A stretch of 64,000 bases of DNA from an uncultured virus (IMG/VR IMGVR_UViG_3300034073_002641) (taxonomy: Duplodnaviria; Heunggongvirae; Uroviricota; Caudoviricetes), in the IMG/VR virus record IMGVR_UViG_3300034073_002641, positions 1-64,000 of that record. One strand, written 5' to 3'. The notes under the pieces are model-generated. The model was given only the letters and a program-made list of their open reading frames with translations, was not told the DNA's origin and made no database searches. Both the position numbers and the translations under genes were made by a program. This document shows positions 1 to 64,000 of the stretch, piece by piece; within the stretch, counting starts at the first letter, position 1; the number at the start of each line of letters is the position of its first letter.

Positions 1-534
1 AAGAAGTTAATTGAATCTTATGGTGATTACAAGGATGTTAGAGAACCAATTTTTGAATGTGATATGTCACAAAAGATTGTATCAGAGAGAATGATTCAAT
101 CAGGTGTTCAGTATTTAAATCTTATGAAGGAAAGAGGTGCAGTTCTTCTTGATACAGAAATGGTTCTTGGAGACCCTGAACTTGGGTATGTTGGCCAACC
201 AGATAAGGTGTGGTTAATACCCAATAAAGATAAATCTGATTTTGGTATTATTATCACAGACTGGAAAACAAATAAGGATAAAAGTTTTCAAACAAATGAC
301 TTCACGGAGAAGATGTTTAAACCCTTTGAAAACTACAATAGCACAGCCTTGGAGCATTATTATATCCAGTTGCCACTCTATGGTAGGTTATTACTTAAAA
401 TGCTCTCACAATCAAAATATGGGGCAATTAAGTTATATGGTTGCATTGTTTGTCACTTGAAGAAAGATGGGGGGTTTGTTGAATACCGTGTGCCAAAAGA
501 ATTTAGTGATATTGTTTTTGATTTGGAAATATAG
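1..534 (+). CDS. PD-(D/E)XK exonuclease-like protein, 5' partial
   Basis: Frame is open from base 1; motifs E..(LDTE), GQPD, IITDWKT and Y.IQL.LY. Confidence 0.75.
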   Translation, partial: KKLIESYGDYKDVREPIFECDMSQKIVSERMIQSGVQYLNLMKERGAVLLDTEMVLGDPELGYVGQPDKVWLIPNKDKSDFGIIITDWKTNKDKSFQTNDFTEKMFKPFENYNSTALEHYYIQLPLYGRLLLKMLSQSKYGAIKLYGCIVCHLKKDGGFVEYRVPKEFSDIVFDLEI

Positions 535-555
535 TTAGAAATATTTTCACAGAAG

Positions 556-587
556 TTTGTTTTATTACAATATAGTTCTTATATTTG
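556..587 (+). promoter_or_regulatory. Bacteroidota-type primary sigma promoter (-33 TTTG / -7 TATATTTG)
   Basis: TTTG-N20-TAnnTTTG just upstream of the ORF at 611. Confidence 0.75.
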
Positions 588-610
588 CAATCCAATAAAA
601 ACAAAACAAC

Positions 611-1411
611 ATGACAACCACCACCAATCAATTCAAATATGTAGGACAAGGAATTAAGCCTGAAAACTTCACTTATGTGGGGTATTACACTTCATTTAGA
701 GTGCCAGATGCTGTAGATGGTTATGTTACTGAAACAGAGTTTGAGGTTGATTTTGACAAGATTGGTGTGGATAATCCAAAAGAGTGGATGGGTAATTTTA
801 ATCCAGAGGGTAATAAATGTTCTTGCTGTAATCACAGCATAAAGAGGGGTTCATTCTTCTTGGATAAAGAAACATCAGATTTGATTTATGTTGGGTTTGA
901 CTGTACCAACAACATTATGAAATATACATTTGATGTTCAAGGTATTACCAAACAAACAATGATTCAACGTAAGAGAAGGTTGAAGCAAATTCAAATAGCC
1001 AATATATTGGCTGCTAATGAAAATTTGGAGGAGACATTATCTGTTAATGATAATAAAATTAGAGAGATTGCAAGTAAGTTCTATAGTTCAGGTAAAATTT
1101 CAGAAAAACAGATAGAATTTGTCAAAGTGTTAGCAGAAAGAAGAAGACAATTAGAATTAGTTGCAAATGAGGTTGTTGTAGGGAGATTTAAGGGTGTATT
1201 TAGAGTTCTTTCCTGCAAAGGTATTGTTGATTCTTATAATCATTCAGTTAAATATAAATTATTGATTGAGAATATTGAAGGTAAATGGAAGGCCTATGGC
1301 AATGTAGGTAGTCTTATTGGACTTGGTGAGGAAATTACTGCTACTGCAACATTCAAAAAATCAGATAATGATCCTTTATTTGGGTATTTTAGCAGAATTA
1401 AAGTGTGGTAA
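611..1411 (+). CDS. hypothetical protein with Cys cluster (CSCC...VGFDC)
   Basis: 266-aa ORF behind a promoter. Confidence 0.7.
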   Translation: MTTTTNQFKYVGQGIKPENFTYVGYYTSFRVPDAVDGYVTETEFEVDFDKIGVDNPKEWMGNFNPEGNKCSCCNHSIKRGSFFLDKETSDLIYVGFDCTNNIMKYTFDVQGITKQTMIQRKRRLKQIQIANILAANENLEETLSVNDNKIREIASKFYSSGKISEKQIEFVKVLAERRRQLELVANEVVVGRFKGVFRVLSCKGIVDSYNHSVKYKLLIENIEGKWKAYGNVGSLIGLGEEITATATFKKSDNDPLFGYFSRIKVW

Positions 1412-1459
1412 CATATTGATAGAATGATTTTATTTATCTATACTTATAAAAAAAATAAT

Positions 1460-2245
1460 ATGATAAATAAAATTGTTCATTTCTCTGATTTGCATATACG
1501 ATTATATAAGGATCATGATTTGTTTAGGGAAATATTATCTGAAGCATTTGCACAGTGGGTTGAACTAAAACCAGATAGAATTGTTTTCACAGGAGATTTG
1601 GTGCATAGCAAGAACCAGATGACACCTGAACTTGTGGAATTTATTGCTTGGGTTCTTGAGGAATGCGCAAAGATTAGTAAGACCATTGTTATAATTGGCA
1701 ATCATGATTTCTTGGAAACAAATATGGATAGATTAGATGCTATTACACCTATTGTAGATTCAATAAAAAATCCAAAAATTAGTTACTTAAAGGAACGGGG
1801 GGTGTATGTTGATGAGAATGTAAATTGGTGTGTTTATTCGCTAATGCAACATAACATCCCCCCAGACATCCCAAAGAAGAGTGAGGGGTCAATCAATATA
1901 GGTTTATTCCACGGGGCAATTAAGGGCTTGAAGACAGATGTTGGACATACCATAGAGGATGGATTTGATTCAAATATTTTTGCTGGTTGTGATATTGTTT
2001 TCTGTGGTGATATACACAAGAGAGCCATTTTTGATATACCAGGAAATAAGTCAGCGGTCATGATTGGCGACCTGATTCAACAGAACTTTGGGGAGAGTAT
2101 ATCAAATCATGGTTATGGAATTTATGAGATTGATAAGGATGATTATCAGTTTGTGGATTTGCATAACCCCACCCCTTATTTAAGTTTTAAAATAACTTCA
2201 TATGATGATATTAAAAATGATAATGAAATTTTAACAAATAAATAA
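1460..2245 (+). CDS. sbcD: SbcD/Mre11-like metallophosphoesterase nuclease
   Basis: DLH, GD, GNHD, FHG and GDIH motifs; SbcC-like gene nearby. Confidence 0.85.
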   Translation: MINKIVHFSDLHIRLYKDHDLFREILSEAFAQWVELKPDRIVFTGDLVHSKNQMTPELVEFIAWVLEECAKISKTIVIIGNHDFLETNMDRLDAITPIVDSIKNPKISYLKERGVYVDENVNWCVYSLMQHNIPPDIPKKSEGSINIGLFHGAIKGLKTDVGHTIEDGFDSNIFAGCDIVFCGDIHKRAIFDIPGNKSAVMIGDLIQQNFGESISNHGYGIYEIDKDDYQFVDLHNPTPYLSFKITSYDDIKNDNEILTNK

Positions 2246-2250
2246 AACAA

Positions 2251-2823
2251 ATGAAAACACAAATAATTACCGATGATGTCTTTTTTATTGACATTATAAG
2301 ATATTGTGAAAAGAACAATATCTCTGACATTGATGAATTCACTTCAAAATGTTTAAAATCAGGGTTCTATGTTGAGAAATATGGAATGTTGGGGGAGGAT
2401 TCAAATCTACAAACCAACACAGTTGAAGTGATTAAGGAGGTAGAAAAGATTGTTGAAGTGGAAAAGATTGTTGAAGTTCCTGTTGATAGGGTGGTAGAGA
2501 AGATTGTGGAGGTTATTAAGGAAGTTCCCATATACAAAGAAATAATTAAGGAAGTCCAGACTGGTGGTGTTAGGGTTGAGGTAAAGGAAGTTGAGGTTAT
2601 TAGGGAAGTTCCAATTGTAAAAGAAGTGTATGTTATCAAGGAAGTACCTGGGGATAATGAGGAATTGCAGAATGAGTTGAATGATGTCAAGATGACATTA
2701 AATGCTGTCAGTGATGAATTGAGAAATAAAAACAAAATTATAGAAGACTACCGTAGATTAGTTGCTGAAATGTCAGCACAACCTACTAGATTTCATAGAA
2801 CATCAAACATTAAAATTAGATAA
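2251..2823 (+). CDS. hypothetical protein with V/E/K-rich repeats (EVEKIVEV, KEVP) and coiled coil
   Basis: Repeats visible in the translation. Confidence 0.7.
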   Translation: MKTQIITDDVFFIDIIRYCEKNNISDIDEFTSKCLKSGFYVEKYGMLGEDSNLQTNTVEVIKEVEKIVEVEKIVEVPVDRVVEKIVEVIKEVPIYKEIIKEVQTGGVRVEVKEVEVIREVPIVKEVYVIKEVPGDNEELQNELNDVKMTLNAVSDELRNKNKIIEDYRRLVAEMSAQPTRFHRTSNIKIR

Positions 2824-2824
2824 T

Positions 2825-3163
2825 ATGGATATTTTTATTTGGGCTTTTGCAAGTTATGGTCTTATGAACATAATGGTTTATGGATCAATATTCTCTGGAT
2901 TAAGAGATTTTATAAACAATGTGGGGAAAAGGGATTGGTTAATCATATCCCCCATCTTCAAGTTCCTTTATGGGATTATATCTTGTCCAATGTGTTTTAG
3001 CACTTGGGGTGGATTTTTCTTGGGGTTTTTCATATATTCCCCAACTATGACTTATTTTGGATTATGCTATGAAGCCTCTTGGTTTTTTGATGGTATTTTA
3101 TCATCTGGCATTGTTTGGGCAATAAACGCCATTATTGAATCATATGAAAACAAATCAAATTAG
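2825..3163 (+). CDS. small membrane protein with CxxC (DUF1360-like)
   Basis: Hydrophobic segments; CPMCFSTW; start taken at MDIFIW. Confidence 0.55.
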   Translation: MDIFIWAFASYGLMNIMVYGSIFSGLRDFINNVGKRDWLIISPIFKFLYGIISCPMCFSTWGGFFLGFFIYSPTMTYFGLCYEASWFFDGILSSGIVWAINAIIESYENKSN

Positions 3164-3164
3164 T

Positions 3165-5483
3165 ATGAGTGAAAAGGTATGGAGGAATCCAAACATAAGG
3201 GTTATATGGGAGGATTATCCTGAAAATATCACCCAAGAGAAAATTAAAGATGTTCGTCAATATTTTTCAAAAAAGTATGGCACATCAAGTGTTAATGTTA
3301 TCACAAAAGTTAAATATGAGGATAAGGTATTACAATCTGTGGATGTTTCATCAAACATAATGGATGTGAATTATCAGAATAACCTTATTAAGAATTTGCT
3401 TGAAACAAATGGTAATGGTGAGTTGTATGATAAAATCATGGATATTAATAAGGCTGTTGAGAATAAATTGGTTTTAGAAAACCAAGAACCAACACAATTT
3501 AATAAGTGGTATATCAAAAAGATTAATTTTAGCAATTTTCTTTCATTTGGTGAAAATCAAGAATTGGATTTTGACAAGTTAAATGGTATTACCATTGTTG
3601 AATCAACTCCACAGAATACTGGGGGTAAGACCACCTTAACAATTGATTTATTATTATTCTTGTTTTTCAATACCACAACCAAGAGTAGCAAGGCAGAGGA
3701 TATATTTAACAAGTTCACAAGTAAGGATCAGGTTTCAGTTACTGGATATATTATCATTGATGGTGAGGAATATGTTATATCCAGGAATATGGAAAGGAAG
3801 ATGAGTAAGAGTGGGGAATGGAAGGTTAAAACAGAACTATCATTTGATAAGAAGTTAAAGAATGGGGAATTACAGAACTTAAAGGGTGAACAAAGAAGGG
3901 AAACAGAAATCTTTATCAAGAATACTATTGGGAATATGGATGACTTCTTGGCCACCATTTTAACAACTGGAAACAATCTTGAAGATTTGTTGGAATCAAA
4001 ACCCACAGCAAGGGGTCAGTTATTGGGTCGTTTCTTGGGGTTAGAACATTTGAAAAAGAAGGAGGATCTTGGTAAAGAAGTTTATCAAGAGTTTTCAAAA
4101 AGGATGTTCTCAAATGTGTATAATGTTGAGAAACTAAAATCAGAAAATTTGGGATTGATTGAAGAGGTGAATGAATTAAAAATAAATCTTGATAAGTTAA
4201 ACATTGAAATAAAAGATTATGATGAAAGATTGGCTAAAGGTAATCAGTATAAAAATGAATTATATACTTCAAAACATTCTGATATTGATAAGGAACTTTT
4301 GATTGTAAACCAGGAATCATTAGAGAAGGACATTATTGCATTAAATACAAATAATGCCAAATTAAATGAAATGATTGATACTATATCAAATGATAAACCA
4401 TCAACATTTTATGAGGAAGATGAGCATGATAGTTTGAAGGAGGAGATTATGGAAACTAAACTGGAAAAGCAACTTGCAAAATCGAAGGTGGATGAAATCA
4501 CCAAATTAATACAGACTTATGGTAACGGTATTCAATGTGAACATTGTGGGTTAAACTTAATTGATGCAGAATTTACAAAAGCAAAAGTTGAATCATTGGA
4601 GGAACATAAGAATAATTACAAAATTATATCAGATAAGGTAATTGAACTTGAACTTAAAAATGAAGAACTTAACAAGTTAAAGAAAGAATTTGATAATTAT
4701 GAGAAAAATAAATTGGTAATTAAGAAACATCAGTTATCTTTGGAGGGTAATATGTTAAAATTATCCCAGTTGGAAAGTAAGATGAAAAATTATTTGGAGG
4801 TTCAGGAGAAGATTAAGAAGAATAATCAAATTGATGCTTTAATCATAAAGGCTAATAGTAAGATTGATGAATTAACATATGAGAAGAATAAATTAGCAAA
4901 AGAAATCAATGGGATTGAAATTAAGATTTCAAATTATCAAGATAAGAGGGATAAGAATATAACCATTATTGATACCATATATAAGGAACAAGAGGAAGAG
5001 AAGAAGTATAAGATTTATCTGGATTTATTTGGTAAAAATGGCATTTCAAAAATGATTATGAAAACAATGCTACCAGTTATCAATTCTGAATTACAAAGGT
5101 TATTATTGGATGTGTGTTATTTTACCCTTGATGTTAGAGTTAATGATAAGAATGAGGTTGAATTTATTATGATTGATAATAATACAGGTGTTGAAAAACT
5201 AATGACAACAGGATCTGGGTATGAGAAAACAGTTGCATCATTGGCATTGAGAGCAGTTTTAAGCAAGGTTTGCTCATTACCAAAACCAAATATCTGGGTT
5301 GCAGATGAGGTATTTGGGAAAGTATCAAATGAAAGTTTAGATATGATGGGAGAATTTTTTATCAGATTAAAGAGTTATTTTGAGAAAATATTGTTAATTT
5401 CGCACAACCCTTTAATTAGTAATTGGGGTGAATCAAAAATAATTGTTGAAAAGAAAAATAATGTGTCAAAAGTTTTGATTTAA
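3165..5483 (+). CDS. sbcC: SbcC/Rad50 SMC-type ATPase
   Basis: NFLSFG, Walker A GGKTT, coiled coils, CEHC zinc hook, GSGYE signature, DEVFG Walker B, ISH. Confidence 0.9.
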   Translation: MSEKVWRNPNIRVIWEDYPENITQEKIKDVRQYFSKKYGTSSVNVITKVKYEDKVLQSVDVSSNIMDVNYQNNLIKNLLETNGNGELYDKIMDINKAVENKLVLENQEPTQFNKWYIKKINFSNFLSFGENQELDFDKLNGITIVESTPQNTGGKTTLTIDLLLFLFFNTTTKSSKAEDIFNKFTSKDQVSVTGYIIIDGEEYVISRNMERKMSKSGEWKVKTELSFDKKLKNGELQNLKGEQRRETEIFIKNTIGNMDDFLATILTTGNNLEDLLESKPTARGQLLGRFLGLEHLKKKEDLGKEVYQEFSKRMFSNVYNVEKLKSENLGLIEEVNELKINLDKLNIEIKDYDERLAKGNQYKNELYTSKHSDIDKELLIVNQESLEKDIIALNTNNAKLNEMIDTISNDKPSTFYEEDEHDSLKEEIMETKLEKQLAKSKVDEITKLIQTYGNGIQCEHCGLNLIDAEFTKAKVESLEEHKNNYKIISDKVIELELKNEELNKLKKEFDNYEKNKLVIKKHQLSLEGNMLKLSQLESKMKNYLEVQEKIKKNNQIDALIIKANSKIDELTYEKNKLAKEINGIEIKISNYQDKRDKNITIIDTIYKEQEEEKKYKIYLDLFGKNGISKMIMKTMLPVINSELQRLLLDVCYFTLDVRVNDKNEVEFIMIDNNTGVEKLMTTGSGYEKTVASLALRAVLSKVCSLPKPNIWVADEVFGKVSNESLDMMGEFFIRLKSYFEKILLISHNPLISNWGESKIIVEKKNNVSKVLI

Positions 5484-5516
5484 CCAAAAACACCTTATCT
5501 TTGCAAAAAAAAAGGA

Positions 5517-6002
5517 ATGAAGAACTACAACTTAACCATTTATCAGGCTAACAAGAAATTTGATATTGATTCATTTTTTGAGGATTTTTCAGAGGTGTCA
5601 GATACAGAACCACTTGTAACTAGAGTGGGTGACAGCACAATTATGATTTTTGGATCAGAAGTTGAAACACTTGATTTGGCTACTTTTCTCACTAGTGTTT
5701 TAGGTCATTTATGCTATGGATTTACATTGCTTGAATTGGGGGATACTTATGCTGCATTTTTCCCTATGGATAACTTTAATGACTTAGGATTAGATGATAT
5801 GCCAAAAGATTTGCAGAAATCAAGAAAACCATTCTTGGGTGTATTAAAGACTGACAATTTAACCAAGATTTTTTCACAAGCTACAGAAGGGGCATCAGAG
5901 GATAACTTGGATGCTATTTTGGAGAAAATCTCAAGTAGGGGTATGGAATCACTTACAACAATGGAAAAAGAATTATTAAAAAACTTCTCAAAACAAAACT
6001 AA
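5517..6002 (+). CDS. hypothetical protein with C-terminal LDAILEKIS..G..SLT..EK domain (DUF6576-like)
   Basis: Promoter TATCTTTG at 5496; the same motif recurs in the ORF at 54342. Confidence 0.6.
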   Translation: MKNYNLTIYQANKKFDIDSFFEDFSEVSDTEPLVTRVGDSTIMIFGSEVETLDLATFLTSVLGHLCYGFTLLELGDTYAAFFPMDNFNDLGLDDMPKDLQKSRKPFLGVLKTDNLTKIFSQATEGASEDNLDAILEKISSRGMESLTTMEKELLKNFSKQN

Positions 6003-6003
6003 A

Positions 6004-6804
6004 ATGAAAGGACAGAAAAACACATTAATGATTAATCAGAGTGAAATTTCTTCATATTTAAAAGATGTAAGGAAGTTGAAAGTTATGACTATTGAAAAGG
6101 AGAGGGAGTTGGCAAAGATTATGTTAAATCCAGATGTGACTCAATTTGAAAAGAATAAGGTTAAGAAAGAATTGGTTGAAGGTAATTTAAGATTTGTTAT
6201 TAGTGTTTGTAAGCAATACCAAAACCAAGGTTTGGATTTACCTGATTTAATTGCAGAGGGTAATTATGGTTTACTAAAGGCTATTGACAAGTTTGATTGG
6301 TCAAAGAATTTGAGGTTCATATCATATGGCGTGTGGTGGATTAAACAGGCTATTATTGAGAGTTTGAATGATAATGCAAGGACAATTAGGTTACCTGTTA
6401 ACATTGTTCAAGAATATCATAAGATTAAGAAATTCTTGCATGAATTTGACAATACAACACCAGCAAAATTTAATAATCTACCACACACAATTGACCTAGA
6501 TTCAACTTTAAATGAGGATGGGGATACATTACTAAACCTCATTAAGAATGAGAATGCTGACAACCCAGAGGATGTATTTAGTACAAAACAAATATTGAGG
6601 GAAAAACTTCTTAATATTCTTTGTTTGTTAGATACCAGGGAAAAAGTGATTATTGAAGATTATTTTGGATTAAATGGTTCAATGAGAACATTGGAAGAAA
6701 TTGGTGGCGAATTCAACCTTACAAAAGAGAGAGTTCGTCAAATAAAAGAAAAAGCACTTAAAAAACTTAGAAATGAGTCAAAAGTACTTTTTGAGTATAT
6801 TTAA
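6004..6804 (+). CDS. RNA polymerase sigma-70 family factor (RpoD/RpoS-like)
   Basis: NLRFVISV, DLIAEGNYGL, FISYGVWWIKQAI, RTIRLP, TLEEIG..FNLTKERVRQI. Confidence 0.95.
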   Translation: MKGQKNTLMINQSEISSYLKDVRKLKVMTIEKERELAKIMLNPDVTQFEKNKVKKELVEGNLRFVISVCKQYQNQGLDLPDLIAEGNYGLLKAIDKFDWSKNLRFISYGVWWIKQAIIESLNDNARTIRLPVNIVQEYHKIKKFLHEFDNTTPAKFNNLPHTIDLDSTLNEDGDTLLNLIKNENADNPEDVFSTKQILREKLLNILCLLDTREKVIIEDYFGLNGSMRTLEEIGGEFNLTKERVRQIKEKALKKLRNESKVLFEYI

Positions 6805-6821
6805 AAATAAAAAAAACTAAC

Positions 6822-7106
6822 ATGGAAAACTTTAAAAAATTCTTATCAAAAAACTTTACTTTAATTGTTTTCATTTTTTTGATTATTGGCTGGTTGAAAG
6901 GCTGTGGAGATAGCAAAGAACTGGGTAAAATAAATGATGACATTAAAGCAATTAAAGATTCAACTTACACCAAGACAGAATTGGATAAACAATTGAAAAT
7001 TATGAGCCTTGAAACAGAAAAGAGATTTATTCAATCAACTGATCGTAAAATCTTAGATGTTAATAGACAGGCTCAAATTGATTTAGAACTAGAAAACCTT
7101 AAATAA
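6822..7106 (+). CDS. small membrane-anchored protein
   Basis: N-terminal hydrophobic segment followed by LKGC. Confidence 0.6.
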   Translation: MENFKKFLSKNFTLIVFIFLIIGWLKGCGDSKELGKINDDIKAIKDSTYTKTELDKQLKIMSLETEKRFIQSTDRKILDVNRQAQIDLELENLK

Positions 7107-8005
7107 TGAATATTTTTAGTAGAAATTTAGAGAGAATAGTATATTTTGCATTCTTGGTCCCAATTATTACTGTGGCAATTGTATCAATATCACATGTAAC
7201 TAGTTGGTATGGGTTAACTAATAATTCTACTTGGTCCATTTATTTATCTTTTGGTGTGGAGATAGCAGCATTGGCAGCATTAGCTGCTATCTCTGTTAAT
7301 ATGGGTAAAAATGTGTATATACCATTTGGCATTGTTACAATGATACAACTTATTGGTAATATATTTTATTCATATCAATATATAGATGAGGCTTCAGAAG
7401 AATTTAAAGATTGGGTTGAGTTGTCAAACATTTTCTTTCAATATATAATTGATGAGAATGATATTGTTGGGCATAAAAGGCTTTTAGCTGTTTTTTCTGG
7501 TGGACTTTTGCCTATAATATCTTTAACCTTTTTACATATGCTTGTTAAATTAAGGGATCAAACTAAAAATGAAATTGAAACCCCCAATCAAGTTATCACT
7601 GACGAGGAGTTAGAGAGGTTAAGTACTGAGGCTGGAAAGATGGAAGCCCAGGAACAACAAAAGGTTTATGTGCCAACACAAGATGATTTAGATAAGTTAG
7701 AAAAATATCTTGATAACTTGACAAAAAACAAACCAACATTACCTTTTGAAAAAGAAGTTCCTGAAGTGGTTGCTCCATTATCAGTAGATGAGTTACCAAA
7801 ACCAACCAAGAGAAGTTACAAACCAAGGGTTACTCCAACATTATTAGAAGATACATTATTGAGTGATGATGCTATTGAAGCCCCAAAACCAAAGGCAAGT
7901 AGAAGGAAAAAGATAAATTTAAATTTAGGTGATTTAAGTGATAATCCTGATGAAGTGAATAGACTAACATATAGAAAGAGAGATGCTGAAGATAATGAAT
8001 TATGA
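7106..8005 (+). CDS. multi-pass membrane protein with disordered C-terminus
   Basis: About four hydrophobic helices; adjacent to the amidase. Confidence 0.65.
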   Translation: MNIFSRNLERIVYFAFLVPIITVAIVSISHVTSWYGLTNNSTWSIYLSFGVEIAALAALAAISVNMGKNVYIPFGIVTMIQLIGNIFYSYQYIDEASEEFKDWVELSNIFFQYIIDENDIVGHKRLLAVFSGGLLPIISLTFLHMLVKLRDQTKNEIETPNQVITDEELERLSTEAGKMEAQEQQKVYVPTQDDLDKLEKYLDNLTKNKPTLPFEKEVPEVVAPLSVDELPKPTKRSYKPRVTPTLLEDTLLSDDAIEAPKPKASRRKKINLNLGDLSDNPDEVNRLTYRKRDAEDNEL

Positions 8006-8585
8006 TGGGTTCAAACCATTAGGAAAACAGAAGAATAAAAACAAAATAATACTAATTAATACATTTAGGGATATCAAGGGCTACTTGGTATCCCTAAAAT
8101 ATAGGCATAATGGGGAGTATGATAAGATACCTAATTATGTAATAACTAAGAAGGGAGATATTTTGCAATTATTGGGGGATTCTGGGTATTCAAATATGTT
8201 TGATGATAAGTTGTTAAATTATAATTCCATTGTTATTGCAATTGAAAATTTGGGTTGGTTGGAAAAAAATCAAGATAGAGGAATGAATATTAATTGGATT
8301 GGCGATATTTATAATGGTGAACCCTATTATAAGAAATGGAGGGATTATGATTTTTGGGATGTTTATACAGAAGCCCAGATGAATAGTTTAGCTTCTTTGT
8401 GTTCTAAAATTTGTGATAAAATGAAGATTAATAAAAAATTTATAGGGCATAACATAAAGACAGATATTAGTTCAAAATTTAATGGAATATTAAGTAGAAG
8501 TAATATATATAAATCTTACACTGATGTATCACCATCTTTTGATATAAAACTTTTTGAAAAAAAATTAGACAATGATAGAAAATAG
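7983..8585 (+). CDS. N-acetylmuramoyl-L-alanine amidase-like protein (Zn ligands look degenerate)
   Basis: YVI..KG.I.QL, SIVIAIEN.G, YTEAQ..SL..L, DVSP.F; the usual His ligands are not obvious. Confidence 0.6.
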   Translation: MLKIMNYDGFKPLGKQKNKNKIILINTFRDIKGYLVSLKYRHNGEYDKIPNYVITKKGDILQLLGDSGYSNMFDDKLLNYNSIVIAIENLGWLEKNQDRGMNINWIGDIYNGEPYYKKWRDYDFWDVYTEAQMNSLASLCSKICDKMKINKKFIGHNIKTDISSKFNGILSRSNIYKSYTDVSPSFDIKLFEKKLDNDRK

Positions 8586-9159
8586 TTATGATGAGATGAA
8601 ATCTCTCTTAAAGAAATCAAAATTTTTATTTGAGCAATCCTCAGATTTTGGGAGGATTAATACAGCAGATAGCATTTCAAATAAGATACGTAGTAGTGTT
8701 TCTGGTGATGCCACAGTAGGGGGTGAAGAAGAAGATGAAATTAACCAGCAAGGTGTTAGGACTTCAAAGAGTTCAAGTAAACAACAGAAATATAAGATAT
8801 CTGGTGGTATCTTTGTTTTACATGGTGACACAAGATCAGAGGTTGATAATATAACAACAGATGATAAATCTTCATTCCAGGAAACAATGGATGAATTTGT
8901 TGAGGAAGTTTCTGATTTGGTTGATTTTGATGAACTTCATTTGTATAAGAATAGTGTTGAGTGGGGTGGTAAATTAATAGATGATAACATTACATTCTTA
9001 TATACAATTGGTGAGAATGGTGGCGTGTATATAAGTGCTGATATTGTAAAAATAGATGAGGACTTTTTAAGTATTATAACAAAATTGGAGCAGTATTATC
9101 AAAAATTTAAATCAAAATGGTCAAAAATGTTAGCAATCAGAAAGAAAACACCAAATTAA
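8572..9159 (+). CDS. hypothetical protein
   Basis: 195-aa ORF overlapping its neighbours. Confidence 0.65.
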   Translation: MIENSYDEMKSLLKKSKFLFEQSSDFGRINTADSISNKIRSSVSGDATVGGEEEDEINQQGVRTSKSSSKQQKYKISGGIFVLHGDTRSEVDNITTDDKSSFQETMDEFVEEVSDLVDFDELHLYKNSVEWGGKLIDDNITFLYTIGENGGVYISADIVKIDEDFLSIITKLEQYYQKFKSKWSKMLAIRKKTPN

Positions 9160-9527
9160 GTGGAGTCTTCAATGATTTTTTAAATATTTTACTAAAACTT
9201 ATGTTGGTAGTATTTTTGATATTCTTTGGTATATCAATATATAAATCAACTGAACCAAAAGTTAAACTTGATGATAAGACAAATCAAAAAATTGTTGATT
9301 TGGATGAATCTAATAAGAGGATTGAGGGTAATCAAAAACTTTTAGAAGAAAAAATTGATAAATATTTTTTAGAGATTAATGAAATTGATAAGAATATAAA
9401 AGATATAAATAGCAAAAAAGAGATAGTTAGAAGATTTTATTATGAAAAGGTTATATCCATTGATACTTTTAATATGGCTGCCATTGATAGTTTTTTCACA
9501 AGTAGATACAGTTTCAATCCAAACTAA
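9117..9527 (+). CDS. membrane-anchored coiled-coil protein (possibly spanin-like)
   Basis: One transmembrane segment plus coiled coil; overlaps the next gene. Confidence 0.45.
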   Translation: MVKNVSNQKENTKLSGVFNDFLNILLKLMLVVFLIFFGISIYKSTEPKVKLDDKTNQKIVDLDESNKRIEGNQKLLEEKIDKYFLEINEIDKNIKDINSKKEIVRRFYYEKVISIDTFNMAAIDSFFTSRYSFNPN

Positions 9528-9855
9528 AACATTTCCAATAGCCATTGTTAGGGAAATAGCAAAAGATTTGGTTCGTTATGATTCTGTGAAGAATGAGTTA
9601 TTGATTGTTAATCACATAGCTATTCAAAATGAAAAGAAATTATTTTTGAAGGATTCATTATTATTCTCATATATTGAAAAAGAAGAGAAATATAAAGAAA
9701 TTATCAAAATTCAAAATGAGAAGTATGACATACTTAATGAAAGTTACATAAATAATAATAATTTATTAAAAAAGCAAAAAGTGAAAAACACTATAAATCA
9801 AATCCTAGTAGGGTTATCCGTATTTGGGTTTACATATTCTATAATTTTTAAGTAA
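9442..9855 (+). CDS. signal-peptide coiled-coil protein with C-terminal hydrophobic tail
   Basis: MKRLYPLILLIWLPLIVFSQ signal peptide. Confidence 0.55.
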   Translation: MKRLYPLILLIWLPLIVFSQVDTVSIQTKTFPIAIVREIAKDLVRYDSVKNELLIVNHIAIQNEKKLFLKDSLLFSYIEKEEKYKEIIKIQNEKYDILNESYINNNNLLKKQKVKNTINQILVGLSVFGFTYSIIFK

Positions 9856-10100
9856 TGGCACTAACACAATCTGAAAAAAAGGAGATTGAAACTATAACAA
9901 GAAAGGAAATTAAAGACTTCTTTGAAAGTAGTACACTATCCCAGTATGAAAATAAACTCATTGAAAAGTTACAGAAAGAGTTTAGGAGAGGTAAATTTGA
10001 GGGAGAGGTTAAAGACATAACAGTTAAAATGTTTAGGGAATTTTATCAGTTTATGTGGCAGAATAGGAGTTATTGGGAACCAAAATTAAAAAATGCATAA
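9855..10100 (+). CDS. hypothetical protein
   Basis: TAATG-coupled ORF. Confidence 0.6.
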   Translation: MALTQSEKKEIETITRKEIKDFFESSTLSQYENKLIEKLQKEFRRGKFEGEVKDITVKMFREFYQFMWQNRSYWEPKLKNA

Positions 10101-11472
10101 TATGGAAGATTCAAATAAACTTTTTGCAAATACCATTGCTAATGAATTCTCAAAAAGTTCTAAGTCATATCCAGAACAATTCAAGTATATTAGGATGGTT
10201 AATGATGGAGAAATTAAAGAAGATGATAAAATGGATTTAAAAAAAAGAGATATATCTTTAGTAGATATTGAAAGAAAACACAATAAAACACAAGATTCAA
10301 TGGATTATATTGCTTTCTTGGAAAAACAACTAAACAAAGGTGCTAAAATTGAGAAAGAACATACTAGTAGTATTAAAATTGCTATACAGATTGCAAAAGA
10401 CCATCTTTTAGAGGATCCTAAATATTATGTTAAATTAACAAAGATGGAAACTAAGGAAGCAACTGGTTCAGGTTCATCTGGTGGTTATGTTGCACCATTA
10501 TTCCCCAACCTTGAGAATATGAGTGAAGCGTGTTGGAAAGGATATAGGAGAGTTGGTGGAAAAATGAAGAATGGAAAAATGGTTCCAAATTGTGTTCCAA
10601 TAAAGGAGAATAAGTGGACAGAAGTTAATTTTAAGCCTATATTTAATGAAGGGAAGGTGGAAGCCAAGGAAGCAACTACAACTTCATCCACAGGGTCGTA
10701 TGAAGTTCCAGGGATGTGGGCGAAATCTATGAAGAAAAAAGATTGGAGAGGGAAGAGTAAAACACAAATACCAGGAGGGCAATTTGTGCAAGTAAAGAAG
10801 AAGTGTTTAAAATTCCCCTACTGTAACCAGGGGGATATTGGTGCGTTAAAATTAACTGAACAAAATATGAACAAGAGAGAAATTCCAGGCACAGCACAAG
10901 ACCTTATTAGGTCATTACCACAAGATTTAAAGAAGTTACTTTTTGACCAATGGGGTGCAAAACAAACAAGTAAATGGCATCCAGAGGGTAACTCATTAAA
11001 ACATATAATTTTGGTATTAAGGAGAGCATATAACAAATATGGGGATGATCCAAATATGATTATGGCTGCTTTATTTCATGATTTGGGTAAGATGGATACT
11101 TATGCTATTAACCCAAAAACAAATGAACCAACAGCATATGGTCATGATGCAAAATCTGCTGAATATGTGAAACAATATGCTGATTGGATTGAATCATTTG
11201 AGGGGGCAAATGTTGATGTTATTGAATATTTGGTTATTAATCATATGAAAATGAAGCCATCTACCTGGGGTGTTATGAAACAAGCAAAGAAAGACCCTAT
11301 TGAGCAAAATCCAGCATTTGATAAATTAAAAGGATTTGGAACAATTGACATTGGGGGTATTGAGGAGGCGGTTAATTCTCCTTTGAGATTTGATAAAATT
11401 GTGGAAAATGTTGCTAAAAATTGGAATATTAGCAAATCTGATGTAAAAAGAATTATCAGAAATAATAAATGA
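10093..11472 (+). CDS. modular protein with E.EH..DHL.E.P.YY module, CWKGY module and C-terminal HD domain
   Basis: WHPEG..LKH, AALFHDLGK, GHD and H.KM (HD fold). Confidence 0.7.
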   Translation: MHNMEDSNKLFANTIANEFSKSSKSYPEQFKYIRMVNDGEIKEDDKMDLKKRDISLVDIERKHNKTQDSMDYIAFLEKQLNKGAKIEKEHTSSIKIAIQIAKDHLLEDPKYYVKLTKMETKEATGSGSSGGYVAPLFPNLENMSEACWKGYRRVGGKMKNGKMVPNCVPIKENKWTEVNFKPIFNEGKVEAKEATTTSSTGSYEVPGMWAKSMKKKDWRGKSKTQIPGGQFVQVKKKCLKFPYCNQGDIGALKLTEQNMNKREIPGTAQDLIRSLPQDLKKLLFDQWGAKQTSKWHPEGNSLKHIILVLRRAYNKYGDDPNMIMAALFHDLGKMDTYAINPKTNEPTAYGHDAKSAEYVKQYADWIESFEGANVDVIEYLVINHMKMKPSTWGVMKQAKKDPIEQNPAFDKLKGFGTIDIGGIEEAVNSPLRFDKIVENVAKNWNISKSDVKRIIRNNK

Positions 11473-11496
11473 TACTATTTATATAAAAAAGTTATT

Positions 11497-12549
11497 ATGA
11501 ATAAAAATAATATTGATTCAATTGTTAACAAGGTATTGAATGAGGAATTTAGTAAAAGGTCAAACTTGTTATTTGAGAAGAAAGTGAAGAAAAATATAGA
11601 TGAGAAATTGGTTGGTAAACAACATAAGATTGACAAGAACAAAAATGGTAAAATTGATTCTGAAGATTTCAAACTATTGAAGAAAGGTAAGAAAGAAGTT
11701 AAGGAAAAATTGGTTGGTAAGCAACATAAGATTGATAAGAATAAGAATGGCAAGATTGATTCTGAAGATTTCAAACTATTGAAGAAAGGTAAGAAAAATG
11801 TTAAGATGACTGAAGAAAGTCTTATTTCATTTATTGAAGACATCATTAATGAAACAGGTGATATTACATTAAGGGATAAAACTGTTAAGATGACAGAAGA
11901 AGGATTGGTTTCATTTATTAGAAATATAGTTAATGAAGCGGATGGAGATACATTTACAAAAAAACCAAAAAGTCTAACTAATGTTGAAACTCTATTAAAG
12001 AGGTCAAAAAAGGAGAATGATGACAACATGAAAGATGTTGGTAAGAAGATGAAGGAATATATCAAATATGGCTCAAATGGTAAGTATGTTGAGAACCCAG
12101 ATTCTTTCCCCCAATCAAATATGCAATTAAAGAAGTCTGATATTGTTGGTTACCGTATGGATGGTGCAGAAGAAGAGTATGTTGAAAATTTGGGTCGTGG
12201 ACCAGGAATGGAGAACTTAATGTATGATGAGGTGGATCCTAATGAAGAATGGATGAAAGATAATATTGAGGGAAGTTCAAGGACTGGGAATAATCCCAAG
12301 TGGGCAAATGCTGTTGAAACAGATATTAATAAGAAAATGAATACAAAAAGAAAGAATAATTTTTATGGTTCAGAAAAGAAGAGGGCTTATGAAAAATCAC
12401 AAGATGTTCATATTGTTCAGAATGGTGATAAAAGACCTGATTTCATTAAGAAAATGAAGGGTGAGTCTATTGAAAATAATGATGTAGTTTTAAGTGAAGA
12501 GTTTAATAAAATGAAGAAGTTGATTAACTATAATAAAATCACACAGTAA
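11497..12549 (+). CDS. hypothetical protein with duplicated EF-hand-like DKNKNGKIDSEDF motifs
   Basis: Two identical LVGKQHKIDKNKNGKIDSEDFKLLKKGKK blocks; TATTTAT at 11476. Confidence 0.7.
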   Translation: MNKNNIDSIVNKVLNEEFSKRSNLLFEKKVKKNIDEKLVGKQHKIDKNKNGKIDSEDFKLLKKGKKEVKEKLVGKQHKIDKNKNGKIDSEDFKLLKKGKKNVKMTEESLISFIEDIINETGDITLRDKTVKMTEEGLVSFIRNIVNEADGDTFTKKPKSLTNVETLLKRSKKENDDNMKDVGKKMKEYIKYGSNGKYVENPDSFPQSNMQLKKSDIVGYRMDGAEEEYVENLGRGPGMENLMYDEVDPNEEWMKDNIEGSSRTGNNPKWANAVETDINKKMNTKRKNNFYGSEKKRAYEKSQDVHIVQNGDKRPDFIKKMKGESIENNDVVLSEEFNKMKKLINYNKITQ

Positions 12550-12619
12550 TTTAAAGTTTGTAACATAATATATACAATTATATTTTTTTTGTGTTAAAAT
12601 TCTCCATAGATGTTAGTTT

Positions 12620-13087
12620 ATGGAGAATTTTTTTAAATGGTTGGCTGTGCCAATACCAAAGGATGAACTGGAAACCTATTTTAATATGAATAATATTAAT
12701 AGGGAGAAAGTTGATTTATTTTCTGATGTGTTAGTTTCATTAAACAACACAATAATAAAAACATATTTGGGGGATAGTGAGAATAACACATTAGCAATTG
12801 ATTATTCTGATGATGATAAAGAGAAACATTTTAACTGGTGTTGGGTAAAAACTATTGATTCTTTTAAAAAAGAAAATATCATTTTAAATGAAGATGGTGA
12901 TCATTACAAGTATTTGAAGATTTTCTATTTTGATATATTCTATAATAGAGTTGATGGTATAAATCACTTGGCAATAAAATCATTCATAAAAGAATTGTTT
13001 GATATTGAAGGGACATATAGTAAAGCTGATTTGCAGATATTAACAGAGATATATAAACTACTTGATAAAAATTTAGTAATAAAATAA
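12620..13087 (+). CDS. hypothetical protein
   Basis: 155-aa ORF. Confidence 0.6.
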   Translation: MENFFKWLAVPIPKDELETYFNMNNINREKVDLFSDVLVSLNNTIIKTYLGDSENNTLAIDYSDDDKEKHFNWCWVKTIDSFKKENIILNEDGDHYKYLKIFYFDIFYNRVDGINHLAIKSFIKELFDIEGTYSKADLQILTEIYKLLDKNLVIK

Positions 13088-13099
13088 AATTTAAATAAA

Positions 13100-13288
13100 A
13101 TGGAAACGATTCAAAAAATCAAACAATTAATGGATTTGTTTTATTCTGATGCTGATAGATTCTATCGCAAGGGGAATAAAAGTGCAGGGACAAGGGCAAG
13201 AAAAACAGCACAAGAAATAAAGGCACTTTTACAGGAGAGCAGACTTGATATAGTTAAACAGAGAAAAACAACTAAAGAAAGTGAATAA
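13100..13288 (+). CDS. histone H1-like (Hc1 family) small basic protein
   Basis: KGNKSAGTRARK..QEIK.L...R motif. Confidence 0.75.
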   Translation: METIQKIKQLMDLFYSDADRFYRKGNKSAGTRARKTAQEIKALLQESRLDIVKQRKTTKESE

Positions 13289-13475
13289 TTATTTGCCAAT
13301 ATTCTATTTTTTGTTTATATTTTCTATTCTGGTAGTGATTAGTTTTACTACTAGAATAGTACTTTTACTTTTTGGTGATGCCTCTTATATTGAAAAAAAT
13401 AAACTTACAACATATGAGAAAATATATTTTGGTATTGCTTTAAGTTTTATAATAACTTTTATTAAATTTTCATAA
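13281..13475 (+). CDS. small two-helix membrane protein
   Basis: Two hydrophobic segments. Confidence 0.5.
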   Translation: MNNYLPIFYFLFIFSILVVISFTTRIVLLLFGDASYIEKNKLTTYEKIYFGIALSFIITFIKFS

Positions 13476-13478
13476 AAA

Positions 13479-13952
13479 ATGAGTTTATTTAAAAATATAC
13501 AAGAATTTGATTCATATTTATCCTCTATTAGGGTTGCAGATAAATTTGTATTCATTGATTTGGTTTTTCCCAAGACTTGGTTAATTCCCCAAGCATATAT
13601 GAAAGATAAGTTTGTTGTGACATTTGCCATTAAGAATGATGCAGATAGCACTGGAATAACTTTTGTTATTGAGGCTGATGAGGAAAAGTTTAATATTGGT
13701 ATTGAAAAAATATTTAAAATAATCAGAGACAATAAAGAGATTGAACAGAAGAGCATTTTACTTAACAAGAATATTGATATATTAAAAGTTCTTTTCAATC
13801 AAAATAAACTTGATGATTTAAGCAAATTAGAATTTTTACTTCCAAAAAATGAATTAAAAAATGGAAAAGGAGAAAATGTTGAAAATCCTAGAAGCAGAAA
13901 GAAACAGGGATTACCAGGAGTTGGAGCATCAGAAGATGAAGTTCATCAATGA
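13479..13952 (+). CDS. hypothetical protein
   Basis: 157-aa ORF. Confidence 0.6.
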   Translation: MSLFKNIQEFDSYLSSIRVADKFVFIDLVFPKTWLIPQAYMKDKFVVTFAIKNDADSTGITFVIEADEEKFNIGIEKIFKIIRDNKEIEQKSILLNKNIDILKVLFNQNKLDDLSKLEFLLPKNELKNGKGENVENPRSRKKQGLPGVGASEDEVHQ

Positions 13953-14033
13953 TTTAAAGAAAATAAAAAAGGAAGACATAGTTAAACCCAAGAATAATAA
14001 ACTGGGATTTTTTGCTAAATTAAAACTATTATT

Positions 14034-14258
14034 ATGGGGGAAGTAGAGAAGTTGGCTTTAATAACTGAAGCATTAGAACAATTTGCACCTAATTCAAAAA
14101 TACTTGTTGCTTTTGAATTAGGTAAAAAAGAATTTGATGACCTTTTTAGAAAATTAAATACAAAATCTGATAAAATATTTTTGAGTGATAATGGTAGAAT
14201 TACTGTTGATATATCTGGAATTAATTTCCATTTTGTTTCCGAGGAGGTTGAGTTGTAA
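14034..14258 (+). CDS. hypothetical protein
   Basis: 74-aa ORF within the operon. Confidence 0.5.
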   Translation: MGEVEKLALITEALEQFAPNSKILVAFELGKKEFDDLFRKLNTKSDKIFLSDNGRITVDISGINFHFVSEEVEL

Positions 14259-14877
14259 ATTTTCTATATAGTAATGCTGGGTCAAAGCCATGACTAACTA
14301 GTAAATCATACATATATTTCTTTTGGGACAAACTTGTGCTTTTAAGAACCATACAAGATAAGTTATTTGTTTCAGTTAAATAGACAGATAAACTATCCAG
14401 GAATCTTAAAGCCTCATCTTCATCTTTCAAGGAAAACAAGTAGAATTTATCATCATTTTGTACTACAATTTTATGATTTAAAATGCAAATTACTTTAAGC
14501 CCCGGGACAGATAAATACTTTTTGTCAAATTCATTTATGGTTATCTTTTTATTCTGTTGAATATCAAATATGGTTTCTTCAACCTTATACATATTTATAG
14601 CAACAAAGAATAAATCATTTTCATTATTGATGAATACTCTTTGATTCCTACCCAACTCATCTTTAAGGTACATTGGAATGTCTAATTCCCTGATGGAAGA
14701 TATTAACCCTAATTCAAAACTACATATTTCAGCATTTTGAACCTTCTTTTCAAAAAAAACTTTATTTGATTTATCCATCATTTTGTTATAAGCTATTAAT
14801 GCTTTTTTCTTAGTGATGAATTTCTTGATAATTCGTTTTTTTTGCTTATTTTTAAATAGAACAATAAAATAATTCAT
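14221..14877 (-). CDS. hypothetical protein
   Basis: 218-aa minus-strand ORF, divergent from dnaJ. Confidence 0.6.
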   Translation of the reverse strand: MNYFIVLFKNKQKKRIIKKFITKKKALIAYNKMMDKSNKVFFEKKVQNAEICSFELGLISSIRELDIPMYLKDELGRNQRVFINNENDLFFVAINMYKVEETIFDIQQNKKITINEFDKKYLSVPGLKVICILNHKIVVQNDDKFYLFSLKDEDEALRFLDSLSVYLTETNNLSCMVLKSTSLSQKKYMYDLLVSHGFDPALLYRKFTTQPPRKQNGN

Positions 14878-14878
14878 A

Positions 14879-15775
14879 ATGTTAAAAGATTATTACAAAA
14901 TTTTAGAAATTGAAGAGAATTTCACAGAAGATGTGTTAAAAAAAAAATATAGAGAACTTTCCAAGAAATATCATCCAGACATAAATCCAAGTGGTGGTGA
15001 TAAGTTTAAAGATATCAGTGAGGCTTATGATATATTATCTGATGCAAATAAACGGAGACAGTATGATATGGAGAGGAAAGGTGGACATAATATGAATGAT
15101 ATATTTGCTAACTTCTTTAATCAGTCAAATAGGCAACATAGACCCCCAGATAAGGTAATATCTTTAAAATTAAATCCAATTGAGATATATAAGGGTGCAG
15201 TAAAAGATATTGTTTACAACAGAAATATTCCTTGTGATGAATGTAAAGGATCATGTGGAACTAAAAAGACTTGTGAAACTTGTAATGGTGGGGGTTTTAT
15301 CATAAATAGGTTTGGTTCAGGTTTTTTTGTTCAACAGGTGCAGACTACTTGCCCTACTTGTACAGGAACAGGACAGATGATTATTGATAAGTGTTATAAA
15401 TGTAATGGAATTGGGGTTAAGAGTGAAATGAATCAAGTTACAATAGAAGTTCCAAGAACTGCAGATAATGGCCAATTTCTAAAGATGCATAAATTGGGAG
15501 ATTTTGATAAATATGATTTTGGGGATTTGGTTTTAAGAATTGAAGTTATTGATTCTGATGGATTCTCAAAAGTGGGGAATGATTTGGTTTATACTCATTT
15601 CCTTAATGATAGTCAGATATGTGATGATAAGTATATTGTACCCCACCCTAATGGAGATTTATCAATAAGGGCATTAGATGTGTTTGATACAAGCAAACCA
15701 TTAAGAATTAAGGATAAGGGTTATCCTGGGGGTGACTTCTATGTTAAGTTAGAGGTTAAGTTTAAAAGAGAGTGA
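14879..15775 (+). CDS. dnaJ: DnaJ chaperone
   Basis: J domain with HPD; four CxxCxG zinc-finger repeats. Confidence 0.92.
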   Translation: MLKDYYKILEIEENFTEDVLKKKYRELSKKYHPDINPSGGDKFKDISEAYDILSDANKRRQYDMERKGGHNMNDIFANFFNQSNRQHRPPDKVISLKLNPIEIYKGAVKDIVYNRNIPCDECKGSCGTKKTCETCNGGGFIINRFGSGFFVQQVQTTCPTCTGTGQMIIDKCYKCNGIGVKSEMNQVTIEVPRTADNGQFLKMHKLGDFDKYDFGDLVLRIEVIDSDGFSKVGNDLVYTHFLNDSQICDDKYIVPHPNGDLSIRALDVFDTSKPLRIKDKGYPGGDFYVKLEVKFKRE

Positions 15776-15964
15776 TAAGATGTTTTATTAGCAATATGGC
15801 AACATATATGCCAGATCCTAGTAGATATAGGCTTAATATTGTGATGGGTGTTTCATAGGAAAGTTTCTTTGATTTACAATTATCACATTTTTTTAGATTT
15901 AGCATTGTTTTTTTTCTTTTAATAATATGTATAATTATGAAATTGTGAATTTAAAATACTTTCT

Positions 15965-16240
15965 ATGACAAATGTTAATGTTGAGATTTATTTATCCGAG
16001 GTTATTTCTTTTTTTGAGAAGAATGAGGAGGAGTTAAAGAAATTGGTTAAGTTGGATAAAAAACAATTATTTTTTGATAAACTGCGTAAATTTAGTTACT
16101 TTAATTTTGATAAAGGTGAAGATTATGTGTTAACCAAGCAACAAATTATTGATATTTGTGTTTTGGTTAATAAGGGGCATGAACCTTATTCTAGTGTCAA
16201 ATATTTTGATGGACCTTTGGGAAAAATAAATTTGAATTAG
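15965..16240 (+). CDS. hypothetical protein
   Basis: 91-aa ORF. Confidence 0.55.
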   Translation: MTNVNVEIYLSEVISFFEKNEEELKKLVKLDKKQLFFDKLRKFSYFNFDKGEDYVLTKQQIIDICVLVNKGHEPYSSVKYFDGPLGKINLN

Positions 16241-16309
16241 ATTTGGAAATTAATTTGGAACCATATATCTTTGCAACATCAAATTAACCAAAAAGAAAAA
16301 ACAAAAAAT

Positions 16310-17062
16310 ATGAACACATCACTAAATCTTGAAGTATTAAAGACATCAGTTCCAGCCATCTTTGCAGAAGGTCCAGATCCTAAAATGTCTAATAGATACA
16401 ACTTTGCCAATTCAAGAGCAATCTTGGAGAACTTGGTAGGTAGTGGTTGGCAGATAAACTCTGCAAAGCAAGTTGGGGACTCCCAATACTCTGCACACCA
16501 AGTCATTTTAAGACACAATGATTTTCATAATGTGGGTGATGTTCTTCCACAGATTATGTTCAACAATTCCCACAATGGGACATCTAAAATGGACATTTCA
16601 ATGGGAATTTATAGACTAGTGTGTTCTAATGGGTTGGTAGTTCCAACATCAGTGGCTAATACAATTTCCATGAAACATGTGGATTTAAGCACAGACTTCA
16701 CAGAGGTGATGACAAATGATTTCTTCTCAAAAATCCCAGTAATCTTTAATAGAATGGGTGAGATGCAGGAGAGAGTATTGGGTCAGAGAGAGATTGAAGA
16801 GTTTGCACAAAGAGCCATTGACATTCGTTTTGACAAGGCTGCCAATAAGGTAGATTTTGAGCAAGTATTAAGACCTTACAGAGAGGAAGATAAGTCAAAT
16901 GACCTCTGGACAATCTTCAATGTGCTTCAAGAGAAAGTAATTAAAGGTGGGGTTAAGTTCCAGAACACCAATAGAAGGTCAAAACCAATTGTCAATTTCA
17001 TCAATGACAACAAGTTAAACACCCAACTATGGGAAATTGCTGAAGAGTACTTAGTGGTGTAA
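16310..17062 (+). CDS. DUF932/DUF945-family protein
   Basis: NSHNG.S, GIYRLVCSNGLV, R.ED..NDLW.IFN.LQE; promoter at 16242-16273. Confidence 0.8.
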   Translation: MNTSLNLEVLKTSVPAIFAEGPDPKMSNRYNFANSRAILENLVGSGWQINSAKQVGDSQYSAHQVILRHNDFHNVGDVLPQIMFNNSHNGTSKMDISMGIYRLVCSNGLVVPTSVANTISMKHVDLSTDFTEVMTNDFFSKIPVIFNRMGEMQERVLGQREIEEFAQRAIDIRFDKAANKVDFEQVLRPYREEDKSNDLWTIFNVLQEKVIKGGVKFQNTNRRSKPIVNFINDNKLNTQLWEIAEEYLVV

Positions 17063-17066
17063 TAAT

Positions 17067-17102
17067 AACCCCCTACTTCTTAATTGAGGTGGGGGGGTTT
17101 TT
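17067..17102 (+). terminator. intrinsic terminator
   Basis: AACCCCCTACTTC...GAGGTGGGGGGGTT followed by a T run. Confidence 0.7.
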
Positions 17103-17118
17103 AATTTAAAAAATTATT

Positions 17119-17403
17119 ATGGAATTTTTAAAAAAATTTAAAGAAAAGTTGGCTTATGATTTATCCAAAATAGAATTAAGCAGCCAACACAAAAGAAATA
17201 GTTTTAGTGGTGATATATTATATATTAGTGCAACTGAAAAACTAATTGATATTCCAACAGAAATTGTTTATTTAACAAAAAATGGATTTATTATTCATTT
17301 AATAAATTGTTTTGATGATAAATATATTGTAACAATTTACTTCAAACCATCACAATTGGATGAGGTTAAATTTTACATAAATAGTTTAAATAAAAAGTTA
17401 TGA
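17119..17403 (+). CDS. hypothetical protein
   Basis: 94-aa ORF. Confidence 0.55.
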   Translation: MEFLKKFKEKLAYDLSKIELSSQHKRNSFSGDILYISATEKLIDIPTEIVYLTKNGFIIHLINCFDDKYIVTIYFKPSQLDEVKFYINSLNKKL

Positions 17404-17684
17404 ATTATGAATTAGTTATTTATACAATGGAAGGATGTTCCCATTGTATAGAATTTAAGAAGTTATTAGAACAGGAGAATATCACTTATCATGATCGAGA
17501 TATTGACAAATATCATGAGGAGTATGATATGTATAGTAAGATAACCAAAACTGAATTTGTTCCATCAGTTATGTTAATTACAGATGCAAATTCACCAAAA
17601 GAAAAAACACATTTTTTTGCACCAACAAAAGAATATGAAACAATATTTGAAGCCCTAGATTTGGTAAAGAAAACAATACTATAA
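17400..17684 (+). CDS. glutaredoxin/thioredoxin-fold protein
   Basis: IYTMEGCSHC and VP motif. Confidence 0.85.
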   Translation: MNYELVIYTMEGCSHCIEFKKLLEQENITYHDRDIDKYHEEYDMYSKITKTEFVPSVMLITDANSPKEKTHFFAPTKEYETIFEALDLVKKTIL

Positions 17685-17685
17685 T

Positions 17686-17717
17686 AAAAATGGGGGATAT
17701 TGAATCCCCCATTTTTA
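17686..17717. terminator. bidirectional terminator between convergent genes
   Basis: AAAAATGGGGGAT...ATCCCCCATTTTT. Confidence 0.8.
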
Positions 17718-18404
17718 TCACATCACAATAAAGTCCTTATATAATTTTTTAATTTTTGGGGATTCTCTTGTGATTTTTAGTGATTCATTGTAGATATCAT
17801 ATTTGTTAATATCCATATTAGTGATTGATTCAATATCAAACACATCTAGTATTGCTGATTTAATAAAGTCGTGTTTTAATGGGGAGAGATTGTGGCTTAT
17901 GTTGATAATATCATCATCAACCTCATTACAATTCATTTCAATATCAAGCCATTTGATATAACCTAGTTTAAAGACGTTGTAAGCAATGTTTTTAAGTTTA
18001 TATAACAAACTCCTACCTTGGAGGAAAGAATAGCCGTGGGGGAATGTGGATGTGGTTGTATAGGATTTTATGGTGTCATTTATTTCATCTTTTGGGTATA
18101 AGCAATTTTCTGTGTTATAGAACTTATATTTTAGTTTTTGAGTGGGGGTTAATTTTGCACCATAGTTAATTAAGTCAATTGTTCTTAAGATTTTGTCTTC
18201 ACCCAGGAATGTTTTAAATTTTGAATTAAATTCATCAACAGTTTCATTTATGTTTAGGACTATTAGACTATTGCTATCACCATTTATTGTATAGAAGTTT
18301 GAGCAATCAGTAATCTGGATTTTAGTGTTGGTATCCAGACCAATCTTTTCAAGAATAAAATCAGAAAATAAATTACAGATTATAGTTTTCTTTTTAATGT
18401 TCAT
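17718..18404 (-). CDS. hypothetical protein, weakly resembling S-adenosylmethionine synthetase segments
   Basis: ICNLFSDFIL N-terminus and PHGYS..QGR; start taken at MNIKKK. Confidence 0.4.
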   Translation of the reverse strand: MNIKKKTIICNLFSDFILEKIGLDTNTKIQITDCSNFYTINGDSNSLIVLNINETVDEFNSKFKTFLGEDKILRTIDLINYGAKLTPTQKLKYKFYNTENCLYPKDEINDTIKSYTTTSTFPHGYSFLQGRSLLYKLKNIAYNVFKLGYIKWLDIEMNCNEVDDDIINISHNLSPLKHDFIKSAILDVFDIESITNMDINKYDIYNESLKITRESPKIKKLYKDFIVM

Positions 18405-18483
18405 ATTATTTTTTTGATAAACATATAAATAATATTTTACAATATAAATAAAAAAAGGGGCAATAAACCCCTTTTTCTGCAAT

Positions 18484-18621
18484 TTAGCCTTTTGTTTTCT
18501 GTGCTGTGTAGTATTTTTCAACTGTTTTCTTTATCTTATCTTTCAAGTTTTCTTGCTCTTGAGAGGAAGATGCAGAAGATTGCACACTTTCATTTGTTTT
18601 AGATTTACAACCACATCCCAT
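18484..18621 (-). CDS. small MGCGC peptide (45 aa, not in the ORF track)
   Basis: MGCGCKSKTNES...; TATTTAT upstream on the minus strand; terminator at 18451-18476. Confidence 0.55.
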   Translation of the reverse strand: MGCGCKSKTNESVQSSASSSQEQENLKDKIKKTVEKYYTAQKTKG

Positions 18622-18716
18622 AATTTTATATTTATATATAAATATATAGATATTTATAAAAATAATAAAGGATATTTTGATTTCTACATTTTAGAAATTA
18701 TATTAAAAAAAAGAAG

Positions 18717-19436
18717 ATGATGATGATGAATGAAAAACTTAATTCTGAGTGGGTGTTTAGACGTCCTATTGATTTTGAATACAATAAATACATTGCTCTA
18801 AACTATATAAAGAGTTCAGAGGGTAGATTAAATGAATTAAAGATATATCCTGATTTACATGACATAACATTAAACTTAATCAATATTGCTTCCATAGGTA
18901 AGGATAATAAAATTGTTTCATTAACCAGGCAGTTAAATGAATATGATGATGAGATTGAACTTGGGGATTTTAGATATGATGAAGTTCCTAAACTAATGGT
19001 TAAGGATAAGAGTGAAGTTAGTAGAACAATTAATTTTACATACCCAAAATTTCTTGATTTATTTAATTTTGCCAAATCAATTTGGACTTTAGCTTTTGAG
19101 AATATTGATGTTAAATTAAAAAAAAATAAATCAGCAATAAGTTCAACAGGTTATTTCTATTATTTTGACAAAACAAAAAAATTATTATATATTTATTCGT
19201 TTGAAGTTCTTCTCAATGATGGAAAGTATAGCACAAGCAGTTCATTCAATGAAATTTATTGTGGTGATTATGATAAGATATCTATGATTAAGGTTTTTGA
19301 TAAACTTAAAGAAAAAGGATATGATACAAATAAACAGGTTTATGAAATTACATCTACACAAGACTTTCCAGTAAGAGAAACCATATTACCAATTGCAAAA
19401 CGTAAAATAATCTTTAAAAATATTGATAAATTATGA
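18717..19436 (+). CDS. hypothetical protein (PIDFEY.KY motif)
   Basis: 239-aa ORF. Confidence 0.6.
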   Translation: MMMMNEKLNSEWVFRRPIDFEYNKYIALNYIKSSEGRLNELKIYPDLHDITLNLINIASIGKDNKIVSLTRQLNEYDDEIELGDFRYDEVPKLMVKDKSEVSRTINFTYPKFLDLFNFAKSIWTLAFENIDVKLKKNKSAISSTGYFYYFDKTKKLLYIYSFEVLLNDGKYSTSSSFNEIYCGDYDKISMIKVFDKLKEKGYDTNKQVYEITSTQDFPVRETILPIAKRKIIFKNIDKL

Positions 19437-19675
19437 TAACAAACAAAGAAATGGTTTCACACCCAGACCATTATAAATTTGGGGAAGATAACACATATGA
19501 GGTTTATAAAGTATGTGAGGCTTGGGGTTTGGATAAAGATGCCTATTTATTCAATGTTGTTAAATATGTTGCAAGATCCGGCAGGAAAAATCCAGACAAG
19601 GAAATTGAAGATTTAAAAAAAGCAATAGAATATCTTGAGTTTAAGATAAATAAATTGTCAGGAACAAGTATTTAA
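19433..19675 (+). CDS. DUF3310 (SaV-like) protein
   Basis: V.HP.HY, NVVKYV.R.G.K, EDLKKA..YL. Confidence 0.8.
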   Translation: MITNKEMVSHPDHYKFGEDNTYEVYKVCEAWGLDKDAYLFNVVKYVARSGRKNPDKEIEDLKKAIEYLEFKINKLSGTSI

Positions 19676-19692
19676 TATTAAAACATAGTTAT

Positions 19693-20295
19693 ATGGAAAA
19701 AAGGAAAGTAAAAAATGTTATACTACAAGAAAGTAGTTTATCAAGAGTTTGGAAATATGTTCAGGATGATTCAGCATCTTTTGGCGTGATTTCTCCATTT
19801 AGAAAATACTTATCTAGGGTTGAAAATTTAGAAAGGTATAAAGAATTAAAATCTTTTGTTAGAAATAATCTTAAATTAGGTTATATTGAATTAGAAGGTG
19901 GTTTTAAAGAAGAAGGTGATTGGATAAATGAAAAAACACTTTTTATACCAAACATAAGTAAAGAACGCTTACTTTTCTTGGGGGAGTATTATGATCAGTA
20001 TTCAGTTATATATAAAGATAGTAATGAGTTTGTTGAAATTGGAACTAATGATGCATCAGGTATGGGTAAGGTTATAAATAGTTTCACAAAAAAAGGCTGG
20101 GATAAAAATATGGAAATAGATACTGATTTAACAAAAGAGTTTTTCTCTAAATTAGCAAAGGGTAGTCATAGAGATAAAAAGTTTCTATATAGTATGGATG
20201 AAAGTTTTTTATATGAAATAGATGAAAAAACATTTAATGATATGTATAGAGAAGCCCGTGGAGGTGGAGAAAGAAGATTAATAAAATTATTATAA
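19693..20295 (+). CDS. hypothetical protein (LQE-SSLSR type)
   Basis: ESSLSR, GVISPFR, GY..L.G.F.E, Y.Q.SV. Confidence 0.6.
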   Translation: MEKRKVKNVILQESSLSRVWKYVQDDSASFGVISPFRKYLSRVENLERYKELKSFVRNNLKLGYIELEGGFKEEGDWINEKTLFIPNISKERLLFLGEYYDQYSVIYKDSNEFVEIGTNDASGMGKVINSFTKKGWDKNMEIDTDLTKEFFSKLAKGSHRDKKFLYSMDESFLYEIDEKTFNDMYREARGGGERRLIKLL

Positions 20296-20296
20296 T

Positions 20297-20665
20297 ATGA
20301 ATGAAGAGATTATATTAGAACTAGTTAGCACTCAAATTCAGTTTAGGTTCTTGCATTGGCAAACAAAATCATATGCAAAGCACCAGGCTTATGGTGCTTT
20401 TTATGAAAATCTGGATGATTTGATTGATAAGTATGTTGAAGTTTGTATGGGTAAGCATGGTCGTCCTGAGTTTGGGGGTGATTTCTCAATGGAGTTTAAA
20501 GATATTGAGGGATTTTCAATGCAGGAGTATCTGGATGATTTTACAGAGTTTTTGATGAGTTTATCAGAAAAATTAACAGAAGGAGAAGACACTGATTTGC
20601 TAAATATCAGAGATGAAATTTTGGCAGAAGTGAATAAAATGAAATATTTATTAACACTTAATTAA
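20297..20665 (+). CDS. ferritin/Dps-like protein (DUF5856-like)
   Basis: LHWQT.SYA.H.A, Y..L..LID..VE, LLNIRDE. Confidence 0.75.
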   Translation: MNEEIILELVSTQIQFRFLHWQTKSYAKHQAYGAFYENLDDLIDKYVEVCMGKHGRPEFGGDFSMEFKDIEGFSMQEYLDDFTEFLMSLSEKLTEGEDTDLLNIRDEILAEVNKMKYLLTLN

Positions 20666-20666
20666 G

Positions 20667-21563
20667 TTGATTAAATCAATTTGGAAGCCATTTTATTATA
20701 AATCTAAACCTAATTATTATACCAAAATTGATGGGAAATATTTGGATAATAAAAAAGGAACTACTGGTTATAAAGTTATTTGGGCTTGTGATTCTTTAAC
20801 ATGTAAAACACCTAATAAATTGCACTCAATAAATGCGTGTCATTTAATTAAGGATAAATTGAATTTTGATATTCAAATATGCAGACCTTGTCAATGTAGT
20901 GGTGATGGTAATGGTAGATTTGGTGATAATAGAAAATGGAGTGATTTTCATAGTGAAGAAAGAGTTAAAGAATTAAAATTAATCTATTCTGAAAAATGGA
21001 AAGGTGCTAAAAATCCCTCTTTAATTGATGATGTTAAAATAAAAAAGAATCAAAGTATAATAAATGAAGTTTTTTTAAAAAAAATAGTAAATAAAAATGG
21101 TTTTAAATTGCTATCATTATTAGATTTAGATGGTAAAAATAGTAAATTAGTTGTTGAGTGTAAAAATGGACATATTTCTGATAAAAGATATGTTAATTTT
21201 GCTGCTAAACATAAAAAATTTATTTGTAGTTATTGTTATTATGATTCAATAAAATGTGGTTTTAAAAATGAGGATTTATTAGAATATATGAATTATGCTA
21301 AAAAAGTGCGTTCATTAACAAAAATCACATATAGAAGATATAAAGACATAATTAACCCTAACAATTATAAAATTGGTAAATACTTATATCATATTGATCA
21401 TAAGTATAGCATATTTGAAGGTTTTAAAAATAATATTCCTCCTGAAATTTTGTCAGCAAAAGAGAATTTAGAACCAATTTTGGGAAGTGAAAATTGTTCA
21501 AAACAAAGTAAATGTTCGATAACTAAAAATGAGTTATATAACTTAACTACTTATTTAAAGTAG
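20667..21563 (+). CDS. free-standing HNH-type homing endonuclease
   Basis: Zn-finger Cys clusters; C-terminal YHIDHKYS...NLE....N.SK. Confidence 0.65.
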   Translation: MIKSIWKPFYYKSKPNYYTKIDGKYLDNKKGTTGYKVIWACDSLTCKTPNKLHSINACHLIKDKLNFDIQICRPCQCSGDGNGRFGDNRKWSDFHSEERVKELKLIYSEKWKGAKNPSLIDDVKIKKNQSIINEVFLKKIVNKNGFKLLSLLDLDGKNSKLVVECKNGHISDKRYVNFAAKHKKFICSYCYYDSIKCGFKNEDLLEYMNYAKKVRSLTKITYRRYKDIINPNNYKIGKYLYHIDHKYSIFEGFKNNIPPEILSAKENLEPILGSENCSKQSKCSITKNELYNLTTYLK

Positions 21564-21598
21564 TTATATATTTATTGTAATAAAAAAAATAAACGACT

Positions 21599-23080
21599 AT
21601 GAAAAAAAACAATCAGGTCCTGGTAGAAAGTGGAATTAGAGATATTGATGCTCTTGCAAACCGTTATAATAAAGCGGAGATCTACTTTCACCAGGACCTC
21701 TGAGGGCTTGATGGTGTTACATCGGCTTTAGCTATGAAAAAATACTTGGAAGATAATGGCATTGAAGTTATTGATGCACATGTTATCCAATACGGGGATA
21801 TGGAGTTTGCTGTAAAGAAGAATGATGCCCTAGGGGATACTATGCCTGTTCTAGTGGATTTTGCACATGGAAAACCTATGTTCAAAATACATACAGATCA
21901 CCATGATAGCCAGATTGGTGTTGATACCAAAAAAACATCAGGACAATTTAAGAAAGCAAGGTCAAATGCTGAAACCATTTCACAAGTTATTTCAAAAAGT
22001 GATTTGTTTAGTGATACAGATATTTTGATAATCAATACAGTGGATTCGGCTGATTTTGTTAGACAAGGTTTAACCCCAGACAATGTTATCAATTACTTAT
22101 ATAAGTATGATAAGTCAAAATCAATGAGGGAGAATAAATTATTACTTGGTCTTGTTGCAAATAAATTATTATTGGCATTTAAGAATAAGAAAGGATTTCT
22201 TGAATATCTTGTAATGAATTCAACACCATCTATATTATCTATATTGAATAATATTAAGAAATGGATGAAAGAGAATACAGATGAATTACCAGAGGATTTG
22301 CAGATGAATGCAGAGAAATATATTGAATCAATGAAAGACAGTCCAAGTGTTAAATATGAGGATGGTATTATATATCAATATGGTATGGGTACTTTAAAGG
22401 GTACAGGATCATATGATAGATATGTTGCATTTAAGAATCAACCAGATGCAAACTTTTTGATTATTTATTGGCCATTGGGTTTAATCCAGGTTTCAAAAAA
22501 TCCATTTAAAGAAAATCCAAAATACAAGGCACTTCATTTAGGGGAATTAGCACAAAAGGTTATGGCACAATTCAAACCAATGTTGGAAGATAAGTTAATC
22601 TTATTATCAACAATGAAGTGGGTTAATGAATCAAAAGCAAAGGAAGATAGTGTTGGATTTACATACAATGATTTTCATGCAACATATGGGGATAAGTATT
22701 ATACAAAACCTGGTGCGCCAAAAACAAATGCTGAATTGAAATCAATTATGGATAAGTTATTTAGTGAATTAACAGAAGATGAGAAACAAAAATTAGATTG
22801 TGTTGCATTAAATGCTTGGGATATAATCCAAGCAAATAGTGGTGGTCATCCAAGTATTACAAACATTTCAGGATTGAACTTCATAGGTAGGGGTAAAAGG
22901 CCTCCTGGTCCAAGAACACCAAAACCAAAATCAACAGAACCAAGAACAGCATCATCAGAACCAAAATATGTCAAATCTGATTCTAAAAAAGAGGGCGGAG
23001 AGACAGAATACTTGAGTTTAATGAAAACTATTGCAAGTAAAATTAAAGATAAGTTAGAAACAGAAGTTAGCAAATATTAA
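21599..23080 (+). CDS. DHH-family phosphoesterase; N-terminal 45 codons include an in-frame TGA at 21701-21703
   Basis: FHQDL*GLDG, VDFAH, TDHH and SGGH motifs; ATG 21599 is in frame with ORF 21734 and follows TATTTAT. Confidence 0.75.
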
Positions 23081-23424
23081 CTATTAACATCAAGGACATC
23101 ACCCTCCTTGATGTTATTTTTTTTACACGTTCCCCCTATCACCTCTAACACCATATTCCCATCACCACAATATCTTTTACATCTTTCAGTTGTACATGGG
23201 GGGCAATTGTGATGTATCTTTGTGATTACATTATCATCAATCATTATTATATCCAATGGTATGATACAATTCTTCATCCAGAAACAGGATCTGGGTTCAT
23301 CCATAAGGAATAACATAGAATTAAAGGTTTCATCAAATTCCTTATTCATCATTCCTTTTTCTTTCTCTTCACGAGATATTGCCAATTTTGCTTCAAAGGT
23401 TAAATCATTTATTTTCAATTTCAT
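23077..23424 (-). CDS. DUF192-family protein
   Basis: GMM, MLF, FWMKN..IPLDII, VLEV.GG. Confidence 0.85.
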   Translation of the reverse strand: MKLKINDLTFEAKLAISREEKEKGMMNKEFDETFNSMLFLMDEPRSCFWMKNCIIPLDIIMIDDNVITKIHHNCPPCTTERCKRYCGDGNMVLEVIGGTCKKNNIKEGDVLDVNS

Positions 23425-23495
23425 GATAATTATTTATATAATAAATAGGTTTTAATCAAATTTAATTCTATTTTTGCAAAACAAAACACAAAAAA

Positions 23496-24197
23496 ATGTT
23501 AGTAATTGGTGATATTCATGGTCAAGACTTCTGGAAATCCATTGTTAATGAGCATATGGATGAGGACTATATTGTCTTTGTAGGTGATTACTTTGATTCT
23601 TATTCCATTGGGTCAAAAAAGATTTTGGATAATTTTAGGAAAATCATCAAACTTAAACAAACTTATCCAGATAAGGTTAAGTTGCTTTTGGGTAATCATG
23701 ATATTCATTATTATTACTTGAATAGTAATTATAGGGGAACAGGATTTGATTATAGCATTATGTTTGATGTAAATAACTTATTCAAGAAGCACAAAGATTT
23801 GTTCCAAGCAACATTTCTATATGGTAATACCATTGTTTCCCATGCTGGGATTACAAACAAGTTGGTTCAATCAACAGAGAATGATTATTTAACAGCATTG
23901 GATTTGGGTTGGGGTGATGTAAAAGAGCATAATGACATTGCAGACAAGTTAAACTTCTTGTTTGAAATTAGTTGCAAGACCCTTTTTTACATTGGTGATG
24001 AGAGGGGTGGTATTGATCCTTTCTCTGGTGTATTTTGGGCAGGTATGAAGGAATTGACAAATGATTATATTCCAGGATTTAACCAAGTGGTTGGTCATAC
24101 TCATTTGGATGAAAAAGTAATTAAGAAATATGATGATGCTGAATTGGTATTCATTGACACTGGAAATAAAAATGCTTATCATTTAATCAAACAATAA
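23496..24197 (+). CDS. calcineurin-like metallophosphoesterase
   Basis: GDIHG, GDYFD, GNHD, HAG, VGHT. Confidence 0.9.
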   Translation: MLVIGDIHGQDFWKSIVNEHMDEDYIVFVGDYFDSYSIGSKKILDNFRKIIKLKQTYPDKVKLLLGNHDIHYYYLNSNYRGTGFDYSIMFDVNNLFKKHKDLFQATFLYGNTIVSHAGITNKLVQSTENDYLTALDLGWGDVKEHNDIADKLNFLFEISCKTLFYIGDERGGIDPFSGVFWAGMKELTNDYIPGFNQVVGHTHLDEKVIKKYDDAELVFIDTGNKNAYHLIKQ

Positions 24198-24208
24198 ATA
24201 AAAAGAAT

Positions 24209-24625
24209 ATGAGAGAGTATGTTGGTGTATTAGTAAGACACAATAAGGAGTTTCTACTTTGCAAGAGAAGTCCAAAGAGCAATAGTTTGCCTGGAATGTG
24301 GTCAGTTCCTGCTGGGAAATTGGAAACATTTGAAACAACACATGAAGGTGCTAAAAGGGAGTTCTATGAGGAAACTAATATTCATATAACAAATAGGAAA
24401 CTAACACCTATTGCATCCATTGATAGATATTCAAGAGATGGTAGCAAGATAAATGGTAGGTTCAATGTGTTCTTATTAGACAGCCCAGATAAGAAATTAG
24501 TTCCAGATTTGGAGAATGCTATGGATGGTGATGAGCATACAGAATGTGGCTATTTTACCTATGAAGAATTAAGTGGGTTATATATAGATGATAAGATGAT
24601 GAGTTTGATTAAATCATTGTCTTGA
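24209..24625 (+). CDS. Nudix hydrolase
   Basis: G.LE..E....GAKREFYEET Nudix box. Confidence 0.9.
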   Translation: MREYVGVLVRHNKEFLLCKRSPKSNSLPGMWSVPAGKLETFETTHEGAKREFYEETNIHITNRKLTPIASIDRYSRDGSKINGRFNVFLLDSPDKKLVPDLENAMDGDEHTECGYFTYEELSGLYIDDKMMSLIKSLS

Positions 24626-24644
24626 TATATTTATAGTAAAAAAA

Positions 24645-25547
24645 ATGAAAGATAATAAATTCATTTTGCTTACTGAAAGTCAAGTAAATATTTTAGATGA
24701 ACAAAGGCTAATCCAAGAATGCACAATTGCTGCTGTTAGATTAGATGATGGGAATGTTATAGCCAAAAACAGGGATAGGGGTTATTTGGCAAAGATGGAA
24801 ATTGTCCATGAGATTGTGGATGATGTTGAGGTTATGTATTGGAGAGATACAGAAACAGACTGGTCCGAGGGAATGAATGAATACGGTATTGGAATAGTTA
24901 ATTCAAGTCTATTGGTTAGGCAAGATGAGAAGGAAAGTAATAAAGTATTCAAGTCCAAGAAAGTTAAGAACTCCAATGATGGTAAGAAAATACGTAGAGC
25001 ATTAAGTTTTAGGAATTTAAAAGATGTGATTAAATCAATCATATCTTATGACGCAGATGATCCAAAGAATGTTGGAATTAAGGGGCAGACAATTGTTGGA
25101 AGCCCAAAGAATATATATATTATTGAACTCACAAGTAAGGACACTCCGGTCATAACAAAGATGGGTGATGATAAGGTTGAGGTAAGAACCAATCATGGCA
25201 TAGTACACAAAAAAACAGGTTATATTTATGGCATAAAGAAGAAGTCATCCCATTCAAGATTGGAGTTGGCCAAAAAGCATTTGCAAGATGCTCAAAAGGA
25301 TCAAGATGTTATTGATAAGATGAAAGAACAATATAAGAAAAATAAGTTCTTGAATCCTTATAGAATGAAGAATATGTATAATATGCAGACTGTGGGGCAG
25401 ATAATGATGAATTTGGATAAGAGAGAAATTACTATTAGAATGGATAATGAAATGGGGGAATTTGTTGGAATAGATAATAGATTGCCAAAAGGGTATAAAC
25501 CAAAAATATCTGTAAGAATAGAGGGTGAGAAAACAAATAGAAAATAA
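24645..25547 (+). CDS. Ntn-hydrolase (C45/choloylglycine hydrolase-like) with N-terminal leader
   Basis: CTIAA, AKNRD, EGMNEYG, RTNH, S..R. Confidence 0.7.
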   Translation: MKDNKFILLTESQVNILDEQRLIQECTIAAVRLDDGNVIAKNRDRGYLAKMEIVHEIVDDVEVMYWRDTETDWSEGMNEYGIGIVNSSLLVRQDEKESNKVFKSKKVKNSNDGKKIRRALSFRNLKDVIKSIISYDADDPKNVGIKGQTIVGSPKNIYIIELTSKDTPVITKMGDDKVEVRTNHGIVHKKTGYIYGIKKKSSHSRLELAKKHLQDAQKDQDVIDKMKEQYKKNKFLNPYRMKNMYNMQTVGQIMMNLDKREITIRMDNEMGEFVGIDNRLPKGYKPKISVRIEGEKTNRK

Positions 25548-26017
25548 TGGAAAAAGAAGCATTAAAAAGAATATTTGAGTTCCTTGAAAAGAAGGGAGAA
25601 CATAATACTCCATTCTTGTGGAAATGGGAAAATGGTGAGCCATTAACAGAAGAAGAATTAAATATTAAAGGTGATTTGGATTTACAGGATAGAAAAATTA
25701 CCTCATTACCAAAAGGCTTGAAAATTAGTGGTTGGTTAGATTTATCTCGTTCAAAAATAAAATCACTACCAGAAGGATTGGAAATTGGTGATAGTTTATT
25801 TTTAGTAAGAACAAGCATAACTTCATTACCAAAAGGATTGAAAGTTGGGGGGCATTTAGATGTAACTGAATCTGAACTACCTTATTACTATAAAAATGAT
25901 GATCATTTAAGAAAATCAATTGAACCTGGTTTTATAAAAGGTGATATAATTTCTGAATATTACATTGATTATGATTATGAAGATGAAGATGATTATGAAG
26001 AAGATGATGATAATTAA
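25547..26017 (+). CDS. LRR-like solenoid paralog 1 (3 repeats, acidic tail)
   Basis: Shared N-cap LKRIFEFL, SLP.GL.V.G repeats, PGFIKG C-cap. Confidence 0.85.
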   Translation: MEKEALKRIFEFLEKKGEHNTPFLWKWENGEPLTEEELNIKGDLDLQDRKITSLPKGLKISGWLDLSRSKIKSLPEGLEIGDSLFLVRTSITSLPKGLKVGGHLDVTESELPYYYKNDDHLRKSIEPGFIKGDIISEYYIDYDYEDEDDYEEDDDN

Positions 26018-26025
26018 TATATGAT

Positions 26026-26673
26026 ATGAAAAAAGAAACCTTAAAAAGAATATTTGAATTCCTAAAAGAGAAGGAAGGGTATAATCTACCAGTTAAATGG
26101 AAATTGATTAATAATATACCATTAACAAAAGAAGAGTTAAATGTTAAAGGGGATTTAATTTTTGAAGGATCAGAAATTACCTCATTACCAAAAGGGTTGA
26201 AGGTTGGGGGTAATTTAAGTTTATATGCTTCAAAAATAGAATCATTACCAGAAGGATTGGAAGTTGGAGAACATTTCAATTTATCATATTCAAGCATAAA
26301 ATATTTACCAAAAGGATTGGTAGTTGAAGAAGATTTAATTTTATCATACACATCCATTGAGATACTGCCAAAAGATTTGGAGGTTAATGGGAGTATTGAT
26401 TTGGCTTTTTCAAAAATACAATCTTTACCAAAAGGTTTAAAGGTTGATGGTTATCTTGCTTTAAATAGTTGTACAACATTAAAATCATTACCCCAAGGAC
26501 TTACAGTTAGTGAGCATTTGGATTTATCAGGCACAAAAATAACCTCATTACCAAAAGGATTAGAAATTGGTGAACACCTATTTATATTAGGTACGGCATT
26601 AGAAGAATATTCAGATAATCAATTAAGAGAAATGGTTAAACCTGGATTTATAAAAGGAGGAATATTTAGATAA
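26026..26673 (+). CDS. LRR-like solenoid paralog 2 (7 repeats)
   Basis: Same caps and repeats. Confidence 0.85.
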   Translation: MKKETLKRIFEFLKEKEGYNLPVKWKLINNIPLTKEELNVKGDLIFEGSEITSLPKGLKVGGNLSLYASKIESLPEGLEVGEHFNLSYSSIKYLPKGLVVEEDLILSYTSIEILPKDLEVNGSIDLAFSKIQSLPKGLKVDGYLALNSCTTLKSLPQGLTVSEHLDLSGTKITSLPKGLEIGEHLFILGTALEEYSDNQLREMVKPGFIKGGIFR

Positions 26674-27086
26674 TGAAAAAAGAAGCATTAAAAAGAATAT
26701 TTGAATTCCTTGAAGAAAAGGAAGAACACAATCCACCATTCTTATGGAAATGGAAAAATGAAATACCATTAACAGAAAAAGATTTAGATATTGAAGGTGA
26801 TTTGGATTTGACATATTCAAATATAGAATCACTACCAGAAGGATTGGAAGTTAGTGGTGATTTGATTTTAAGTTTTTGTGATAATATAAGTTCATTACCA
26901 GAAGGGTTAATAGTTAGAGGTAATTTGATTTTACAAAATTGTTACAACTTACACTCATTACCTGAAGGATTGAAAGTTGGTGGCACTTTATACATTGATA
27001 CATCACCATTAGGTGAATATAGTAATAGTGAATTGAGAAATATGGTTGGAGATGATGGGTATTTAAAGAGGATTCATTACTTTTAA
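26673..27086 (+). CDS. LRR-like solenoid paralog 3 (3 repeats)
   Basis: Same N-cap; divergent C-cap. Confidence 0.85.
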   Translation: MKKEALKRIFEFLEEKEEHNPPFLWKWKNEIPLTEKDLDIEGDLDLTYSNIESLPEGLEVSGDLILSFCDNISSLPEGLIVRGNLILQNCYNLHSLPEGLKVGGTLYIDTSPLGEYSNSELRNMVGDDGYLKRIHYF

Positions 27087-27121
27087 GACTCCTAACTATA
27101 CTAATAATCAACATTTTATGC

Positions 27122-27151
27122 TCACAGAGGGAAATCAATTTCCCTCTGTGA
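27122..27151. terminator. hairpin terminator between convergent genes
   Basis: TCACAGAGGGGAAAT...ATTTCCCTCTGTGA inverted repeat. Confidence 0.7.
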
Positions 27152-27160
27152 AAAACCCAT

Positions 27161-27415
27161 CTAAAGAATTTGATTTTTGTTTGGAGGTGGAAACATTCTA
27201 TCTTTTAACAAGAAAAATATGCCCCATACTTGGATTATAACAACACTTAAATTCACAATGATTATTGGGTGGTCTTTTGTATAAAAGCCATACACAAGCC
27301 AAACAAATGACCCTAAAACATTAACTAGTCTAATGGTTAGAATGTCCTTAAATGTGAAAGATGTGATTGTGATGATTGTGGCAATAAAGCCAATGATTTT
27401 AATATACTGATCCAT
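27161..27415 (-). CDS. small membrane protein (YgjV/PQ-loop-like)
   Basis: Three hydrophobic helices; IR.VN.LG...W.VYG. Confidence 0.55.
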   Translation of the reverse strand: MDQYIKIIGFIATIITITSFTFKDILTIRLVNVLGSFVWLVYGFYTKDHPIIIVNLSVVIIQVWGIFFLLKDRMFPPPNKNQIL

Positions 27416-27417
27416 TT

Positions 27418-27714
27418 TTAGAATTTTAAAAAGTTGATAATATTGATTAAGCGTTTTAGTTTTATATTCAGTTCATTAAGTCTTTCCCCAGATGATTCCA
27501 TTTCATTTATTAGTTTAGTTAGGGATGGTGTGATGGTAGATAATTCTTGGAGCATATCATCATTTTTTTTATTAATGATAGATCTCTCCATATTTCTTAA
27601 TGTTAATAAAGTATTTTCAAGATGAGTTTTTTCTACCTTGGATAAATTCTCATTATATCTTTCATTTTCAACATTTGTAATTGAAGTATGTATTTCTTTT
27701 AACAGGTATTCCAT
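27418..27714 (-). CDS. hypothetical coiled-coil protein
   Basis: 98-aa ORF in the minus-strand operon. Confidence 0.5.
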   Translation of the reverse strand: MEYLLKEIHTSITNVENERYNENLSKVEKTHLENTLLTLRNMERSIINKKNDDMLQELSTITPSLTKLINEMESSGERLNELNIKLKRLINIINFLKF

Positions 27715-27715
27715 A

Positions 27716-28609
27716 TTATTTTAATTCTTTAATTATTTGGTTTATTTCAACTATGGTTTTTGCTAATTCTTTTATTTCATTTATAGTATCAATAGTTGAA
27801 TTTTTTTTATTAATTTCTTCCACCATTATTTTATGAGAATCTCTTAAATTAATCATACAAATAATTAAATTATCTTTTAATTCTTTTATGCTAGATAAAT
27901 CTGATTTTAATTTGATATAATCCAAATCAGTATAAATACTAGTTCTATTTGATTGTTGTATATAACTCAAGTAGTTTATTGATAACATCTTATCTTCATT
28001 ATCAATGATAGCATTTAAGTTTTTAGAATCCAAATATGAAATAATATTATTTGATACATTTGTTATTAATGTGTCAGAAGAATTTAATAATATTTTTATC
28101 TCTTTACTTTGTTTTTGGTTTATATAAATTCTTCCAGAAACTACTCCTATTTTAGCCCCTATATTTACGAAACCGGTTGGAGTGTTAAATGATGTTAATT
28201 TATTATTTAGGTTTATTAAGGATTCTAAATCATATTCAAGTTCTTTTATATTGTTATATAAATCATCAACATAAACATCTGATGATAAGGCCAATAATAT
28301 TTTTGAGTATGTATTAAGAATTTCAAATGAGTTTTGAAATAAAATGGTTTTTCTTTCATCCAATTTTTGTTGTGCGTATATGCTATCTAATTCTGTTAGG
28401 TGTAATGATGGTGTTGATAATGTATTGGCAAAATATACACCCCTACTTTTCCTCACATTGGATAATGTTTGGTTGAACTTTAAGGAATACTTTGGTAAAT
28501 CCTTGGTTGAGGTTGCAAACTGGTGGACATATGTCTTTTTCGTGTGGGATAATGTGTTACAACTCTGTATTACAATAGTTAATAAAATAAATGTTATAAA
28601 CTTTTTCAT
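27716..28609 (-). CDS. putative lipoprotein
   Basis: MKKFITFILLTIVIQSC lipobox-like start; TATTTAT upstream. Confidence 0.65.
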   Translation of the reverse strand: MKKFITFILLTIVIQSCNTLSHTKKTYVHQFATSTKDLPKYSLKFNQTLSNVRKSRGVYFANTLSTPSLHLTELDSIYAQQKLDERKTILFQNSFEILNTYSKILLALSSDVYVDDLYNNIKELEYDLESLINLNNKLTSFNTPTGFVNIGAKIGVVSGRIYINQKQSKEIKILLNSSDTLITNVSNNIISYLDSKNLNAIIDNEDKMLSINYLSYIQQSNRTSIYTDLDYIKLKSDLSSIKELKDNLIICMINLRDSHKIMVEEINKKNSTIDTINEIKELAKTIVEINQIIKELK

Positions 28610-28857
28610 TTTTTTACCATAAATACTATTTTTTTGAAAAAAAGATTTGGTGGTTTGAATTATTTGCTGTAAATTTGCATCAACAAAACAACCAACCACT
28701 ATGAGAAAGCCGCAAGTGTTAGAATTGACAGAAAAAAAGACAGGCAGGGTGTTTGTGCGTGAGTTCAAGACAAAAAAAGAATGTGATAGGTTTCTTCGTA
28801 ATAGTTATACTACATATTCTTGGAAAATACTTTAAAACCAAACTAAACAAAATTAAA

Positions 28858-29100
28858 ATGAGAACAGAAGTTAGAGAAAAAGAAAGAGAAATTGAATCAG
28901 TAGGTGTATTGTGGGCATGGGGCAATAATTGTAAATTATACTGTGTTGCTAGCGAACATGAGTCAGAATTCCAGTGGTGGATGTTTGGTGAAACAGGAAT
29001 GCATATGGTCATCAATAGGGGCGGATCTTACCCATATGCTTGTGAGAGGGTTAGAAACCATTGGGATGGGTTTAGAAAAAATCAACCAGAATTGGTGTAG
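28858..29100 (+). CDS. hypothetical protein
   Basis: Start taken at MRTEV; preceded by a 44-aa ORF at 28701-28835. Confidence 0.5.
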   Translation: MRTEVREKEREIESVGVLWAWGNNCKLYCVASEHESEFQWWMFGETGMHMVINRGGSYPYACERVRNHWDGFRKNQPELV

Positions 29101-29156
29101 AAAAATTTGGTCAATTCATTTCTTTGTATTAAATTTGCATCAACAAAACAACCAAC

Positions 29157-29492
29157 ATGAAAATCATAACAGCAATCAAACCTTTACTTGAAGACAAATT
29201 AGAATTTAACCCACAGGAAACAATGGGTTGGCTCACATATAATCAACCTGTGTTCTGGTCTTTTGGTGTGTCAAAAACAATAAATTTAAGCAACAAGGGT
29301 TTGCTTTTAAGAGTGTCTGCCCGTAGGCACAAAGGCTGGGTTTTAATTACATTAAATGGTAGTGATTTGTATGATGTGTATTTGGTGAATACTCTTGGAA
29401 GAGTTAAGAAAGAAATCAAAGATGTATATTGTGATGGGTTATTGGATACAATAGATGATTCAATTGAAAGAATTCCAGAGTATGTAATCTAG
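29157..29492 (+). CDS. hypothetical protein
   Basis: HKGWVLITL...DLYDV, DVYCD.L...ID..IE. Confidence 0.65.
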   Translation: MKIITAIKPLLEDKLEFNPQETMGWLTYNQPVFWSFGVSKTINLSNKGLLLRVSARRHKGWVLITLNGSDLYDVYLVNTLGRVKKEIKDVYCDGLLDTIDDSIERIPEYVI

Positions 29493-29508
29493 TGTTAAAA
29501 AGAATCAA

Positions 29509-29595
29509 TGGGTGAACCACACTTCCAGGAGTAGCCTGCCAATAGGGCTTCTGATAAGAAAGGTCAATGTGTGGCTATGATGATGACCTAACCCA
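29509..29595 (+). ncRNA. putative structured RNA with pseudoknot
   Basis: Four complementary pairings in an intergenic region (see findings). Confidence 0.45.
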
Positions 29596-29668
29596 GAAAA
29601 TAATGAAAAAAATATTTGGTTAATTCAATCTTTTACTTTAAATTTGCATCAACAAAAAAAACAAGACT

Positions 29669-29935
29669 ATGACACATAACATTAGAGTAATTTACAAGAA
29701 TGAGAATTTAATCAATGAGAATTTTGTTGATAAGACACAGTTCAAGTTATTCCTAAAATCTATACACGGATCCTTACAGTTAAAGAATACCCTCCAGTTC
29801 TATAATGGAAATGATTTCTTAATCAATGTTCCTTATAAGATTTTATCCAAATGTGTCATCTTGACAAAAGTGGAGGATTATACAATCACAGATCATATAA
29901 TCAACAAATCAAAGATTGAAACTTTAGTAGATTGA
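29669..29935 (+). CDS. hypothetical protein
   Basis: 88-aa ORF; GC hairpin at 29942-29970 follows. Confidence 0.6.
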   Translation: MTHNIRVIYKNENLINENFVDKTQFKLFLKSIHGSLQLKNTLQFYNGNDFLINVPYKILSKCVILTKVEDYTITDHIINKSKIETLVD

Positions 29936-29998
29936 TTAAAACCCCCTACTCAAATGCCTGGGTAGGGGGGATTATTAACTAAACAAAAAAAAATAATA

Positions 29999-31018
29999 AT
30001 GGAAAGGAAACTTGCAAGCGTTAGAAAAATATCAGATTTAAAGCCTATTGAAGGTGCTGACAACATTGAACTAGCCATTGTTGATGGATGGCAAGTTGTT
30101 GTTGCCAAGAATGTTGAACATAAGGTGGGTGATTTCATTGTGTATTGTGAGATTGATTCCTTCTTACCCATTAGGGAAGAGTTTGAATTTTTAAGGAAAT
30201 CTTCATATAGGAAATCAACTGAAGCAGAGGGTTTTCGATTGAGAACTATAAAAATGAGGGGGCAAATCTCCCAGGGGTTGATATTGCCTATTTCTGTTTT
30301 AGGTTCTGAAATATCTCTTGAAGAGGGTATGGATGTGACAGAAATGTTGGGTATTGTGAAGTATGAAACACCAATTTCACCTGAACTTTCTGGGCTGGCA
30401 AAAGGAATGTTTCCATCCTTCATTTCCAAGACAGATGAAATTAGAGCCCAGAATATTCCAAATGATTATAAGACATATATAGAATCAAATGATGATTTCT
30501 ATATAACAGAAAAACTGGATGGATCCTCTGCAACATTCTACATAAACAATGGTGAGTTTGGGGTTTGTTCAAGAAATCTTGAACTATTGGAAACAGAGGG
30601 GAATACTTTCTGGAAGGTTGCAAGGGAACTTGATTTGGAGAACAAGATGAGAGCCAAAAACAAGAACTTTGCAATACAAGGTGAGTTGATTGGTGAGGGC
30701 ATCCAGGGAAATCGCTACAAGATAAAAGGTCATACAGTTAGGTTCTTTACAGCATTTGACATTGATGCTCACAAAAGGTTTAATTACGCAGAGTTTGCTA
30801 TGTTTATGGCCCAGAACCAGTTGGAGGTTGCACCACTCTTATCAATTAGGGCTGGAACAGATTTGCCAAAAACAATTGATGAGTTATTGAAGTTTGCCGA
30901 AGGTAAGTCATCCTTGAATGAAAAAACAGAAAGAGAAGGTATTGTAATTAGGACATCTGACAATGTTATTTCATTTAAAGCCATTAGCAATAAGTTCTTA
31001 TTGAAGGACAAAAACTAA
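29999..31018 (+). CDS. ATP-dependent RNA ligase, Rnl2/DRB0094-like
   Basis: N-terminal IEGADNIE module; TEKLDGSS, QGEL.G, EGIV and FKAIS ligase motifs. Confidence 0.9.
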   Translation: MERKLASVRKISDLKPIEGADNIELAIVDGWQVVVAKNVEHKVGDFIVYCEIDSFLPIREEFEFLRKSSYRKSTEAEGFRLRTIKMRGQISQGLILPISVLGSEISLEEGMDVTEMLGIVKYETPISPELSGLAKGMFPSFISKTDEIRAQNIPNDYKTYIESNDDFYITEKLDGSSATFYINNGEFGVCSRNLELLETEGNTFWKVARELDLENKMRAKNKNFAIQGELIGEGIQGNRYKIKGHTVRFFTAFDIDAHKRFNYAEFAMFMAQNQLEVAPLLSIRAGTDLPKTIDELLKFAEGKSSLNEKTEREGIVIRTSDNVISFKAISNKFLLKDKN

Positions 31019-31046
31019 TAATCTTCTTGGACATTTTTTAAATTTA

Positions 31047-31079
31047 AAAAAACTCTTGGATTAGTCTAGGGGTTTTTTT
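31047..31079 (+). terminator. intrinsic terminator
   Basis: AAAAAACTCTTGGA...TCTAGGGGTTTTTTT. Confidence 0.65.
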
Positions 31080-31110
31080 ATTTTGTATATTTATTGTAAT
31101 AAATTTTATA

Positions 31111-31581
31111 ATGAAAAAAGAACAACTAAAAAGAATATTTGAATTCCTTGAAGAGAAGGAAAAACATAAAGTGCCGTTTATATTTAAAGTCAAATGTGAA
31201 ATACCATTCACAAAAGAAGAATTAAATATTAAGGGTCGTTTGTATTTATTTGATTCAAAGATAACCTCATTACCAGAAGGATTGAAAGTTAGTGGTGATT
31301 TGGTTTTATCATATTCTGAAAAATTAAATTCATTACCAAAAGGATTAAAAGTTGGTGGAGCATTAAATTTACTTCATACCAGAATAACATCATTACCAGA
31401 AGGTTTGAAAGTTGGTGGTGGTTTGAATTTAGCTTATTGTAATAACATAACCTCATTACCAGAAAGTTTATATGTTGATGGTGATTTGAATATTCGTTAT
31501 ACACCATTAACAAAATACACAGATGATGAATTAAGAGAAATGATTAAACCTGGGTTTATAAAAGGAGAAATATATAGATAA
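31111..31581 (+). CDS. LRR-like solenoid paralog 4 (4 repeats)
   Basis: Caps and repeats; TATTTAT at 31088. Confidence 0.85.
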   Translation: MKKEQLKRIFEFLEEKEKHKVPFIFKVKCEIPFTKEELNIKGRLYLFDSKITSLPEGLKVSGDLVLSYSEKLNSLPKGLKVGGALNLLHTRITSLPEGLKVGGGLNLAYCNNITSLPESLYVDGDLNIRYTPLTKYTDDELREMIKPGFIKGEIYR

Positions 31582-32048
31582 TGGAAAAAGAAGCATTAAA
31601 AAGAATATTTGATTTCCTTGAAAGGAAGGGAGAACATAAAACACCATTTAAATGGAAATTAGTAAATAATGAGCCAATAGTAAAGGAAGATTTAAATGTT
31701 ACAAGTGATTTGAATTTAGCATTTTCAAAAATAAAATCCTTACCAGAAGGTTTGAAAGTTGTTGGTGATTTGAATTTATCTTATACACCTAAATTAAAAT
31801 CATTACCAAGTGATTTAGATGTTAAAGGTGATATATACTTGGAAGGCTCAATAATAGAATCATTACCAGAAGGGTTAAAAGTTGGTGGTGATTTGGATTT
31901 AACATATACAGATATAAAATCATTACCAAAAGGATTGGAAGTTGGTGGTGATTTACATTTGGAATTGACAACAATGATGAAATATGAACGTTATGAATTA
32001 TTAGAAATGATAAAACCTGGATTTGTGAAAGGAAAAATACATAAATAA
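31581..32048 (+). CDS. LRR-like solenoid paralog 5 (4 repeats)
   Basis: Caps and repeats; TAATG coupling. Confidence 0.85.
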   Translation: MEKEALKRIFDFLERKGEHKTPFKWKLVNNEPIVKEDLNVTSDLNLAFSKIKSLPEGLKVVGDLNLSYTPKLKSLPSDLDVKGDIYLEGSIIESLPEGLKVGGDLDLTYTDIKSLPKGLEVGGDLHLELTTMMKYERYELLEMIKPGFVKGKIHK

Positions 32049-32587
32049 TGCAAAAAGAACAACTAAAAAGAATATTTGAATTCCTTGAAGAGAAGGAAAA
32101 TAAATTGGCCAAAGTAAAAGGAACTTTGAGATGGAAAATTGAATTTAATGAGCCATTAACAAAGGAAGATTTGGATATTAAAGGTGGTTTGTTTTTAGAA
32201 CATTCAGATATACCCTACTTACCAGAAGGTTTAAAAATTGGTGGCAATTTGAATTTATCTTATACACCTAAATTAAAATCATTACCAAGTGATTTATATG
32301 TTAGACGTGATATATATTTGGAAGGTTCAAACATAACCTCATTACCAGAAGATTTGCAAGTTGGTAGGGATTTGGATTTATCAGATACACAAGTGGAATT
32401 GCTTCCAAAAGGTTTGCAAGTTGGTGGCACTTTGGATTTAAGAAGAACAAAGATAACCTTATTGCCAAAAGGGTTGGAAGTTAAAGGTGAGTTGATTATT
32501 AAAAATACAGCATTATTAGAATACATAGATAAAGAATTAAGAGATATGATTAAACCTGGATTTATAAAAGGGGAAATAATAAGATAA
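32048..32587 (+). CDS. LRR-like solenoid paralog 6 (5 repeats, mosaic)
   Basis: Caps and repeats. Confidence 0.85.
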   Translation: MQKEQLKRIFEFLEEKENKLAKVKGTLRWKIEFNEPLTKEDLDIKGGLFLEHSDIPYLPEGLKIGGNLNLSYTPKLKSLPSDLYVRRDIYLEGSNITSLPEDLQVGRDLDLSDTQVELLPKGLQVGGTLDLRRTKITLLPKGLEVKGELIIKNTALLEYIDKELRDMIKPGFIKGEIIR

Positions 32588-33366
32588 TGGAAAAAGAAGC
32601 ATTAAAAAGAATATTTGAATTTCTTGAAGATAAGGAAAAGAAATCACACCAAGCAAAAGGGACATTACTATGGAGAATAGTCTTTAATGAGCCATTAACA
32701 AAGAAAGATTTGGATATTAAAGGTGATTTGAATTTGAGTATGAAAGACATAACCTCATTACCAAAAGGATTGAAAGTTGGTGGTAATTTAAATTTACAAT
32801 GGTCAAATATAATCTCTTTACCAGAAGGGTTGGAAGTTGGTGGTAATTTGGATTTATCTTATACGTCAATAAAAACACTACCAAAAAGTTTGAAAGTTGG
32901 ATCATTAAATTTAATGCGTTCAGAAATAGAATCATTACCAGAAGGCTTAAAAGTTGATGGTGTTCTAAATTTATTAGATACAGGTATAAAATCATTACCA
33001 AAAGGATTGGAAGTTGGTGGTGAGTTATATTTACGAGAGTCAAAGATAGAAACATTACCAGATGATTTGAAAGTTAATGGTAAATTGAATTTAGCATATT
33101 GCAAAGAATTAACTTCATTACCAGAAGGATTGGAAGTTTGGGGTGATTTGTTATTATTTGGTTGCGAGCAAATAAAATCATTGCCAGAAGGTTTGAAAGT
33201 TGGTGGTGATTTATTATTGCAATATACAACAATAAAGTCATTGCCAAAAGGATTAGAAGTTTTTGGAGATTTAATGTTGGAATATTCATCTTTAAATGAA
33301 CTTACTACTTATAAATTAAGAAAGATGATTCAACCTGGATTTATAAAAGGAAAAATAAAAAGGTAA
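32587..33366 (+). CDS. LRR-like solenoid paralog 7 (9 repeats)
   Basis: Caps and repeats. Confidence 0.85.
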   Translation: MEKEALKRIFEFLEDKEKKSHQAKGTLLWRIVFNEPLTKKDLDIKGDLNLSMKDITSLPKGLKVGGNLNLQWSNIISLPEGLEVGGNLDLSYTSIKTLPKSLKVGSLNLMRSEIESLPEGLKVDGVLNLLDTGIKSLPKGLEVGGELYLRESKIETLPDDLKVNGKLNLAYCKELTSLPEGLEVWGDLLLFGCEQIKSLPEGLKVGGDLLLQYTTIKSLPKGLEVFGDLMLEYSSLNELTTYKLRKMIQPGFIKGKIKR

Positions 33367-33773
33367 TGAAAAAAGAAGTATTAAAAAGAATATTTGATTT
33401 CCTTGAAAGGAAAGGGGAACATAAAGCACCATTTATTTGGAAGTTGAAAAATAATATACCACTAACAGAAGATGAATTAAATGTTAAAGGTGATTTGATT
33501 TTAACAGATATAAATATAACATCATTGCCAGAAGGCTTGAAAGTTGAGGGTACTTTGGAATTAGATGAAACAATAATAAAATCATTACCAGAAGGGTTGG
33601 AAGTTGGTGGTAATTTGGATTTATCTGGTTCATTAATAAATTCACTACCAAAAGGCTTGAAAGTTGGTGGTAAATTGTATATCTATAGAACACCCATAAG
33701 TGAAGATTATTATCATGAGGATATAATAGAAATGATAAAACCTGGATTTATAAAAGGTGAAATAATAGGATAA
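33366..33773 (+). CDS. LRR-like solenoid paralog 8 (3 repeats)
   Basis: Caps and repeats. Confidence 0.85.
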   Translation: MKKEVLKRIFDFLERKGEHKAPFIWKLKNNIPLTEDELNVKGDLILTDINITSLPEGLKVEGTLELDETIIKSLPEGLEVGGNLDLSGSLINSLPKGLKVGGKLYIYRTPISEDYYHEDIIEMIKPGFIKGEIIG

Positions 33774-34471
33774 TGAAAAACGAAGCATTAAAAAGAATAT
33801 TTGATTTCCTTGAAAGGAAAGGGGAACATAAAGTGCCATTAAGATGGAAGTTTATAAACAATCAACCATTAACAAAAGAAGAATTAATTGTTGATGATGA
33901 TTTGGATTTGTCGTATAGTAACGTAACCTCATTACCAGAAGGCTTGAAAGTTTATGGTGATTTGCACTTGGATATGACCAAATTTTTAAAATCACTACCA
34001 GAAGGCTTGGAAGTTGGGGGTGATTTGGACTTAAACGCATCAAGTATAAAATCATTACCAAAAGGATTAAAAGTTACGGGTAATTTAAATTTAAATAATT
34101 CAAAAATAACCTCATTACCAGAAGGCTTGGAAGTTTATCGTAATTTGAGTCTTCTTGGTTCAGAAATAACTTCATTACCAAAAGGTTTAAAACTCCAGGG
34201 TAGTTTGGATTTAATAAAATCAAAAATAGAATCATTACCAGAAGGATTGGTAGTTTGGGGCAACTTGTGGTTGAATAACACAAAAATAAACTCATTACCA
34301 GAGGATTTAAAAGTTGGCCAAGACTTGGATTTATCTATGTTATCAATAAAAACATTGCCAAAAGGATTGGCAGTTGGGGGTGATTTGTTTATAGCAATAA
34401 AATACACAGATGATGAAATAAGAGAAATGATAAAACCTGGATTTGTATTAGGAAGAATAAGAAGACCATGA
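33773..34471 (+). CDS. LRR-like solenoid paralog 9 (8 repeats)
   Basis: Caps and repeats. Confidence 0.85.
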   Translation: MKNEALKRIFDFLERKGEHKVPLRWKFINNQPLTKEELIVDDDLDLSYSNVTSLPEGLKVYGDLHLDMTKFLKSLPEGLEVGGDLDLNASSIKSLPKGLKVTGNLNLNNSKITSLPEGLEVYRNLSLLGSEITSLPKGLKLQGSLDLIKSKIESLPEGLVVWGNLWLNNTKINSLPEDLKVGQDLDLSMLSIKTLPKGLAVGGDLFIAIKYTDDEIREMIKPGFVLGRIRRP

Positions 34472-34983
34472 GAGCAGAACAATTAAGCAAGATATTCAAA
34501 TTTCTCAAAGAGAGAGAGAATGTGGATCAACCTATAAGAATGGTAAACTTCATTCTTAAGCAAGATTTGGTTGATGAACTTGAAGCATATTCAAGTGATA
34601 AAAGATATGTATATGATGGTTATTTAGATGTAAATAATTCTGATATAAGAAAATTGCCAAATGACTTATATATTAAGGGTACAATGAACTTGAGTTTTTG
34701 CAAAGAGTTAATAAATCTACCAGATAGATTATATGTTCAAGATGATTTATATTTAGATTATACTAATATATCAAGTCTTCCAGACAATTTGTATGTTGGG
34801 CAGAATTTATATATTATGGGATGTAATGAAATAACAAATGTGCCAAATAATTTGTACATTTATAATAATTTTTATATTGCTAATACTCCACTTGCCAAAT
34901 CATATACAGTTGATCAGTTATATAACAAGATTGAATCAACTGGTGGCCAAGTGGGTGGAGAAATAGATGATGAATGGGAGTAA
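34468..34983 (+). CDS. LRR-like solenoid paralog 10 (divergent, 4 LP.NLY repeats)
   Basis: LSKIFKFLKE N-cap; LPNDLY/LPDNLY repeats. Confidence 0.75.
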   Translation: MRAEQLSKIFKFLKERENVDQPIRMVNFILKQDLVDELEAYSSDKRYVYDGYLDVNNSDIRKLPNDLYIKGTMNLSFCKELINLPDRLYVQDDLYLDYTNISSLPDNLYVGQNLYIMGCNEITNVPNNLYIYNNFYIANTPLAKSYTVDQLYNKIESTGGQVGGEIDDEWE

Positions 34984-34986
34984 CTT

Positions 34987-35751
34987 ATGGAAAAAGAGCA
35001 ACTAAAAAGAATATTTGAATTCCTTGAAGGAAAAGGAGAACATAAAGTGCCATTTATTTGGAAGTTAATAAATAATCAACCATTAACAGAAGAAGATTTA
35101 AATGTTAAAGGTGATTTGGATTTTTCAGATTCAAATATAGAATCACTACCAGAAGGATTGAAAGTTGGAGGTGATTTGAATTTAACTGAATCAGATATAG
35201 AAACATTACCAGAAGGTTTGGAAGTTGGTGGTAGCCTATATTTGGATCATAGTCTTATAAAATCATTACCAAGGGGATTAAAAGTTGGGGTTGATTTAAC
35301 TTTATCATATGCAAACATAACCTCATTACCAGAAGATTTGCAAGTTGGTGGTTCTTTGGATTTATCAGATACACAAGTGGAATCACTTCCAAAAGGTTTG
35401 CAAGTTGGGGGTATTTTAATTGTGAAATACACAGAATTAGATAGGTTAACAAAAATACCAAATGGTTTAAAAATTGGTGGATTAATAACTTCAAAAACTT
35501 TTATTACTAACACTTTGGATATTAAAGGTGATTTGGATTTAACTGGGTTGGGGACTATTTCATTACCAGAAGGATTAAAAGTTGGTGGGTATTTAAATAT
35601 ATATAACACCAATGTGACACCGATTCCAAAAGGTTTGCAAGTTGGGGGTGATTTATTTATCCGAGCAAGTGTATTTGCAATGGATTTAGATGATGAAGAA
35701 TTAAGAGAAATGATTAAACCTGGGTTTATAAACGGAAGAATAGTAAGATAA
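34987..35751 (+). CDS. LRR-like solenoid paralog 11 (about 8 repeats, interrupted)
   Basis: Caps and repeats; an internal LDIKGDLDL suggests fusion of two units. Confidence 0.85.
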   Translation: MEKEQLKRIFEFLEGKGEHKVPFIWKLINNQPLTEEDLNVKGDLDFSDSNIESLPEGLKVGGDLNLTESDIETLPEGLEVGGSLYLDHSLIKSLPRGLKVGVDLTLSYANITSLPEDLQVGGSLDLSDTQVESLPKGLQVGGILIVKYTELDRLTKIPNGLKIGGLITSKTFITNTLDIKGDLDLTGLGTISLPEGLKVGGYLNIYNTNVTPIPKGLQVGGDLFIRASVFAMDLDDEELREMIKPGFINGRIVR

Positions 35752-36278
35752 TGGAAGAAGAACAACTAAAAAGAATATTTGAGTTCCTTGAAGAGAAGGA
35801 AGGTCACAAAGTACCATTTTTATGGAAATTTAAGAATGAAATGCCATTAACAAAAGAAGAATTAATTGTTAAAGGTAATTTGAATTTAAAAGGTTCAAAA
35901 ATAACATCATTGCCAGAAGGATTGGAAGTGGGGGGTTCCTTGAGTTTGATTGGTTTAGCCATAACCTCATTACCAAAAAGTTTAAAAGTTGATGGTATAA
36001 TATATTTAAAAAATAGTAAAATAACTTCACTACCAGAAGGTTTTAAAGTTGGGCGTGACTTGTCGTTATTTGGCTGTGAACAAATAACATCATTACCAGA
36101 AGGATTGAAAGTTGGCGGTAATTTGGATTTAAGACATACAAAAATAACTTCATTACCAAAAGGATTGGAGGTTGGTACATATTTGTATATTTATGGAACA
36201 AATTTAGCCAAATACACAGATGATGAGATAAGAGACATGATTAAACCTGGGTTTATAAAAGGAAATATATATAGATAA
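35751..36278 (+). CDS. LRR-like solenoid paralog 12 (5 repeats)
   Basis: Caps and repeats. Confidence 0.85.
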   Translation: MEEEQLKRIFEFLEEKEGHKVPFLWKFKNEMPLTKEELIVKGNLNLKGSKITSLPEGLEVGGSLSLIGLAITSLPKSLKVDGIIYLKNSKITSLPEGFKVGRDLSLFGCEQITSLPEGLKVGGNLDLRHTKITSLPKGLEVGTYLYIYGTNLAKYTDDEIRDMIKPGFIKGNIYR

Positions 36279-36985
36279 TGGAAGAAGAACAATTAAAAAG
36301 AATATTTGAGTTCCTTGAAGAGAAGGAGAAGCGTAGAGCACCATTTTTGTGGAAACATATGAATGATATACCGTTAACAGAGAAAGATTTAACCATTGAA
36401 GGTGATTTGGATTTAGAATATACAAATATAACCTCATTACCAGAAGGTTTTAAAGTTGGGGGTGATTTGTATTTAGCACAATCAAAAATAACCTCATTAC
36501 CAGAAGGTTTGGAAGTTGGGGGTCATTTGAGTTTGAACGACACAGACATAACTTCATTACCTAAAGGATTAAAAGTTAAAATGGATTTGAATTTAGAATA
36601 TACAAATATAACTTCATTATCAGAAGGATTGAAAGTTGGGGGTAATTTGAGTTTATATGATTCAAACATAACCTCATTACCAGAAGGCTTGGAAGTTGGG
36701 GGTAATTTGGATTTATCATATACAAAGATAACCTCATTACCCAAAGGTTTTAAAGTTGGGCGTGATTTGTCATTATTTGGCTGTGAACAAATAACATCAT
36801 TACCAGAAGGATTGAAAGTTGGTGGTAATTTGGATTTAAGACATATAAAAATAACCTCATTACCAAAAGGCTTAAAGGTTGGGGGTATGTTGTATATGGG
36901 TAGTACAAAATTAGAAAAATATACAGATGAAGAATTAAGAGAAATGATTAAACCTGGGTTTATAAAAGGAAAAATATATAGATAA
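36278..36985 (+). CDS. LRR-like solenoid paralog 13 (8 repeats)
   Basis: Caps and repeats. Confidence 0.85.
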   Translation: MEEEQLKRIFEFLEEKEKRRAPFLWKHMNDIPLTEKDLTIEGDLDLEYTNITSLPEGFKVGGDLYLAQSKITSLPEGLEVGGHLSLNDTDITSLPKGLKVKMDLNLEYTNITSLSEGLKVGGNLSLYDSNITSLPEGLEVGGNLDLSYTKITSLPKGFKVGRDLSLFGCEQITSLPEGLKVGGNLDLRHIKITSLPKGLKVGGMLYMGSTKLEKYTDEELREMIKPGFIKGKIYR

Positions 36986-37716
36986 TGATTATAGTAATAG
37001 GAGAAAGTTGTAGAGACATATATGTTTACACAAAAAGCACAAGGTTATCACCAGAAGCACCTGTTCCGGTATTAATTCCAACACATAAGGTTAAGGCTGG
37101 TGGGATGGCTATGAATGTATATAATAATGTTATTAATATGGATTCAAATGTGAGCATAAGGTTAATTACACAGAAGAATAAGATAAAGAAGAAGAGGTAT
37201 GTTGATGAGAAAACCAATCATTCTTTTATAAGGGTTGACACAGGTGAGGATAATGTTGATTCTTATTATGGTGACATTGATAACAAATATGGTATCACTA
37301 TTATTAGTGATTACAATAAGGGTTATTTGACTAATGATGATATTGTTAAAATAGCAAAGCAATCCAAGACAACCATATTGGATAGCAAGAGGAGATTAAC
37401 AGATGATATTATCAATAGCATTGATTATATTAAACTAAACCAGGATGAGTATGAGAACAATAAGGATTTGATTAATAATCAGAATAGAGAGAAGTTTATC
37501 ATAACAATGGGTGGTAATGGAGTTTCCCATAATGGTATAGTTTACATGCAAGAGAAAAATGCCCCCACCATTGACATAAGTGGAGCAGGAGACACTTTTA
37601 CCGCTGCCTTGGCATTATCCCTATATAAGAATGAAAGCATCATAGAAGCCATAAGAACAGGAAATAAGATGGCATATAAAGTTGTGTTAAAGAGGGGAAC
37701 AAGTTTGCCAGATTAG
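36985..37716 (+). CDS. PfkB-family kinase, RfaE/HldE heptose kinase-like
   Basis: RLSPEAPVPV, GG.A.NV, SDYNKG, D.SGAGDTF. Confidence 0.85.
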   Translation: MIIVIGESCRDIYVYTKSTRLSPEAPVPVLIPTHKVKAGGMAMNVYNNVINMDSNVSIRLITQKNKIKKKRYVDEKTNHSFIRVDTGEDNVDSYYGDIDNKYGITIISDYNKGYLTNDDIVKIAKQSKTTILDSKRRLTDDIINSIDYIKLNQDEYENNKDLINNQNREKFIITMGGNGVSHNGIVYMQEKNAPTIDISGAGDTFTAALALSLYKNESIIEAIRTGNKMAYKVVLKRGTSLPD

Positions 37717-37780
37717 TGTCAAGTTTTTTACAATAGAAACTGGACATCATAAATCTTTTTTTTTAAATTTTAAAAAAAAA

Positions 37781-38329
37781 ATGAAAACACAGATAATTAA
37801 TTTATTTGCTGGTCCAGGTGCTGGAAAAAGCACTATTGCTAGTGGTTTGATGTATGAATTAAAGAAACAACATATTAGTGTTGATAATCCATATGAGTTT
37901 CCCAAAAACTTGGCTTGGGATGAAAATACAGGTGCAATAAAGGATCAGTTTTATATTACAGCAAATCAGCATAGGAATATTGTTAGGTCTTATGGTAAGG
38001 TTGATTTTGTTATATGTGATTCACCAATATTGTTTGCACTTGTTTATAAGGAAAAATACAAGAAGGAGGGGGATTTCATATCATCTCTATATGGTAAAGA
38101 ATTTGATTCATTTATAGTTAATTTATTTAATAGATATGATAATGTTAATTATTTTCTTGAACGTAATTTAAATTCATCATATGATGAGGGGGAAAGGTTT
38201 CAGACATTGGATGAATCAATAATAATTGATAAAGAGATAAAAGATATGTTGGATTTGTATGGCGTTAAATATGAAACCATAAGTGTTGATGATGAAACTG
38301 TTGGGAGAATATTAAATCAAATTATATGA
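37781..38329 (+). CDS. P-loop nucleotide kinase (AAA_28/NadR-like)
   Basis: GPGAGKST and ICDSP. Confidence 0.75.
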   Translation: MKTQIINLFAGPGAGKSTIASGLMYELKKQHISVDNPYEFPKNLAWDENTGAIKDQFYITANQHRNIVRSYGKVDFVICDSPILFALVYKEKYKKEGDFISSLYGKEFDSFIVNLFNRYDNVNYFLERNLNSSYDEGERFQTLDESIIIDKEIKDMLDLYGVKYETISVDDETVGRILNQII

Positions 38330-38412
38330 ATATAAAAATTACAGAAAAAGAAATATTGGAAACACCAAATGATCAGGAGTTGGGTGCATTGGTTAGGAAA
38401 AAATATTTTGAA

Positions 38413-39147
38413 TTACTCAAGATTAAGGATTGACCATTTGTTGTTTGAATCCAAGGCTAATGCTGTTCTATTTTCAACCCAGTCGCCACTATTAAGGTAT
38501 TCTATATTGGATATTTTCTTTATTATTGGTGTATGGATATGACCACATATTATACCATCAAAGTTTCTATTTTCAGCTAGTTCAATGGCCTTGGTTTCAA
38601 ACTTAAATATAAATGACATTATCTTCTTTACATTTGTTTTTGCTGCTTTGGATAGGGAGTGATAGGGTAGGTTTAGTTTTGTTCTAATGATGTTGTAATA
38701 ATTATTTAGAGTTAGTAATGCATCATACATTATTGAACCAATATGATAAAGTATTTTTAGTTTTCCTTCAAAGTTTTCAAGTTGATCACCATGTAAGACT
38801 AAATATCTTTTATCATCTTCAAGTTGTATTTCATATTCATCAGTAAATTCAATACCTGCTATTCTTGCATTAAAGAAGTTTTTTATAACATCATCATGAT
38901 TTCCCCTAACATAAACCACTTTTGTCTTCTTTGACATTTCAAGTATTTTTAATAATACTTTTGTGTGTTTATTTTTCCATTTTGCTCCTCTATTTAGGGC
39001 ATCAATATCAATGATATCACCATTTAGGATTAAGGTATCTGTTTGTATTCTGGATAAGAAGTTAAGTATTTCTTTTGGTTTTGAATCATTCATACCCAGA
39101 TGCAAGTCTGACATTATGATTATCTTATATGTTTTTTGCATCTTCAT
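38413..39147 (-). CDS. LpxH-like metallophosphoesterase
   Basis: SDLHLG, LNGDIID, GNHD, HGD, CGHIH, NSGDWVE. Confidence 0.8.
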   Translation of the reverse strand: MKMQKTYKIIIMSDLHLGMNDSKPKEILNFLSRIQTDTLILNGDIIDIDALNRGAKWKNKHTKVLLKILEMSKKTKVVYVRGNHDDVIKNFFNARIAGIEFTDEYEIQLEDDKRYLVLHGDQLENFEGKLKILYHIGSIMYDALLTLNNYYNIIRTKLNLPYHSLSKAAKTNVKKIMSFIFKFETKAIELAENRNFDGIICGHIHTPIIKKISNIEYLNSGDWVENRTALALDSNNKWSILNLE

Positions 39148-39379
39148 TTAATTTTTTGATGTAGGCTTCAAATTTTGATTCAGGTATGGCATAATTCTTG
39201 TCATCCATTTCAAAAAGAATATATTCAATAAGACCACTTGCTTTTGCAATGGCATCATCTGGTGAACCTACAGACCATTTATCAAATTCCTTTTGGTCCA
39301 TTAATGCAAATTTTCCATCATCTAATGGAACTTCGTAATACTTAATTTTTTTTACATTTTTGATATTTTTGGCTTCCAT
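39125..39379 (-). CDS. hypothetical protein
   Basis: Start taken at MEAKNIK, after minus-strand TATTTAT. Confidence 0.5.
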   Translation of the reverse strand: MEAKNIKNVKKIKYYEVPLDDGKFALMDQKEFDKWSVGSPDDAIAKASGLIEYILFEMDDKNYAIPESKFEAYIKKLNEDAKNI

Positions 39380-39481
39380 ATTCTTTTTTTTTATAAATAG
39401 TTTTTGTTTCAAAAAAAATGTGTATATTTGTGAAAGAAATAAAGATGTGGTATTCACGGAAATTTCTAAAAACATTTTACT

Positions 39482-39649
39482 ATGGGATTACATTATGTTC
39501 TTTTTGATGGAACGTCTGCTTTTGTTGTTGATGAGCAAGATGCATTAAGTATCATAGCAGAAGATAAAGATGTTAGAATTGTTTATAGGTCTATTAATAT
39601 AGACAAAGCATTTGATTTTGCTGACTTAATGAACCAATATAATTCATAG
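39482..39649 (+). CDS. small hypothetical protein (55 aa, not in the ORF track)
   Basis: MGLHYVLFDG... after promoter TATATTTG at 39424. Confidence 0.45.
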   Translation: MGLHYVLFDGTSAFVVDEQDALSIIAEDKDVRIVYRSINIDKAFDFADLMNQYNS

Positions 39650-39652
39650 AAT

Positions 39653-39901
39653 ATGACAATAGTGGAGAAAATGCGTCTTATCCAGAAACTTATGGATGAG
39701 GTTGAGAGTGGAACAAGAAAAGTTGCTTTGGAAATAAAAGATGTTGATGCCCCATTGTATCGAATGTTAACAGAGGGGTGTGCGGACCAGTTCAAGGTGA
39801 TGTCAAAAAATTTAAACTCACAATCATCTGGTTATCCAATAGATTCTTGGGAGAAACAATTAGAACGTGCTTATGAATTAATTTACAAAAAATATAACTA
39901 A
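39653..39901 (+). CDS. hypothetical protein
   Basis: 82-aa ORF. Confidence 0.55.
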   Translation: MTIVEKMRLIQKLMDEVESGTRKVALEIKDVDAPLYRMLTEGCADQFKVMSKNLNSQSSGYPIDSWEKQLERAYELIYKKYN

Positions 39902-39902
39902 T

Positions 39903-40121
39903 ATGAACAAATTTGCTTATGTATTATTGGCATCTATCATTATTTGTGGATGTGAAAAAGATGGTGAAGTTATATCTACCATAAATAGTAGATATATAAA
40001 AACCTATATTATTGATGAATGTGAATATGTGGGAAGTGTAGTAGGGGGTAATAGAGATTTTCTTGCCCATAAAGGGAATTGTAAATTTTGTGCAGAACGC
40101 AACAAAAGAAACTGCCAGTAA
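39903..40121 (+). CDS. small lipoprotein-like protein
   Basis: Signal peptide with Cys; ID.CEY and HKGNCKFC. Confidence 0.6.
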   Translation: MNKFAYVLLASIIICGCEKDGEVISTINSRYIKTYIIDECEYVGSVVGGNRDFLAHKGNCKFCAERNKRNCQ

Positions 40122-40164
40122 GTAGAAATTTAAAATACTGATATTTATAAATAAATCAAAATAG

Positions 40165-40614
40165 GTGATAGATTTGAAGCAAACTATTAAAAGTGTGATA
40201 AGGGGTTATTTGAATGAAAGTATTGAAAATTCAGAAGAACTAATTCAGCAAATAAAAAAATCACTAATAATGGAAACATTAGTAGATGAAGAGGAGTTTA
40301 ATGAGTTATATGATGGTGATTTGGATTTAGCCTGGAAAAGTTTTGTTGATAATCAAGAAAATGGGGATTGCCAGGGTATTGTTTCAACAATTATTTATGA
40401 GTTCAAAACTGTTAAAAAAGTATTTGGTGAGATAGAAGTAGATGAACCTTATATTGATGAATATGGTGATGAACAAACATTAATGACCCATCACTGGATT
40501 ACAATAAATGATAAGATATATGATTTTTCAAAAGGCACATTACGTGATTATATAACTTGGGATGATGTATATGATGTTAATGTGGAAGGTGATGAATGGA
40601 GGTATAAGGATTAA
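40165..40614 (+). CDS. LNE-leader protein with possible Cys-His-Asp (transglutaminase-like) triad
   Basis: GDC...HHWI.I...IYD; TATTTAT at 40142. Confidence 0.55.
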   Translation: MIDLKQTIKSVIRGYLNESIENSEELIQQIKKSLIMETLVDEEEFNELYDGDLDLAWKSFVDNQENGDCQGIVSTIIYEFKTVKKVFGEIEVDEPYIDEYGDEQTLMTHHWITINDKIYDFSKGTLRDYITWDDVYDVNVEGDEWRYKD

Positions 40615-40668
40615 TTTTTTTGGAAATTTAAAATAATTAAACTATCTTTGTATTCTAAACTAATAACT

Positions 40669-41082
40669 ATGAAATATAACATTTATTTGGATGACGTGCG
40701 TACACCTATAACTAGCAATATCAGATGGATTATAGTTAGAAGTTATGATGAATTTGTTTCCAAGATAACTGAACTTGGGTTAGAAAACATTAAACTTATA
40801 TCATTGGATCACGACTTGGGTGATACAGCCATAGAAGAGTGGCATAACAATGTATATCACAATTTCACATTGGACTACAACAACATCACAGAAAAAACTG
40901 GAATGGATTGCACCAAGTGGTTGGTTGAAAAATGGATGGATGGTGCACCAGTATGTGAGGTTAAGGTTCATTCAGCCAATGCAATTGGATCTGCAAATAT
41001 GATGGGTTATATCAACAACTACAAGCATATAACCAGACAACCCCAGGATTGCATAAGGTGGGTTGTCCCACATACTGTTTAA
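40669..41082 (+). CDS. receiver-like (cyclic-phosphate processing) domain protein
   Basis: YLDD.R.P, SLDHDLG, TG.D..KWL, HSAN..G. Confidence 0.7.
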   Translation: MKYNIYLDDVRTPITSNIRWIIVRSYDEFVSKITELGLENIKLISLDHDLGDTAIEEWHNNVYHNFTLDYNNITEKTGMDCTKWLVEKWMDGAPVCEVKVHSANAIGSANMMGYINNYKHITRQPQDCIRWVVPHTV

Positions 41083-41095
41083 ATTAATTAATAAT

Positions 41096-41626
41096 ATGGA
41101 ACTAAGAAAAGTTATAGTAAAAACAATACGTAAATATTTGAATGAAGAACAAGAAGTTGAAAATAACTTAAATAATAATTTTAGGAAGTGGTTTAGTGGT
41201 AGTAAAGTTGCTTATAACGGGAAACCATTACCTGTTTATCACGGTTCATATGAAGAGTTTGATGAATTTATGGGTATTACGTATTTCACTCCTGATTATT
41301 ATAATGCCGAGGGGTATTCTAGGGATGGAATTGTTTATGAAGTTTATTTGAGTATTAAAAGACCATTAATTTTGGATTGTAAAGACAAAAAATGGGATGA
41401 TATTGAGAGTGAATATGGTACTTCCACAAGAGAAGTTGTGGCAAATGTTTATAAAAATAGAAGTAAATATGATGGTGTTATCTTTGTGAATGTAAAAGAT
41501 TCTTGGATTGATGACGAAGATTATCAAGATTCAGATAGTGTTTATGTTACATTTGAACCAAACCAAATTAAATCAGTTGATAATGATGGAACTTGGGATA
41601 TAAATAATAATAACATTTTTTCTTAA
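41096..41626 (+). CDS. LNE-leader protein with ADP-ribosyltransferase-like (ART-PolyVal) domain
   Basis: F..WF..SKV, P..VYHG, YFT, VYL.I..P, YDGVI, F.PNQIKS. Confidence 0.65.
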   Translation: MELRKVIVKTIRKYLNEEQEVENNLNNNFRKWFSGSKVAYNGKPLPVYHGSYEEFDEFMGITYFTPDYYNAEGYSRDGIVYEVYLSIKRPLILDCKDKKWDDIESEYGTSTREVVANVYKNRSKYDGVIFVNVKDSWIDDEDYQDSDSVYVTFEPNQIKSVDNDGTWDINNNNIFS

Positions 41627-41716
41627 ATTTGTCCGCTGTATAAAAAATAAAATAAAAAAGTTTGCATTATCAGAATAATTTTATATCTTTGCACTTCAAT
41701 TATAAAAACAACAAAA

Positions 41717-41980
41717 ATGGTAACTACAAAAGAATTAAACTGGATGTTGAACGCAGCAAAAATTACTAAAGAATATGCTGAATGTGTAGAAAAAAAGTTT
41801 ACTGGTAAATTACCTTATAGAATGGTTATGAATGCTATCTTAAATAATAGCTGGACTAACAAGTCTGAAAACAATAGTTATTGGAGTGTAAGTAATACTG
41901 ATAGTGATAAAATAAATTATTCCATATATTACACAATGAAAACAGGTGTAGTTGAATTTACGGTTCTTGAAGCAAAATAG
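41717..41980 (+). CDS. hypothetical protein
   Basis: ORF after promoter 41661-41691. Confidence 0.55.
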   Translation: MVTTKELNWMLNAAKITKEYAECVEKKFTGKLPYRMVMNAILNNSWTNKSENNSYWSVSNTDSDKINYSIYYTMKTGVVEFTVLEAK

Positions 41981-42013
41981 TTTAAAAGGTTTGAAGATGA
42001 TTCCACATACTGT

Positions 42014-42388
42014 TTAAAATTGGGGACAGAAGTGGTATTTTGATTTTGGTTTTTTATCTTTAACAATGGAATATATTATTAAGGATCCAACCAATGAACC
42101 CAATGCGGTTGCAGCAGCATCACCAACATCAAAATACTTGTTTCCATATACTGATGCATCATAGGATTCTTTTAATAATCCAATACCAGCCCCAGCAAAT
42201 ACGCTTTTTTGAATGATTTCTCCATACCCAATATGTATATTTGGTTTCTTATGGGTTAAAGTTATGGTTGCACCAATGCCAACACCAGCACCAAAGTGTA
42301 ATAGTTTATCCTGGGGAATTTGACCAAATGAATGGCTTGAAATAAAAAGTGAAATTAAAAGTGAAATTAAAAGAAATATTTTCTTCAT
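42014..42388 (-). CDS. secreted/membrane protein with DK.LH...KE..D...D motif (YfiM-like)
   Basis: Signal peptide and motif pattern. Confidence 0.6.
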   Translation of the reverse strand: MKKIFLLISLLISLFISSHSFGQIPQDKLLHFGAGVGIGATITLTHKKPNIHIGYGEIIQKSVFAGAGIGLLKESYDASVYGNKYFDVGDAAATALGSLVGSLIIYSIVKDKKPKSKYHFCPQF

Positions 42389-42568
42389 ATTGTTTGACTT
42401 GTTGATTTATTATAAATATCTTTGTTGAATAAAAAACAACAATATATGAGGAGTAAGATTTTCCAAGAAATATTAGATGAAACACCAAAAGGTGTAAAAA
42501 TCTTTGTAAGGTTTTATGCCAACTTGGTAATCCGCATCAATCAGTTATTGGGTAAAAAAAAATAAATT

Positions 42569-42796
42569 ATGGAAATAGAAGATTATGTAATAACTCATCT
42601 TGGTGAAGGAAAATTCCAGGTAAAAGTGGGAGAGGATGAAGTTAAAGAAGCTGGTTCAAACTTATGTGGTATGGTTAGATATACTTACTTTGAAGATTAT
42701 GCTTTGCCTGAAATTGGATGGGAAGTAACTAGAAAACAGTTAATGCAAGACTATTTACCAAAGATGTTAAAAGATGCTTCAGGTAAATTAAAATAA
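42569..42796 (+). CDS. hypothetical protein
   Basis: 75-aa ORF. Confidence 0.5.
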   Translation: MEIEDYVITHLGEGKFQVKVGEDEVKEAGSNLCGMVRYTYFEDYALPEIGWEVTRKQLMQDYLPKMLKDASGKLK

Positions 42797-42821
42797 ATAT
42801 TAAACCAAAAAAACAATAACC

Positions 42822-43748
42822 ATGAGAAGTAATTCATTATCCAATAAAGGGTTGTCTTTATCGCAAGCACAATCAATCTCCAATCTTTGCAATCAAGAGG
42901 CAAGAGATATTCAGTCAAAGATTGATAGTGTTAATAACTCTCATAAGACCTTAACATTACCAAGTGGGGTATATATTGAGACACAGGGAGTTAAAATGCC
43001 AGAGAACATTGTGGATTTGCTTCAAGAGAAAGCAAGGCTACACGCAACGCAAGCATTCCTAATGGATAATATCCAGGCAAAGGATAAGATGCTTGATGCT
43101 TTAAAAAAGAAATCATTTACCTTTGATGTCCCCCAACCTACATCACCAAATTATGAGGTTATTGATTACAAGGATGAGGTAAATGAAGAGTGGGGTTGGC
43201 AACAATTAACCTCAAGCGAATACAATGAGTATTTGGAGGCAGAAGCCTTTGCTGCCCATTATGGTCAGTTTATCCATAAGGGTGGTAAATTGGATAAATT
43301 AAGAAATGAATTGCCAAAGTTAAAAACTCTGGAATGGATTGAATTAGAGAGGGAGAAGAAAACTCCAATGAATGTTACCATTCATCATACAATTGATGAG
43401 TTGGGTGAGTTGCACAAAAACTTATCTGCTATTCATAGACAATATGAGCAGAAAGTTAATTATTACAAAGCAAAGGTAAAGAACCTGGTTACATTGGAGA
43501 ATGCAAAAATTGCAAATGAGAATGCTGGTTTACAAACTTTGGTTAATGAGGCCAACAACAAGTTGAATATGCAATACTCTATTGCAATTCAAGAATGGCA
43601 GGGTAAGAGAAAGAAAGCCGAACTAGAATTTAATTCCAAAATCCAGGAAGAAACTGGAAGAGTTGCTGCATTAAGAATTATGGTTGATGCAAGATTTAAG
43701 CCAGTTGTTGATCAGTTCTTGGGAACAATTGGTGATAGCAAAGAGTAA
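42822..43748 (+). CDS. alpha-helical/coiled-coil hypothetical protein, directly upstream of a structured RNA
   Basis: 308-aa ORF; GLS.SQA..I.N and E..AA..G.FIH..G motifs. Confidence 0.75.
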   Translation: MRSNSLSNKGLSLSQAQSISNLCNQEARDIQSKIDSVNNSHKTLTLPSGVYIETQGVKMPENIVDLLQEKARLHATQAFLMDNIQAKDKMLDALKKKSFTFDVPQPTSPNYEVIDYKDEVNEEWGWQQLTSSEYNEYLEAEAFAAHYGQFIHKGGKLDKLRNELPKLKTLEWIELEREKKTPMNVTIHHTIDELGELHKNLSAIHRQYEQKVNYYKAKVKNLVTLENAKIANENAGLQTLVNEANNKLNMQYSIAIQEWQGKRKKAELEFNSKIQEETGRVAALRIMVDARFKPVVDQFLGTIGDSKE

Positions 43749-43756
43749 GGGGTAGT

Positions 43757-44045
43757 GTGGGGTGTTTTGCAGGAGTTTAAGCACCCCCACTTTTATGTGG
43801 GAATGGGAGGTATATTAATGACCGGTTAACCGAAAGGTTGACAAAAAACTACAAATGATGAATATCACAACCGCCAACTTACAAACATAAAACTGGGATA
43901 GAACCCAAACATTACATAGGTTGCATTAAATTGTTAATTATGTAATAAAAAGGGTCTTGGTTTTTGTTTTTGCCTTTGAAGTAAGTTGGGTCTTTGATTT
44001 TTATTTTGATTTTGTTTTTGTCTATATAACTTCTCATTTCTGCAA
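43757..44045 (+). ncRNA. putative ~290-nt rod-like structured RNA
   Basis: Nested long-range complementarity (see findings). Confidence 0.55.
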
Positions 44046-44069
44046 CTTGAATTTTTAAAAAACAATAGT

Positions 44070-44258
44070 ATGGCAAAAATTATGGATGTTTCTGAACAAG
44101 TATTTAAAGACGTTAGGTATTTAAATGTAATGCAATTACGTAACAAAGTGCCTCATGGTGTACATGATCAAGTAATTTTTAAAATATGTGATACATTGGA
44201 AAATCAAGTGAATGATAAAATATATATTCAAGTAGTACAAAATACAAAGTTAAATTAG
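44070..44258 (+). CDS. small helical protein resembling the MKNV family
   Basis: V..QV pattern similar to the 57-61 kb array. Confidence 0.45.
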   Translation: MAKIMDVSEQVFKDVRYLNVMQLRNKVPHGVHDQVIFKICDTLENQVNDKIYIQVVQNTKLN

Positions 44259-44309
44259 GTTTTATGAAAACATTGATGTATCTTTGAATTGTCAATAAGG
44301 AATTATGAT

Positions 44310-44389
44310 AGTTATGTGGGCGTAATGCGGAATGGTTTCCAAGTCCATTAAAAACGGTTGCTTATCCGGTTCGAATCCGGCCCTGACTA
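44310..44389 (+). ncRNA. tRNA-like RNA 1 (acceptor and T arm, no anticodon arm)
   Basis: CCGG-TTCGAAT-CCGG then CCTGACT-A; promoter TATCTTTG at 44279. Confidence 0.6.
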
Positions 44390-44479
44390 CAGTTGCAATG
44401 CAGCTAATTGCCTTACCCTGACAGGAACAAAAACCTAGAGGCTTATAAGTGGGTGACAGCTTGGAAAGACAGGCAATTT

Positions 44480-44559
44480 AGTCAGGTGGGCGTAATGCGG
44501 AATGGTTTCCAAGTCCATTAAAAACGGTTGCTTATCCGGTTCGAATCCGGCCCTGACTA
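44480..44559 (+). ncRNA. tRNA-like RNA 2 (75-nt exact duplicate of RNA 1)
   Basis: AGTCAGG/CCTGACT acceptor; 44486-44560 equals 44316-44390. Confidence 0.65.
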
Positions 44560-44621
44560 CGCAAAAAACATAAGATGGAGTTTCCTTGCCTTGTAAGAGA
44601 TGGGTTTTAGAAATCTTAACT

Positions 44622-44743
44622 AGTTAGGTAGCTCAGATGGGTAGAGCAACTGGTGACGACGGTTCGAGTCCGTTCCATATGAAAATATGAGGTGTGTAGG
44701 GTATCAAGCGAGTGTGACGCAGGTTCAATTCCTGCCCTGACTA
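44622..44743 (+). ncRNA. tRNA-like RNA 3 (two T-loop hairpins)
   Basis: AGTTAGG/CCTGACT acceptor, GCTC/GAGC D arm, inner GGTTCGAGTCC and outer GGTTCAATTCC. Confidence 0.6.
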
Positions 44744-44885
44744 CAAACAATTAAAATTATGAAAGAAGATAAAACATGGCTAATATTTCCAATGTTTACT
44801 TATACCAAATGTTCAGATGGTACAAATGAAATAGGTTTTGGGTGGCTAAATAGAACTTATTGGGTTAAATGGTAAAATAAAAATC

Positions 44886-45068
44886 ATGAAAGAATTGAAG
44901 ATTTACGAGTTTCAAGCAAAGCAAATTGAAGATACATTTAGATTGGTTGCAAGATCACTTGATAGTAAAACCAAAACCGCAAGCATTGATAGAGATGTAA
45001 TGCAAAGTTGGGAAATGATTAAAAATGTTCTGTCTGAAAAGATAGACACCCATGTACCACGATTTTAG
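44886..45068 (+). CDS. hypothetical protein
   Basis: 60-aa ORF inside the RNA cluster. Confidence 0.5.
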   Translation: MKELKIYEFQAKQIEDTFRLVARSLDSKTKTASIDRDVMQSWEMIKNVLSEKIDTHVPRF

Positions 45069-45121
45069 CTATTGGCTATAACTAATTACTTGGTAAATAT
45101 TGGTTTTAAAAATATAAATAC

Positions 45122-45234
45122 AGCAAGGTGGCGAAATTGGATAGACGCTTAAGGGTTGGGTGGATGTTGCAACGTAAAACAGAGAAAATAACCTTATAAA
45201 ATCCACCGTGTGAGTTCGAATCTCACTCTTGCTA
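45122..45234 (+). ncRNA. tRNA-like RNA 4 (Leu-type shell with insert)
   Basis: AGCAAGG/TCTTGCT acceptor, GGCGAAATTGGATAGACGC D arm, GTGAG-TTCGAAT-CTCAC. Confidence 0.65.
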
Positions 45235-45301
45235 CAAAAACAAAATAAGTTAAAAATAGATTTGGTTTTCTAAAAATCTTGATGTATCTTTGAGGTATGG
45301 T

Positions 45302-45429
45302 AGCAAGGTGGCGGAATTGGTTAGACGCTAATTAACTTAATTTTAAGTGATGTGAGATGTAGATACAACTGATGCACACTGTTGGAACAGATATAAAACA
45401 TCATACAGGTTCGAATCCTGTCATTGTTA
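45302..45429 (+). ncRNA. tRNA-like RNA 5 (Leu-type shell with insert)
   Basis: Same shell; own promoter at 45261-45292. Confidence 0.65.
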
Positions 45430-45451
45430 CCTTTTTTAAAAAAATAATATT

Positions 45452-45700
45452 ATGATTATAGAAGTAATTTATTTAATATCAGTATTCATCTTAACTTTTT
45501 GGGTAGGATTTTTCATTGGTCAAAATGTATTAATAACTAGAATTAACAAAATTATTGAAGATATGAAACCACAAATGAATCCTTCTGGTAAAGGAAAATG
45601 GGCTTCTTTTTGGGGTGATAAGGTAAAGAAGAATATCAAAAGGATGTTCTCCAAATCAGATCGCCAAAAATGTAAATTAGATATTCAAAAAGATTTATAG
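45452..45700 (+). CDS. small membrane-anchored protein
   Basis: N-terminal transmembrane segment. Confidence 0.5.
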   Translation: MIIEVIYLISVFILTFWVGFFIGQNVLITRINKIIEDMKPQMNPSGKGKWASFWGDKVKKNIKRMFSKSDRQKCKLDIQKDL

Positions 45701-45796
45701 CAAGGTGGTGGAACTGGTTAGACACGCCGAAAGGTAGGTACGGTATGGATCCCGATTAAATAATCCTAAATATAGGTTCGAATCCTATTCTTGTTA
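45699..45796 (+). ncRNA. tRNA-like RNA 6
   Basis: GTG/CAC D stem (compensatory change relative to GCG/CGC); ATAGG-TTCGAAT-CCTAT. Confidence 0.65.
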
Positions 45797-45868
45797 CAAA
45801 GCTGACAACCTAGTGATTGATGTACAAAGCTGGTATATAAGTTGTTGACAGCCTGGAAAGACAAGCAA

Positions 45869-45982
45869 AGCAAGGTGGCGGAATGGTAGACGCAAAACAG
45901 AAATCAGAAGGATGCTGACGTTAAACAAAACTGTTCTGGGCTGTTGAGCCTAGCTTGTAGGTATCAAATCCTGCCCTTGCTT
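45869..45982 (+). ncRNA. tRNA-like RNA 7
   Basis: AGCAAGG/CCTTGCT acceptor, Leu-type D arm, CTGGGC/GCCTAG arm, T-like arm. Confidence 0.6.
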
Positions 45983-46024
45983 TTTTTAAAAAAGTTTGTA
46001 TATTTATTGCTAAAATAAATAAAC

Positions 46025-46438
46025 ATGAAAAGATTTTTTGACAAAGTAATTAAAACAGATTATTGTTGGTTGTGGACTGCCTGTTTGAGGGGTGAAACTG
46101 GCTACGGAGTGTTTAAAATAAATAAAAAAACAGTTGATTCCCATAGAATGTCATATATATTACATTATGGTGAAATTCCAGAAGGATTATATGTCTGTCA
46201 TAAATGCGATAATAGAAAATGCGTTAATCCTGAACATTTATTTTTAGGCACTCCAAAAGATAATTGGCAAGATGGATTTGACAAAGGTAAAATAAAATTG
46301 TTAGGTGGAATTAATATTGAAAAATTAAAAAAACACCCAAGTTTAGGAGCGTATAATAGAGGTTGTAGATGTGATGAATGTAAAAACTTAAAATCTATAC
46401 ACTATAAAAATTGGAAAGATAAAAAACTATTACTCTAA
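46025..46438 (+). CDS. HNH endonuclease (HNH_3-like)
   Basis: CW.WT...GYG, HR.SY, VCHKCDN..CVNP.HL..GT..DN. Confidence 0.9.
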   Translation: MKRFFDKVIKTDYCWLWTACLRGETGYGVFKINKKTVDSHRMSYILHYGEIPEGLYVCHKCDNRKCVNPEHLFLGTPKDNWQDGFDKGKIKLLGGINIEKLKKHPSLGAYNRGCRCDECKNLKSIHYKNWKDKKLLL

Positions 46439-46446
46439 AGATACGT

Positions 46447-46635
46447 TCTGGTTAATCACCAGATAGTATGCCCAATATGAAGAAACAGAGTGATTACTGT
46501 ATGGGCACGTACATTGACGTATAGGGAGAACGTCAGAGGATGTCACCTCGACCTCATCAGGACAAAATGACTATTCCTAACCCCCTTCTGTGGGGGGACA
46601 GCCATAACATCTGTAAGTTGGATAAATTAGGGTGT
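46447..46635 (+). ncRNA. putative multi-hairpin structured RNA
   Basis: At least five short stems in a relatively GC-rich non-coding stretch. Confidence 0.45.
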
Positions 46636-46640
46636 TAATT

Positions 46641-46726
46641 AGTCAGGTGGCGGAATGGTAAACGCTATACTTAAGCAGTTGAAGCTGGGTAATTCAACAA
46701 TATAGGTTCGAATCCTATCCTGACCA
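46641..46726 (+). ncRNA. tRNA-like RNA 8
   Basis: AGTCAGG/CCTGACC acceptor, Leu-type D arm, GTTGAA/TTCAAC hairpin, T arm. Confidence 0.6.
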
Positions 46727-46766
46727 CAAAACTTTTAAAACTTAATATTTATATATAAAATAAAAT

Positions 46767-47318
46767 ATGAAAGATTTGAGAAGAATTATTAAAACCACAA
46801 TTCAAGATTTTTTGAATGAGGATATTGAATTTCTTTTAAATAAAGAAAGTGATGACTATAACCATATTATTAATGACTATGGGGTTAAAGATATAACCAA
46901 AGTACATTCTGATATAGTTAAGTTTTCTAGGGAAGCAATTGAAATATTTAAAAATAAAATAGATTTATTCAAGGATATTAGAATAATATTTGTCAATAAT
47001 ATTGGAGAAGGTGCTTTAGGTAGATTTAGAAGTGGTACAAGTTCATCAATACCAATAGTTATTTTATCAGAAAAGGATATTTTAGAAGGTTCTAAAGAAT
47101 ATAATGTACCATTATGGGTGACAGTTGAAACAACAATATTTCATGAACTTGGACATGCAATATGTGAATTAGAATATGATTTATTTGGTTATGAATATTT
47201 AGAATATGGTGATGAAGAAGAATGGGTTGAAAACTTTGCATATGAATTACATAATTACGGTGATATACCACAAGATTTAGAAACTTTTATTAAAGAATAT
47301 AAACAAAAACATGAATGA
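46767..47318 (+). CDS. LNE-leader protein with HExxH zinc metallopeptidase-like motif
   Basis: TIFHELGH and EE..E; TATTTAT at 46746. Confidence 0.65.
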   Translation: MKDLRRIIKTTIQDFLNEDIEFLLNKESDDYNHIINDYGVKDITKVHSDIVKFSREAIEIFKNKIDLFKDIRIIFVNNIGEGALGRFRSGTSSSIPIVILSEKDILEGSKEYNVPLWVTVETTIFHELGHAICELEYDLFGYEYLEYGDEEEWVENFAYELHNYGDIPQDLETFIKEYKQKHE

Positions 47319-47634
47319 GAAAATAATATGTGCTGCTATTTGGTATAAAAACATTGAACTTAAAAAGGAATTACCAATTGAGGTTTATCTTCCAGCAAAC
47401 CTTGATAGGGGTATTGTTTTTAGTGGCCATAGGCATGGGCAATGTATTTACACAAAATATGCTATTACAGGGTTAAGAGATGCTGAAAGTGGTGAAAATG
47501 AACAAGGGTTTTTGACATCAAAAAATAGGTTTGTTAGCCGTGAAGAGGGGCTTCAAATTGCATTACAAGAAAACCAGGTAATTGATTTATCCCAAATTAG
47601 GGGCAACAGATTGTTTTCAGAAGACTTATATTAA
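47311..47634 (+). CDS. hypothetical phage protein (ICAAI...G.RH...QGFLTS.NRFV.R.E...LFSEDLY)
   Basis: Motif pattern typical of phage accessory proteins. Confidence 0.65.
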   Translation: MNEKIICAAIWYKNIELKKELPIEVYLPANLDRGIVFSGHRHGQCIYTKYAITGLRDAESGENEQGFLTSKNRFVSREEGLQIALQENQVIDLSQIRGNRLFSEDLY

Positions 47635-48032
47635 AACAAAAATTATGAAAATATTAGACATTAAATTAGAAACAGAAAACGGATCCACTTCCTTGGGGTT
47701 TAGCCAAATTTTAGTGGATTATATCACTAAAAATCAAAAATGGGATTATGTGTTTGATTGCATTATGAATGGTAAAAAAGTAGATAAATCTACCTGGGAT
47801 TATTAAAAGTATTTTACTATCTTTGAGGTCTAAACAAGAATAAAATGATTACAGAACCCAATGAAATTTATGTTGAAGCACCAGTAGTGACCATTGATAA
47901 ATCAAATGGTTCAGAGGAAATCCTTGTTGTTCATACCTATATCAATCATGATAGGGGTAAGATGTTTCTAACCAAGGCTGAAGCTGGGTTATTATTACTT
48001 GAACTTTATAAATTCATTAAAAACTAAATAAG

Positions 48033-48269
48033 ATGGCAAAAGCAATATTGGAATTTAATCTACCAGAGGATATGGAGCAATTTATGTTGGCTGCAAAAGG
48101 TAGGGACATAATGATGACTTTATATGAACTGGATCAACACTTGAGGTCAGAGACAAAGTATGCACCAGACACAATGAGCCAGGAGGTACATGATGCTTTG
48201 GTTCAAGTTAGGACAACCTTACATGAATTGATGGATAGTAATAATGTATCATTTGATTTAATTAGTTAA
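48033..48269 (+). CDS. hypothetical protein (MAKAILEFNLPED)
   Basis: 78-aa ORF. Confidence 0.55.
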   Translation: MAKAILEFNLPEDMEQFMLAAKGRDIMMTLYELDQHLRSETKYAPDTMSQEVHDALVQVRTTLHELMDSNNVSFDLIS

Positions 48270-48296
48270 TGGATATATTTATTGTAAAAGAACTAT

Positions 48297-48779
48297 ATGA
48301 AATTACAAGAAAATATTGATAGGTTAAAACAACTTATTCAATCCAGACCAACAAATTTGGTTGAGGACAGTAAAGTTATGGCAAATAGTGCAGAGTTTAT
48401 TGAAAATGTAAGTGAACACCTAAAAAATCTGGGCATCCAGTTTTCTATTGAAAATGAACAACCAAATGTGGTTCTTTTTGAGTTATATACAATGGATGTG
48501 GCATCTTATATTCAAATTGAACATAATAGTGGTAAATTTAGTGCCTTTCTATATATCACATTAGATGATGATGAAACATTGTATGATGTTGATTGGGAAG
48601 AGGGGGGTTATACCAGCATAGAAGAAGAGATTGATAACTTAATTGATGAGGTAAACAAATTAGGTGAAGTTGTTTCAGAAGTTAGTGGTAAATTAAGAGA
48701 AATCATTAAAATATGTGATGAAAATGATATAAATCATGAGAAATTCATTGCCATTCATTACAAAATGAAAAAGTTTTAA
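48297..48779 (+). CDS. acidic hypothetical protein with LQE/LVE leader
   Basis: TATTTAT at 48276. Confidence 0.55.
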   Translation: MKLQENIDRLKQLIQSRPTNLVEDSKVMANSAEFIENVSEHLKNLGIQFSIENEQPNVVLFELYTMDVASYIQIEHNSGKFSAFLYITLDDDETLYDVDWEEGGYTSIEEEIDNLIDEVNKLGEVVSEVSGKLREIIKICDENDINHEKFIAIHYKMKKF

Positions 48780-48837
48780 ATAGATTTGCATTTACCAGTT
48801 TTTAGGTTTATCTTTGCTTTATCAAAAAAACAAAAAC

Positions 48838-49437
48838 ATGATAAACAACCTGGACATAATCAAACCATTACTAAACTTCACAGAAGAGGGTGATTTCTAT
48901 ATGTTATATATTCTTAAAAGAAAGAAGGATCAACCAAAAGAGGAGAGAGATAATCACCAGTCATCCAGAACCATTAAAACGTATTGTATTGATAGCCTGG
49001 ATTATCTTGATAGCAAATATGAAGAGATTATGCAGTTATCAGAACTCTTCAAAGCAAGAACCTACATTCACATTCAAAAACAGAACCATAAAGATGTGGC
49101 CTTGGATATGATGATGCTTTTGGCTGAAAGAATCAAAAATGGACAACATAATCAGAAAAATTTATTTGAGAGTGTTGTTGGGAAGGTAAAAAGAATGGAG
49201 AATAGATGGATTGTTGATATTGATGATAAAGATGAAAAAGAATTAGCAAAGACTATTGCTATACTTGATGAAACTAGACCAGGGGGTAATAAGGTTGAAG
49301 CAGTAATCCCAACTAAAAGTGGTTATCATTTAATCACAAAAAGATTTGATGTTGATATGTTTAGGAAATCATATCCCCAGGTTGACATTCAGAAACGTAA
49401 TCCAACTTTGTTGTATTTTCCTAATAGTTTAGATTAA
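48838..49437 (+). CDS. hypothetical protein, possible AEP/primase-like fold
   Basis: IVDID and TKSGYH motifs. Confidence 0.5.
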   Translation: MINNLDIIKPLLNFTEEGDFYMLYILKRKKDQPKEERDNHQSSRTIKTYCIDSLDYLDSKYEEIMQLSELFKARTYIHIQKQNHKDVALDMMMLLAERIKNGQHNQKNLFESVVGKVKRMENRWIVDIDDKDEKELAKTIAILDETRPGGNKVEAVIPTKSGYHLITKRFDVDMFRKSYPQVDIQKRNPTLLYFPNSLD

Positions 49438-49520
49438 ATAATTGAAAAAAAAATAATCATTACATTTGGACTTCTGCAAACTTTAGTTTATCTTTGTGAG
49501 GTAATCAAACCAAAAGAACA

Positions 49521-50018
49521 ATGGAAAGAATTAAGTTAAAAAATGTGAAATATTCTGCAAAGTTTTCAGAAGAAACTTATGCATTCCAAGCAGATATTTT
49601 TTTTGATAACAAAAAAATTGGATATTGTATAAATAGGGGAACTGGTGGGAGTACTGATTGCAACCTTTGGGATGGTGAAGCCAAAACCAAAGAGGCTTTC
49701 AAAAAGATGGAAGAATATTGTGATAGCCTAGGCATAGAAGGTTATGGTAATAAATTGGAGTGGGTTGTTGATGATTTGTTCCAAAATTGGTTAACAAATC
49801 AAGCAATAAAGAAAGATGAAAAGAAGGGAATTCTTTATGGAGATACAACAAAATATACCATACAGACTTTTGTTAATGCTGGAAGTGGCAAGAGACTTTC
49901 AATGGTTGATTTAATAAAGAATGAAGAGGCTATTAAAATGTTGAGAACTTTTTGTTCAAAAGTTAAAAAAGAAGGTCATACTGTGTTGAACACAAACTTA
50001 CCTTTTAATGTTTATTAA
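49521..50018 (+). CDS. hypothetical protein (SEET..F.A...N.G.GG)
   Basis: ORF after promoter 49465-49496. Confidence 0.6.
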   Translation: MERIKLKNVKYSAKFSEETYAFQADIFFDNKKIGYCINRGTGGSTDCNLWDGEAKTKEAFKKMEEYCDSLGIEGYGNKLEWVVDDLFQNWLTNQAIKKDEKKGILYGDTTKYTIQTFVNAGSGKRLSMVDLIKNEEAIKMLRTFCSKVKKEGHTVLNTNLPFNVY

Positions 50019-50032
50019 ATAAAAAGAAGATT

Positions 50033-50434
50033 ATGGCAAAGGAACTTTTCTTATTAAGAGGACTACCTGGTTCAGGTAAATCAACATTGGCAGCCCAGTT
50101 GGGTGGATCATTGGTTGAAGCAGATAGATACTTTATGCAGTATGGTGAATATAAATTTGATGCATCAAAATTGAAAGAGGCTCATGCTTGGTGCAGAGAA
50201 GAAGTTAGAAAGTGGATGGAGGTGGATAATTCTGGGTATAATGTTGATAGAATTGTTGTATCTAACACATTCACCCAAGAGTGGGAAATGAAGCCCTACT
50301 ATGAGTTAGCAGAAAAATATGGGTATAGAGTTTATTCCATAGTTGTTGAGAATAGGCATGGGGGGAAGAATGTTCACAATGTGCCAGACGAGGCAATTGA
50401 TAAAATGCGGAAAAGGTTCGAGATAAAATTGTAA
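50033..50434 (+). CDS. P-loop kinase, AAA_33/polynucleotide kinase-like
   Basis: RGLPGSGKST, EAD.YF, VSNT, H.VP. Confidence 0.85.
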   Translation: MAKELFLLRGLPGSGKSTLAAQLGGSLVEADRYFMQYGEYKFDASKLKEAHAWCREEVRKWMEVDNSGYNVDRIVVSNTFTQEWEMKPYYELAEKYGYRVYSIVVENRHGGKNVHNVPDEAIDKMRKRFEIKL

Positions 50435-50438
50435 TATT

Positions 50439-50510
50439 GCCAATATAGTTCAACGGTAGAACACGTCTTTTGTAAAGATGGGGTTGGGGGTTCAAATCCC
50501 TCTATTGGCT
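50439..50510 (+). tRNA. tRNA-Thr(UGU)
   Basis: Cloverleaf; CGTCT-TTTGTAA-AGATG. Confidence 0.9.
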
Positions 50511-50527
50511 CAAACAAATTTAAACTA

Positions 50528-50610
50528 GGGGGTACGCCAGAGTGGGAGAGCTGGGTTTGACTGTAAATCAAATGATTATGTCTGAATAGGTTCAAATCCT
50601 ATTACCCTCA
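50528..50610 (+). tRNA. tRNA-Tyr(GUA)
   Basis: Cloverleaf; TTTGA-CTGTAAA-TCAAA; long variable region. Confidence 0.85.
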
Positions 50611-50780
50611 CTAACTAAAATCAAAAAAATGAAAAGATTTTTAAAAGAACTACATCAAGTAATGGTTGAAGGGTGTTATCCATTAGACCCAATGATTGTT
50701 TATATATTTGGTGTGATTGCATTACTAGGGGCATTAATTCAAATACTATCCTAATTACTAAACAAAAAAAAGCAACAAAT

Positions 50781-51125
50781 ATGTCTGGAGGATTTTTTGA
50801 CTATGACCAATCTAAGATAAAGAATATGATTGATTCTATTGAAGATTTGATTGCAAATAATGGTAGAGTTAAAACAGAACAAGAAATTATAGATGGTGCT
50901 TGGGGTGCTTTTGATGATGATTATTTCAATAAGTATCCAGAAGATATGTTCTGGCATAAATATCCAGATGAAGTTATTGAAGAATTTAAAAAAGGAATAA
51001 CTCATTTACAGATTGCATATATTTATGCACAAAGGATTGATTGGTTGGTATCTGGTGATGATGGTGAGGAATCATTTATTAGAAGATTAAATGAAGATTT
51101 AAGTAAATTAAAAACAGAACTATGA
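50781..51125 (+). CDS. hypothetical protein (MSGG.FDY...WL.SGD.GE)
   Basis: Start taken at MSGG. Confidence 0.6.
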   Translation: MSGGFFDYDQSKIKNMIDSIEDLIANNGRVKTEQEIIDGAWGAFDDDYFNKYPEDMFWHKYPDEVIEEFKKGITHLQIAYIYAQRIDWLVSGDDGEESFIRRLNEDLSKLKTEL

Positions 51126-51373
51126 TAGAATTTGCATTAGGTGCAATTGTCACCACAATTATCGTAACATTATTTTGGTCATTTACTGGTGTTATTTATC
51201 TTAAAGCCAAAGTGAACGCAATCACAGATGAATTAAAAGACAAACAACATGCTAATTCAAACTTCCACAGGGATATTTATAATATCATAGATGAGGTTGA
51301 GAATAGATTTGACAGAAGGCTTGTAGAGTTTGAAAACAAACTTACAGAATTGGATGGCAAAAAATCCAAGTGA
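51122..51373 (+). CDS. membrane-anchored coiled-coil protein
   Basis: N-terminal transmembrane segment. Confidence 0.55.
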   Translation: MIEFALGAIVTTIIVTLFWSFTGVIYLKAKVNAITDELKDKQHANSNFHRDIYNIIDEVENRFDRRLVEFENKLTELDGKKSK

Positions 51374-51380
51374 TTTTAAA

Positions 51381-51512
51381 GTAGGTGTGGTGTAATTGGT
51401 ATCATGTATGGTATCATGTATGGTTTGAATCTTCCACCTACGCAAAAGATAAAAGTATCATGGTTGGTATCATGGTCGGTATCATGTGCGGTGTTTGAAT
51501 CCCACACTTTCT
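51381..51512 (+). repeat. degenerate tRNA-like region with five GTATCATG repeats
   Basis: GTAGGTG/CACCTAC stem, D-like TGGTGTAATTGG, two TTTGAATC; repeats at 12-nt period. Confidence 0.5.
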
Positions 51513-51537
51513 GTTTTACTTTTAAAAAAAAACAATC

Positions 51538-52326
51538 ATGTCAAAAATAAATTTAGACAAATATTATACACCAAAAGAACTTGCAAAATATTGTATTGAT
51601 GTTGTAAATAATCTAGGATTTGAAATAACTGAAACAATTGAACCAGCTGCTGGTGGAGGTAGTTTTAGTTTACAGATACCCAATTGCATTGCTTATGATT
51701 TAGAGCCTGAACATAAAAGTATTATTAAACAAGATTTTCTAAAACTTGAACTACCTTATAAGAAAGGTAGGTTGTTTATTGGAAACCCCCCATTTGGGAC
51801 AAGGAATACTTTGAGTGTTGCTTTTTATAAACAAGCAGCTAAAATGGGTGATTATATTGCTTTTATATTACCTGTTAGTCAATATAACAATAATCAACAA
51901 ATGTATGAGTTTGATTTAATCCATTCAGAAGTGTTGCCTTTAATTAAATATAGTGGTATTGAATTATTATGTTGTTTTAATGTGTACCAAAGGCCTAAAA
52001 ATGGGATTAACAAAAAAGCAATAGATTACAAGTTAAATGATGTATTTGTTGGTGAATATAGAAGAGGTGGAACATATAAAAAACCTGAAACTTTTGATTT
52101 TGCTATGAATACATATGGGGCAAGTATTGGAAAAGAAGTGAAGGAAATAGGAACATTTTGTCAGGAAAATTATGTGATTATAAACAATAAAACATACCAA
52201 GAAAGAGTTTTAGATGTGATGAAAAAGACAGACTGGAAGAATTTATATCCATTTATTTCTTCACCTAAAATTCAAACTTGGAAGATTTATAAGTATTTAA
52301 AAGAACAAATACCTGAATTGAATTAG
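51538..52326 (+). CDS. N6-adenine (or N4-cytosine) DNA methyltransferase
   Basis: YYTP, IEPAAG.G.F, QDFL, GNPPF. Confidence 0.8.
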   Translation: MSKINLDKYYTPKELAKYCIDVVNNLGFEITETIEPAAGGGSFSLQIPNCIAYDLEPEHKSIIKQDFLKLELPYKKGRLFIGNPPFGTRNTLSVAFYKQAAKMGDYIAFILPVSQYNNNQQMYEFDLIHSEVLPLIKYSGIELLCCFNVYQRPKNGINKKAIDYKLNDVFVGEYRRGGTYKKPETFDFAMNTYGASIGKEVKEIGTFCQENYVIINNKTYQERVLDVMKKTDWKNLYPFISSPKIQTWKIYKYLKEQIPELN

Positions 52327-52338
52327 GAAAATACAAAA

Positions 52339-52414
52339 GGTCAAGTACCCACACAGCGGTGAGATGGGCTAAGTTAGATACAATTCCTCGGGGCTGGGAG
52401 TAGAATGCTTGATT
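52339..52414 (+). ncRNA. putative small multi-stem RNA
   Basis: GGTCAAGTA/TGCTTGATT closing stem plus internal hairpins. Confidence 0.4.
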
Positions 52415-52420
52415 GATTTT

Positions 52421-52491
52421 GGTCTTATTGTGTAATGACAGCACACAGCACTACGGATGCTGAAGTTGGGGTTCAAATCCCTATAAGACCA
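52421..52491 (+). tRNA. tRNA-Arg(ACG)
   Basis: Cloverleaf; CAGCA-CTACGGA-TGCTG. Confidence 0.85.
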
Positions 52492-52493
52492 CT

Positions 52494-52572
52494 GTGTTTG
52501 GAACCCGTATTGGCCTTTGGGGTATGATTGTGACTCATATTAAATGTGGGTTCGAATCCCATCAAACACCCA
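52494..52572 (+). tRNA. tRNA-His(GUG)
   Basis: TATGA-TTGTGAC-TCATA; G-1:C73 pair; encoded CCA. Confidence 0.8.
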
Positions 52573-52577
52573 ATTAT

Positions 52578-52647
52578 GGTTAGTTTGGTCATGGAGACCA
52601 GTGAGACTGCAAATCTCATAGAGTTAGTACAATTCTAACACTAACCT
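52578..52647 (+). tRNA. tRNA-Cys(GCA), atypical T-loop and short D-loop
   Basis: TGAGA-CTGCAAA-TCTCA; U73; T-loop TACAATT. Confidence 0.75.
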
Positions 52648-52657
52648 CAAAAGATGA

Positions 52658-52850
52658 AAATAAGTGATGACTCTGGTGAAACCCCAGGGTATATGTAAGG
52701 TTTAACTTGCTTGATTCGCGATATATTAGCAAGTGACCGAGAGTTTGATATAACTATGGGCTACTGTGGCCAATTTGGTAGCAACTAGGAAAATCCAACC
52801 ATCCAGGTAAAACTGGATCATGATGTTCAACGGGGACAAAAAACTTATTT
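52658..52850 (+). ncRNA. putative ~190-nt multi-hairpin RNA inside the tRNA operon
   Basis: AAATAAGT/ACTTATTT closing stem and four internal hairpins. Confidence 0.45.
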
Positions 52851-52860
52851 CTTTTTAAAT

Positions 52861-52931
52861 TGCCACATGGTGTAAAGGTAGCACCACAGATTTTGATTCT
52901 GTTAGTATTGGTTCAAATCCAGTTGTGGTAA
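52861..52931 (+). tRNA. tRNA-Gln(UUG)
   Basis: Cloverleaf; ACAGA-TTTTGAT-TCTGT. Confidence 0.9.
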
Positions 52932-52942
52932 CAATTTTTAAT

Positions 52943-53016
52943 AATCCTGTAGCTTAGTGGTTTAAAGCACCTAACTTTTAATTAGGGGATCGTTGGTTCA
53001 AATCCAACCAGGATTA
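52943..53016 (+). tRNA. tRNA-Lys(UUU)
   Basis: Cloverleaf; CCTAA-CTTTTAA-TTAGG. Confidence 0.9.
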
Positions 53017-53030
53017 CAAACAAAACAACT

Positions 53031-53948
53031 ATGAATGTATTAAGTTTATTTGATGGAATGAGTTGCGGGCAGATTGCCTTAAATCGTGTTGGTGTTGAAT
53101 ATGATAAATATTTTGCATCAGAGATTGAAAAGAATTCAATAAAGGTTACACAACATAACTTCCCAAACACAATCCAGTTGGGAGATGTATCAAAGATTAA
53201 GGCAAGTGATTTACCCCAAATTGATTTGATAATGGGGGGTTCACCTTGTCAATCTTTTTCATTTGCTGGAAAGATGAAAGGTATGTCAACAAAGGATCAG
53301 AGGGATATATTATCATTGGATTCATATCTTGAATTAAAAGAGCAAGGATATGAGTTTGAGGGTGAATCCTATTTGTTTTGGGAATATGTTAGATTATTGA
53401 AGGAATTAAAACCCAAATATTTTCTTCTTGAAAATGTTATGATGAAAGATTATTGGAAAAAAATCATAAGTGACACATTGGGAGTTGAGCCTGTGATGAT
53501 AAATTCAAACCTTGTTTCAGCCCAGGATAGGAAGAGATTATATTGGACAAATATTGGTCAAATAAGCCAACCAGATGACCTAGGATTGTGCTTGAAGGAT
53601 ATTATGGAGGATAAGGTGGATGAAAAATATAACATCACAGAGAGGTTCTATAAGAAGAAAGAGGGGACATTATCATATAAGAAATCTAGGGGCAATATTA
53701 GACCACCAGAAAGGAAGTCAAAGACATTGACAACATCTGGGCATGGGATATCAAATTCAGGATCAACAAACATAAAGTTTTCTGATGATTATTTGAGAAT
53801 ACCAACACCTTTGGAATGTGAGAGGTTGCAAACTGTTCCGGATAACTATACAAATGTTGGTTTATTGGATTCACATAGATACAAAATGTTGGGCAATGGT
53901 TGGACAGTGGATGTGATTGCACATATTTTCCAAAGTTTGAAAAAGTAA
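53031..53948 (+). CDS. C5-cytosine DNA methyltransferase
   Basis: LFDG, GSPCQ.FS, ENV, Q.R.R, ERLQ, GNGW. Confidence 0.92.
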   Translation: MNVLSLFDGMSCGQIALNRVGVEYDKYFASEIEKNSIKVTQHNFPNTIQLGDVSKIKASDLPQIDLIMGGSPCQSFSFAGKMKGMSTKDQRDILSLDSYLELKEQGYEFEGESYLFWEYVRLLKELKPKYFLLENVMMKDYWKKIISDTLGVEPVMINSNLVSAQDRKRLYWTNIGQISQPDDLGLCLKDIMEDKVDEKYNITERFYKKKEGTLSYKKSRGNIRPPERKSKTLTTSGHGISNSGSTNIKFSDDYLRIPTPLECERLQTVPDNYTNVGLLDSHRYKMLGNGWTVDVIAHIFQSLKK

Positions 53949-53984
53949 TGATTATTATATTTATATAATAAAAATATTTAGATA

Positions 53985-54323
53985 ATGGAAAAAGAACAAT
54001 TTAAAAAAATATTTGTATTCCTTGAAGAAAAGGAAAAACAAAAAGCACCATTAAAATGGAAATTAATAAATAATGAACCATTAAGAAAAGAAAATTTGGA
54101 TATTGAAATTACAGGATCAGATAAATTTTATGTCAATTATCAAATTACTATTGATGGTAAATTAATTGAAATTGAAGGTATTTTAAATCAATTTGGCACT
54201 GGTAGGAGCGAAGAACACGAATTTGAACCTACTTATTTTATGGATGATGAAACAGAACAATATTATAATAATAATTGGGAAAAAGTTGAAGATGAAATTT
54301 TAAATAAATTTTATAATGATTAG
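53985..54323 (+). CDS. chimeric protein: LRR-family N-cap fused to an unrelated acidic domain
   Basis: MEKEQFKKIFVFLEEKEKQKAPLKWKLINNEPLRKENLDI, then no repeats. Confidence 0.7.
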   Translation: MEKEQFKKIFVFLEEKEKQKAPLKWKLINNEPLRKENLDIEITGSDKFYVNYQITIDGKLIEIEGILNQFGTGRSEEHEFEPTYFMDDETEQYYNNNWEKVEDEILNKFYND

Positions 54324-54341
54324 ATTAAATATTAATAAAAT

Positions 54342-54875
54342 ATGAAATTAAGAAAACTTATAGAAGCCACTATAAAAGACTTTGTGAATGAGAATGAGGA
54401 GAATGTTAATAAAATATTAGATAAGGTTAGTCAGAATGGGAAAGAAAGCCTAACCCCTGATGAAAAGACATATTTAGAACAATATAGTGATGGTGACATT
54501 AATCCAGATTTAGAAGAATGGTTGTTTAGTGATGACAACAATACATTTGATGTAAATGGCAATAAGTTATTATTTGATGAATTTGAAGAGGATGAAGATA
54601 TTTTTCAGAACACATCCAAATTAAAGAGAGTTATTAGCAATCATTTAGATAAAAAACCATTCACAAATAATGCAGATTGGGGTGGGGGTTATGTCTGGAA
54701 TCTCAAAAAAGATGATGATTTCACTGGGACATTCTTATACCTAGGTGATGATGAGTTAGTTGTTATTAAAAGAAGATTGGTTGGTGATGAATATAATGAT
54801 GAAGAATTAAAATATATCACAAACAGTAGAGAATTGTATAAATTTTTATTATCTTTGCTTCGTAACAAAAAATAA
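54342..54875 (+). CDS. VNE-leader protein with DUF6576-like segment
   Basis: MKLRKLIEATIKDFVNE; ILDKVS..G.ESLT..EK. Confidence 0.6.
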   Translation: MKLRKLIEATIKDFVNENEENVNKILDKVSQNGKESLTPDEKTYLEQYSDGDINPDLEEWLFSDDNNTFDVNGNKLLFDEFEEDEDIFQNTSKLKRVISNHLDKKPFTNNADWGGGYVWNLKKDDDFTGTFLYLGDDELVVIKRRLVGDEYNDEELKYITNSRELYKFLLSLLRNKK

Positions 54876-54880
54876 TACCC

Positions 54881-55354
54881 ATGAATGATTTGAGAGATTC
54901 CATTAAGACTACAATAAAGGGTTATTTAAATGAACAAACTAATTGTTTACCAGAAGGTTCTTTTGCTGATGCATTAAGGAGAGACTTAATAGACCAGTAT
55001 TTAAAGAATATTTCTGATGAAGATATTAAAGAAGAATTATCTGATGAACCAGATTATGATTTATTGTTAGAACCTGATCACTATGATGGTTATGAACATC
55101 AAACATATATCCAGTATATTAATGATAATACTTTTAAATACTATGAGGGGTTTTCTAGTTTATGTTGGAAGGGCTTTAAAAAGCAAACACAATATAAAGG
55201 CAAAACTGAAGAAGAAATTATCAAAGATTTTGTGAATAAAAGAGCAAAAAATTTAGGATTAGAATTTGGTTATAAGTTAATTGATAGTGATTATTACATT
55301 CATAGGTCATGGGATTATGAAGATTATATTTTGATATTAACATATAAAAAGTAA
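54881..55354 (+). CDS. LNE-leader hypothetical protein
   Basis: MNDLRDSIKTTIKGYLNE. Confidence 0.6.
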   Translation: MNDLRDSIKTTIKGYLNEQTNCLPEGSFADALRRDLIDQYLKNISDEDIKEELSDEPDYDLLLEPDHYDGYEHQTYIQYINDNTFKYYEGFSSLCWKGFKKQTQYKGKTEEEIIKDFVNKRAKNLGLEFGYKLIDSDYYIHRSWDYEDYILILTYKK

Positions 55355-55360
55355 TAACAA

Positions 55361-55621
55361 ATGACTTTAGATAAGTTCAAGATTATAATGGATAACTTTA
55401 AGAAATTCCATTCAGAGAAAGAGGATCAACCTGCAATATGGGATGTGTTCTTTAAATCGTTTGAAGAAACCATATTGAAAGAGTATGGAAACATTGGCTG
55501 GGAGTGGATTCATTTCTATATTTTTGACATAGATTTTGGAACAAAAGAAACAAACGTGGAAATTCCCAGGACAATTGAGGGATTACATTCTTTCCTAGAA
55601 GATTATTATAAAATAAAATGA
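55361..55621 (+). CDS. hypothetical protein
   Basis: 86-aa ORF. Confidence 0.55.
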   Translation: MTLDKFKIIMDNFKKFHSEKEDQPAIWDVFFKSFEETILKEYGNIGWEWIHFYIFDIDFGTKETNVEIPRTIEGLHSFLEDYYKIK

Positions 55622-55690
55622 AAAACTTATTCATAGTGTTTGTTTATTCAAGATTAAAGATTATCTTTGCATTAACAAAAAACAAACACA

Positions 55691-55951
55691 ATGGAAATCA
55701 CCACAAAAGTAATAAAGTCAGGTACTTGGTTTCAAGTGCAAATCATTCAAATTGAAGAAGTTAGTTCAATGGTTTTTTCTGGTCCAGATAAGGGCATTGA
55801 AAAAAAAGAAATGCGCGATACTGTTATCTTAACATTTGGCAAGTTGTTTGAAACTAGCACAGATGCTGAAACTTTTTCAAAAACAAAATTGGTTTTATCT
55901 ACAATAAAATTAATTCAAAAGTGGGGGTTTTTAATTAAAATATGGTTTTGA
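55691..55951 (+). CDS. hypothetical protein
   Basis: ORF after promoter 55639-55669. Confidence 0.5.
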   Translation: MEITTKVIKSGTWFQVQIIQIEEVSSMVFSGPDKGIEKKEMRDTVILTFGKLFETSTDAETFSKTKLVLSTIKLIQKWGFLIKIWF

Positions 55952-55998
55952 ATTGTGAAAAAAATATATTACATTTGTTAAAACTTAAAAATAGAAAG

Positions 55999-56958
55999 AT
56001 GCAAAAAATTGAGAGTCTAACCCCAGAACAGGAAGCTAAGCTAGACATCCACAGAGATGCCTGGCTGAGCAAAATATTCAACTATGAGTTTTATAAAAAC
56101 CATAATGTTGAAAAGACAGAGATAGCTATGAAAAAGTTATACAAATTTTGTGGCCTTGAAGAACCAAGAGTGGTTCTATTAGATAGCCCAATGGCCTGTC
56201 AATTAGAAATTAACAGGTTAAAGGGTAATACAGGTGATAACATTGAATATGAACCATTCTCTGTATATATCAATGCAGAAGATATTCCTTGGTTGTCATT
56301 CTATGGCTACTTTATGGACAACTTTGACTTCCTTGATGAATACAGAGAGGATTTTAATCTAATCCTAGAGTGTGTTGAAAACTCTTATGCTCAAATCCAA
56401 ATGGATGAGGTTTGCTTGGTATCAAAATACCCAAAAAAGATTGCAAGAAATGAAAACAATGACTTGCATTGCACAACAGGGTATGCTATTGAGTTTGCTG
56501 ATGGGTATGGTCAGCACTATGTGAATGGCAGGTTTATTGAGGAGGAGATATTCAAGGATTGTGATGCATTAATTAATGCAAAGATACGTTTCCACAATGA
56601 GAGTAATGAGGATATTAAAGCAGCCATCATCACTATTATAAAAGAGAATTTTGGAAACGAGGGATTATTGGAAATGCTAGATGCAATTACTGTTGATGAG
56701 AAAAATGTGACCCACAAAAATGGTTATGCTGAAACTATAAGGATATACAAAACAAAAAGCACATATCCTTTCTTACAGAACAGCAAAGGTGAGTTTGACC
56801 AACCTTATGCCTGGATTGAGTTCACTTGTCCTAGCACTAAATCTGTGTATCTAATTGATACATGTCCAACATTCACTGATGCTATTGAGTGTGCCAAATG
56901 GCATAGACCAAGTAATGTTCCTGGTTCTGTTGATTACACGTGGTATTCTGCCAACTAA
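55999..56958 (+). CDS. DUF6745-like protein
   Basis: LTPEQE, Y...GL..P...DSP, WL.FY.YF, LH...G.A..F.DG, CPST...Y. Confidence 0.65.
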   Translation: MQKIESLTPEQEAKLDIHRDAWLSKIFNYEFYKNHNVEKTEIAMKKLYKFCGLEEPRVVLLDSPMACQLEINRLKGNTGDNIEYEPFSVYINAEDIPWLSFYGYFMDNFDFLDEYREDFNLILECVENSYAQIQMDEVCLVSKYPKKIARNENNDLHCTTGYAIEFADGYGQHYVNGRFIEEEIFKDCDALINAKIRFHNESNEDIKAAIITIIKENFGNEGLLEMLDAITVDEKNVTHKNGYAETIRIYKTKSTYPFLQNSKGEFDQPYAWIEFTCPSTKSVYLIDTCPTFTDAIECAKWHRPSNVPGSVDYTWYSAN

Positions 56959-56983
56959 ATTTTAAACTTAAAATAACAAAAAA

Positions 56984-57370
56984 ATGAGTAAATTAAATTT
57001 TTCCAACATTTCTTTCCACCAAGGTGATGTCCAGTTCTTTGGATTAACTGAACTCCCTAGTGATGTTAAAAAGGTGCAAAAGCAATTTATTGCTGCATCA
57101 GAAAGGTCAGGTAGTTTCCATGCCTTATTTGGTAACTATGACATTTATGAATACCCAGATGGGGGATTTCTTATTGAGGCTCATGATGAGTGTATTCTAA
57201 ACCACTCATTACAGTCAGAACTATTAGGATCTGGTGTTTCTATGGATACGGCTGTTATTACGCCTAAAAAAGACCACAGACACACTATTGTTCCACCAGG
57301 CAAATACTATGCTGGAATCCAGACAAGGTTTGATCCTTTGGAGAATATGAAGAAAAGGGTTATTGACTAA
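56984..57370 (+). CDS. HQGDV-type protein, usual partner of DUF6745-like genes
   Basis: HQGDV, E.SG..H, H....H..I..P.G.Y...Q..F.P. Confidence 0.65.
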   Translation: MSKLNFSNISFHQGDVQFFGLTELPSDVKKVQKQFIAASERSGSFHALFGNYDIYEYPDGGFLIEAHDECILNHSLQSELLGSGVSMDTAVITPKKDHRHTIVPPGKYYAGIQTRFDPLENMKKRVID

Positions 57371-57375
57371 TAACA

Positions 57376-57411
57376 AAGAAGGCTACTTGGAGATTTTTAA
57401 GTAGCCTTCTT
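57376..57411 (+). terminator. hairpin terminator
   Basis: AAGAAGGCTACTT...AAGTAGCCTTCTT. Confidence 0.7.
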
Positions 57412-57429
57412 ACTTTAAAATACAAAAGT

Positions 57430-60400
57430 ATGAAAAACGTTGGTTCAAAAATAACAAAACAAATTGATATTTTAAATACAAATAATGAAGCATTTATTGA
57501 TTATAAAGTAAATAAATATTTGAGGCGTAAAAGTGATTTAGAATTTGAGGAGATGTTAGAGCAGATACAGAATAAAATGCCCTGCATACCTATTGTTAGG
57601 TTTTTAATTAGAAAAAATAAATAAAATGAAGAATGTTAAACAACATATCCATAATCAAATTAATTATTTAGTTAAATATCGTACACCTACGCTTGTGAGT
57701 TTTTGGAGTATGGATACAATGTATAGGATTCACCTCAAATTAAATAGTGAGGTTCGTAATCAGATAACTAATGCACAACCACCATTGATTAAAGAAACCA
57801 TTTTAAAATAAACAAGAATGAAGAATGTTTCCAGAGTTATAACTTCAAAAGGATTATATATTGATAAAATTTATCCTGGTAAGAAGTATGAGAAAGCATG
57901 GTTTCAAGCTGCACCTATTATGGATGAATCAAAAAATCAGGTAGATAACATTGCATATTATAACATAATCAAAAATTTATTTCCTAATATGAAAAATAAT
58001 TTTAAACATGGATAACATTGGGGACTTAATAGTGTGGAAAATACATTTAAAGATTAAGGAGAAAGTTACAAAAGATATATCATATAGTATGTATCTTAAA
58101 ACTAACATGAATAGTAAATTTATACAAATAAGCCGTTTTCATTGGTTAACAAATAATGTTATTCAACAAGTTAGAAAATTAAAATGACAAAACATGAAGA
58201 ATATTGATAAACAAATAATTTATCAAATATATAAGCAACATAGGGAAAAGGTCAATGATATTATTAATGACAAAGGATACAACATATATGCTAATATTGG
58301 AAATAAGTTGTGGGATGTTGCTTGGCTTCAGGTGGAGAATAACGTGACTAATAATGTAGTTATGCAAGTGAAAAATAAATTAAAACATGAAGAATATTAA
58401 TGAATTTATATTACGTAAAATATATGACCAATATAGGATGAAGGCTGATAATGCTATATTTGACAAAGGATGGAAAATATATACTAAACTTACAGTTAAA
58501 TTATGGGATCCTTCTTGGTTGCAGGTGGATAATAATATGGCAGAAAAATTAATTACCCAAATAAAGAATAAATTAAACTATGAAGAACATTAGTAGAAAC
58601 ATATTTGATGTGATGATATATGATGGTGTAAATTCTAACATAAAACAAAATGCTGCCACAAATATTGGTGATAGATTATGGAAAATTATGTGGGATAAGG
58701 CAGAGGATGGTATATATGGACAAGTTTTCTTACCAATAAGAGACCAGGTGTGGCTTGAAATAGATAATCCAAAAAAACTTAAAATTAAGAAATGGAAAGA
58801 GTGAACAGTAAAATCACAAAGAAAATTTCATCAATAGAGAAGTTAGAAAGACTTAACTTAATTCCAACTATTAATCCTGCATATCATATTAGATATCGAG
58901 AAATAATAAATGACCAAATATTTAAGCAAATGACACATAATTTTACAGATAATCTTAGAATAAAAATAATGTTTAAGTGATGAAAAATATTGGGCAAGAA
59001 ACAAAAGATAAATTAGTAAATGAAATTAGAATTCCAATTTGGAATGGAAGTTATGAAACTTTATTTAGTAGATTGCGCCATAAAATCTGGACAGAACTAT
59101 ATCATAAAACAACAAATCAAATGCTAACAATGAGAAATATTTCAAGTGTGGTAAATAGTAAATTTACTAAAATACAGGTTAATGTTTTTCACACTAAAAC
59201 TGATAATGTTAGTTATAGAGTTGATTTTAAAGTTGATACAAAGTTATCATATCTACGTACTGGTCGTCGCTTAATAAGTGTCATAGGTAAACAAATATGG
59301 TATAAAGTTAAATCTATAATATTATGAAAAGTGTAAGAATTGAAATTTTGAATCAAGTGTATGATGAAATTGAAGTTAAGTTAAAGGATACAATAGAAGA
59401 AAAAGAATACCTACCTGGTAATCAGTTTAGGTGGTTTAATAGTCGAGTGACAATAAACCTAAAATTAAGAAATTTGCCAAAGATAATTTTATGAAAAGTA
59501 TAAGAACTATAATTTTGAATCAAGTGCATGATGAAACTCTAAGAAATTTAAAGGGTGTAATAAAAATAAAAGAATATCTTCCTGGTAATGTTTGGATGGG
59601 GGCTTATATGCAAGGAATAATCAACCTAAAATTAAGAAACTTGCCAAAGATAATTTTATGAGTAAGAAAGTTAGAGATTTGTTGTTTGAAAAATGCAATG
59701 GTAGATGTTGTTATTGTGGTGATAAGTTAGAGAAAGGTTGGCACATTGACGAAATAGAACCTGTTAAAAGAAATCATATATATGACAAAGTTAAGAAGAA
59801 ATTTGTGATAGATAAAGATAATCCTATGCAGCATCCAGAACGATTAACAATTGAAAATCAAAATCCAAGCTGTCCAAGTTGCAATATTAATAAACATTCA
59901 TTATCTTTGGAAGAGTTTAGGTCTTTGATTAAAGGGTTCATGAAACATCTAAATGAGAAATCAACCCAATATAAAATTGCAAAACGTTATGGTCTTGTCC
60001 AGGAGAATGAGATTGATATAGTTTTTTATTTTGAAAAAAATTAAAAGCATGAAAAATGTAGATGATAAAATACGGAAACATATAGGTATGAAAGTTAATT
60101 TTGTATTACGTAAAGAATTACGTAAACAAATAACTATTGAATACTATGATTACCCCCAATTTGGTAATCAAACACTTCAAGAATTGTTTTCCAAAATAGA
60201 AAAAAGATTAAAAGCATGAAAAATGTGGCTAGTAAAATTGGAAATAAAATACAAAACCCACGATCCATTACTCCCATATCAATACAAGTGGTTCATCATA
60301 TTAGGGATAAAGTATATCTACGACCTTGGACACAAGTTCATCAACAAGTATCTATTCAAATAAAAGAAAACCTAAAATTTAAAGTATGAGAAATGTAGGT

Positions 60401-60902
60401 CATGAAATAGAAGCTAAAGTCCAGTATCCAAGATGGAATAAACATGCACGGGTACCAGTGGTTAATAATGCTAGGCATCAAGTATATCATCAGGTATGGA
60501 GGCAAGTTAGCCAACAAGTATCTATGCAAATGAAAGCAAACTTAAAATTTAAAGTATGAAAAATGTAATAGATAAAGTGTATATGCAAGTGGGTTATTTT
60601 GTACATGATAAACCAAATATGCAATTAAGAAAAAAAATACTTAGAGTAGGAGAGGTTCAAACAAATGGTCAACTATGGTTTCAAATACAAAACAACCTAA
60701 AATTATGAATAGTGTAAGCCAGAAAATATCTAAAGAATTAGGAGATAAAGTAACTACCTATGTAGTTAAAAAAAGTATTCTTCAAATAAGTAATAAAGTG
60801 CTTATTCAAGCAGAAGGGGAAGTTTTTGAACAGATTATTGGTCAATTATATCAAAATTTAGAACCAAATGTAAAAAAGACTATGTTGAAGCATAATTTTT
60901 AA
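57430..60902 (+). repeat. tandem array of about 15 small MK(N/S)(V/I) paralogous CDS
   Basis: Starts at 57430, 57626, 57818, 58008, 58194, 58387, 58580, 58792, 58980, 59324, 59491, 60049, 60216, 60386, 60556, 60705. Confidence 0.7.
59658..60044 (+). CDS. HNH endonuclease inserted in the small-gene array
   Basis: G.C.YCG, WHID, N..PSC.SCN..K; start taken at MSKKVR. Confidence 0.8.
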   Translation: MSKKVRDLLFEKCNGRCCYCGDKLEKGWHIDEIEPVKRNHIYDKVKKKFVIDKDNPMQHPERLTIENQNPSCPSCNINKHSLSLEEFRSLIKGFMKHLNEKSTQYKIAKRYGLVQENEIDIVFYFEKN

Positions 60903-60927
60903 TTACATTTTCAAAAACTAAATAATT

Positions 60928-61374
60928 ATGGCTATTAAAGACCTTGTCCCTTATGAACTAGCATTAGAACTTAAAAAACTAGGTTTTAGAGAACCTTGTT
61001 TTGGTAATTATAAAGAAACTGAAATAATAGATTACAACCTTGGAAGACATAATAAACATATCTTTTTAGATACTATAAATGGTCTTCAAGATTATAATGA
61101 GCATAATAAAGAGACAGATGCTTCAGCTCCTACTTTTACAGCAGCATTTAGGTTTTTTAGGGAGAAGTTTGATTGGCAATTTTCAGTAGAAGCAACATCT
61201 GATCAGCACAATTGTGAACTTGGTTACAATTATTGGATTTGGAATCATAAAACAGGTGAAGAATACCATACAATGCCAAAAAATAGACCTTCTGGTGATT
61301 GGGAATATGAAACCTATGAAGAAGCTGATTTAGCAGGTTTAAATAAATTAATTGAGGTTGTAAAAAACAAATAA
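60928..61374 (+). CDS. hypothetical paralog A (LALELK.LGF.EPCFG...FREK...TYEEA)
   Basis: Paralogous to ORFs at 62629 and 63005. Confidence 0.65.
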   Translation: MAIKDLVPYELALELKKLGFREPCFGNYKETEIIDYNLGRHNKHIFLDTINGLQDYNEHNKETDASAPTFTAAFRFFREKFDWQFSVEATSDQHNCELGYNYWIWNHKTGEEYHTMPKNRPSGDWEYETYEEADLAGLNKLIEVVKNK

Positions 61375-61375
61375 A

Positions 61376-61777
61376 ATGAGCAAACAAACAGAAAATTATA
61401 TAGGAAGTCAACAACATTGGGAAGATAGAATAAATGATGATTATGATTATCTAAAACAAATGGAAAAGGAAATGGAAAAGGATGTGGAAAAACTAATATA
61501 CAATGGGTTAGAAAAACAAAACAAAATGATTTTAACACCAAAAGAAGAAGCAAAAGAGCTAGTTGATACATTCTATCAAACAACTCCTAATGAGACTTGG
61601 ATTGATGAGCCTTTAGGGGAATTTATGGAAACCTATACAGCTTGGGGACAGGCTAAACAATGTGCTTTGATTGCAGTTGATAAGATATTGTTTGTACTTA
61701 ACTTTAATCTTGATTTTAAAATGGAAAGGTCTATTGCACATTATTTAGAAGTTAAACAAGAAATAGAAAAATTATAA
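61376..61777 (+). CDS. hypothetical protein (TPKE.A.EL...AKQCALIAVD)
   Basis: 133-aa ORF. Confidence 0.55.
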   Translation: MSKQTENYIGSQQHWEDRINDDYDYLKQMEKEMEKDVEKLIYNGLEKQNKMILTPKEEAKELVDTFYQTTPNETWIDEPLGEFMETYTAWGQAKQCALIAVDKILFVLNFNLDFKMERSIAHYLEVKQEIEKL

Positions 61778-61796
61778 CAACAAAAAAACTAAAACT

Positions 61797-62297
61797 ATGA
61801 AAACACCAGTTGATTATTTATGTGATGTTATCAATAGCCAGTATGGTAGCAGGATTACAAATTACACAATCCCAAATGAGGTTTTTGAACGTATCAAGAA
61901 ACTAGAAGAGGATTATCATAAAGTAACAGAAAACACCTCTGATGGATATCACACCTTTAAGGAATTATATGATTTTAGAGCAGCCTACAATGCTTTATTG
62001 TTTAATGAGTGGGCAAATCAGAAAGGTGATGAAGAGTTCCAGGATTTGAACCAGGTGATGCAGAACACCAAATATAGTGTCCATAAGAGTTGGAAACATA
62101 ATGATGGTTATCCTTGTTTTGGTGGGGGCTGGTTTATTGTTGTGGCAAAATTACCAAGTGGCCAAATATCCAATCACTATCCAGCAGATAGGTGGGATGA
62201 TTTTAAAGTCCCAGAAACATCAAAAGCATTATTTCCTTTTGATGGTCATACAAGTCATGCTGTTTTGAAAATATTACAGAAAGAACTTGCGCAGTAA
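61797..62297 (+). CDS. WDGH-like hypothetical protein
   Basis: SDGYHTF.ELY, H.DG, GQIS.HY, FDGH. Confidence 0.6.
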   Translation: MKTPVDYLCDVINSQYGSRITNYTIPNEVFERIKKLEEDYHKVTENTSDGYHTFKELYDFRAAYNALLFNEWANQKGDEEFQDLNQVMQNTKYSVHKSWKHNDGYPCFGGGWFIVVAKLPSGQISNHYPADRWDDFKVPETSKALFPFDGHTSHAVLKILQKELAQ

Positions 62298-62339
62298 TTT
62301 TATTTCCCTTATATTTGTGTATCAAAAAAAATAATAGTT

Positions 62340-62600
62340 ATGTCATACATTACAGTGGAAGCTGATATTGATTTGGATGATTATTCAGATGAAATCATCT
62401 ATATGTTCAAAAGAAACAAAAGGTTTAGAGAGAACCTATTACAAGCAATGGAAGATGATAATATAGGATTTGTTCTTAATAGAGGTGGTGATGATAAATA
62501 TGATGATAGGAAAACACAACTTTCTAAAATAAGTGAAAACTACTGGAAATTGACTGTTGAGGATGAGGAACTAATTAATAAGATTGCAGATAGGTTTTAA
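62340..62600 (+). CDS. hypothetical protein
   Basis: ORF after TATATTTG at 62310. Confidence 0.5.
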   Translation: MSYITVEADIDLDDYSDEIIYMFKRNKRFRENLLQAMEDDNIGFVLNRGGDDKYDDRKTQLSKISENYWKLTVEDEELINKIADRF

Positions 62601-62628
62601 GGAATTTATTAACCATAAACTAAACAAA

Positions 62629-63003
62629 ATGAAAATATACAATGAATTAGAATCTTTAGGATTGTTTGAGTGGTTATCAAAAACTCATAATTTAAAAGAT
62701 ACTGACATATCGCCAGAATATCTTGATGAATTACCATTAAATAAGATTCACAGAACTGTGGTCAATGCTATAGCATTCAGGTGGTTTCGAGAGAAGTATA
62801 ATTTAAGAGGGTTTATTGGGTTTAGACCAAATACTAAACAATTTGATTGTCACATTTATGATATGTCATTATCAGGTTTAGAATACGCTAAACAAAGAAC
62901 AATGGAAGAGTTTAATAAAGACCCTAAAGTTGGAACTTACGAAGAAGCGGAGTTAGAGTGTTTAATAAAATTGATTGAAATTGCTAAAAACAAAATAAAT
63001 TAA
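62629..63003 (+). CDS. hypothetical paralog B
   Basis: AFRWFREKY...TYEEAEL.CL.KLIE. Confidence 0.6.
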   Translation: MKIYNELESLGLFEWLSKTHNLKDTDISPEYLDELPLNKIHRTVVNAIAFRWFREKYNLRGFIGFRPNTKQFDCHIYDMSLSGLEYAKQRTMEEFNKDPKVGTYEEAELECLIKLIEIAKNKIN

Positions 63004-63004
63004 T

Positions 63005-63367
63005 ATGGAAAAGGAATTTGTAAGTTATCAAATAGCGTTAGAACTCAAACAGTTAGATTTTGACGAACCATGTTTTGGATACTTTCAAGAAAATAAAACA
63101 AAAGTAATAATTGATAATTCTGGACTCATAACCAATTCTAATTTTAGTAAAATATTTTCAGAAGACCGATTTAGATTAGTAACACCACTATACCAACAAG
63201 TATTCAGGTGGTTTAGGGAGAAGTATGGTGTTTATATGCAGCCAAAGAAGTTTGATGTAGATAAATGGTGGGTTGAATGGGGGGATTGGAATAGTCCTAT
63301 TTTTGAAACATATGAAGAAGTAGAAGAGTCAATTTTACAAAAAATGATTGAAATTGCTAAAAAATAA
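63005..63367 (+). CDS. hypothetical paralog C
   Basis: ALELKQL.F.EPCFG...FRWFREKY...TYEE. Confidence 0.65.
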   Translation: MEKEFVSYQIALELKQLDFDEPCFGYFQENKTKVIIDNSGLITNSNFSKIFSEDRFRLVTPLYQQVFRWFREKYGVYMQPKKFDVDKWWVEWGDWNSPIFETYEEVEESILQKMIEIAKK

Positions 63368-63372
63368 ATATT

Positions 63373-64000
63373 ATGAAAAACATACACATAATTCCAACAG
63401 ATAAACCAAGTAGGTTAGGATATCTAACTAAAAAAGGTAAGCAAGTCTTTAATGATTTAAGGTTATTTGATAGGGTTATGCCTAACATTTTGGATAGCGA
63501 AAATCAACACCTATACATCACTAATGATGAAGAAATTATAGAAGGGGATTTAATTATCTATAAAAATGGTGATGAATATTTTTTTGCTGAATATCGTTTA
63601 GGTTATTATGATAGATATGAACTATGTAAAAAAATCATCCTAACCACAGACCAAGACTTGATTAAAGACCATGTTCAAGCTATTGATGATGAGTTTTTAG
63701 AATGGTTTGTTAATAATCCAAGTTGTGAGGAGGTTGAGGTTAGAGAAATTGAAGTAGAAGATTATGTTGGATTTGCAGGACATACAAGTTATCCAACTTT
63801 CCATAAGGAATACAAAATAATTATTCCAAAAAAAGAACCTAAACAATTAAATTTAGAATATTTTGGATTACCAAAAATTGGAACAAAAGAGTTTAATGAC
63901 TTAGCATCTGGTTTGTTTGGTGGTAAACCTAAACAAGAAAAACTCACATACACAGAATCAGCAAAGAAGGAAGAAAGAATATCTAATTCTATTATGATGA
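63373..64000 (+). CDS. hypothetical protein (MKNIHIIPTDKPSRL), 3' partial
   Basis: Open frame to the end of the window; KKIILTTD..LI..VQ.ID.EFLEW. Confidence 0.6.
   Translation, partial: MKNIHIIPTDKPSRLGYLTKKGKQVFNDLRLFDRVMPNILDSENQHLYITNDEEIIEGDLIIYKNGDEYFFAEYRLGYYDRYELCKKIILTTDQDLIKDHVQAIDDEFLEWFVNNPSCEEVEVREIEVEDYVGFAGHTSYPTFHKEYKIIIPKKEPKQLNLEYFGLPKIGTKEFNDLASGLFGGKPKQEKLTYTESAKKEERISNSIMM

Follow-up and report, generated by a model that had tools for sequence, protein, structure and literature searches.

In the window analyzed here, which comprises positions 1 to 64,000 of a 76,755-base virus record (IMGVR_UViG_3300034073_002641), a cassette takes the place of the plain 5' end in the DHH phosphoesterase gene of a huge phage and interrupts the catalytic motif of that gene with a stop codon. 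Judging from sequence comparisons, we consider it likely that this arrangement is a programmed short translational bypass borne by a homing-endonuclease cassette.

All elements lie on the plus strand. The left flank of the cassette is a DUF5856 gene (20297..20665; Pfam PF19174, E 6e-20), the stop codon of which abuts the DHH start in the cassette-less relatives L005, L012, and L013. The mobile cassette extends over approximately 20670..21721, as delimited by the alleles in run X4 and by blastn edges against L012 and L005, and its right edge is approximate. It comprises a free-standing gene for an HNH-like putative homing endonuclease of 298 aa (20667..21563; assigned from homolog residues, neighborhood, and weak fold matches), a TATTTAT motif (21569..21575) that is likely the phage promoter of the DHH gene, a new gene start, a conserved mRNA helix, and the insert. 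TATTTAT occurs at most 30 nt from 42 of the 211 ATG starts in G001. In L159 and L160, the HNH-like gene has been lost and the promoter motif, new start, helix, and insert are all kept.

The initial annotation had described an in-frame TGA within a 9-nt insertion in the DHH motif of a frame that opens at ATG 21599 after TATTTAT, and its coordinates are all borne out. The first DHH segment, as read from the sequence (21599..21700; ATG at 21599-21601), has 34 codons, the last of which is the take-off codon CTC (21698-21700), and its N-terminus exceeds that of plain alleles by 2-3 residues. The 9-nt coding gap (21701..21709), recognized from the sequence and the insert family, consists of the stop TGA (21701-21703), the spacer GGG (21704-21706), and the landing triplet CTT (21707-21709). 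The second segment (21710..23080), assigned on motifs, fold, and selection, opens with GAT (21710-21712) and carries the second Asp of the DxD motif together with the VDF, DHH, DSA, and GGH motifs. Its frame is open for 458 codons past the TGA, close to the 450 first estimated, and ends at TAA (23078-23080). The hop product would be a protein of 490 aa with AEIYFHQDLDGVTSALAMK at the junction (D-L-D, no extra residues).

Recurrent inserts at one codon of the DHH gene

Removal of exactly 9 nt had been said to restore FHQDLDG. This motif is invariant in all 48 aligned uninterrupted homologs, and therefore exactly 9 nt are extra in the window. An identical insert is present in two further IMG/VR contigs (L001 and L002), and L003 and L004 (88% protein identity) harbor a 9-nt insert with TAA instead of TGA. 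Independent data agree, as the site is also crossed without a 9-nt gap by contigs of a separate DNA run and of three RNA-library runs (4 of the 24 listed runs were compared with the window). Assembly error as the origin of the insert is ruled out by L001-L004 and by the independent DNA-run and RNA-library contigs.

The possibility of recurring inserts among homologs, also raised in the initial annotation, proved well founded. Inserts occur at the same codon of the huge-phage DHH gene in 59 of 114 distinct contexts, which share descent and are not independent events, with lengths of 6 nt (40 contexts), 8 nt (3), 9 nt (4), and 11 nt (12). All of them follow the design Leu(CTN)-stop-(0-5 nt)-triplet. 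The take-off triplet is CTN in 59/59 contexts (CTT 53, CTC 4, CTG 2), and the next triplet is a stop in 59/59 (TGA 45, TAG 8, TAA 6); TGG was seen in none, where by our arithmetic on base frequencies about 6 would be expected if the contexts, which are related, are counted singly. The last insert triplet is again CTN in 57 (CTT 44, CTG 9, CTA 4), with GTT in L159 and ATA in L161. The leucine codons first noticed on either side of the stop in the window are thus a property of the family, and the two often differ at the third base, as do CTC and CTT in the window. Uninterrupted homologs abound, numbering 3919 of the 8000 proteins scored. At the same Leu position, plain alleles (n = 55, mostly from the best 80 of 397 homolog matches) have TTG in 28, TTA in 16, CTT in 9, and CTC in 2, so that TTG or TTA accounts for 44/55.

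Pattern scans returned 45 viral loci, 46 metagenome loci, and then 51 and 54 viral loci (largely overlapping). The 45-locus scan fixed only YT at take-off, the 51-locus scan fixed CT, and the 54-locus scan fixed CTN-TRR, with TGG allowed. In the metagenome scan, which left the His-to-Gly stretch unconstrained, all 46 matches show the Leu-stop-gap-triplet design.

Given that 44 of the 59 inserts keep the frame, it could be supposed that the stop is simply read through in the 6- and 9-nt forms and that a -1 frameshift serves the 8- and 11-nt forms, giving a working protein with 2-4 extra residues. In addition, the core CUU-UGA-C, shift-prone in prfB (PMC5009743), opens 35 of 52 inserts, the window having CUC-UGA-G. 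However, the remaining 15 inserts (the 8- and 11-nt forms) break the frame, and therefore readthrough fails as a common explanation, leaving two mechanisms to be invoked for one conserved design. The extra residues would split the two Asp of a motif that is invariant in 48/48 homologs, the CTN at the end of the gap would be left unexplained, a +1 shift as in prfB would not bring any of the four lengths back into frame (6, 8, 9, and 11 need 0 or +2), and TAA and TAG occur as well as TGA. Readthrough or frameshifting is accordingly a very improbable account. One rule mends all four lengths, namely that reading breaks off once the first Leu codon is decoded and starts again just past the last triplet, as a short bypass would do. 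A two-step route (+1 slip, then an Asp-to-Asp hop) was also considered and fails for the TAA and TAG forms and for the window.

In this genome, TGA serves as an ordinary stop, as previously stated, ending 11 of the 79 called genes in G000 and 34 of the 251 in G001. Genome-wide stop recoding was rejected on this usage in G001 and on the lack of any other credible in-gene stop in six records. The latter result stems from a cross-tblastn of 1753 kept ORFs among G000-G005, in which only the DHH site emerged as a credible in-gene stop; the comparison did not pick up the 11-nt break in G002 and can therefore overlook gaps that break the frame close to a gene start. A covariance-model search likewise returned a single insert-type site per insert-bearing record, and the gene is present in one copy in each of five near-complete genomes. 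Cellular copies were discarded as candidates, since the three GTDB pattern matches are due to chance and none is a DHH gene. For cultured phages, the only matches were two uncultured records, one of which, on inspection, is uninterrupted.

The window protein is a DHH-family phosphoesterase. PF01368 is found in 48/48 aligned members (best E 1.7e-5, the window's protein lying below the curated cut-off), the DxD, D, DHH, D, and GGH motifs are invariant in 48/48 homologs, and Foldseek matches of the predicted structure (mean pLDDT 74) are led by RecJ, NrnA, GdpP, and DhhP. The DxD, DHH, and GGH motifs and the fold are common to these enzymes and the phage protein, although the latter belongs to a phage-specific family with only 10-16% identity to them. 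Both Asp of the DHH-family DxD motif bind metal. PDB sequence searches with the DHH and HNH-like proteins gave nothing useful. Jumbo-phage DHH enzymes have been proposed to counter nucleotide defense signals (PMC7824862). Insert-bearing DHH frames of 584-775 codons in L092, L103, L115, L147, and L161 suggest fused C-terminal domains.

Codon substitutions indicate that the insert-bearing gene is under purifying selection. Values of dN/dS are 0.02-0.23 in 14 insert-insert pairs (one window saturated) versus 0.02-0.07 in 4 plain pairs (one saturated), and VDF, DHH, DSA, and GGH are retained in 39/39 full-length insert alleles. The downstream frame is intact in 36 of the 37 insert contexts that are readable to the end (19 run off the locus) and in 41/41 plain alleles. 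Selection extends to both sides of the gap, with pN/pS of 0.07 over the last 8 codons before take-off and 0.14 over the 8 codons from landing to the next Met. This Met is missing in 2/56 contexts and also in L302 and L303; therefore, restart there cannot be the rule. Insert-bearing clades run deep in the DHH tree. It is possible that the downstream selection could come in part from plain recipients via recombination.

These results bear on the pseudogene alternative of the initial annotation and speak against it. If the gene were dead or split, the insert would only protect from the nuclease and hitchhike, and at most a downstream piece would be made from ATG 21734. The enzyme is probably dispensable, as the L091 lineage and L376 bear further nonsense codons. 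Database entries (P0008-P0010, P0020) begin the product at the downstream Met, and harmful DNA can be spread by homing. Nevertheless, such a gene would hardly keep an intact frame in 36 of 37 fully visible insert alleles or dN/dS as low as that of plain alleles, and codons are conserved before a downstream Met that is itself sometimes lost. Moreover, 33 of 56 contexts have kept the insert and helix while showing no HNH match, and a compensated helix would have no role in a dead gene. We regard loss of the gene as very unlikely.

One lineage, that of L091 (L091, L101, L111, L122, L123, and L146), is a probable pseudogene that has kept its 6-nt insert, lost the helix, and acquired a second in-frame TAA 83 codons downstream; L091 exhibits no clear relaxation (dN/dS 0.09-0.16). 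The diverged 6-nt TAA allele of L376 has an intact helix and a later in-frame stop approximately 268 codons downstream. The link between helix and function is thus not one to one. Finally, the plain alleles of L205 (2497-2584) and L220 are nested among 11-nt carriers and have cassette-like codons and a decayed helix, and precise loss of the insert is likely.

The upstream mRNA helix and RNA libraries

Ahead of the gap, fold and covariation define a conserved mRNA helix in which positions 21615..21634 (5' arm, one bulged base at 21625) pair with 21681..21699 (3' arm, ending inside the take-off codon). In the window, its energy is -37.6 kcal/mol (z -4.0, 0/200 shuffles). Duplex energies are -23.9 to -35.1 in 49/50 insert contexts versus -3.6 to -13.1 in 52/52 plain ones. 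The exception among insert lineages is L091, the one without a helix, which bears the second nonsense codon; L205 and L220, lacking insert and outer helix, retain the inner pairs only (-11.6). Pairing holds in 97.6% of 850 cells (50 sequences), as compared with only 34-48% when the helix register is slid. Four pairs exhibit compensatory change, and 0/500 shuffles reach the observed covariation, in a test that is inflated by relatedness. One pair is G-C in 28 sequences and A-U in 18, and another is G-C in 42 and A-U in 5. Compensation even alters amino acids (V-L-V with CAC, V-L-I with CAT), and several pairs have changed at once, with compensation, in L125, L136, L376, and L377. Codon choice ahead of take-off is fixed and runs counter to the bias of the genome (CAG 56/56, TAC 55, TTT 56, where the genome share of CAG is 0.11-0.32) because the bases involved pair in the helix.

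The helix is 17-19 bp long and is divided by the bulge into 9 inner pairs ending at -9 and at least 8 outer pairs ending between -1 and +3. Its end varies with the gap, lying at -1 or 0 in 33/35 of the 6-nt contexts, at -1 in 3/3 of the 8-nt, at +1 in 4/4 of the 9-nt, and at +3 in 9/12 of the 11-nt contexts. The Spearman correlation is 0.64 for 52 of 54 contexts (L091 and L136 dropped), a value drawn from few independent lineages in which A-rich Lys codons pair easily with CUUU. The helix reaches further in longer gaps, and its end lies 5-8 nt before the landing codon in 49/54 contexts. The 5' arm starts 17-29 nt past the start codon in 48/50, which would leave room for initiation.

Other structural elements were sought around the gap. 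The initial annotation had drawn a CAGG/CUUG hairpin around the stop, which can indeed be drawn but is weak and is not the conserved structure (z -0.4 in the window; mean pair probability approximately 0.4 over 53 insert contexts); it also competes with the long helix. No stable conserved take-off or A-site stem-loop was detected in the gap (mean z -0.15 to -0.57 in the 6-, 8-, and 9-nt classes). A mini Shine-Dalgarno (SD) 6 nt before landing was likewise not recognized, as AGGA sits in the helix arm and is missing from L125, L136, and L377, which retain the helix. An SD 'spring' formed by CAGGA was dropped because these bases are helix arm and vary with compensation, and a short local stem-loop at -51..-19 was discarded because it does not differ from that of plain alleles (p 0.06-0.39). 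An RYKK-like stretch is commoner in insert than in plain alleles.

We infer the following course of events. A ribosome would unwind the 17-19 bp helix, translate 34 codons, and pause once CUN occupies the P site and a stop codon the A site. The helix could then re-form on the mRNA exiting the ribosome, with the inner 9 pairs ending 9 nt before take-off, and its outer G-C-rich pairs would close only if the ribosome moved in the 3' direction. The peptidyl-tRNA-Leu would release its codon and re-pair at a CUN 6-11 nt further on, and decoding would resume at the second Asp to give a normal H-Q-D-L-D-G motif, with terminating ribosomes releasing a 34-aa peptide. By analogy with T4 mobA and gene 60, the gap may also render the DNA site immune to the cassette nuclease. 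The hop resembling T4 gene 60 that had been suggested for the window is in keeping with the recurring inserts, varying stops, CTN flanks, purifying selection, and unspliced RNA contigs. More speculatively, with slightly less than even confidence, we hypothesize that the helix is both motor and ruler. Its refolding would drive an efficient natural stop hop of 6-11 nt without help from a nascent peptide or an SD, and its end would set the hop length. Minimal hop cassettes would in that case join introns and inteins as a third general route by which phage homing endonucleases can change a catalytic motif and still leave the gene alive.

Contigs from the RNA libraries of three studies cover the site, one from X15, one from X16, and four from X17. 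The X15 contig has no gaps, and that of X16 has no gaps and one spacer change. Two X17 contigs are identical to the window, one is an ungapped variant, and one, which is shorter by 3 nt and has 18 further changes, fits a 6-nt allele. None of the six contigs over the site has the 9-nt deletion, although rare forms are lost from assembled contigs, which may also include DNA. Such contigs document the unspliced form and have no bearing on the absence of a spliced one. In X16 and X17, no cover was seen over the HNH-like gene, to which we attach no weight.

The alternative of a micro-intron, in which 6-11 nt would be cut from the RNA, for example by a helix-guided nuclease and a phage RNA ligase, has to be weighed against these contigs. 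The helix does close at the 5' junction, a DRB0094-family RNA ligase gene lies in the window (29999-31018; TIGR02306, E 1.6e-55), and the two non-Leu last triplets (Val and Ile) are harmless if decoded as codons. However, excision would not require a stop in frame, and the triplet after take-off is any of the three stops but never TGG; the 3' junction has no conserved sequence or stem, the insert is kept in RNA-library contigs from all three studies (contigs only), and Rfam gave no match near the gathering score. To our knowledge, 6 nt is below any known intron. The micro-intron is thus poorly compatible with the data, and we give it very little credence. Skipping by RNA polymerase, whereby the helix would pull on the nascent RNA and the CU end would re-anneal at the downstream CTN, finds some encouragement in the strong helix followed by CUUU, which resembles a terminator-like pull. 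It would need no in-frame stop either, and RNA contigs keep the insert; we regard this as the least probable of the alternatives, and extremely so.

Mobility of the cassette

Allele comparisons show that the insert, helix, and new gene start travel with the upstream HNH-like gene as a mobile cassette. When the HNH-like family was searched alone, 23 viral loci were recovered, of which 21 lie directly upstream of an insert-bearing DHH gene, none upstream of a plain one, and one upstream of another gene, while one is cut. Accordingly, the HNH-like gene is found in 23/56 insert contexts versus 0/54 plain contexts. Run X4 (lake DNA) has both alleles, with a contig over 20641-21751 at depth 7.8 and a cassette-less joint of 20670 to 21710 at depth 34, and P0001 is 96% identical downstream yet has a plain start. 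In the DHH tree, for which 67 of 108 rows remained after thinning of near-copies, insert alleles do not form one clade (p-AU 1e-53; 9 changes, at least 5 of them forced). The initial annotation had linked the insert to the adjacent HNH gene as an intron scar; the link is real in the form of a mobile cassette, and the scar found no support.

The 298-aa protein is a putative HNH-type nuclease. In 15 homologs, H242, D244, H245, N267, and N276 are invariant, residues 200-282 give weak fold matches to HNH nucleases (4h9d, Z 4.2, rmsd 4.2, 72 aligned; 5h0o, Z 3.8, rmsd 3.0, 72 aligned), and its Atlas neighbors carry DUF723 or HNH domains. Pfam, NCBIfam, and PDB sequence searches returned no match, nor did Foldseek at E 0.001.

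Further observations concern related elements. In L128 and L129, a 6-nt TAG cassette is joined to a DHH body of the window's clade, and the adjoining HNH-like C-terminus matches that of the 9-nt L003 cassette, from which it appears that cassettes recombine with one another. An HNH-like family member in L330 (1501-2373, 46% identity) has no DHH gene downstream and may have another target. In L304 and L305, past 2192, the translation reads to us as a distant HNH-like domain, then an intein-like segment, and then a terminase-like sequence. In L252 and L253 (equal to G003 1-40000), L242, L249, and L222, insertions of approximately 1-1.7 kb are present in a number of core genes across G001-G003; five of these insertions are in G003, and they are probably inteins or introns.

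Relation to known systems and the probable host

T4 gene 60 and the mitochondria of Magnusiomyces are the established cases of programmed bypassing, to which one more phage candidate can be added. Gene 60 with MobA is the model system (bioRxiv 10.1101/2022.08.31.505936; bioRxiv 10.1101/2024.12.09.627546; PMC7026636), and its parallels with the DHH locus are several. A free-standing HNH-type gene lies upstream and the element brings a new N-terminus and a gap; a take-off codon is followed by a stop and a matched landing codon; a 5' stem-loop would form on the exiting mRNA, 9 nt before take-off in T4, where the inner helix here ends at -9. In both systems, the nuclease is often lost while the gap stays, and insertion into related phages is repeated. 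There are also clear differences: the gap is 6-11 nt here and 50 nt in T4, the codon is Leu CUN rather than Gly GGA, and the gene encodes a DHH phosphoesterase rather than the large subunit of topoisomerase. The DHH locus has no A-site stem-loop or mini-SD, its 5' helix (17-19 bp, reaching the take-off codon) is larger than and unrelated to that of T4, the host is probably a member of the Bacteroidota, and no sequence kinship was seen. The DHH cassette would work like T4 gene 60 but is not a member of the T4 type, differing in gene, codon, and gap length.

In E. coli, the synthetic 'stop hops' of Weiss et al. (1987), as recounted in PMC5009743 and bioRxiv 10.1101/2024.12.09.627546, were low-level and had no stimulator, whereas the DHH site occurs naturally, is conserved, and comes together with an RNA helix. 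According to the 2016 review (PMC5009743), no natural in-frame stop hop was known at that time. In the terminase of Streptomyces phage phiHau3, bypass of two 10-nt gaps is backed by mass spectrometry in E. coli (PMC10732093). These are also short gaps in a phage gene at conserved junctions, but the trigger is a hungry UUA codon rather than a stop, and no nuclease cassette is described in the part of that report available to us. The mitochondrial byps of Magnusiomyces (27-55 nt, 81 copies, an unused sense codon; bioRxiv 10.1101/2022.08.31.505936) are likewise inserts healed at translation with matched codons, although here one copy is present per genome. The prfB (RF2) +1 site shares the CUU-UGA-C core of 35/52 inserts and a slow stop after a slip-prone Leu codon (PMC10798248, PMC5009743); unlike prfB, no frame is restored by +1 here, an RNA helix takes the place of the SD, and the window has CUC-UGA-G. 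A literature search covering mainly open sources returned no paper that deals with the DHH locus or that connects short stop hops with homing endonucleases.

At this locus, a minimal design fits into about 110 nt and exists in approximately 60 natural variants, for which plain alleles, lost helices, lost inserts, and the four gap lengths serve as built-in controls. With this, the model in which exiting mRNA pairs and pushes the ribosome forward (bioRxiv 10.1101/2024.12.09.627546) becomes directly testable without the complexity of gene 60, and the helix and gap may yield a small RNA part for programming ribosome jumps. Gene callers silently truncate such genes, as they did in P0008-P0010 and P0020.

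SD-poor, A-rich leaders and the presence of bS21 point to Bacteroidota-infecting freshwater huge phages (PMC9723584). SD-like leaders precede 22 of 211 starts in G001 and 5-11 of 168-232 in the other genomes, the leaders being A-rich, and bS21 is found in 4/5 relatives and not in G001. Bacteroidia ribosomes hide their anti-SD and frameshift prfB without it (PMC10798248), and we infer that an RNA helix doing the pushing would therefore fit such a host. The tRNA complement was also inspected. ARAGORN calls a Leu(AAG) tRNA at 46641-46727, with a poor anticodon stem, C at position 37, and a 91% identical copy in G003; it may represent a misread Leu(UAA) or else an unusual tRNA. It was rejected as the hopping tRNA on account of this oddity and because Leu anticodons are not tied to the insert across 5 genomes. 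The tRNA set of G003 (L254, equal to G003 40001-60000, and other tiles) includes Ser(ACT), Ile(TAT), and one four-base anticodon call.

What the first reader, a model, noticed from the sequence alone, without database searches (positions are those of the whole stretch)
25547..36985. Repertoire of 13 variable LRR-like solenoid proteins with constant caps
Seen: three genes at 25.5-27.1 kb and ten at 31.1-37.0 kb, mostly TAATG-coupled. They share an N-cap (M.KE.LKRIF.FL..K....P..WK.....PLT...L.(I/V).G.L) and mostly a C-cap (Y.D.ELREMIKPGFIKG.I.R). Between the caps are 3-9 copies (about 70 in total) of a ~21-aa repeat I.SLP(E/K)GL.VGG.L.L... The framework is almost invariant, including at DNA level (TCATTACCAGAAGG), while the residues around xLxLxx differ in nearly every repeat. 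Established: in LRR proteins the xLxLxx strand forms the concave binding face, and lamprey VLRs use the same constant-cap/variable-module layout. Inference: a phage-encoded library of diversified binders, for example against host defence proteins. The repeat itself is common in phage hypothetical proteins; the capped, expanded array is the notable part.
Basis: partly seen in the sequence, partly recalled or inferred. Interest (0 to 1): 0.88.

Follow-up and report, generated by a model that had tools for sequence, protein, structure and literature searches.

The report
Phage gene arrays of capped LRR proteins
An uncultured freshwater giant phage carries 13 neighbouring genes here, and about 40 in its whole genome, for small leucine-rich-repeat proteins with fixed ends and a fast-changing surface; they look like an inherited set of protein binders, but what they bind is unknown.

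Summary
Thirteen + strand ORFs (three at 25.5-27.1 kb, ten at 31.1-37.0 kb) share an N-cap, and 11 of 13 share the C-cap. Between the caps lie 71 repeats of 20-21 aa with a fixed framework and five hypervariable positions. The fold is a confident LRR-type beta-solenoid. The closest solved relative is Vibrio FlrP (PDB 8Z5U). The window shows only part of the set. A 270-kb genome that is 99.995% identical over 21 kb has 41 family ORFs in nine places, 8.2% of its DNA.

The phage is a T4-type myovirus, probably of Saprospiraceae (Bacteroidota). Paralogs are old. Most have closer relatives in other phages than in their own genome, and gene content changes between close strains.

The key test of the "diversified library" idea was not met. 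Across 65 independent close gene pairs, dN/dS at the variable positions is 0.97 (framework 0.31), which is fast but not above neutral. No reverse transcriptase was found, and the genes are complete rather than assembled from cassettes.

Best reading: cytoplasmic protein binders aimed at host proteins, target unknown. This scan already found the same family on other phage DNA. My literature searches found no paper describing it.

The parts
25547..26017 (+). LRR gene 1 of the first array (156 aa, 3 repeats, acidic C-terminal tail)
26026..26673 (+). LRR gene 2 (215 aa, 7 repeats)
26673..27086 (+). LRR gene 3 (137 aa, 3 repeats, divergent C-cap). Against its L003 ortholog it shows 9 non-synonymous and 2 synonymous changes, 6 of the 9 at variable positions
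31045..31080 (+). Terminator-like hairpin between the RNA ligase gene and the second array
31111..31581 (+). LRR gene 4 (156 aa, 4 repeats); the member that was folded (pLDDT 93)
31581..32048 (+). LRR gene 5 (155 aa, 4 repeats)
32048..32587 (+). LRR gene 6 (179 aa, 5 repeats)
32587..33366 (+). LRR gene 7 (259 aa, 9 repeats). Its nearest relative in L004 (65% aa) lies in the other array there
33366..33773 (+). LRR gene 8 (135 aa, 3 repeats)
33773..34471 (+). LRR gene 9 (232 aa, 8 repeats)
34468..34983 (+). LRR gene 10, the divergent member (171 aa, 31% identical to gene 1, no C-cap motif)
34987..35751 (+). LRR gene 11 (254 aa, 8 repeats with one irregular stretch)
35751..36278 (+). LRR gene 12 (175 aa, 5 repeats). 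Its 3' part is 82% identical in DNA to that of gene 13
36278..36985 (+). LRR gene 13 (235 aa, 8 repeats)
53985..54323 (+). Chimeric ORF: the family's N-cap joined to an unrelated small domain whose other relatives lack the N-cap

Best explanation
The genes encode small cytoplasmic LRR-type beta-solenoid proteins. Each has a helical N-cap, 3-9 repeats of 20-21 residues, and a C-terminal half-repeat cap.

The framework residues (I..LP.GL.V..L.L) build the solenoid core. Positions 13, 15, 17, 18 and 20 of each repeat lie on the strand that forms the concave face in classical LRRs and on the loop after it. They differ in nearly every repeat.

I read the 13 genes (about 40 in the whole phage) as an inherited panel of protein binders. 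Each paralog would have its own surface and would bind host proteins during infection, for host takeover or counter-defence.

The panel is shaped by old duplications, by gain, loss and movement of whole genes between strains, and by near-neutral or diversifying change on the binding face.

Shown: the fold class, the variability pattern, the family size, the turnover between strains, and purifying selection on the framework. Inferred: that the variable face binds ligands, that the ligands are host proteins, and that the purpose is counter-defence.
For: - Fold: AlphaFold2 mean pLDDT 93, pTM 0.84, with two short strands per repeat. VIA-align gives Z 14.1 to FlrP (8z5u_0; rmsd 2.9, 131 residues aligned, 31% identity), followed by many LRR proteins at Z 8-12. 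The family profile hits FlrP at E 3e-48, and also SlrP, SspH1, IpaH7.8 and VLRs.
- Variability: entropy is above 3 bits at the five positions against below 1.3 bits on the framework. D, N, Y and S make up 52% of the 355 variable residues.
- Selection: dN/dS is 0.31 on the framework and 0.97 at the variable positions in 65 independent pairs. Neighbouring genes show about 0.1.
- Retention: 34 of 42 distinct genes of this phage group have a closer relative in another phage group than any paralog at home, and 21 of them match at 88-100% aa.
- All 41 family ORFs in the 270-kb genome are open.
- In longer relatives the same repeat type is joined to other domains: NEL E3 ligase in 3 of the 120 listed proteins, PcfJ-like in 22 of 120, and DUF6745 in 1 of 120. 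Amidoligase_2 occurs in one top hit. From established knowledge, in NEL effectors the LRR is the substrate-binding part.
- The N-terminus is acidic and helical, with no hydrophobic stretch that could be a signal peptide.
- Turnover between strains is shown.
Against: - dN/dS at the variable sites is not above 1, so drift of unconstrained surface residues explains the variability equally well.
- The one burst seen (6 non-synonymous and 0 synonymous changes at the variable sites of 26673-27086) gives Fisher p 0.013-0.023 without correction for 65 pairs.
- No target, partner or expression class was identified. No exact host-type promoter lies before either array.
- Cover in RNA libraries is limited to short contigs, which may be DNA carry-over.
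- I placed the variable residues on one face from the repeat register and DSSP, not from model coordinates, which I could not read.
- No match to any known defence model, and none of my four literature searches for the family found a described function.
Confidence: 0.5

Rival explanations
1. The proteins are packaged into the head and injected with the DNA, like the T4 internal proteins. The conserved N-cap would act as the common targeting signal. The binder role would stay the same, but delivery and timing would differ.
For: The phage has a Gp23-type capsid protein, a portal, a tail sheath and an S8 protease. The N-cap is shared by 232 ORF products in the loci fetched, and it was even grafted onto an unrelated small protein at 53985-54323. 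One three-gene array (G001 103126-104846) lies between the capsid and portal genes on the same strand. The T4 internal-protein precedent is recalled, not tested here.
Against: The N-cap is predicted as a folded helical cap packed on the solenoid (pLDDT 76-91 in blocks), not as a free leader. No protease site or proteomic data exist. Most arrays lie among non-structural genes.
Confidence: 0.15
2. The arrays are dispensable filler of hyperplastic regions. The family spreads by recombination at its conserved DNA, and the variable face simply drifts, with no specific ligand.
For: dN/dS is about 1 at the variable positions at all depths examined. Genes are gained, lost and moved between close strains. 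The framework DNA motif recurs 54 times in the two arrays. A chimera was made with the N-cap.
Against: The framework is under purifying selection (0.31). All 41 ORFs are intact and take up 8.2% of the genome. Individual paralogs are kept at 88-100% aa identity across phage groups. The family has 2555 hits at E<=1e-5 in metagenomes.
Confidence: 0.15
3. The constant caps dock on a common machine, and the variable LRR selects substrates for it. The machine could be the phage's ClpB-like AAA+ protein or a host protease. This would be analogous to F-box-LRR or ankyrin-PRANC adaptors.
For: Both ends are conserved across paralogs that are otherwise 45-63% identical. The genome encodes a ClpB-like AAA+ protein and a subtilase. 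LRR-NEL relatives show that this repeat type is used as a targeting arm.
Against: Much of each cap is explained structurally as a terminal half-repeat. The caps evolve faster than the framework (0.60 against 0.31). There is no Pfam F-box or other adaptor match. The alignment to FBXL2 covers only model residues 34-156. No co-occurrence test was done.
Confidence: 0.07

Closest known systems
FlrP of Vibrio alginolyticus (PDB 8Z5U/8Z5W/8Z60; bioRxiv 10.64898/2025.12.04.692373, passages read)
   Same: Same repeat consensus (..LP.GL.V.G.L.L) and the same beta-solenoid. Profile E 3e-48; VIA Z 14.1, 31% identity over 131 residues.
   Different: By the paper's passages read, FlrP has a Sec signal peptide, is periplasmic and binds the flagellar rod. 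It lacks the phage N-cap and C-cap: the profile matches only positions 36-134.
LRR domains of IpaH/SspH/SlrP-type NEL E3-ligase effectors
   Same: A short bacterial-type LRR with an LP motif, used as the substrate-binding arm. Three of the 120 longer relatives listed carry a NEL domain. There are weak direct matches to SlrP, SspH1 and IpaH7.8.
   Different: The window proteins have no NEL domain and no other enzymatic domain. NCBIfam scores of 22-36 bits are far below the cut-offs of over 1000.
Variable lymphocyte receptors of lampreys and hagfish
   Same: Capped LRR with a variable number of modules and variable residues on the strand face. The profile gives weak matches to VLR chains.
   Different: VLRs are assembled somatically from cassettes and have cysteine-rich caps (recalled). 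Here every gene is complete and inherited, and the caps have no conserved cysteines. The arrays are identical in three assemblies.
Tandem LRR gene clusters of plant NLR/R genes
   Same: Tandem arrays, birth-and-death turnover, and variability concentrated in xxLxLxx.
   Different: Plant clusters typically show dN/dS above 1 at those sites (recalled); here it is about 1. There is no NB-ARC or other signalling domain.
Hyperplastic regions of T4-type phages with PeSL-mediated shuffling (PMC2839356, PMC4122927; search listing and abstract starts only)
   Same: Variable accessory genes grouped between conserved core genes of a T4-type myovirus, and changing between close relatives.
   Different: Here one family fills the regions. 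I did not test for PeSL elements; only a promoter-like repeat near 28.6-29.7 kb was seen.
Multigene repeat-protein families of large eukaryotic viruses (poxvirus ankyrin/PRANC, giant-virus repeat expansions; recalled)
   Same: A virus spends a sizeable share of its genome on paralogous repeat proteins with a constant terminal module.
   Different: Different repeat type and a different host domain. No known partner of the constant module is identified here.

Membership tests
Leucine-rich repeat (LRR) superfamily | Tandem repeats of 20-30 residues | tested here: met
   71 repeats in the window; 115 of 121 spacings, pooled with the 15 L003/L004 genes, are 20 or 21 aa
Leucine-rich repeat (LRR) superfamily | Conserved segment LxxLxLxx(N/C/T)xL | tested here: met
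   L14-x-L16-x-x-(T/S/C)19-x-I1-x-x-L4-P5. Position 19 is T in 31, S in 23 and C in 10 of 71 repeats, and never Asn among the top residues. The first hydrophobic position is shifted by one (V10)
Leucine-rich repeat (LRR) superfamily | Solenoid fold with a parallel beta-sheet | tested here: met
   AF2 pLDDT 93 with periodic strands. VIA gives Z 8-14 to about 50 LRR entries. Foldseek alone gave no match at E<=0.001
Leucine-rich repeat (LRR) superfamily | Reaches the gathering score of a Pfam LRR model | tested here: not met
   0 of 13 reach it; the best is LRR_4 at 23.3 bits against 27
FlrP-like periplasmic LRR proteins | Shared repeat consensus and fold | tested here: met
FlrP-like periplasmic LRR proteins | N-terminal Sec signal peptide | tested here: not met
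   The N-termini are acidic helical caps without a hydrophobic stretch. No dedicated signal-peptide predictor was available
FlrP-like periplasmic LRR proteins | Binds the flagellar rod | not testable with these tools
   -
Variable lymphocyte receptors | Incomplete germline gene completed somatically from flanking cassettes | tested here: not met
   All 13 are complete ORFs with their own start and stop. The array is identical in three assemblies
Variable lymphocyte receptors | Cysteine-rich LRRNT and LRRCT caps | tested here: not met
   No conserved cysteine in either cap
NEL (IpaH-type) E3-ligase effectors | C-terminal NEL domain | tested here: not met
   No Pfam NEL match in any of the 13. 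It is present only in three longer relatives
Diversity-generating retroelement targets | Reverse transcriptase in the genome | tested here: not met
   RVT_1 gives 0 matches in the 270-kb, 90%-complete genome, while the control rang in 3 of 14 genomes
Known anti-phage defence proteins (PADLOC) | Match to a defence model | tested here: not met
   0 of 16 proteins matched

The most novel reading that the evidence does not exclude
A giant phage of Saprospiraceae keeps a germline repertoire of about 40 capped LRR binders, 8% of its genome. It would use them as a panel of inhibitors against variable host immune or surveillance proteins. Each paralog would be matched to a different target and possibly delivered early through the shared N-cap. 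That would make it a phage counterpart of a host innate-receptor repertoire, and a natural library of small, cysteine-free binding scaffolds.
Probability: 0.2. Interest if true: 0.85.

Novelty: new variant of a known kind. Interest (0 to 1): 0.6.

Why it matters
If the proteins are binders of host factors, this is one of the largest single-family investments known in a phage genome: 41 ORFs, 22 kb, 8.2%. It belongs to a family with thousands of members in freshwater viromes that no Pfam, PHROG or NCBIfam model names. None of my four literature searches for the family found a description of it.

Finding the targets would open a new class of phage-host interaction factors in Bacteroidota. It would also give a set of small, well-folding binding scaffolds without disulfides.

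If the variable face merely drifts, the family is still a clear case of how T4-type phages fill their variable regions.

Tried and rejected
- Homodimer test (complex prediction, two copies of 31111-31581 with alignment A2): the verdict was 'no answer', so nothing can be drawn from it.
- F-box idea for the N-cap, a resemblance seen by eye: no Pfam match, and the FBXL2 alignment covers only model residues 34-156. Dropped.
- DNA-mimic idea: the 13 proteins have pI from 4.4 to 8.9 and the net charge of their variable residues runs from -8 to +1. They are not uniformly acidic. Dropped.
- DGR idea: no reverse transcriptase.
- Recent gene conversion within the window: the best paralog pair is 82% identical over 300-425 nt, and the rest are 60-79%. 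No long identical blocks were found.
- Late-promoter motif TATAAATA: 26 matches against 15.4 expected, none just upstream of either array. The sigma-70 scan found fewer sites than the shuffles.
- Megablast of 29000-37800 against cultured phages found nothing. The 782-aa neighbour gave only distant hits.
- An ADP-ribosyltransferase-like reading of the head of P0130, made by eye, has no Pfam support. Dropped.
- The 'PcfJ' literature search was swamped by C. elegans plasmid names.
- Parts of the arrays without cover in the RNA libraries, and the many joints in the DNA contigs of two runs, cannot be interpreted. Contigs break in repeats.
- Two Saprospiraceae/Haliscomenobacter genomes gave no family match. 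This is weak evidence, because there was no positive control.
- This genome had no earlier notes in the scan.
Full report
OBSERVATION

The 13 ORFs are at the stated coordinates, all on the + strand. A MAFFT alignment shows the shared N-cap in 13 of 13. M1, E4, L6, I9, F10, F12 and L13 are invariant. A PGF(I/V)xG-type C-cap is present in 11 of 13; 26673-27086 and 34468-34983 diverge.

Anchoring on the LP motif gives 71 repeats, 3-9 per gene. Of 121 measured spacings, pooled over these genes and the 15 L003/L004 genes, 82 are 20 aa and 33 are 21 aa.

In the frame I1-T2-S3-L4-P5-E6-G7-L8-K9-V10-G11-G12-x13-L14-x15-L16-x17-x18-T19-x20:
- entropy exceeds 3 bits at positions 13, 15, 17, 18 and 20;
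- entropy is below 1.3 bits at positions 1, 3, 4, 5, 7, 8, 10, 14 and 16.

Of these, 54 are inside the arrays, against 0.49 expected by chance. Of 11 junctions within the arrays, 8 are TAATG overlaps.

WHAT THE PROTEINS ARE

No Pfam model reaches its cut-off in any of the 13; the best is LRR_4 at 23.3 bits against 27. PHROGs gives only two families of unknown function, in 6 of 13. NCBIfam gives weak matches to the LRR part of SlrP, SspH2 and XopL.

AlphaFold2 on 31111-31581 with 52 relatives gives pLDDT 93 and pTM 0.84. The model has helices in residues 3-38, two short strands per repeat (at K9-V10 and L14-x15), and a terminal hairpin made by the C-cap.

Foldseek found nothing at E<=0.001. VIA-align over 48,161 chains puts FlrP of Vibrio alginolyticus first (8z5u_0: Z 14.1, rmsd 2.9, 131 residues, 31% identity). 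LRR proteins follow at Z 8-12. The family profile hits FlrP at E 3e-48 over profile positions 36-134 only.

The passages I read of the FlrP preprint describe a Sec-exported periplasmic LRR protein bound to the flagellar rod. The phage proteins share the repeat type. They lack a signal peptide and have their own caps.

The variable positions correspond to x3, x5, x7, x8 and x10 of the classical LxxLxLxxNxL segment. That segment is the concave strand and the ascending loop. This placement rests on the repeat register and DSSP; I could not read the model coordinates.

THE GENOME AND THE SIZE OF THE FAMILY

The window lies in a 76,755-base IMG/VR record rated 26% complete. Two other records are 99.995% and 100% identical to the window over 21 kb.

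One of them, G001, has 270,075 bases and is rated 90% complete. It has 41 ORFs matching the family profile, in nine places. The array sizes are 8, 6, 3, 2, 7, 1, 1, 10 and 3. Together they cover 22,077 bases, 8.2% of the genome. One of the 41 is the N-cap-only chimera.

G001 encodes the following:
- a Gp23-type major capsid protein;
- portal, large terminase and tail sheath;
- UvsX-like recombinase and DNA polymerase;
- a ClpB-like AAA+ protein and an S8 subtilase.

It is therefore a T4-type jumbo myovirus.

Its 1107-aa outer-membrane beta-barrel gene is 80% identical to a gene of a Saprospiraceae MAG and 70-73% identical to Haliscomenobacter genes. Nearly all of the 71 loci found are Bacteroidota. 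The Bacteroidota promoter consensus (recalled) occurs 18 times against 5.9 expected, 17 of them on the gene strand. A Bacteroidota host, probably Saprospiraceae, is likely but inferred.

Fourteen studies of freshwater, wastewater, runoff and subsurface samples hold the stretch.

DISTRIBUTION

- The large protein collection gives 2555 proteins at E<=1e-5 among 6131 candidates. None of the 120 listed has a functional name, and most are 154-160 aa with both caps.
- The nearest Atlas clusters are 97-100% viral.
- Among 1.84 billion cluster representatives, 1025 match at E<=1e-30. Most top hits are long proteins matched only over the LRR part.
- Among the 120 longer relatives listed, 22 carry a PcfJ-like domain, 3 a NEL E3 ligase domain and 1 DUF6745. 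One top hit carries Amidoligase_2.

The repeat type therefore serves elsewhere as an arm attached to other domains.

EVOLUTION

Paralogs in the window are 60-82% identical in DNA, with no long identical blocks.

Of 42 distinct genes of this phage group, 34 have a closer relative in another phage group than any paralog at home, and 21 of them match at 88-100% aa. The duplications are therefore old, and the paralogs are kept individually.

Gene content still changes between relatives:
- L003 (97% identical in the shared flank) has three extra genes at the head of the first array.
- One of these is 95% identical in DNA to the lone family gene at 174 kb of G001. The other two have no close counterpart there.
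- L004 (ligase 61% identical) has 6 + 6 genes around the ligase, with different content.
- Of the 80 loci fetched with the ligase gene, 75 have no family gene within 10 kb.

No reverse transcriptase is present.

SELECTION

For 63 independent nearest-neighbour repeat pairs:
- dN/dS is 0.93 at the five variable positions (bootstrap 0.65-1.33);
- dN/dS is 0.27 on the framework.

For 65 independent same-length gene pairs between contigs, 80-99.9% identical:
- 0.97 at the variable positions (bootstrap 0.62-1.56);
- 0.31 on the framework;
- 0.60 in the caps and unclassified parts.

Neighbouring genes show about 0.1.

One gene, 26673-27086, differs from its L003 ortholog by 9 non-synonymous and 2 synonymous changes. 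Six of the nine are at variable positions, and five of the L003 states (four of them at variable positions) are shared with L004. Fisher p is 0.013-0.023, which does not survive correction for 65 pairs.

The variable face therefore evolves about as fast as silent sites. That is much faster than ordinary surfaces, but there is no demonstrated excess of non-synonymous change.

READING

The best-supported explanation is an inherited panel of cytoplasmic LRR binders directed at host proteins (confidence 0.5). Three rivals remain:
- injected internal proteins that use the N-cap as a signal (0.15);
- drifting filler of hyperplastic regions (0.15);
- cap-docked adaptors for a protease or ATPase (0.07).

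Expression is unresolved. A terminator-like hairpin precedes the second array, and no exact host-type promoter precedes either array. Two metatranscriptome libraries hold only short contigs, 95-99% alike, over parts of the LRR genes and their neighbours, and these could be DNA carry-over.

EARLIER WORK

This scan found the same family before on other phage DNA, in eight notes. Those notes give the same closest relative (FlrP) and the same reading of ordinary recombination.

- the FlrP match (made before I read the notes);
- the family's share of the genome;
- the absence of a diversity machine.

I add here:
- the dN/dS result;
- the orthology of paralogs across phage groups;
- the translocated gene;
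- the N-cap chimera;
- the host hint.

My literature searches found no paper describing the family. Supplements were not consulted.

Noticed in passing
window 53985-54323: A 112-aa ORF just after a C-5 cytosine methylase gene. It joins the LRR family's N-cap to a small domain whose eight other relatives (57-71% identical overall) have a different N-terminus. It looks like a recombination chimera, and it is conserved in the closest strains.
   Followed up: yes
window 28646-28688, 29106-29148, 29615-29657: Three copies of a ~50-nt element ending in an exact 18-nt core, each just upstream of a small ORF. The element fits the Bacteroidota promoter consensus TTTG-N20-TAnnTTTG (recalled). Window-wide the consensus occurs 18 times against 5.9 expected, 17 of them on the + strand and often just before start codons.
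   Followed up: partly
window 46641-53017: Eight tRNA genes (Leu, Thr, Tyr, Arg, His, Cys, Gln, Lys) in three groups.
   Followed up: no
G001 49892-53215 (locus L150:11892-15215): The phage encodes a 1107-aa outer-membrane beta-barrel protein with a CarboxypepD_reg domain. It is 80% identical to a Saprospiraceae MAG gene and 70-73% identical to Haliscomenobacter genes. It is probably a captured host gene and the best host clue.
   Followed up: partly
window 55942-56958: A DUF6745 protein (27.9 bits, cut-off 27). The same domain is found fused to this LRR repeat type in one metagenomic protein (P0233).
   Followed up: no
L003 3655-4248 versus G001 174051-174665: A family gene at the head of the array in a 97%-related strain is 95% identical in DNA to a lone family gene about 50 kb away in this phage. 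A whole gene has moved or been copied between loci.
   Followed up: yes
G001 16410-17600, 116792-118804, 144005-145054: An IS-type transposase (phrog_506, E 3.8e-133), a ClpB-like AAA+ protein (670 aa) and an S8 subtilase, all encoded by the phage.
   Followed up: no
window 6004-6804 and 14879-15775: A sigma-70 family factor (regions 2 and 4) and a full DnaJ (J domain, zinc-finger domain, C-terminal domain), both encoded by the phage.
   Followed up: no
L163 4043-4786 (Edwardsiella phage Edno5, Edno5_0047): A cultured temperate phage has one gene with seven nearly identical repeats of the same type but different ends. It lies between the repressor genes and exo/recT in the early operon.
   Followed up: partly
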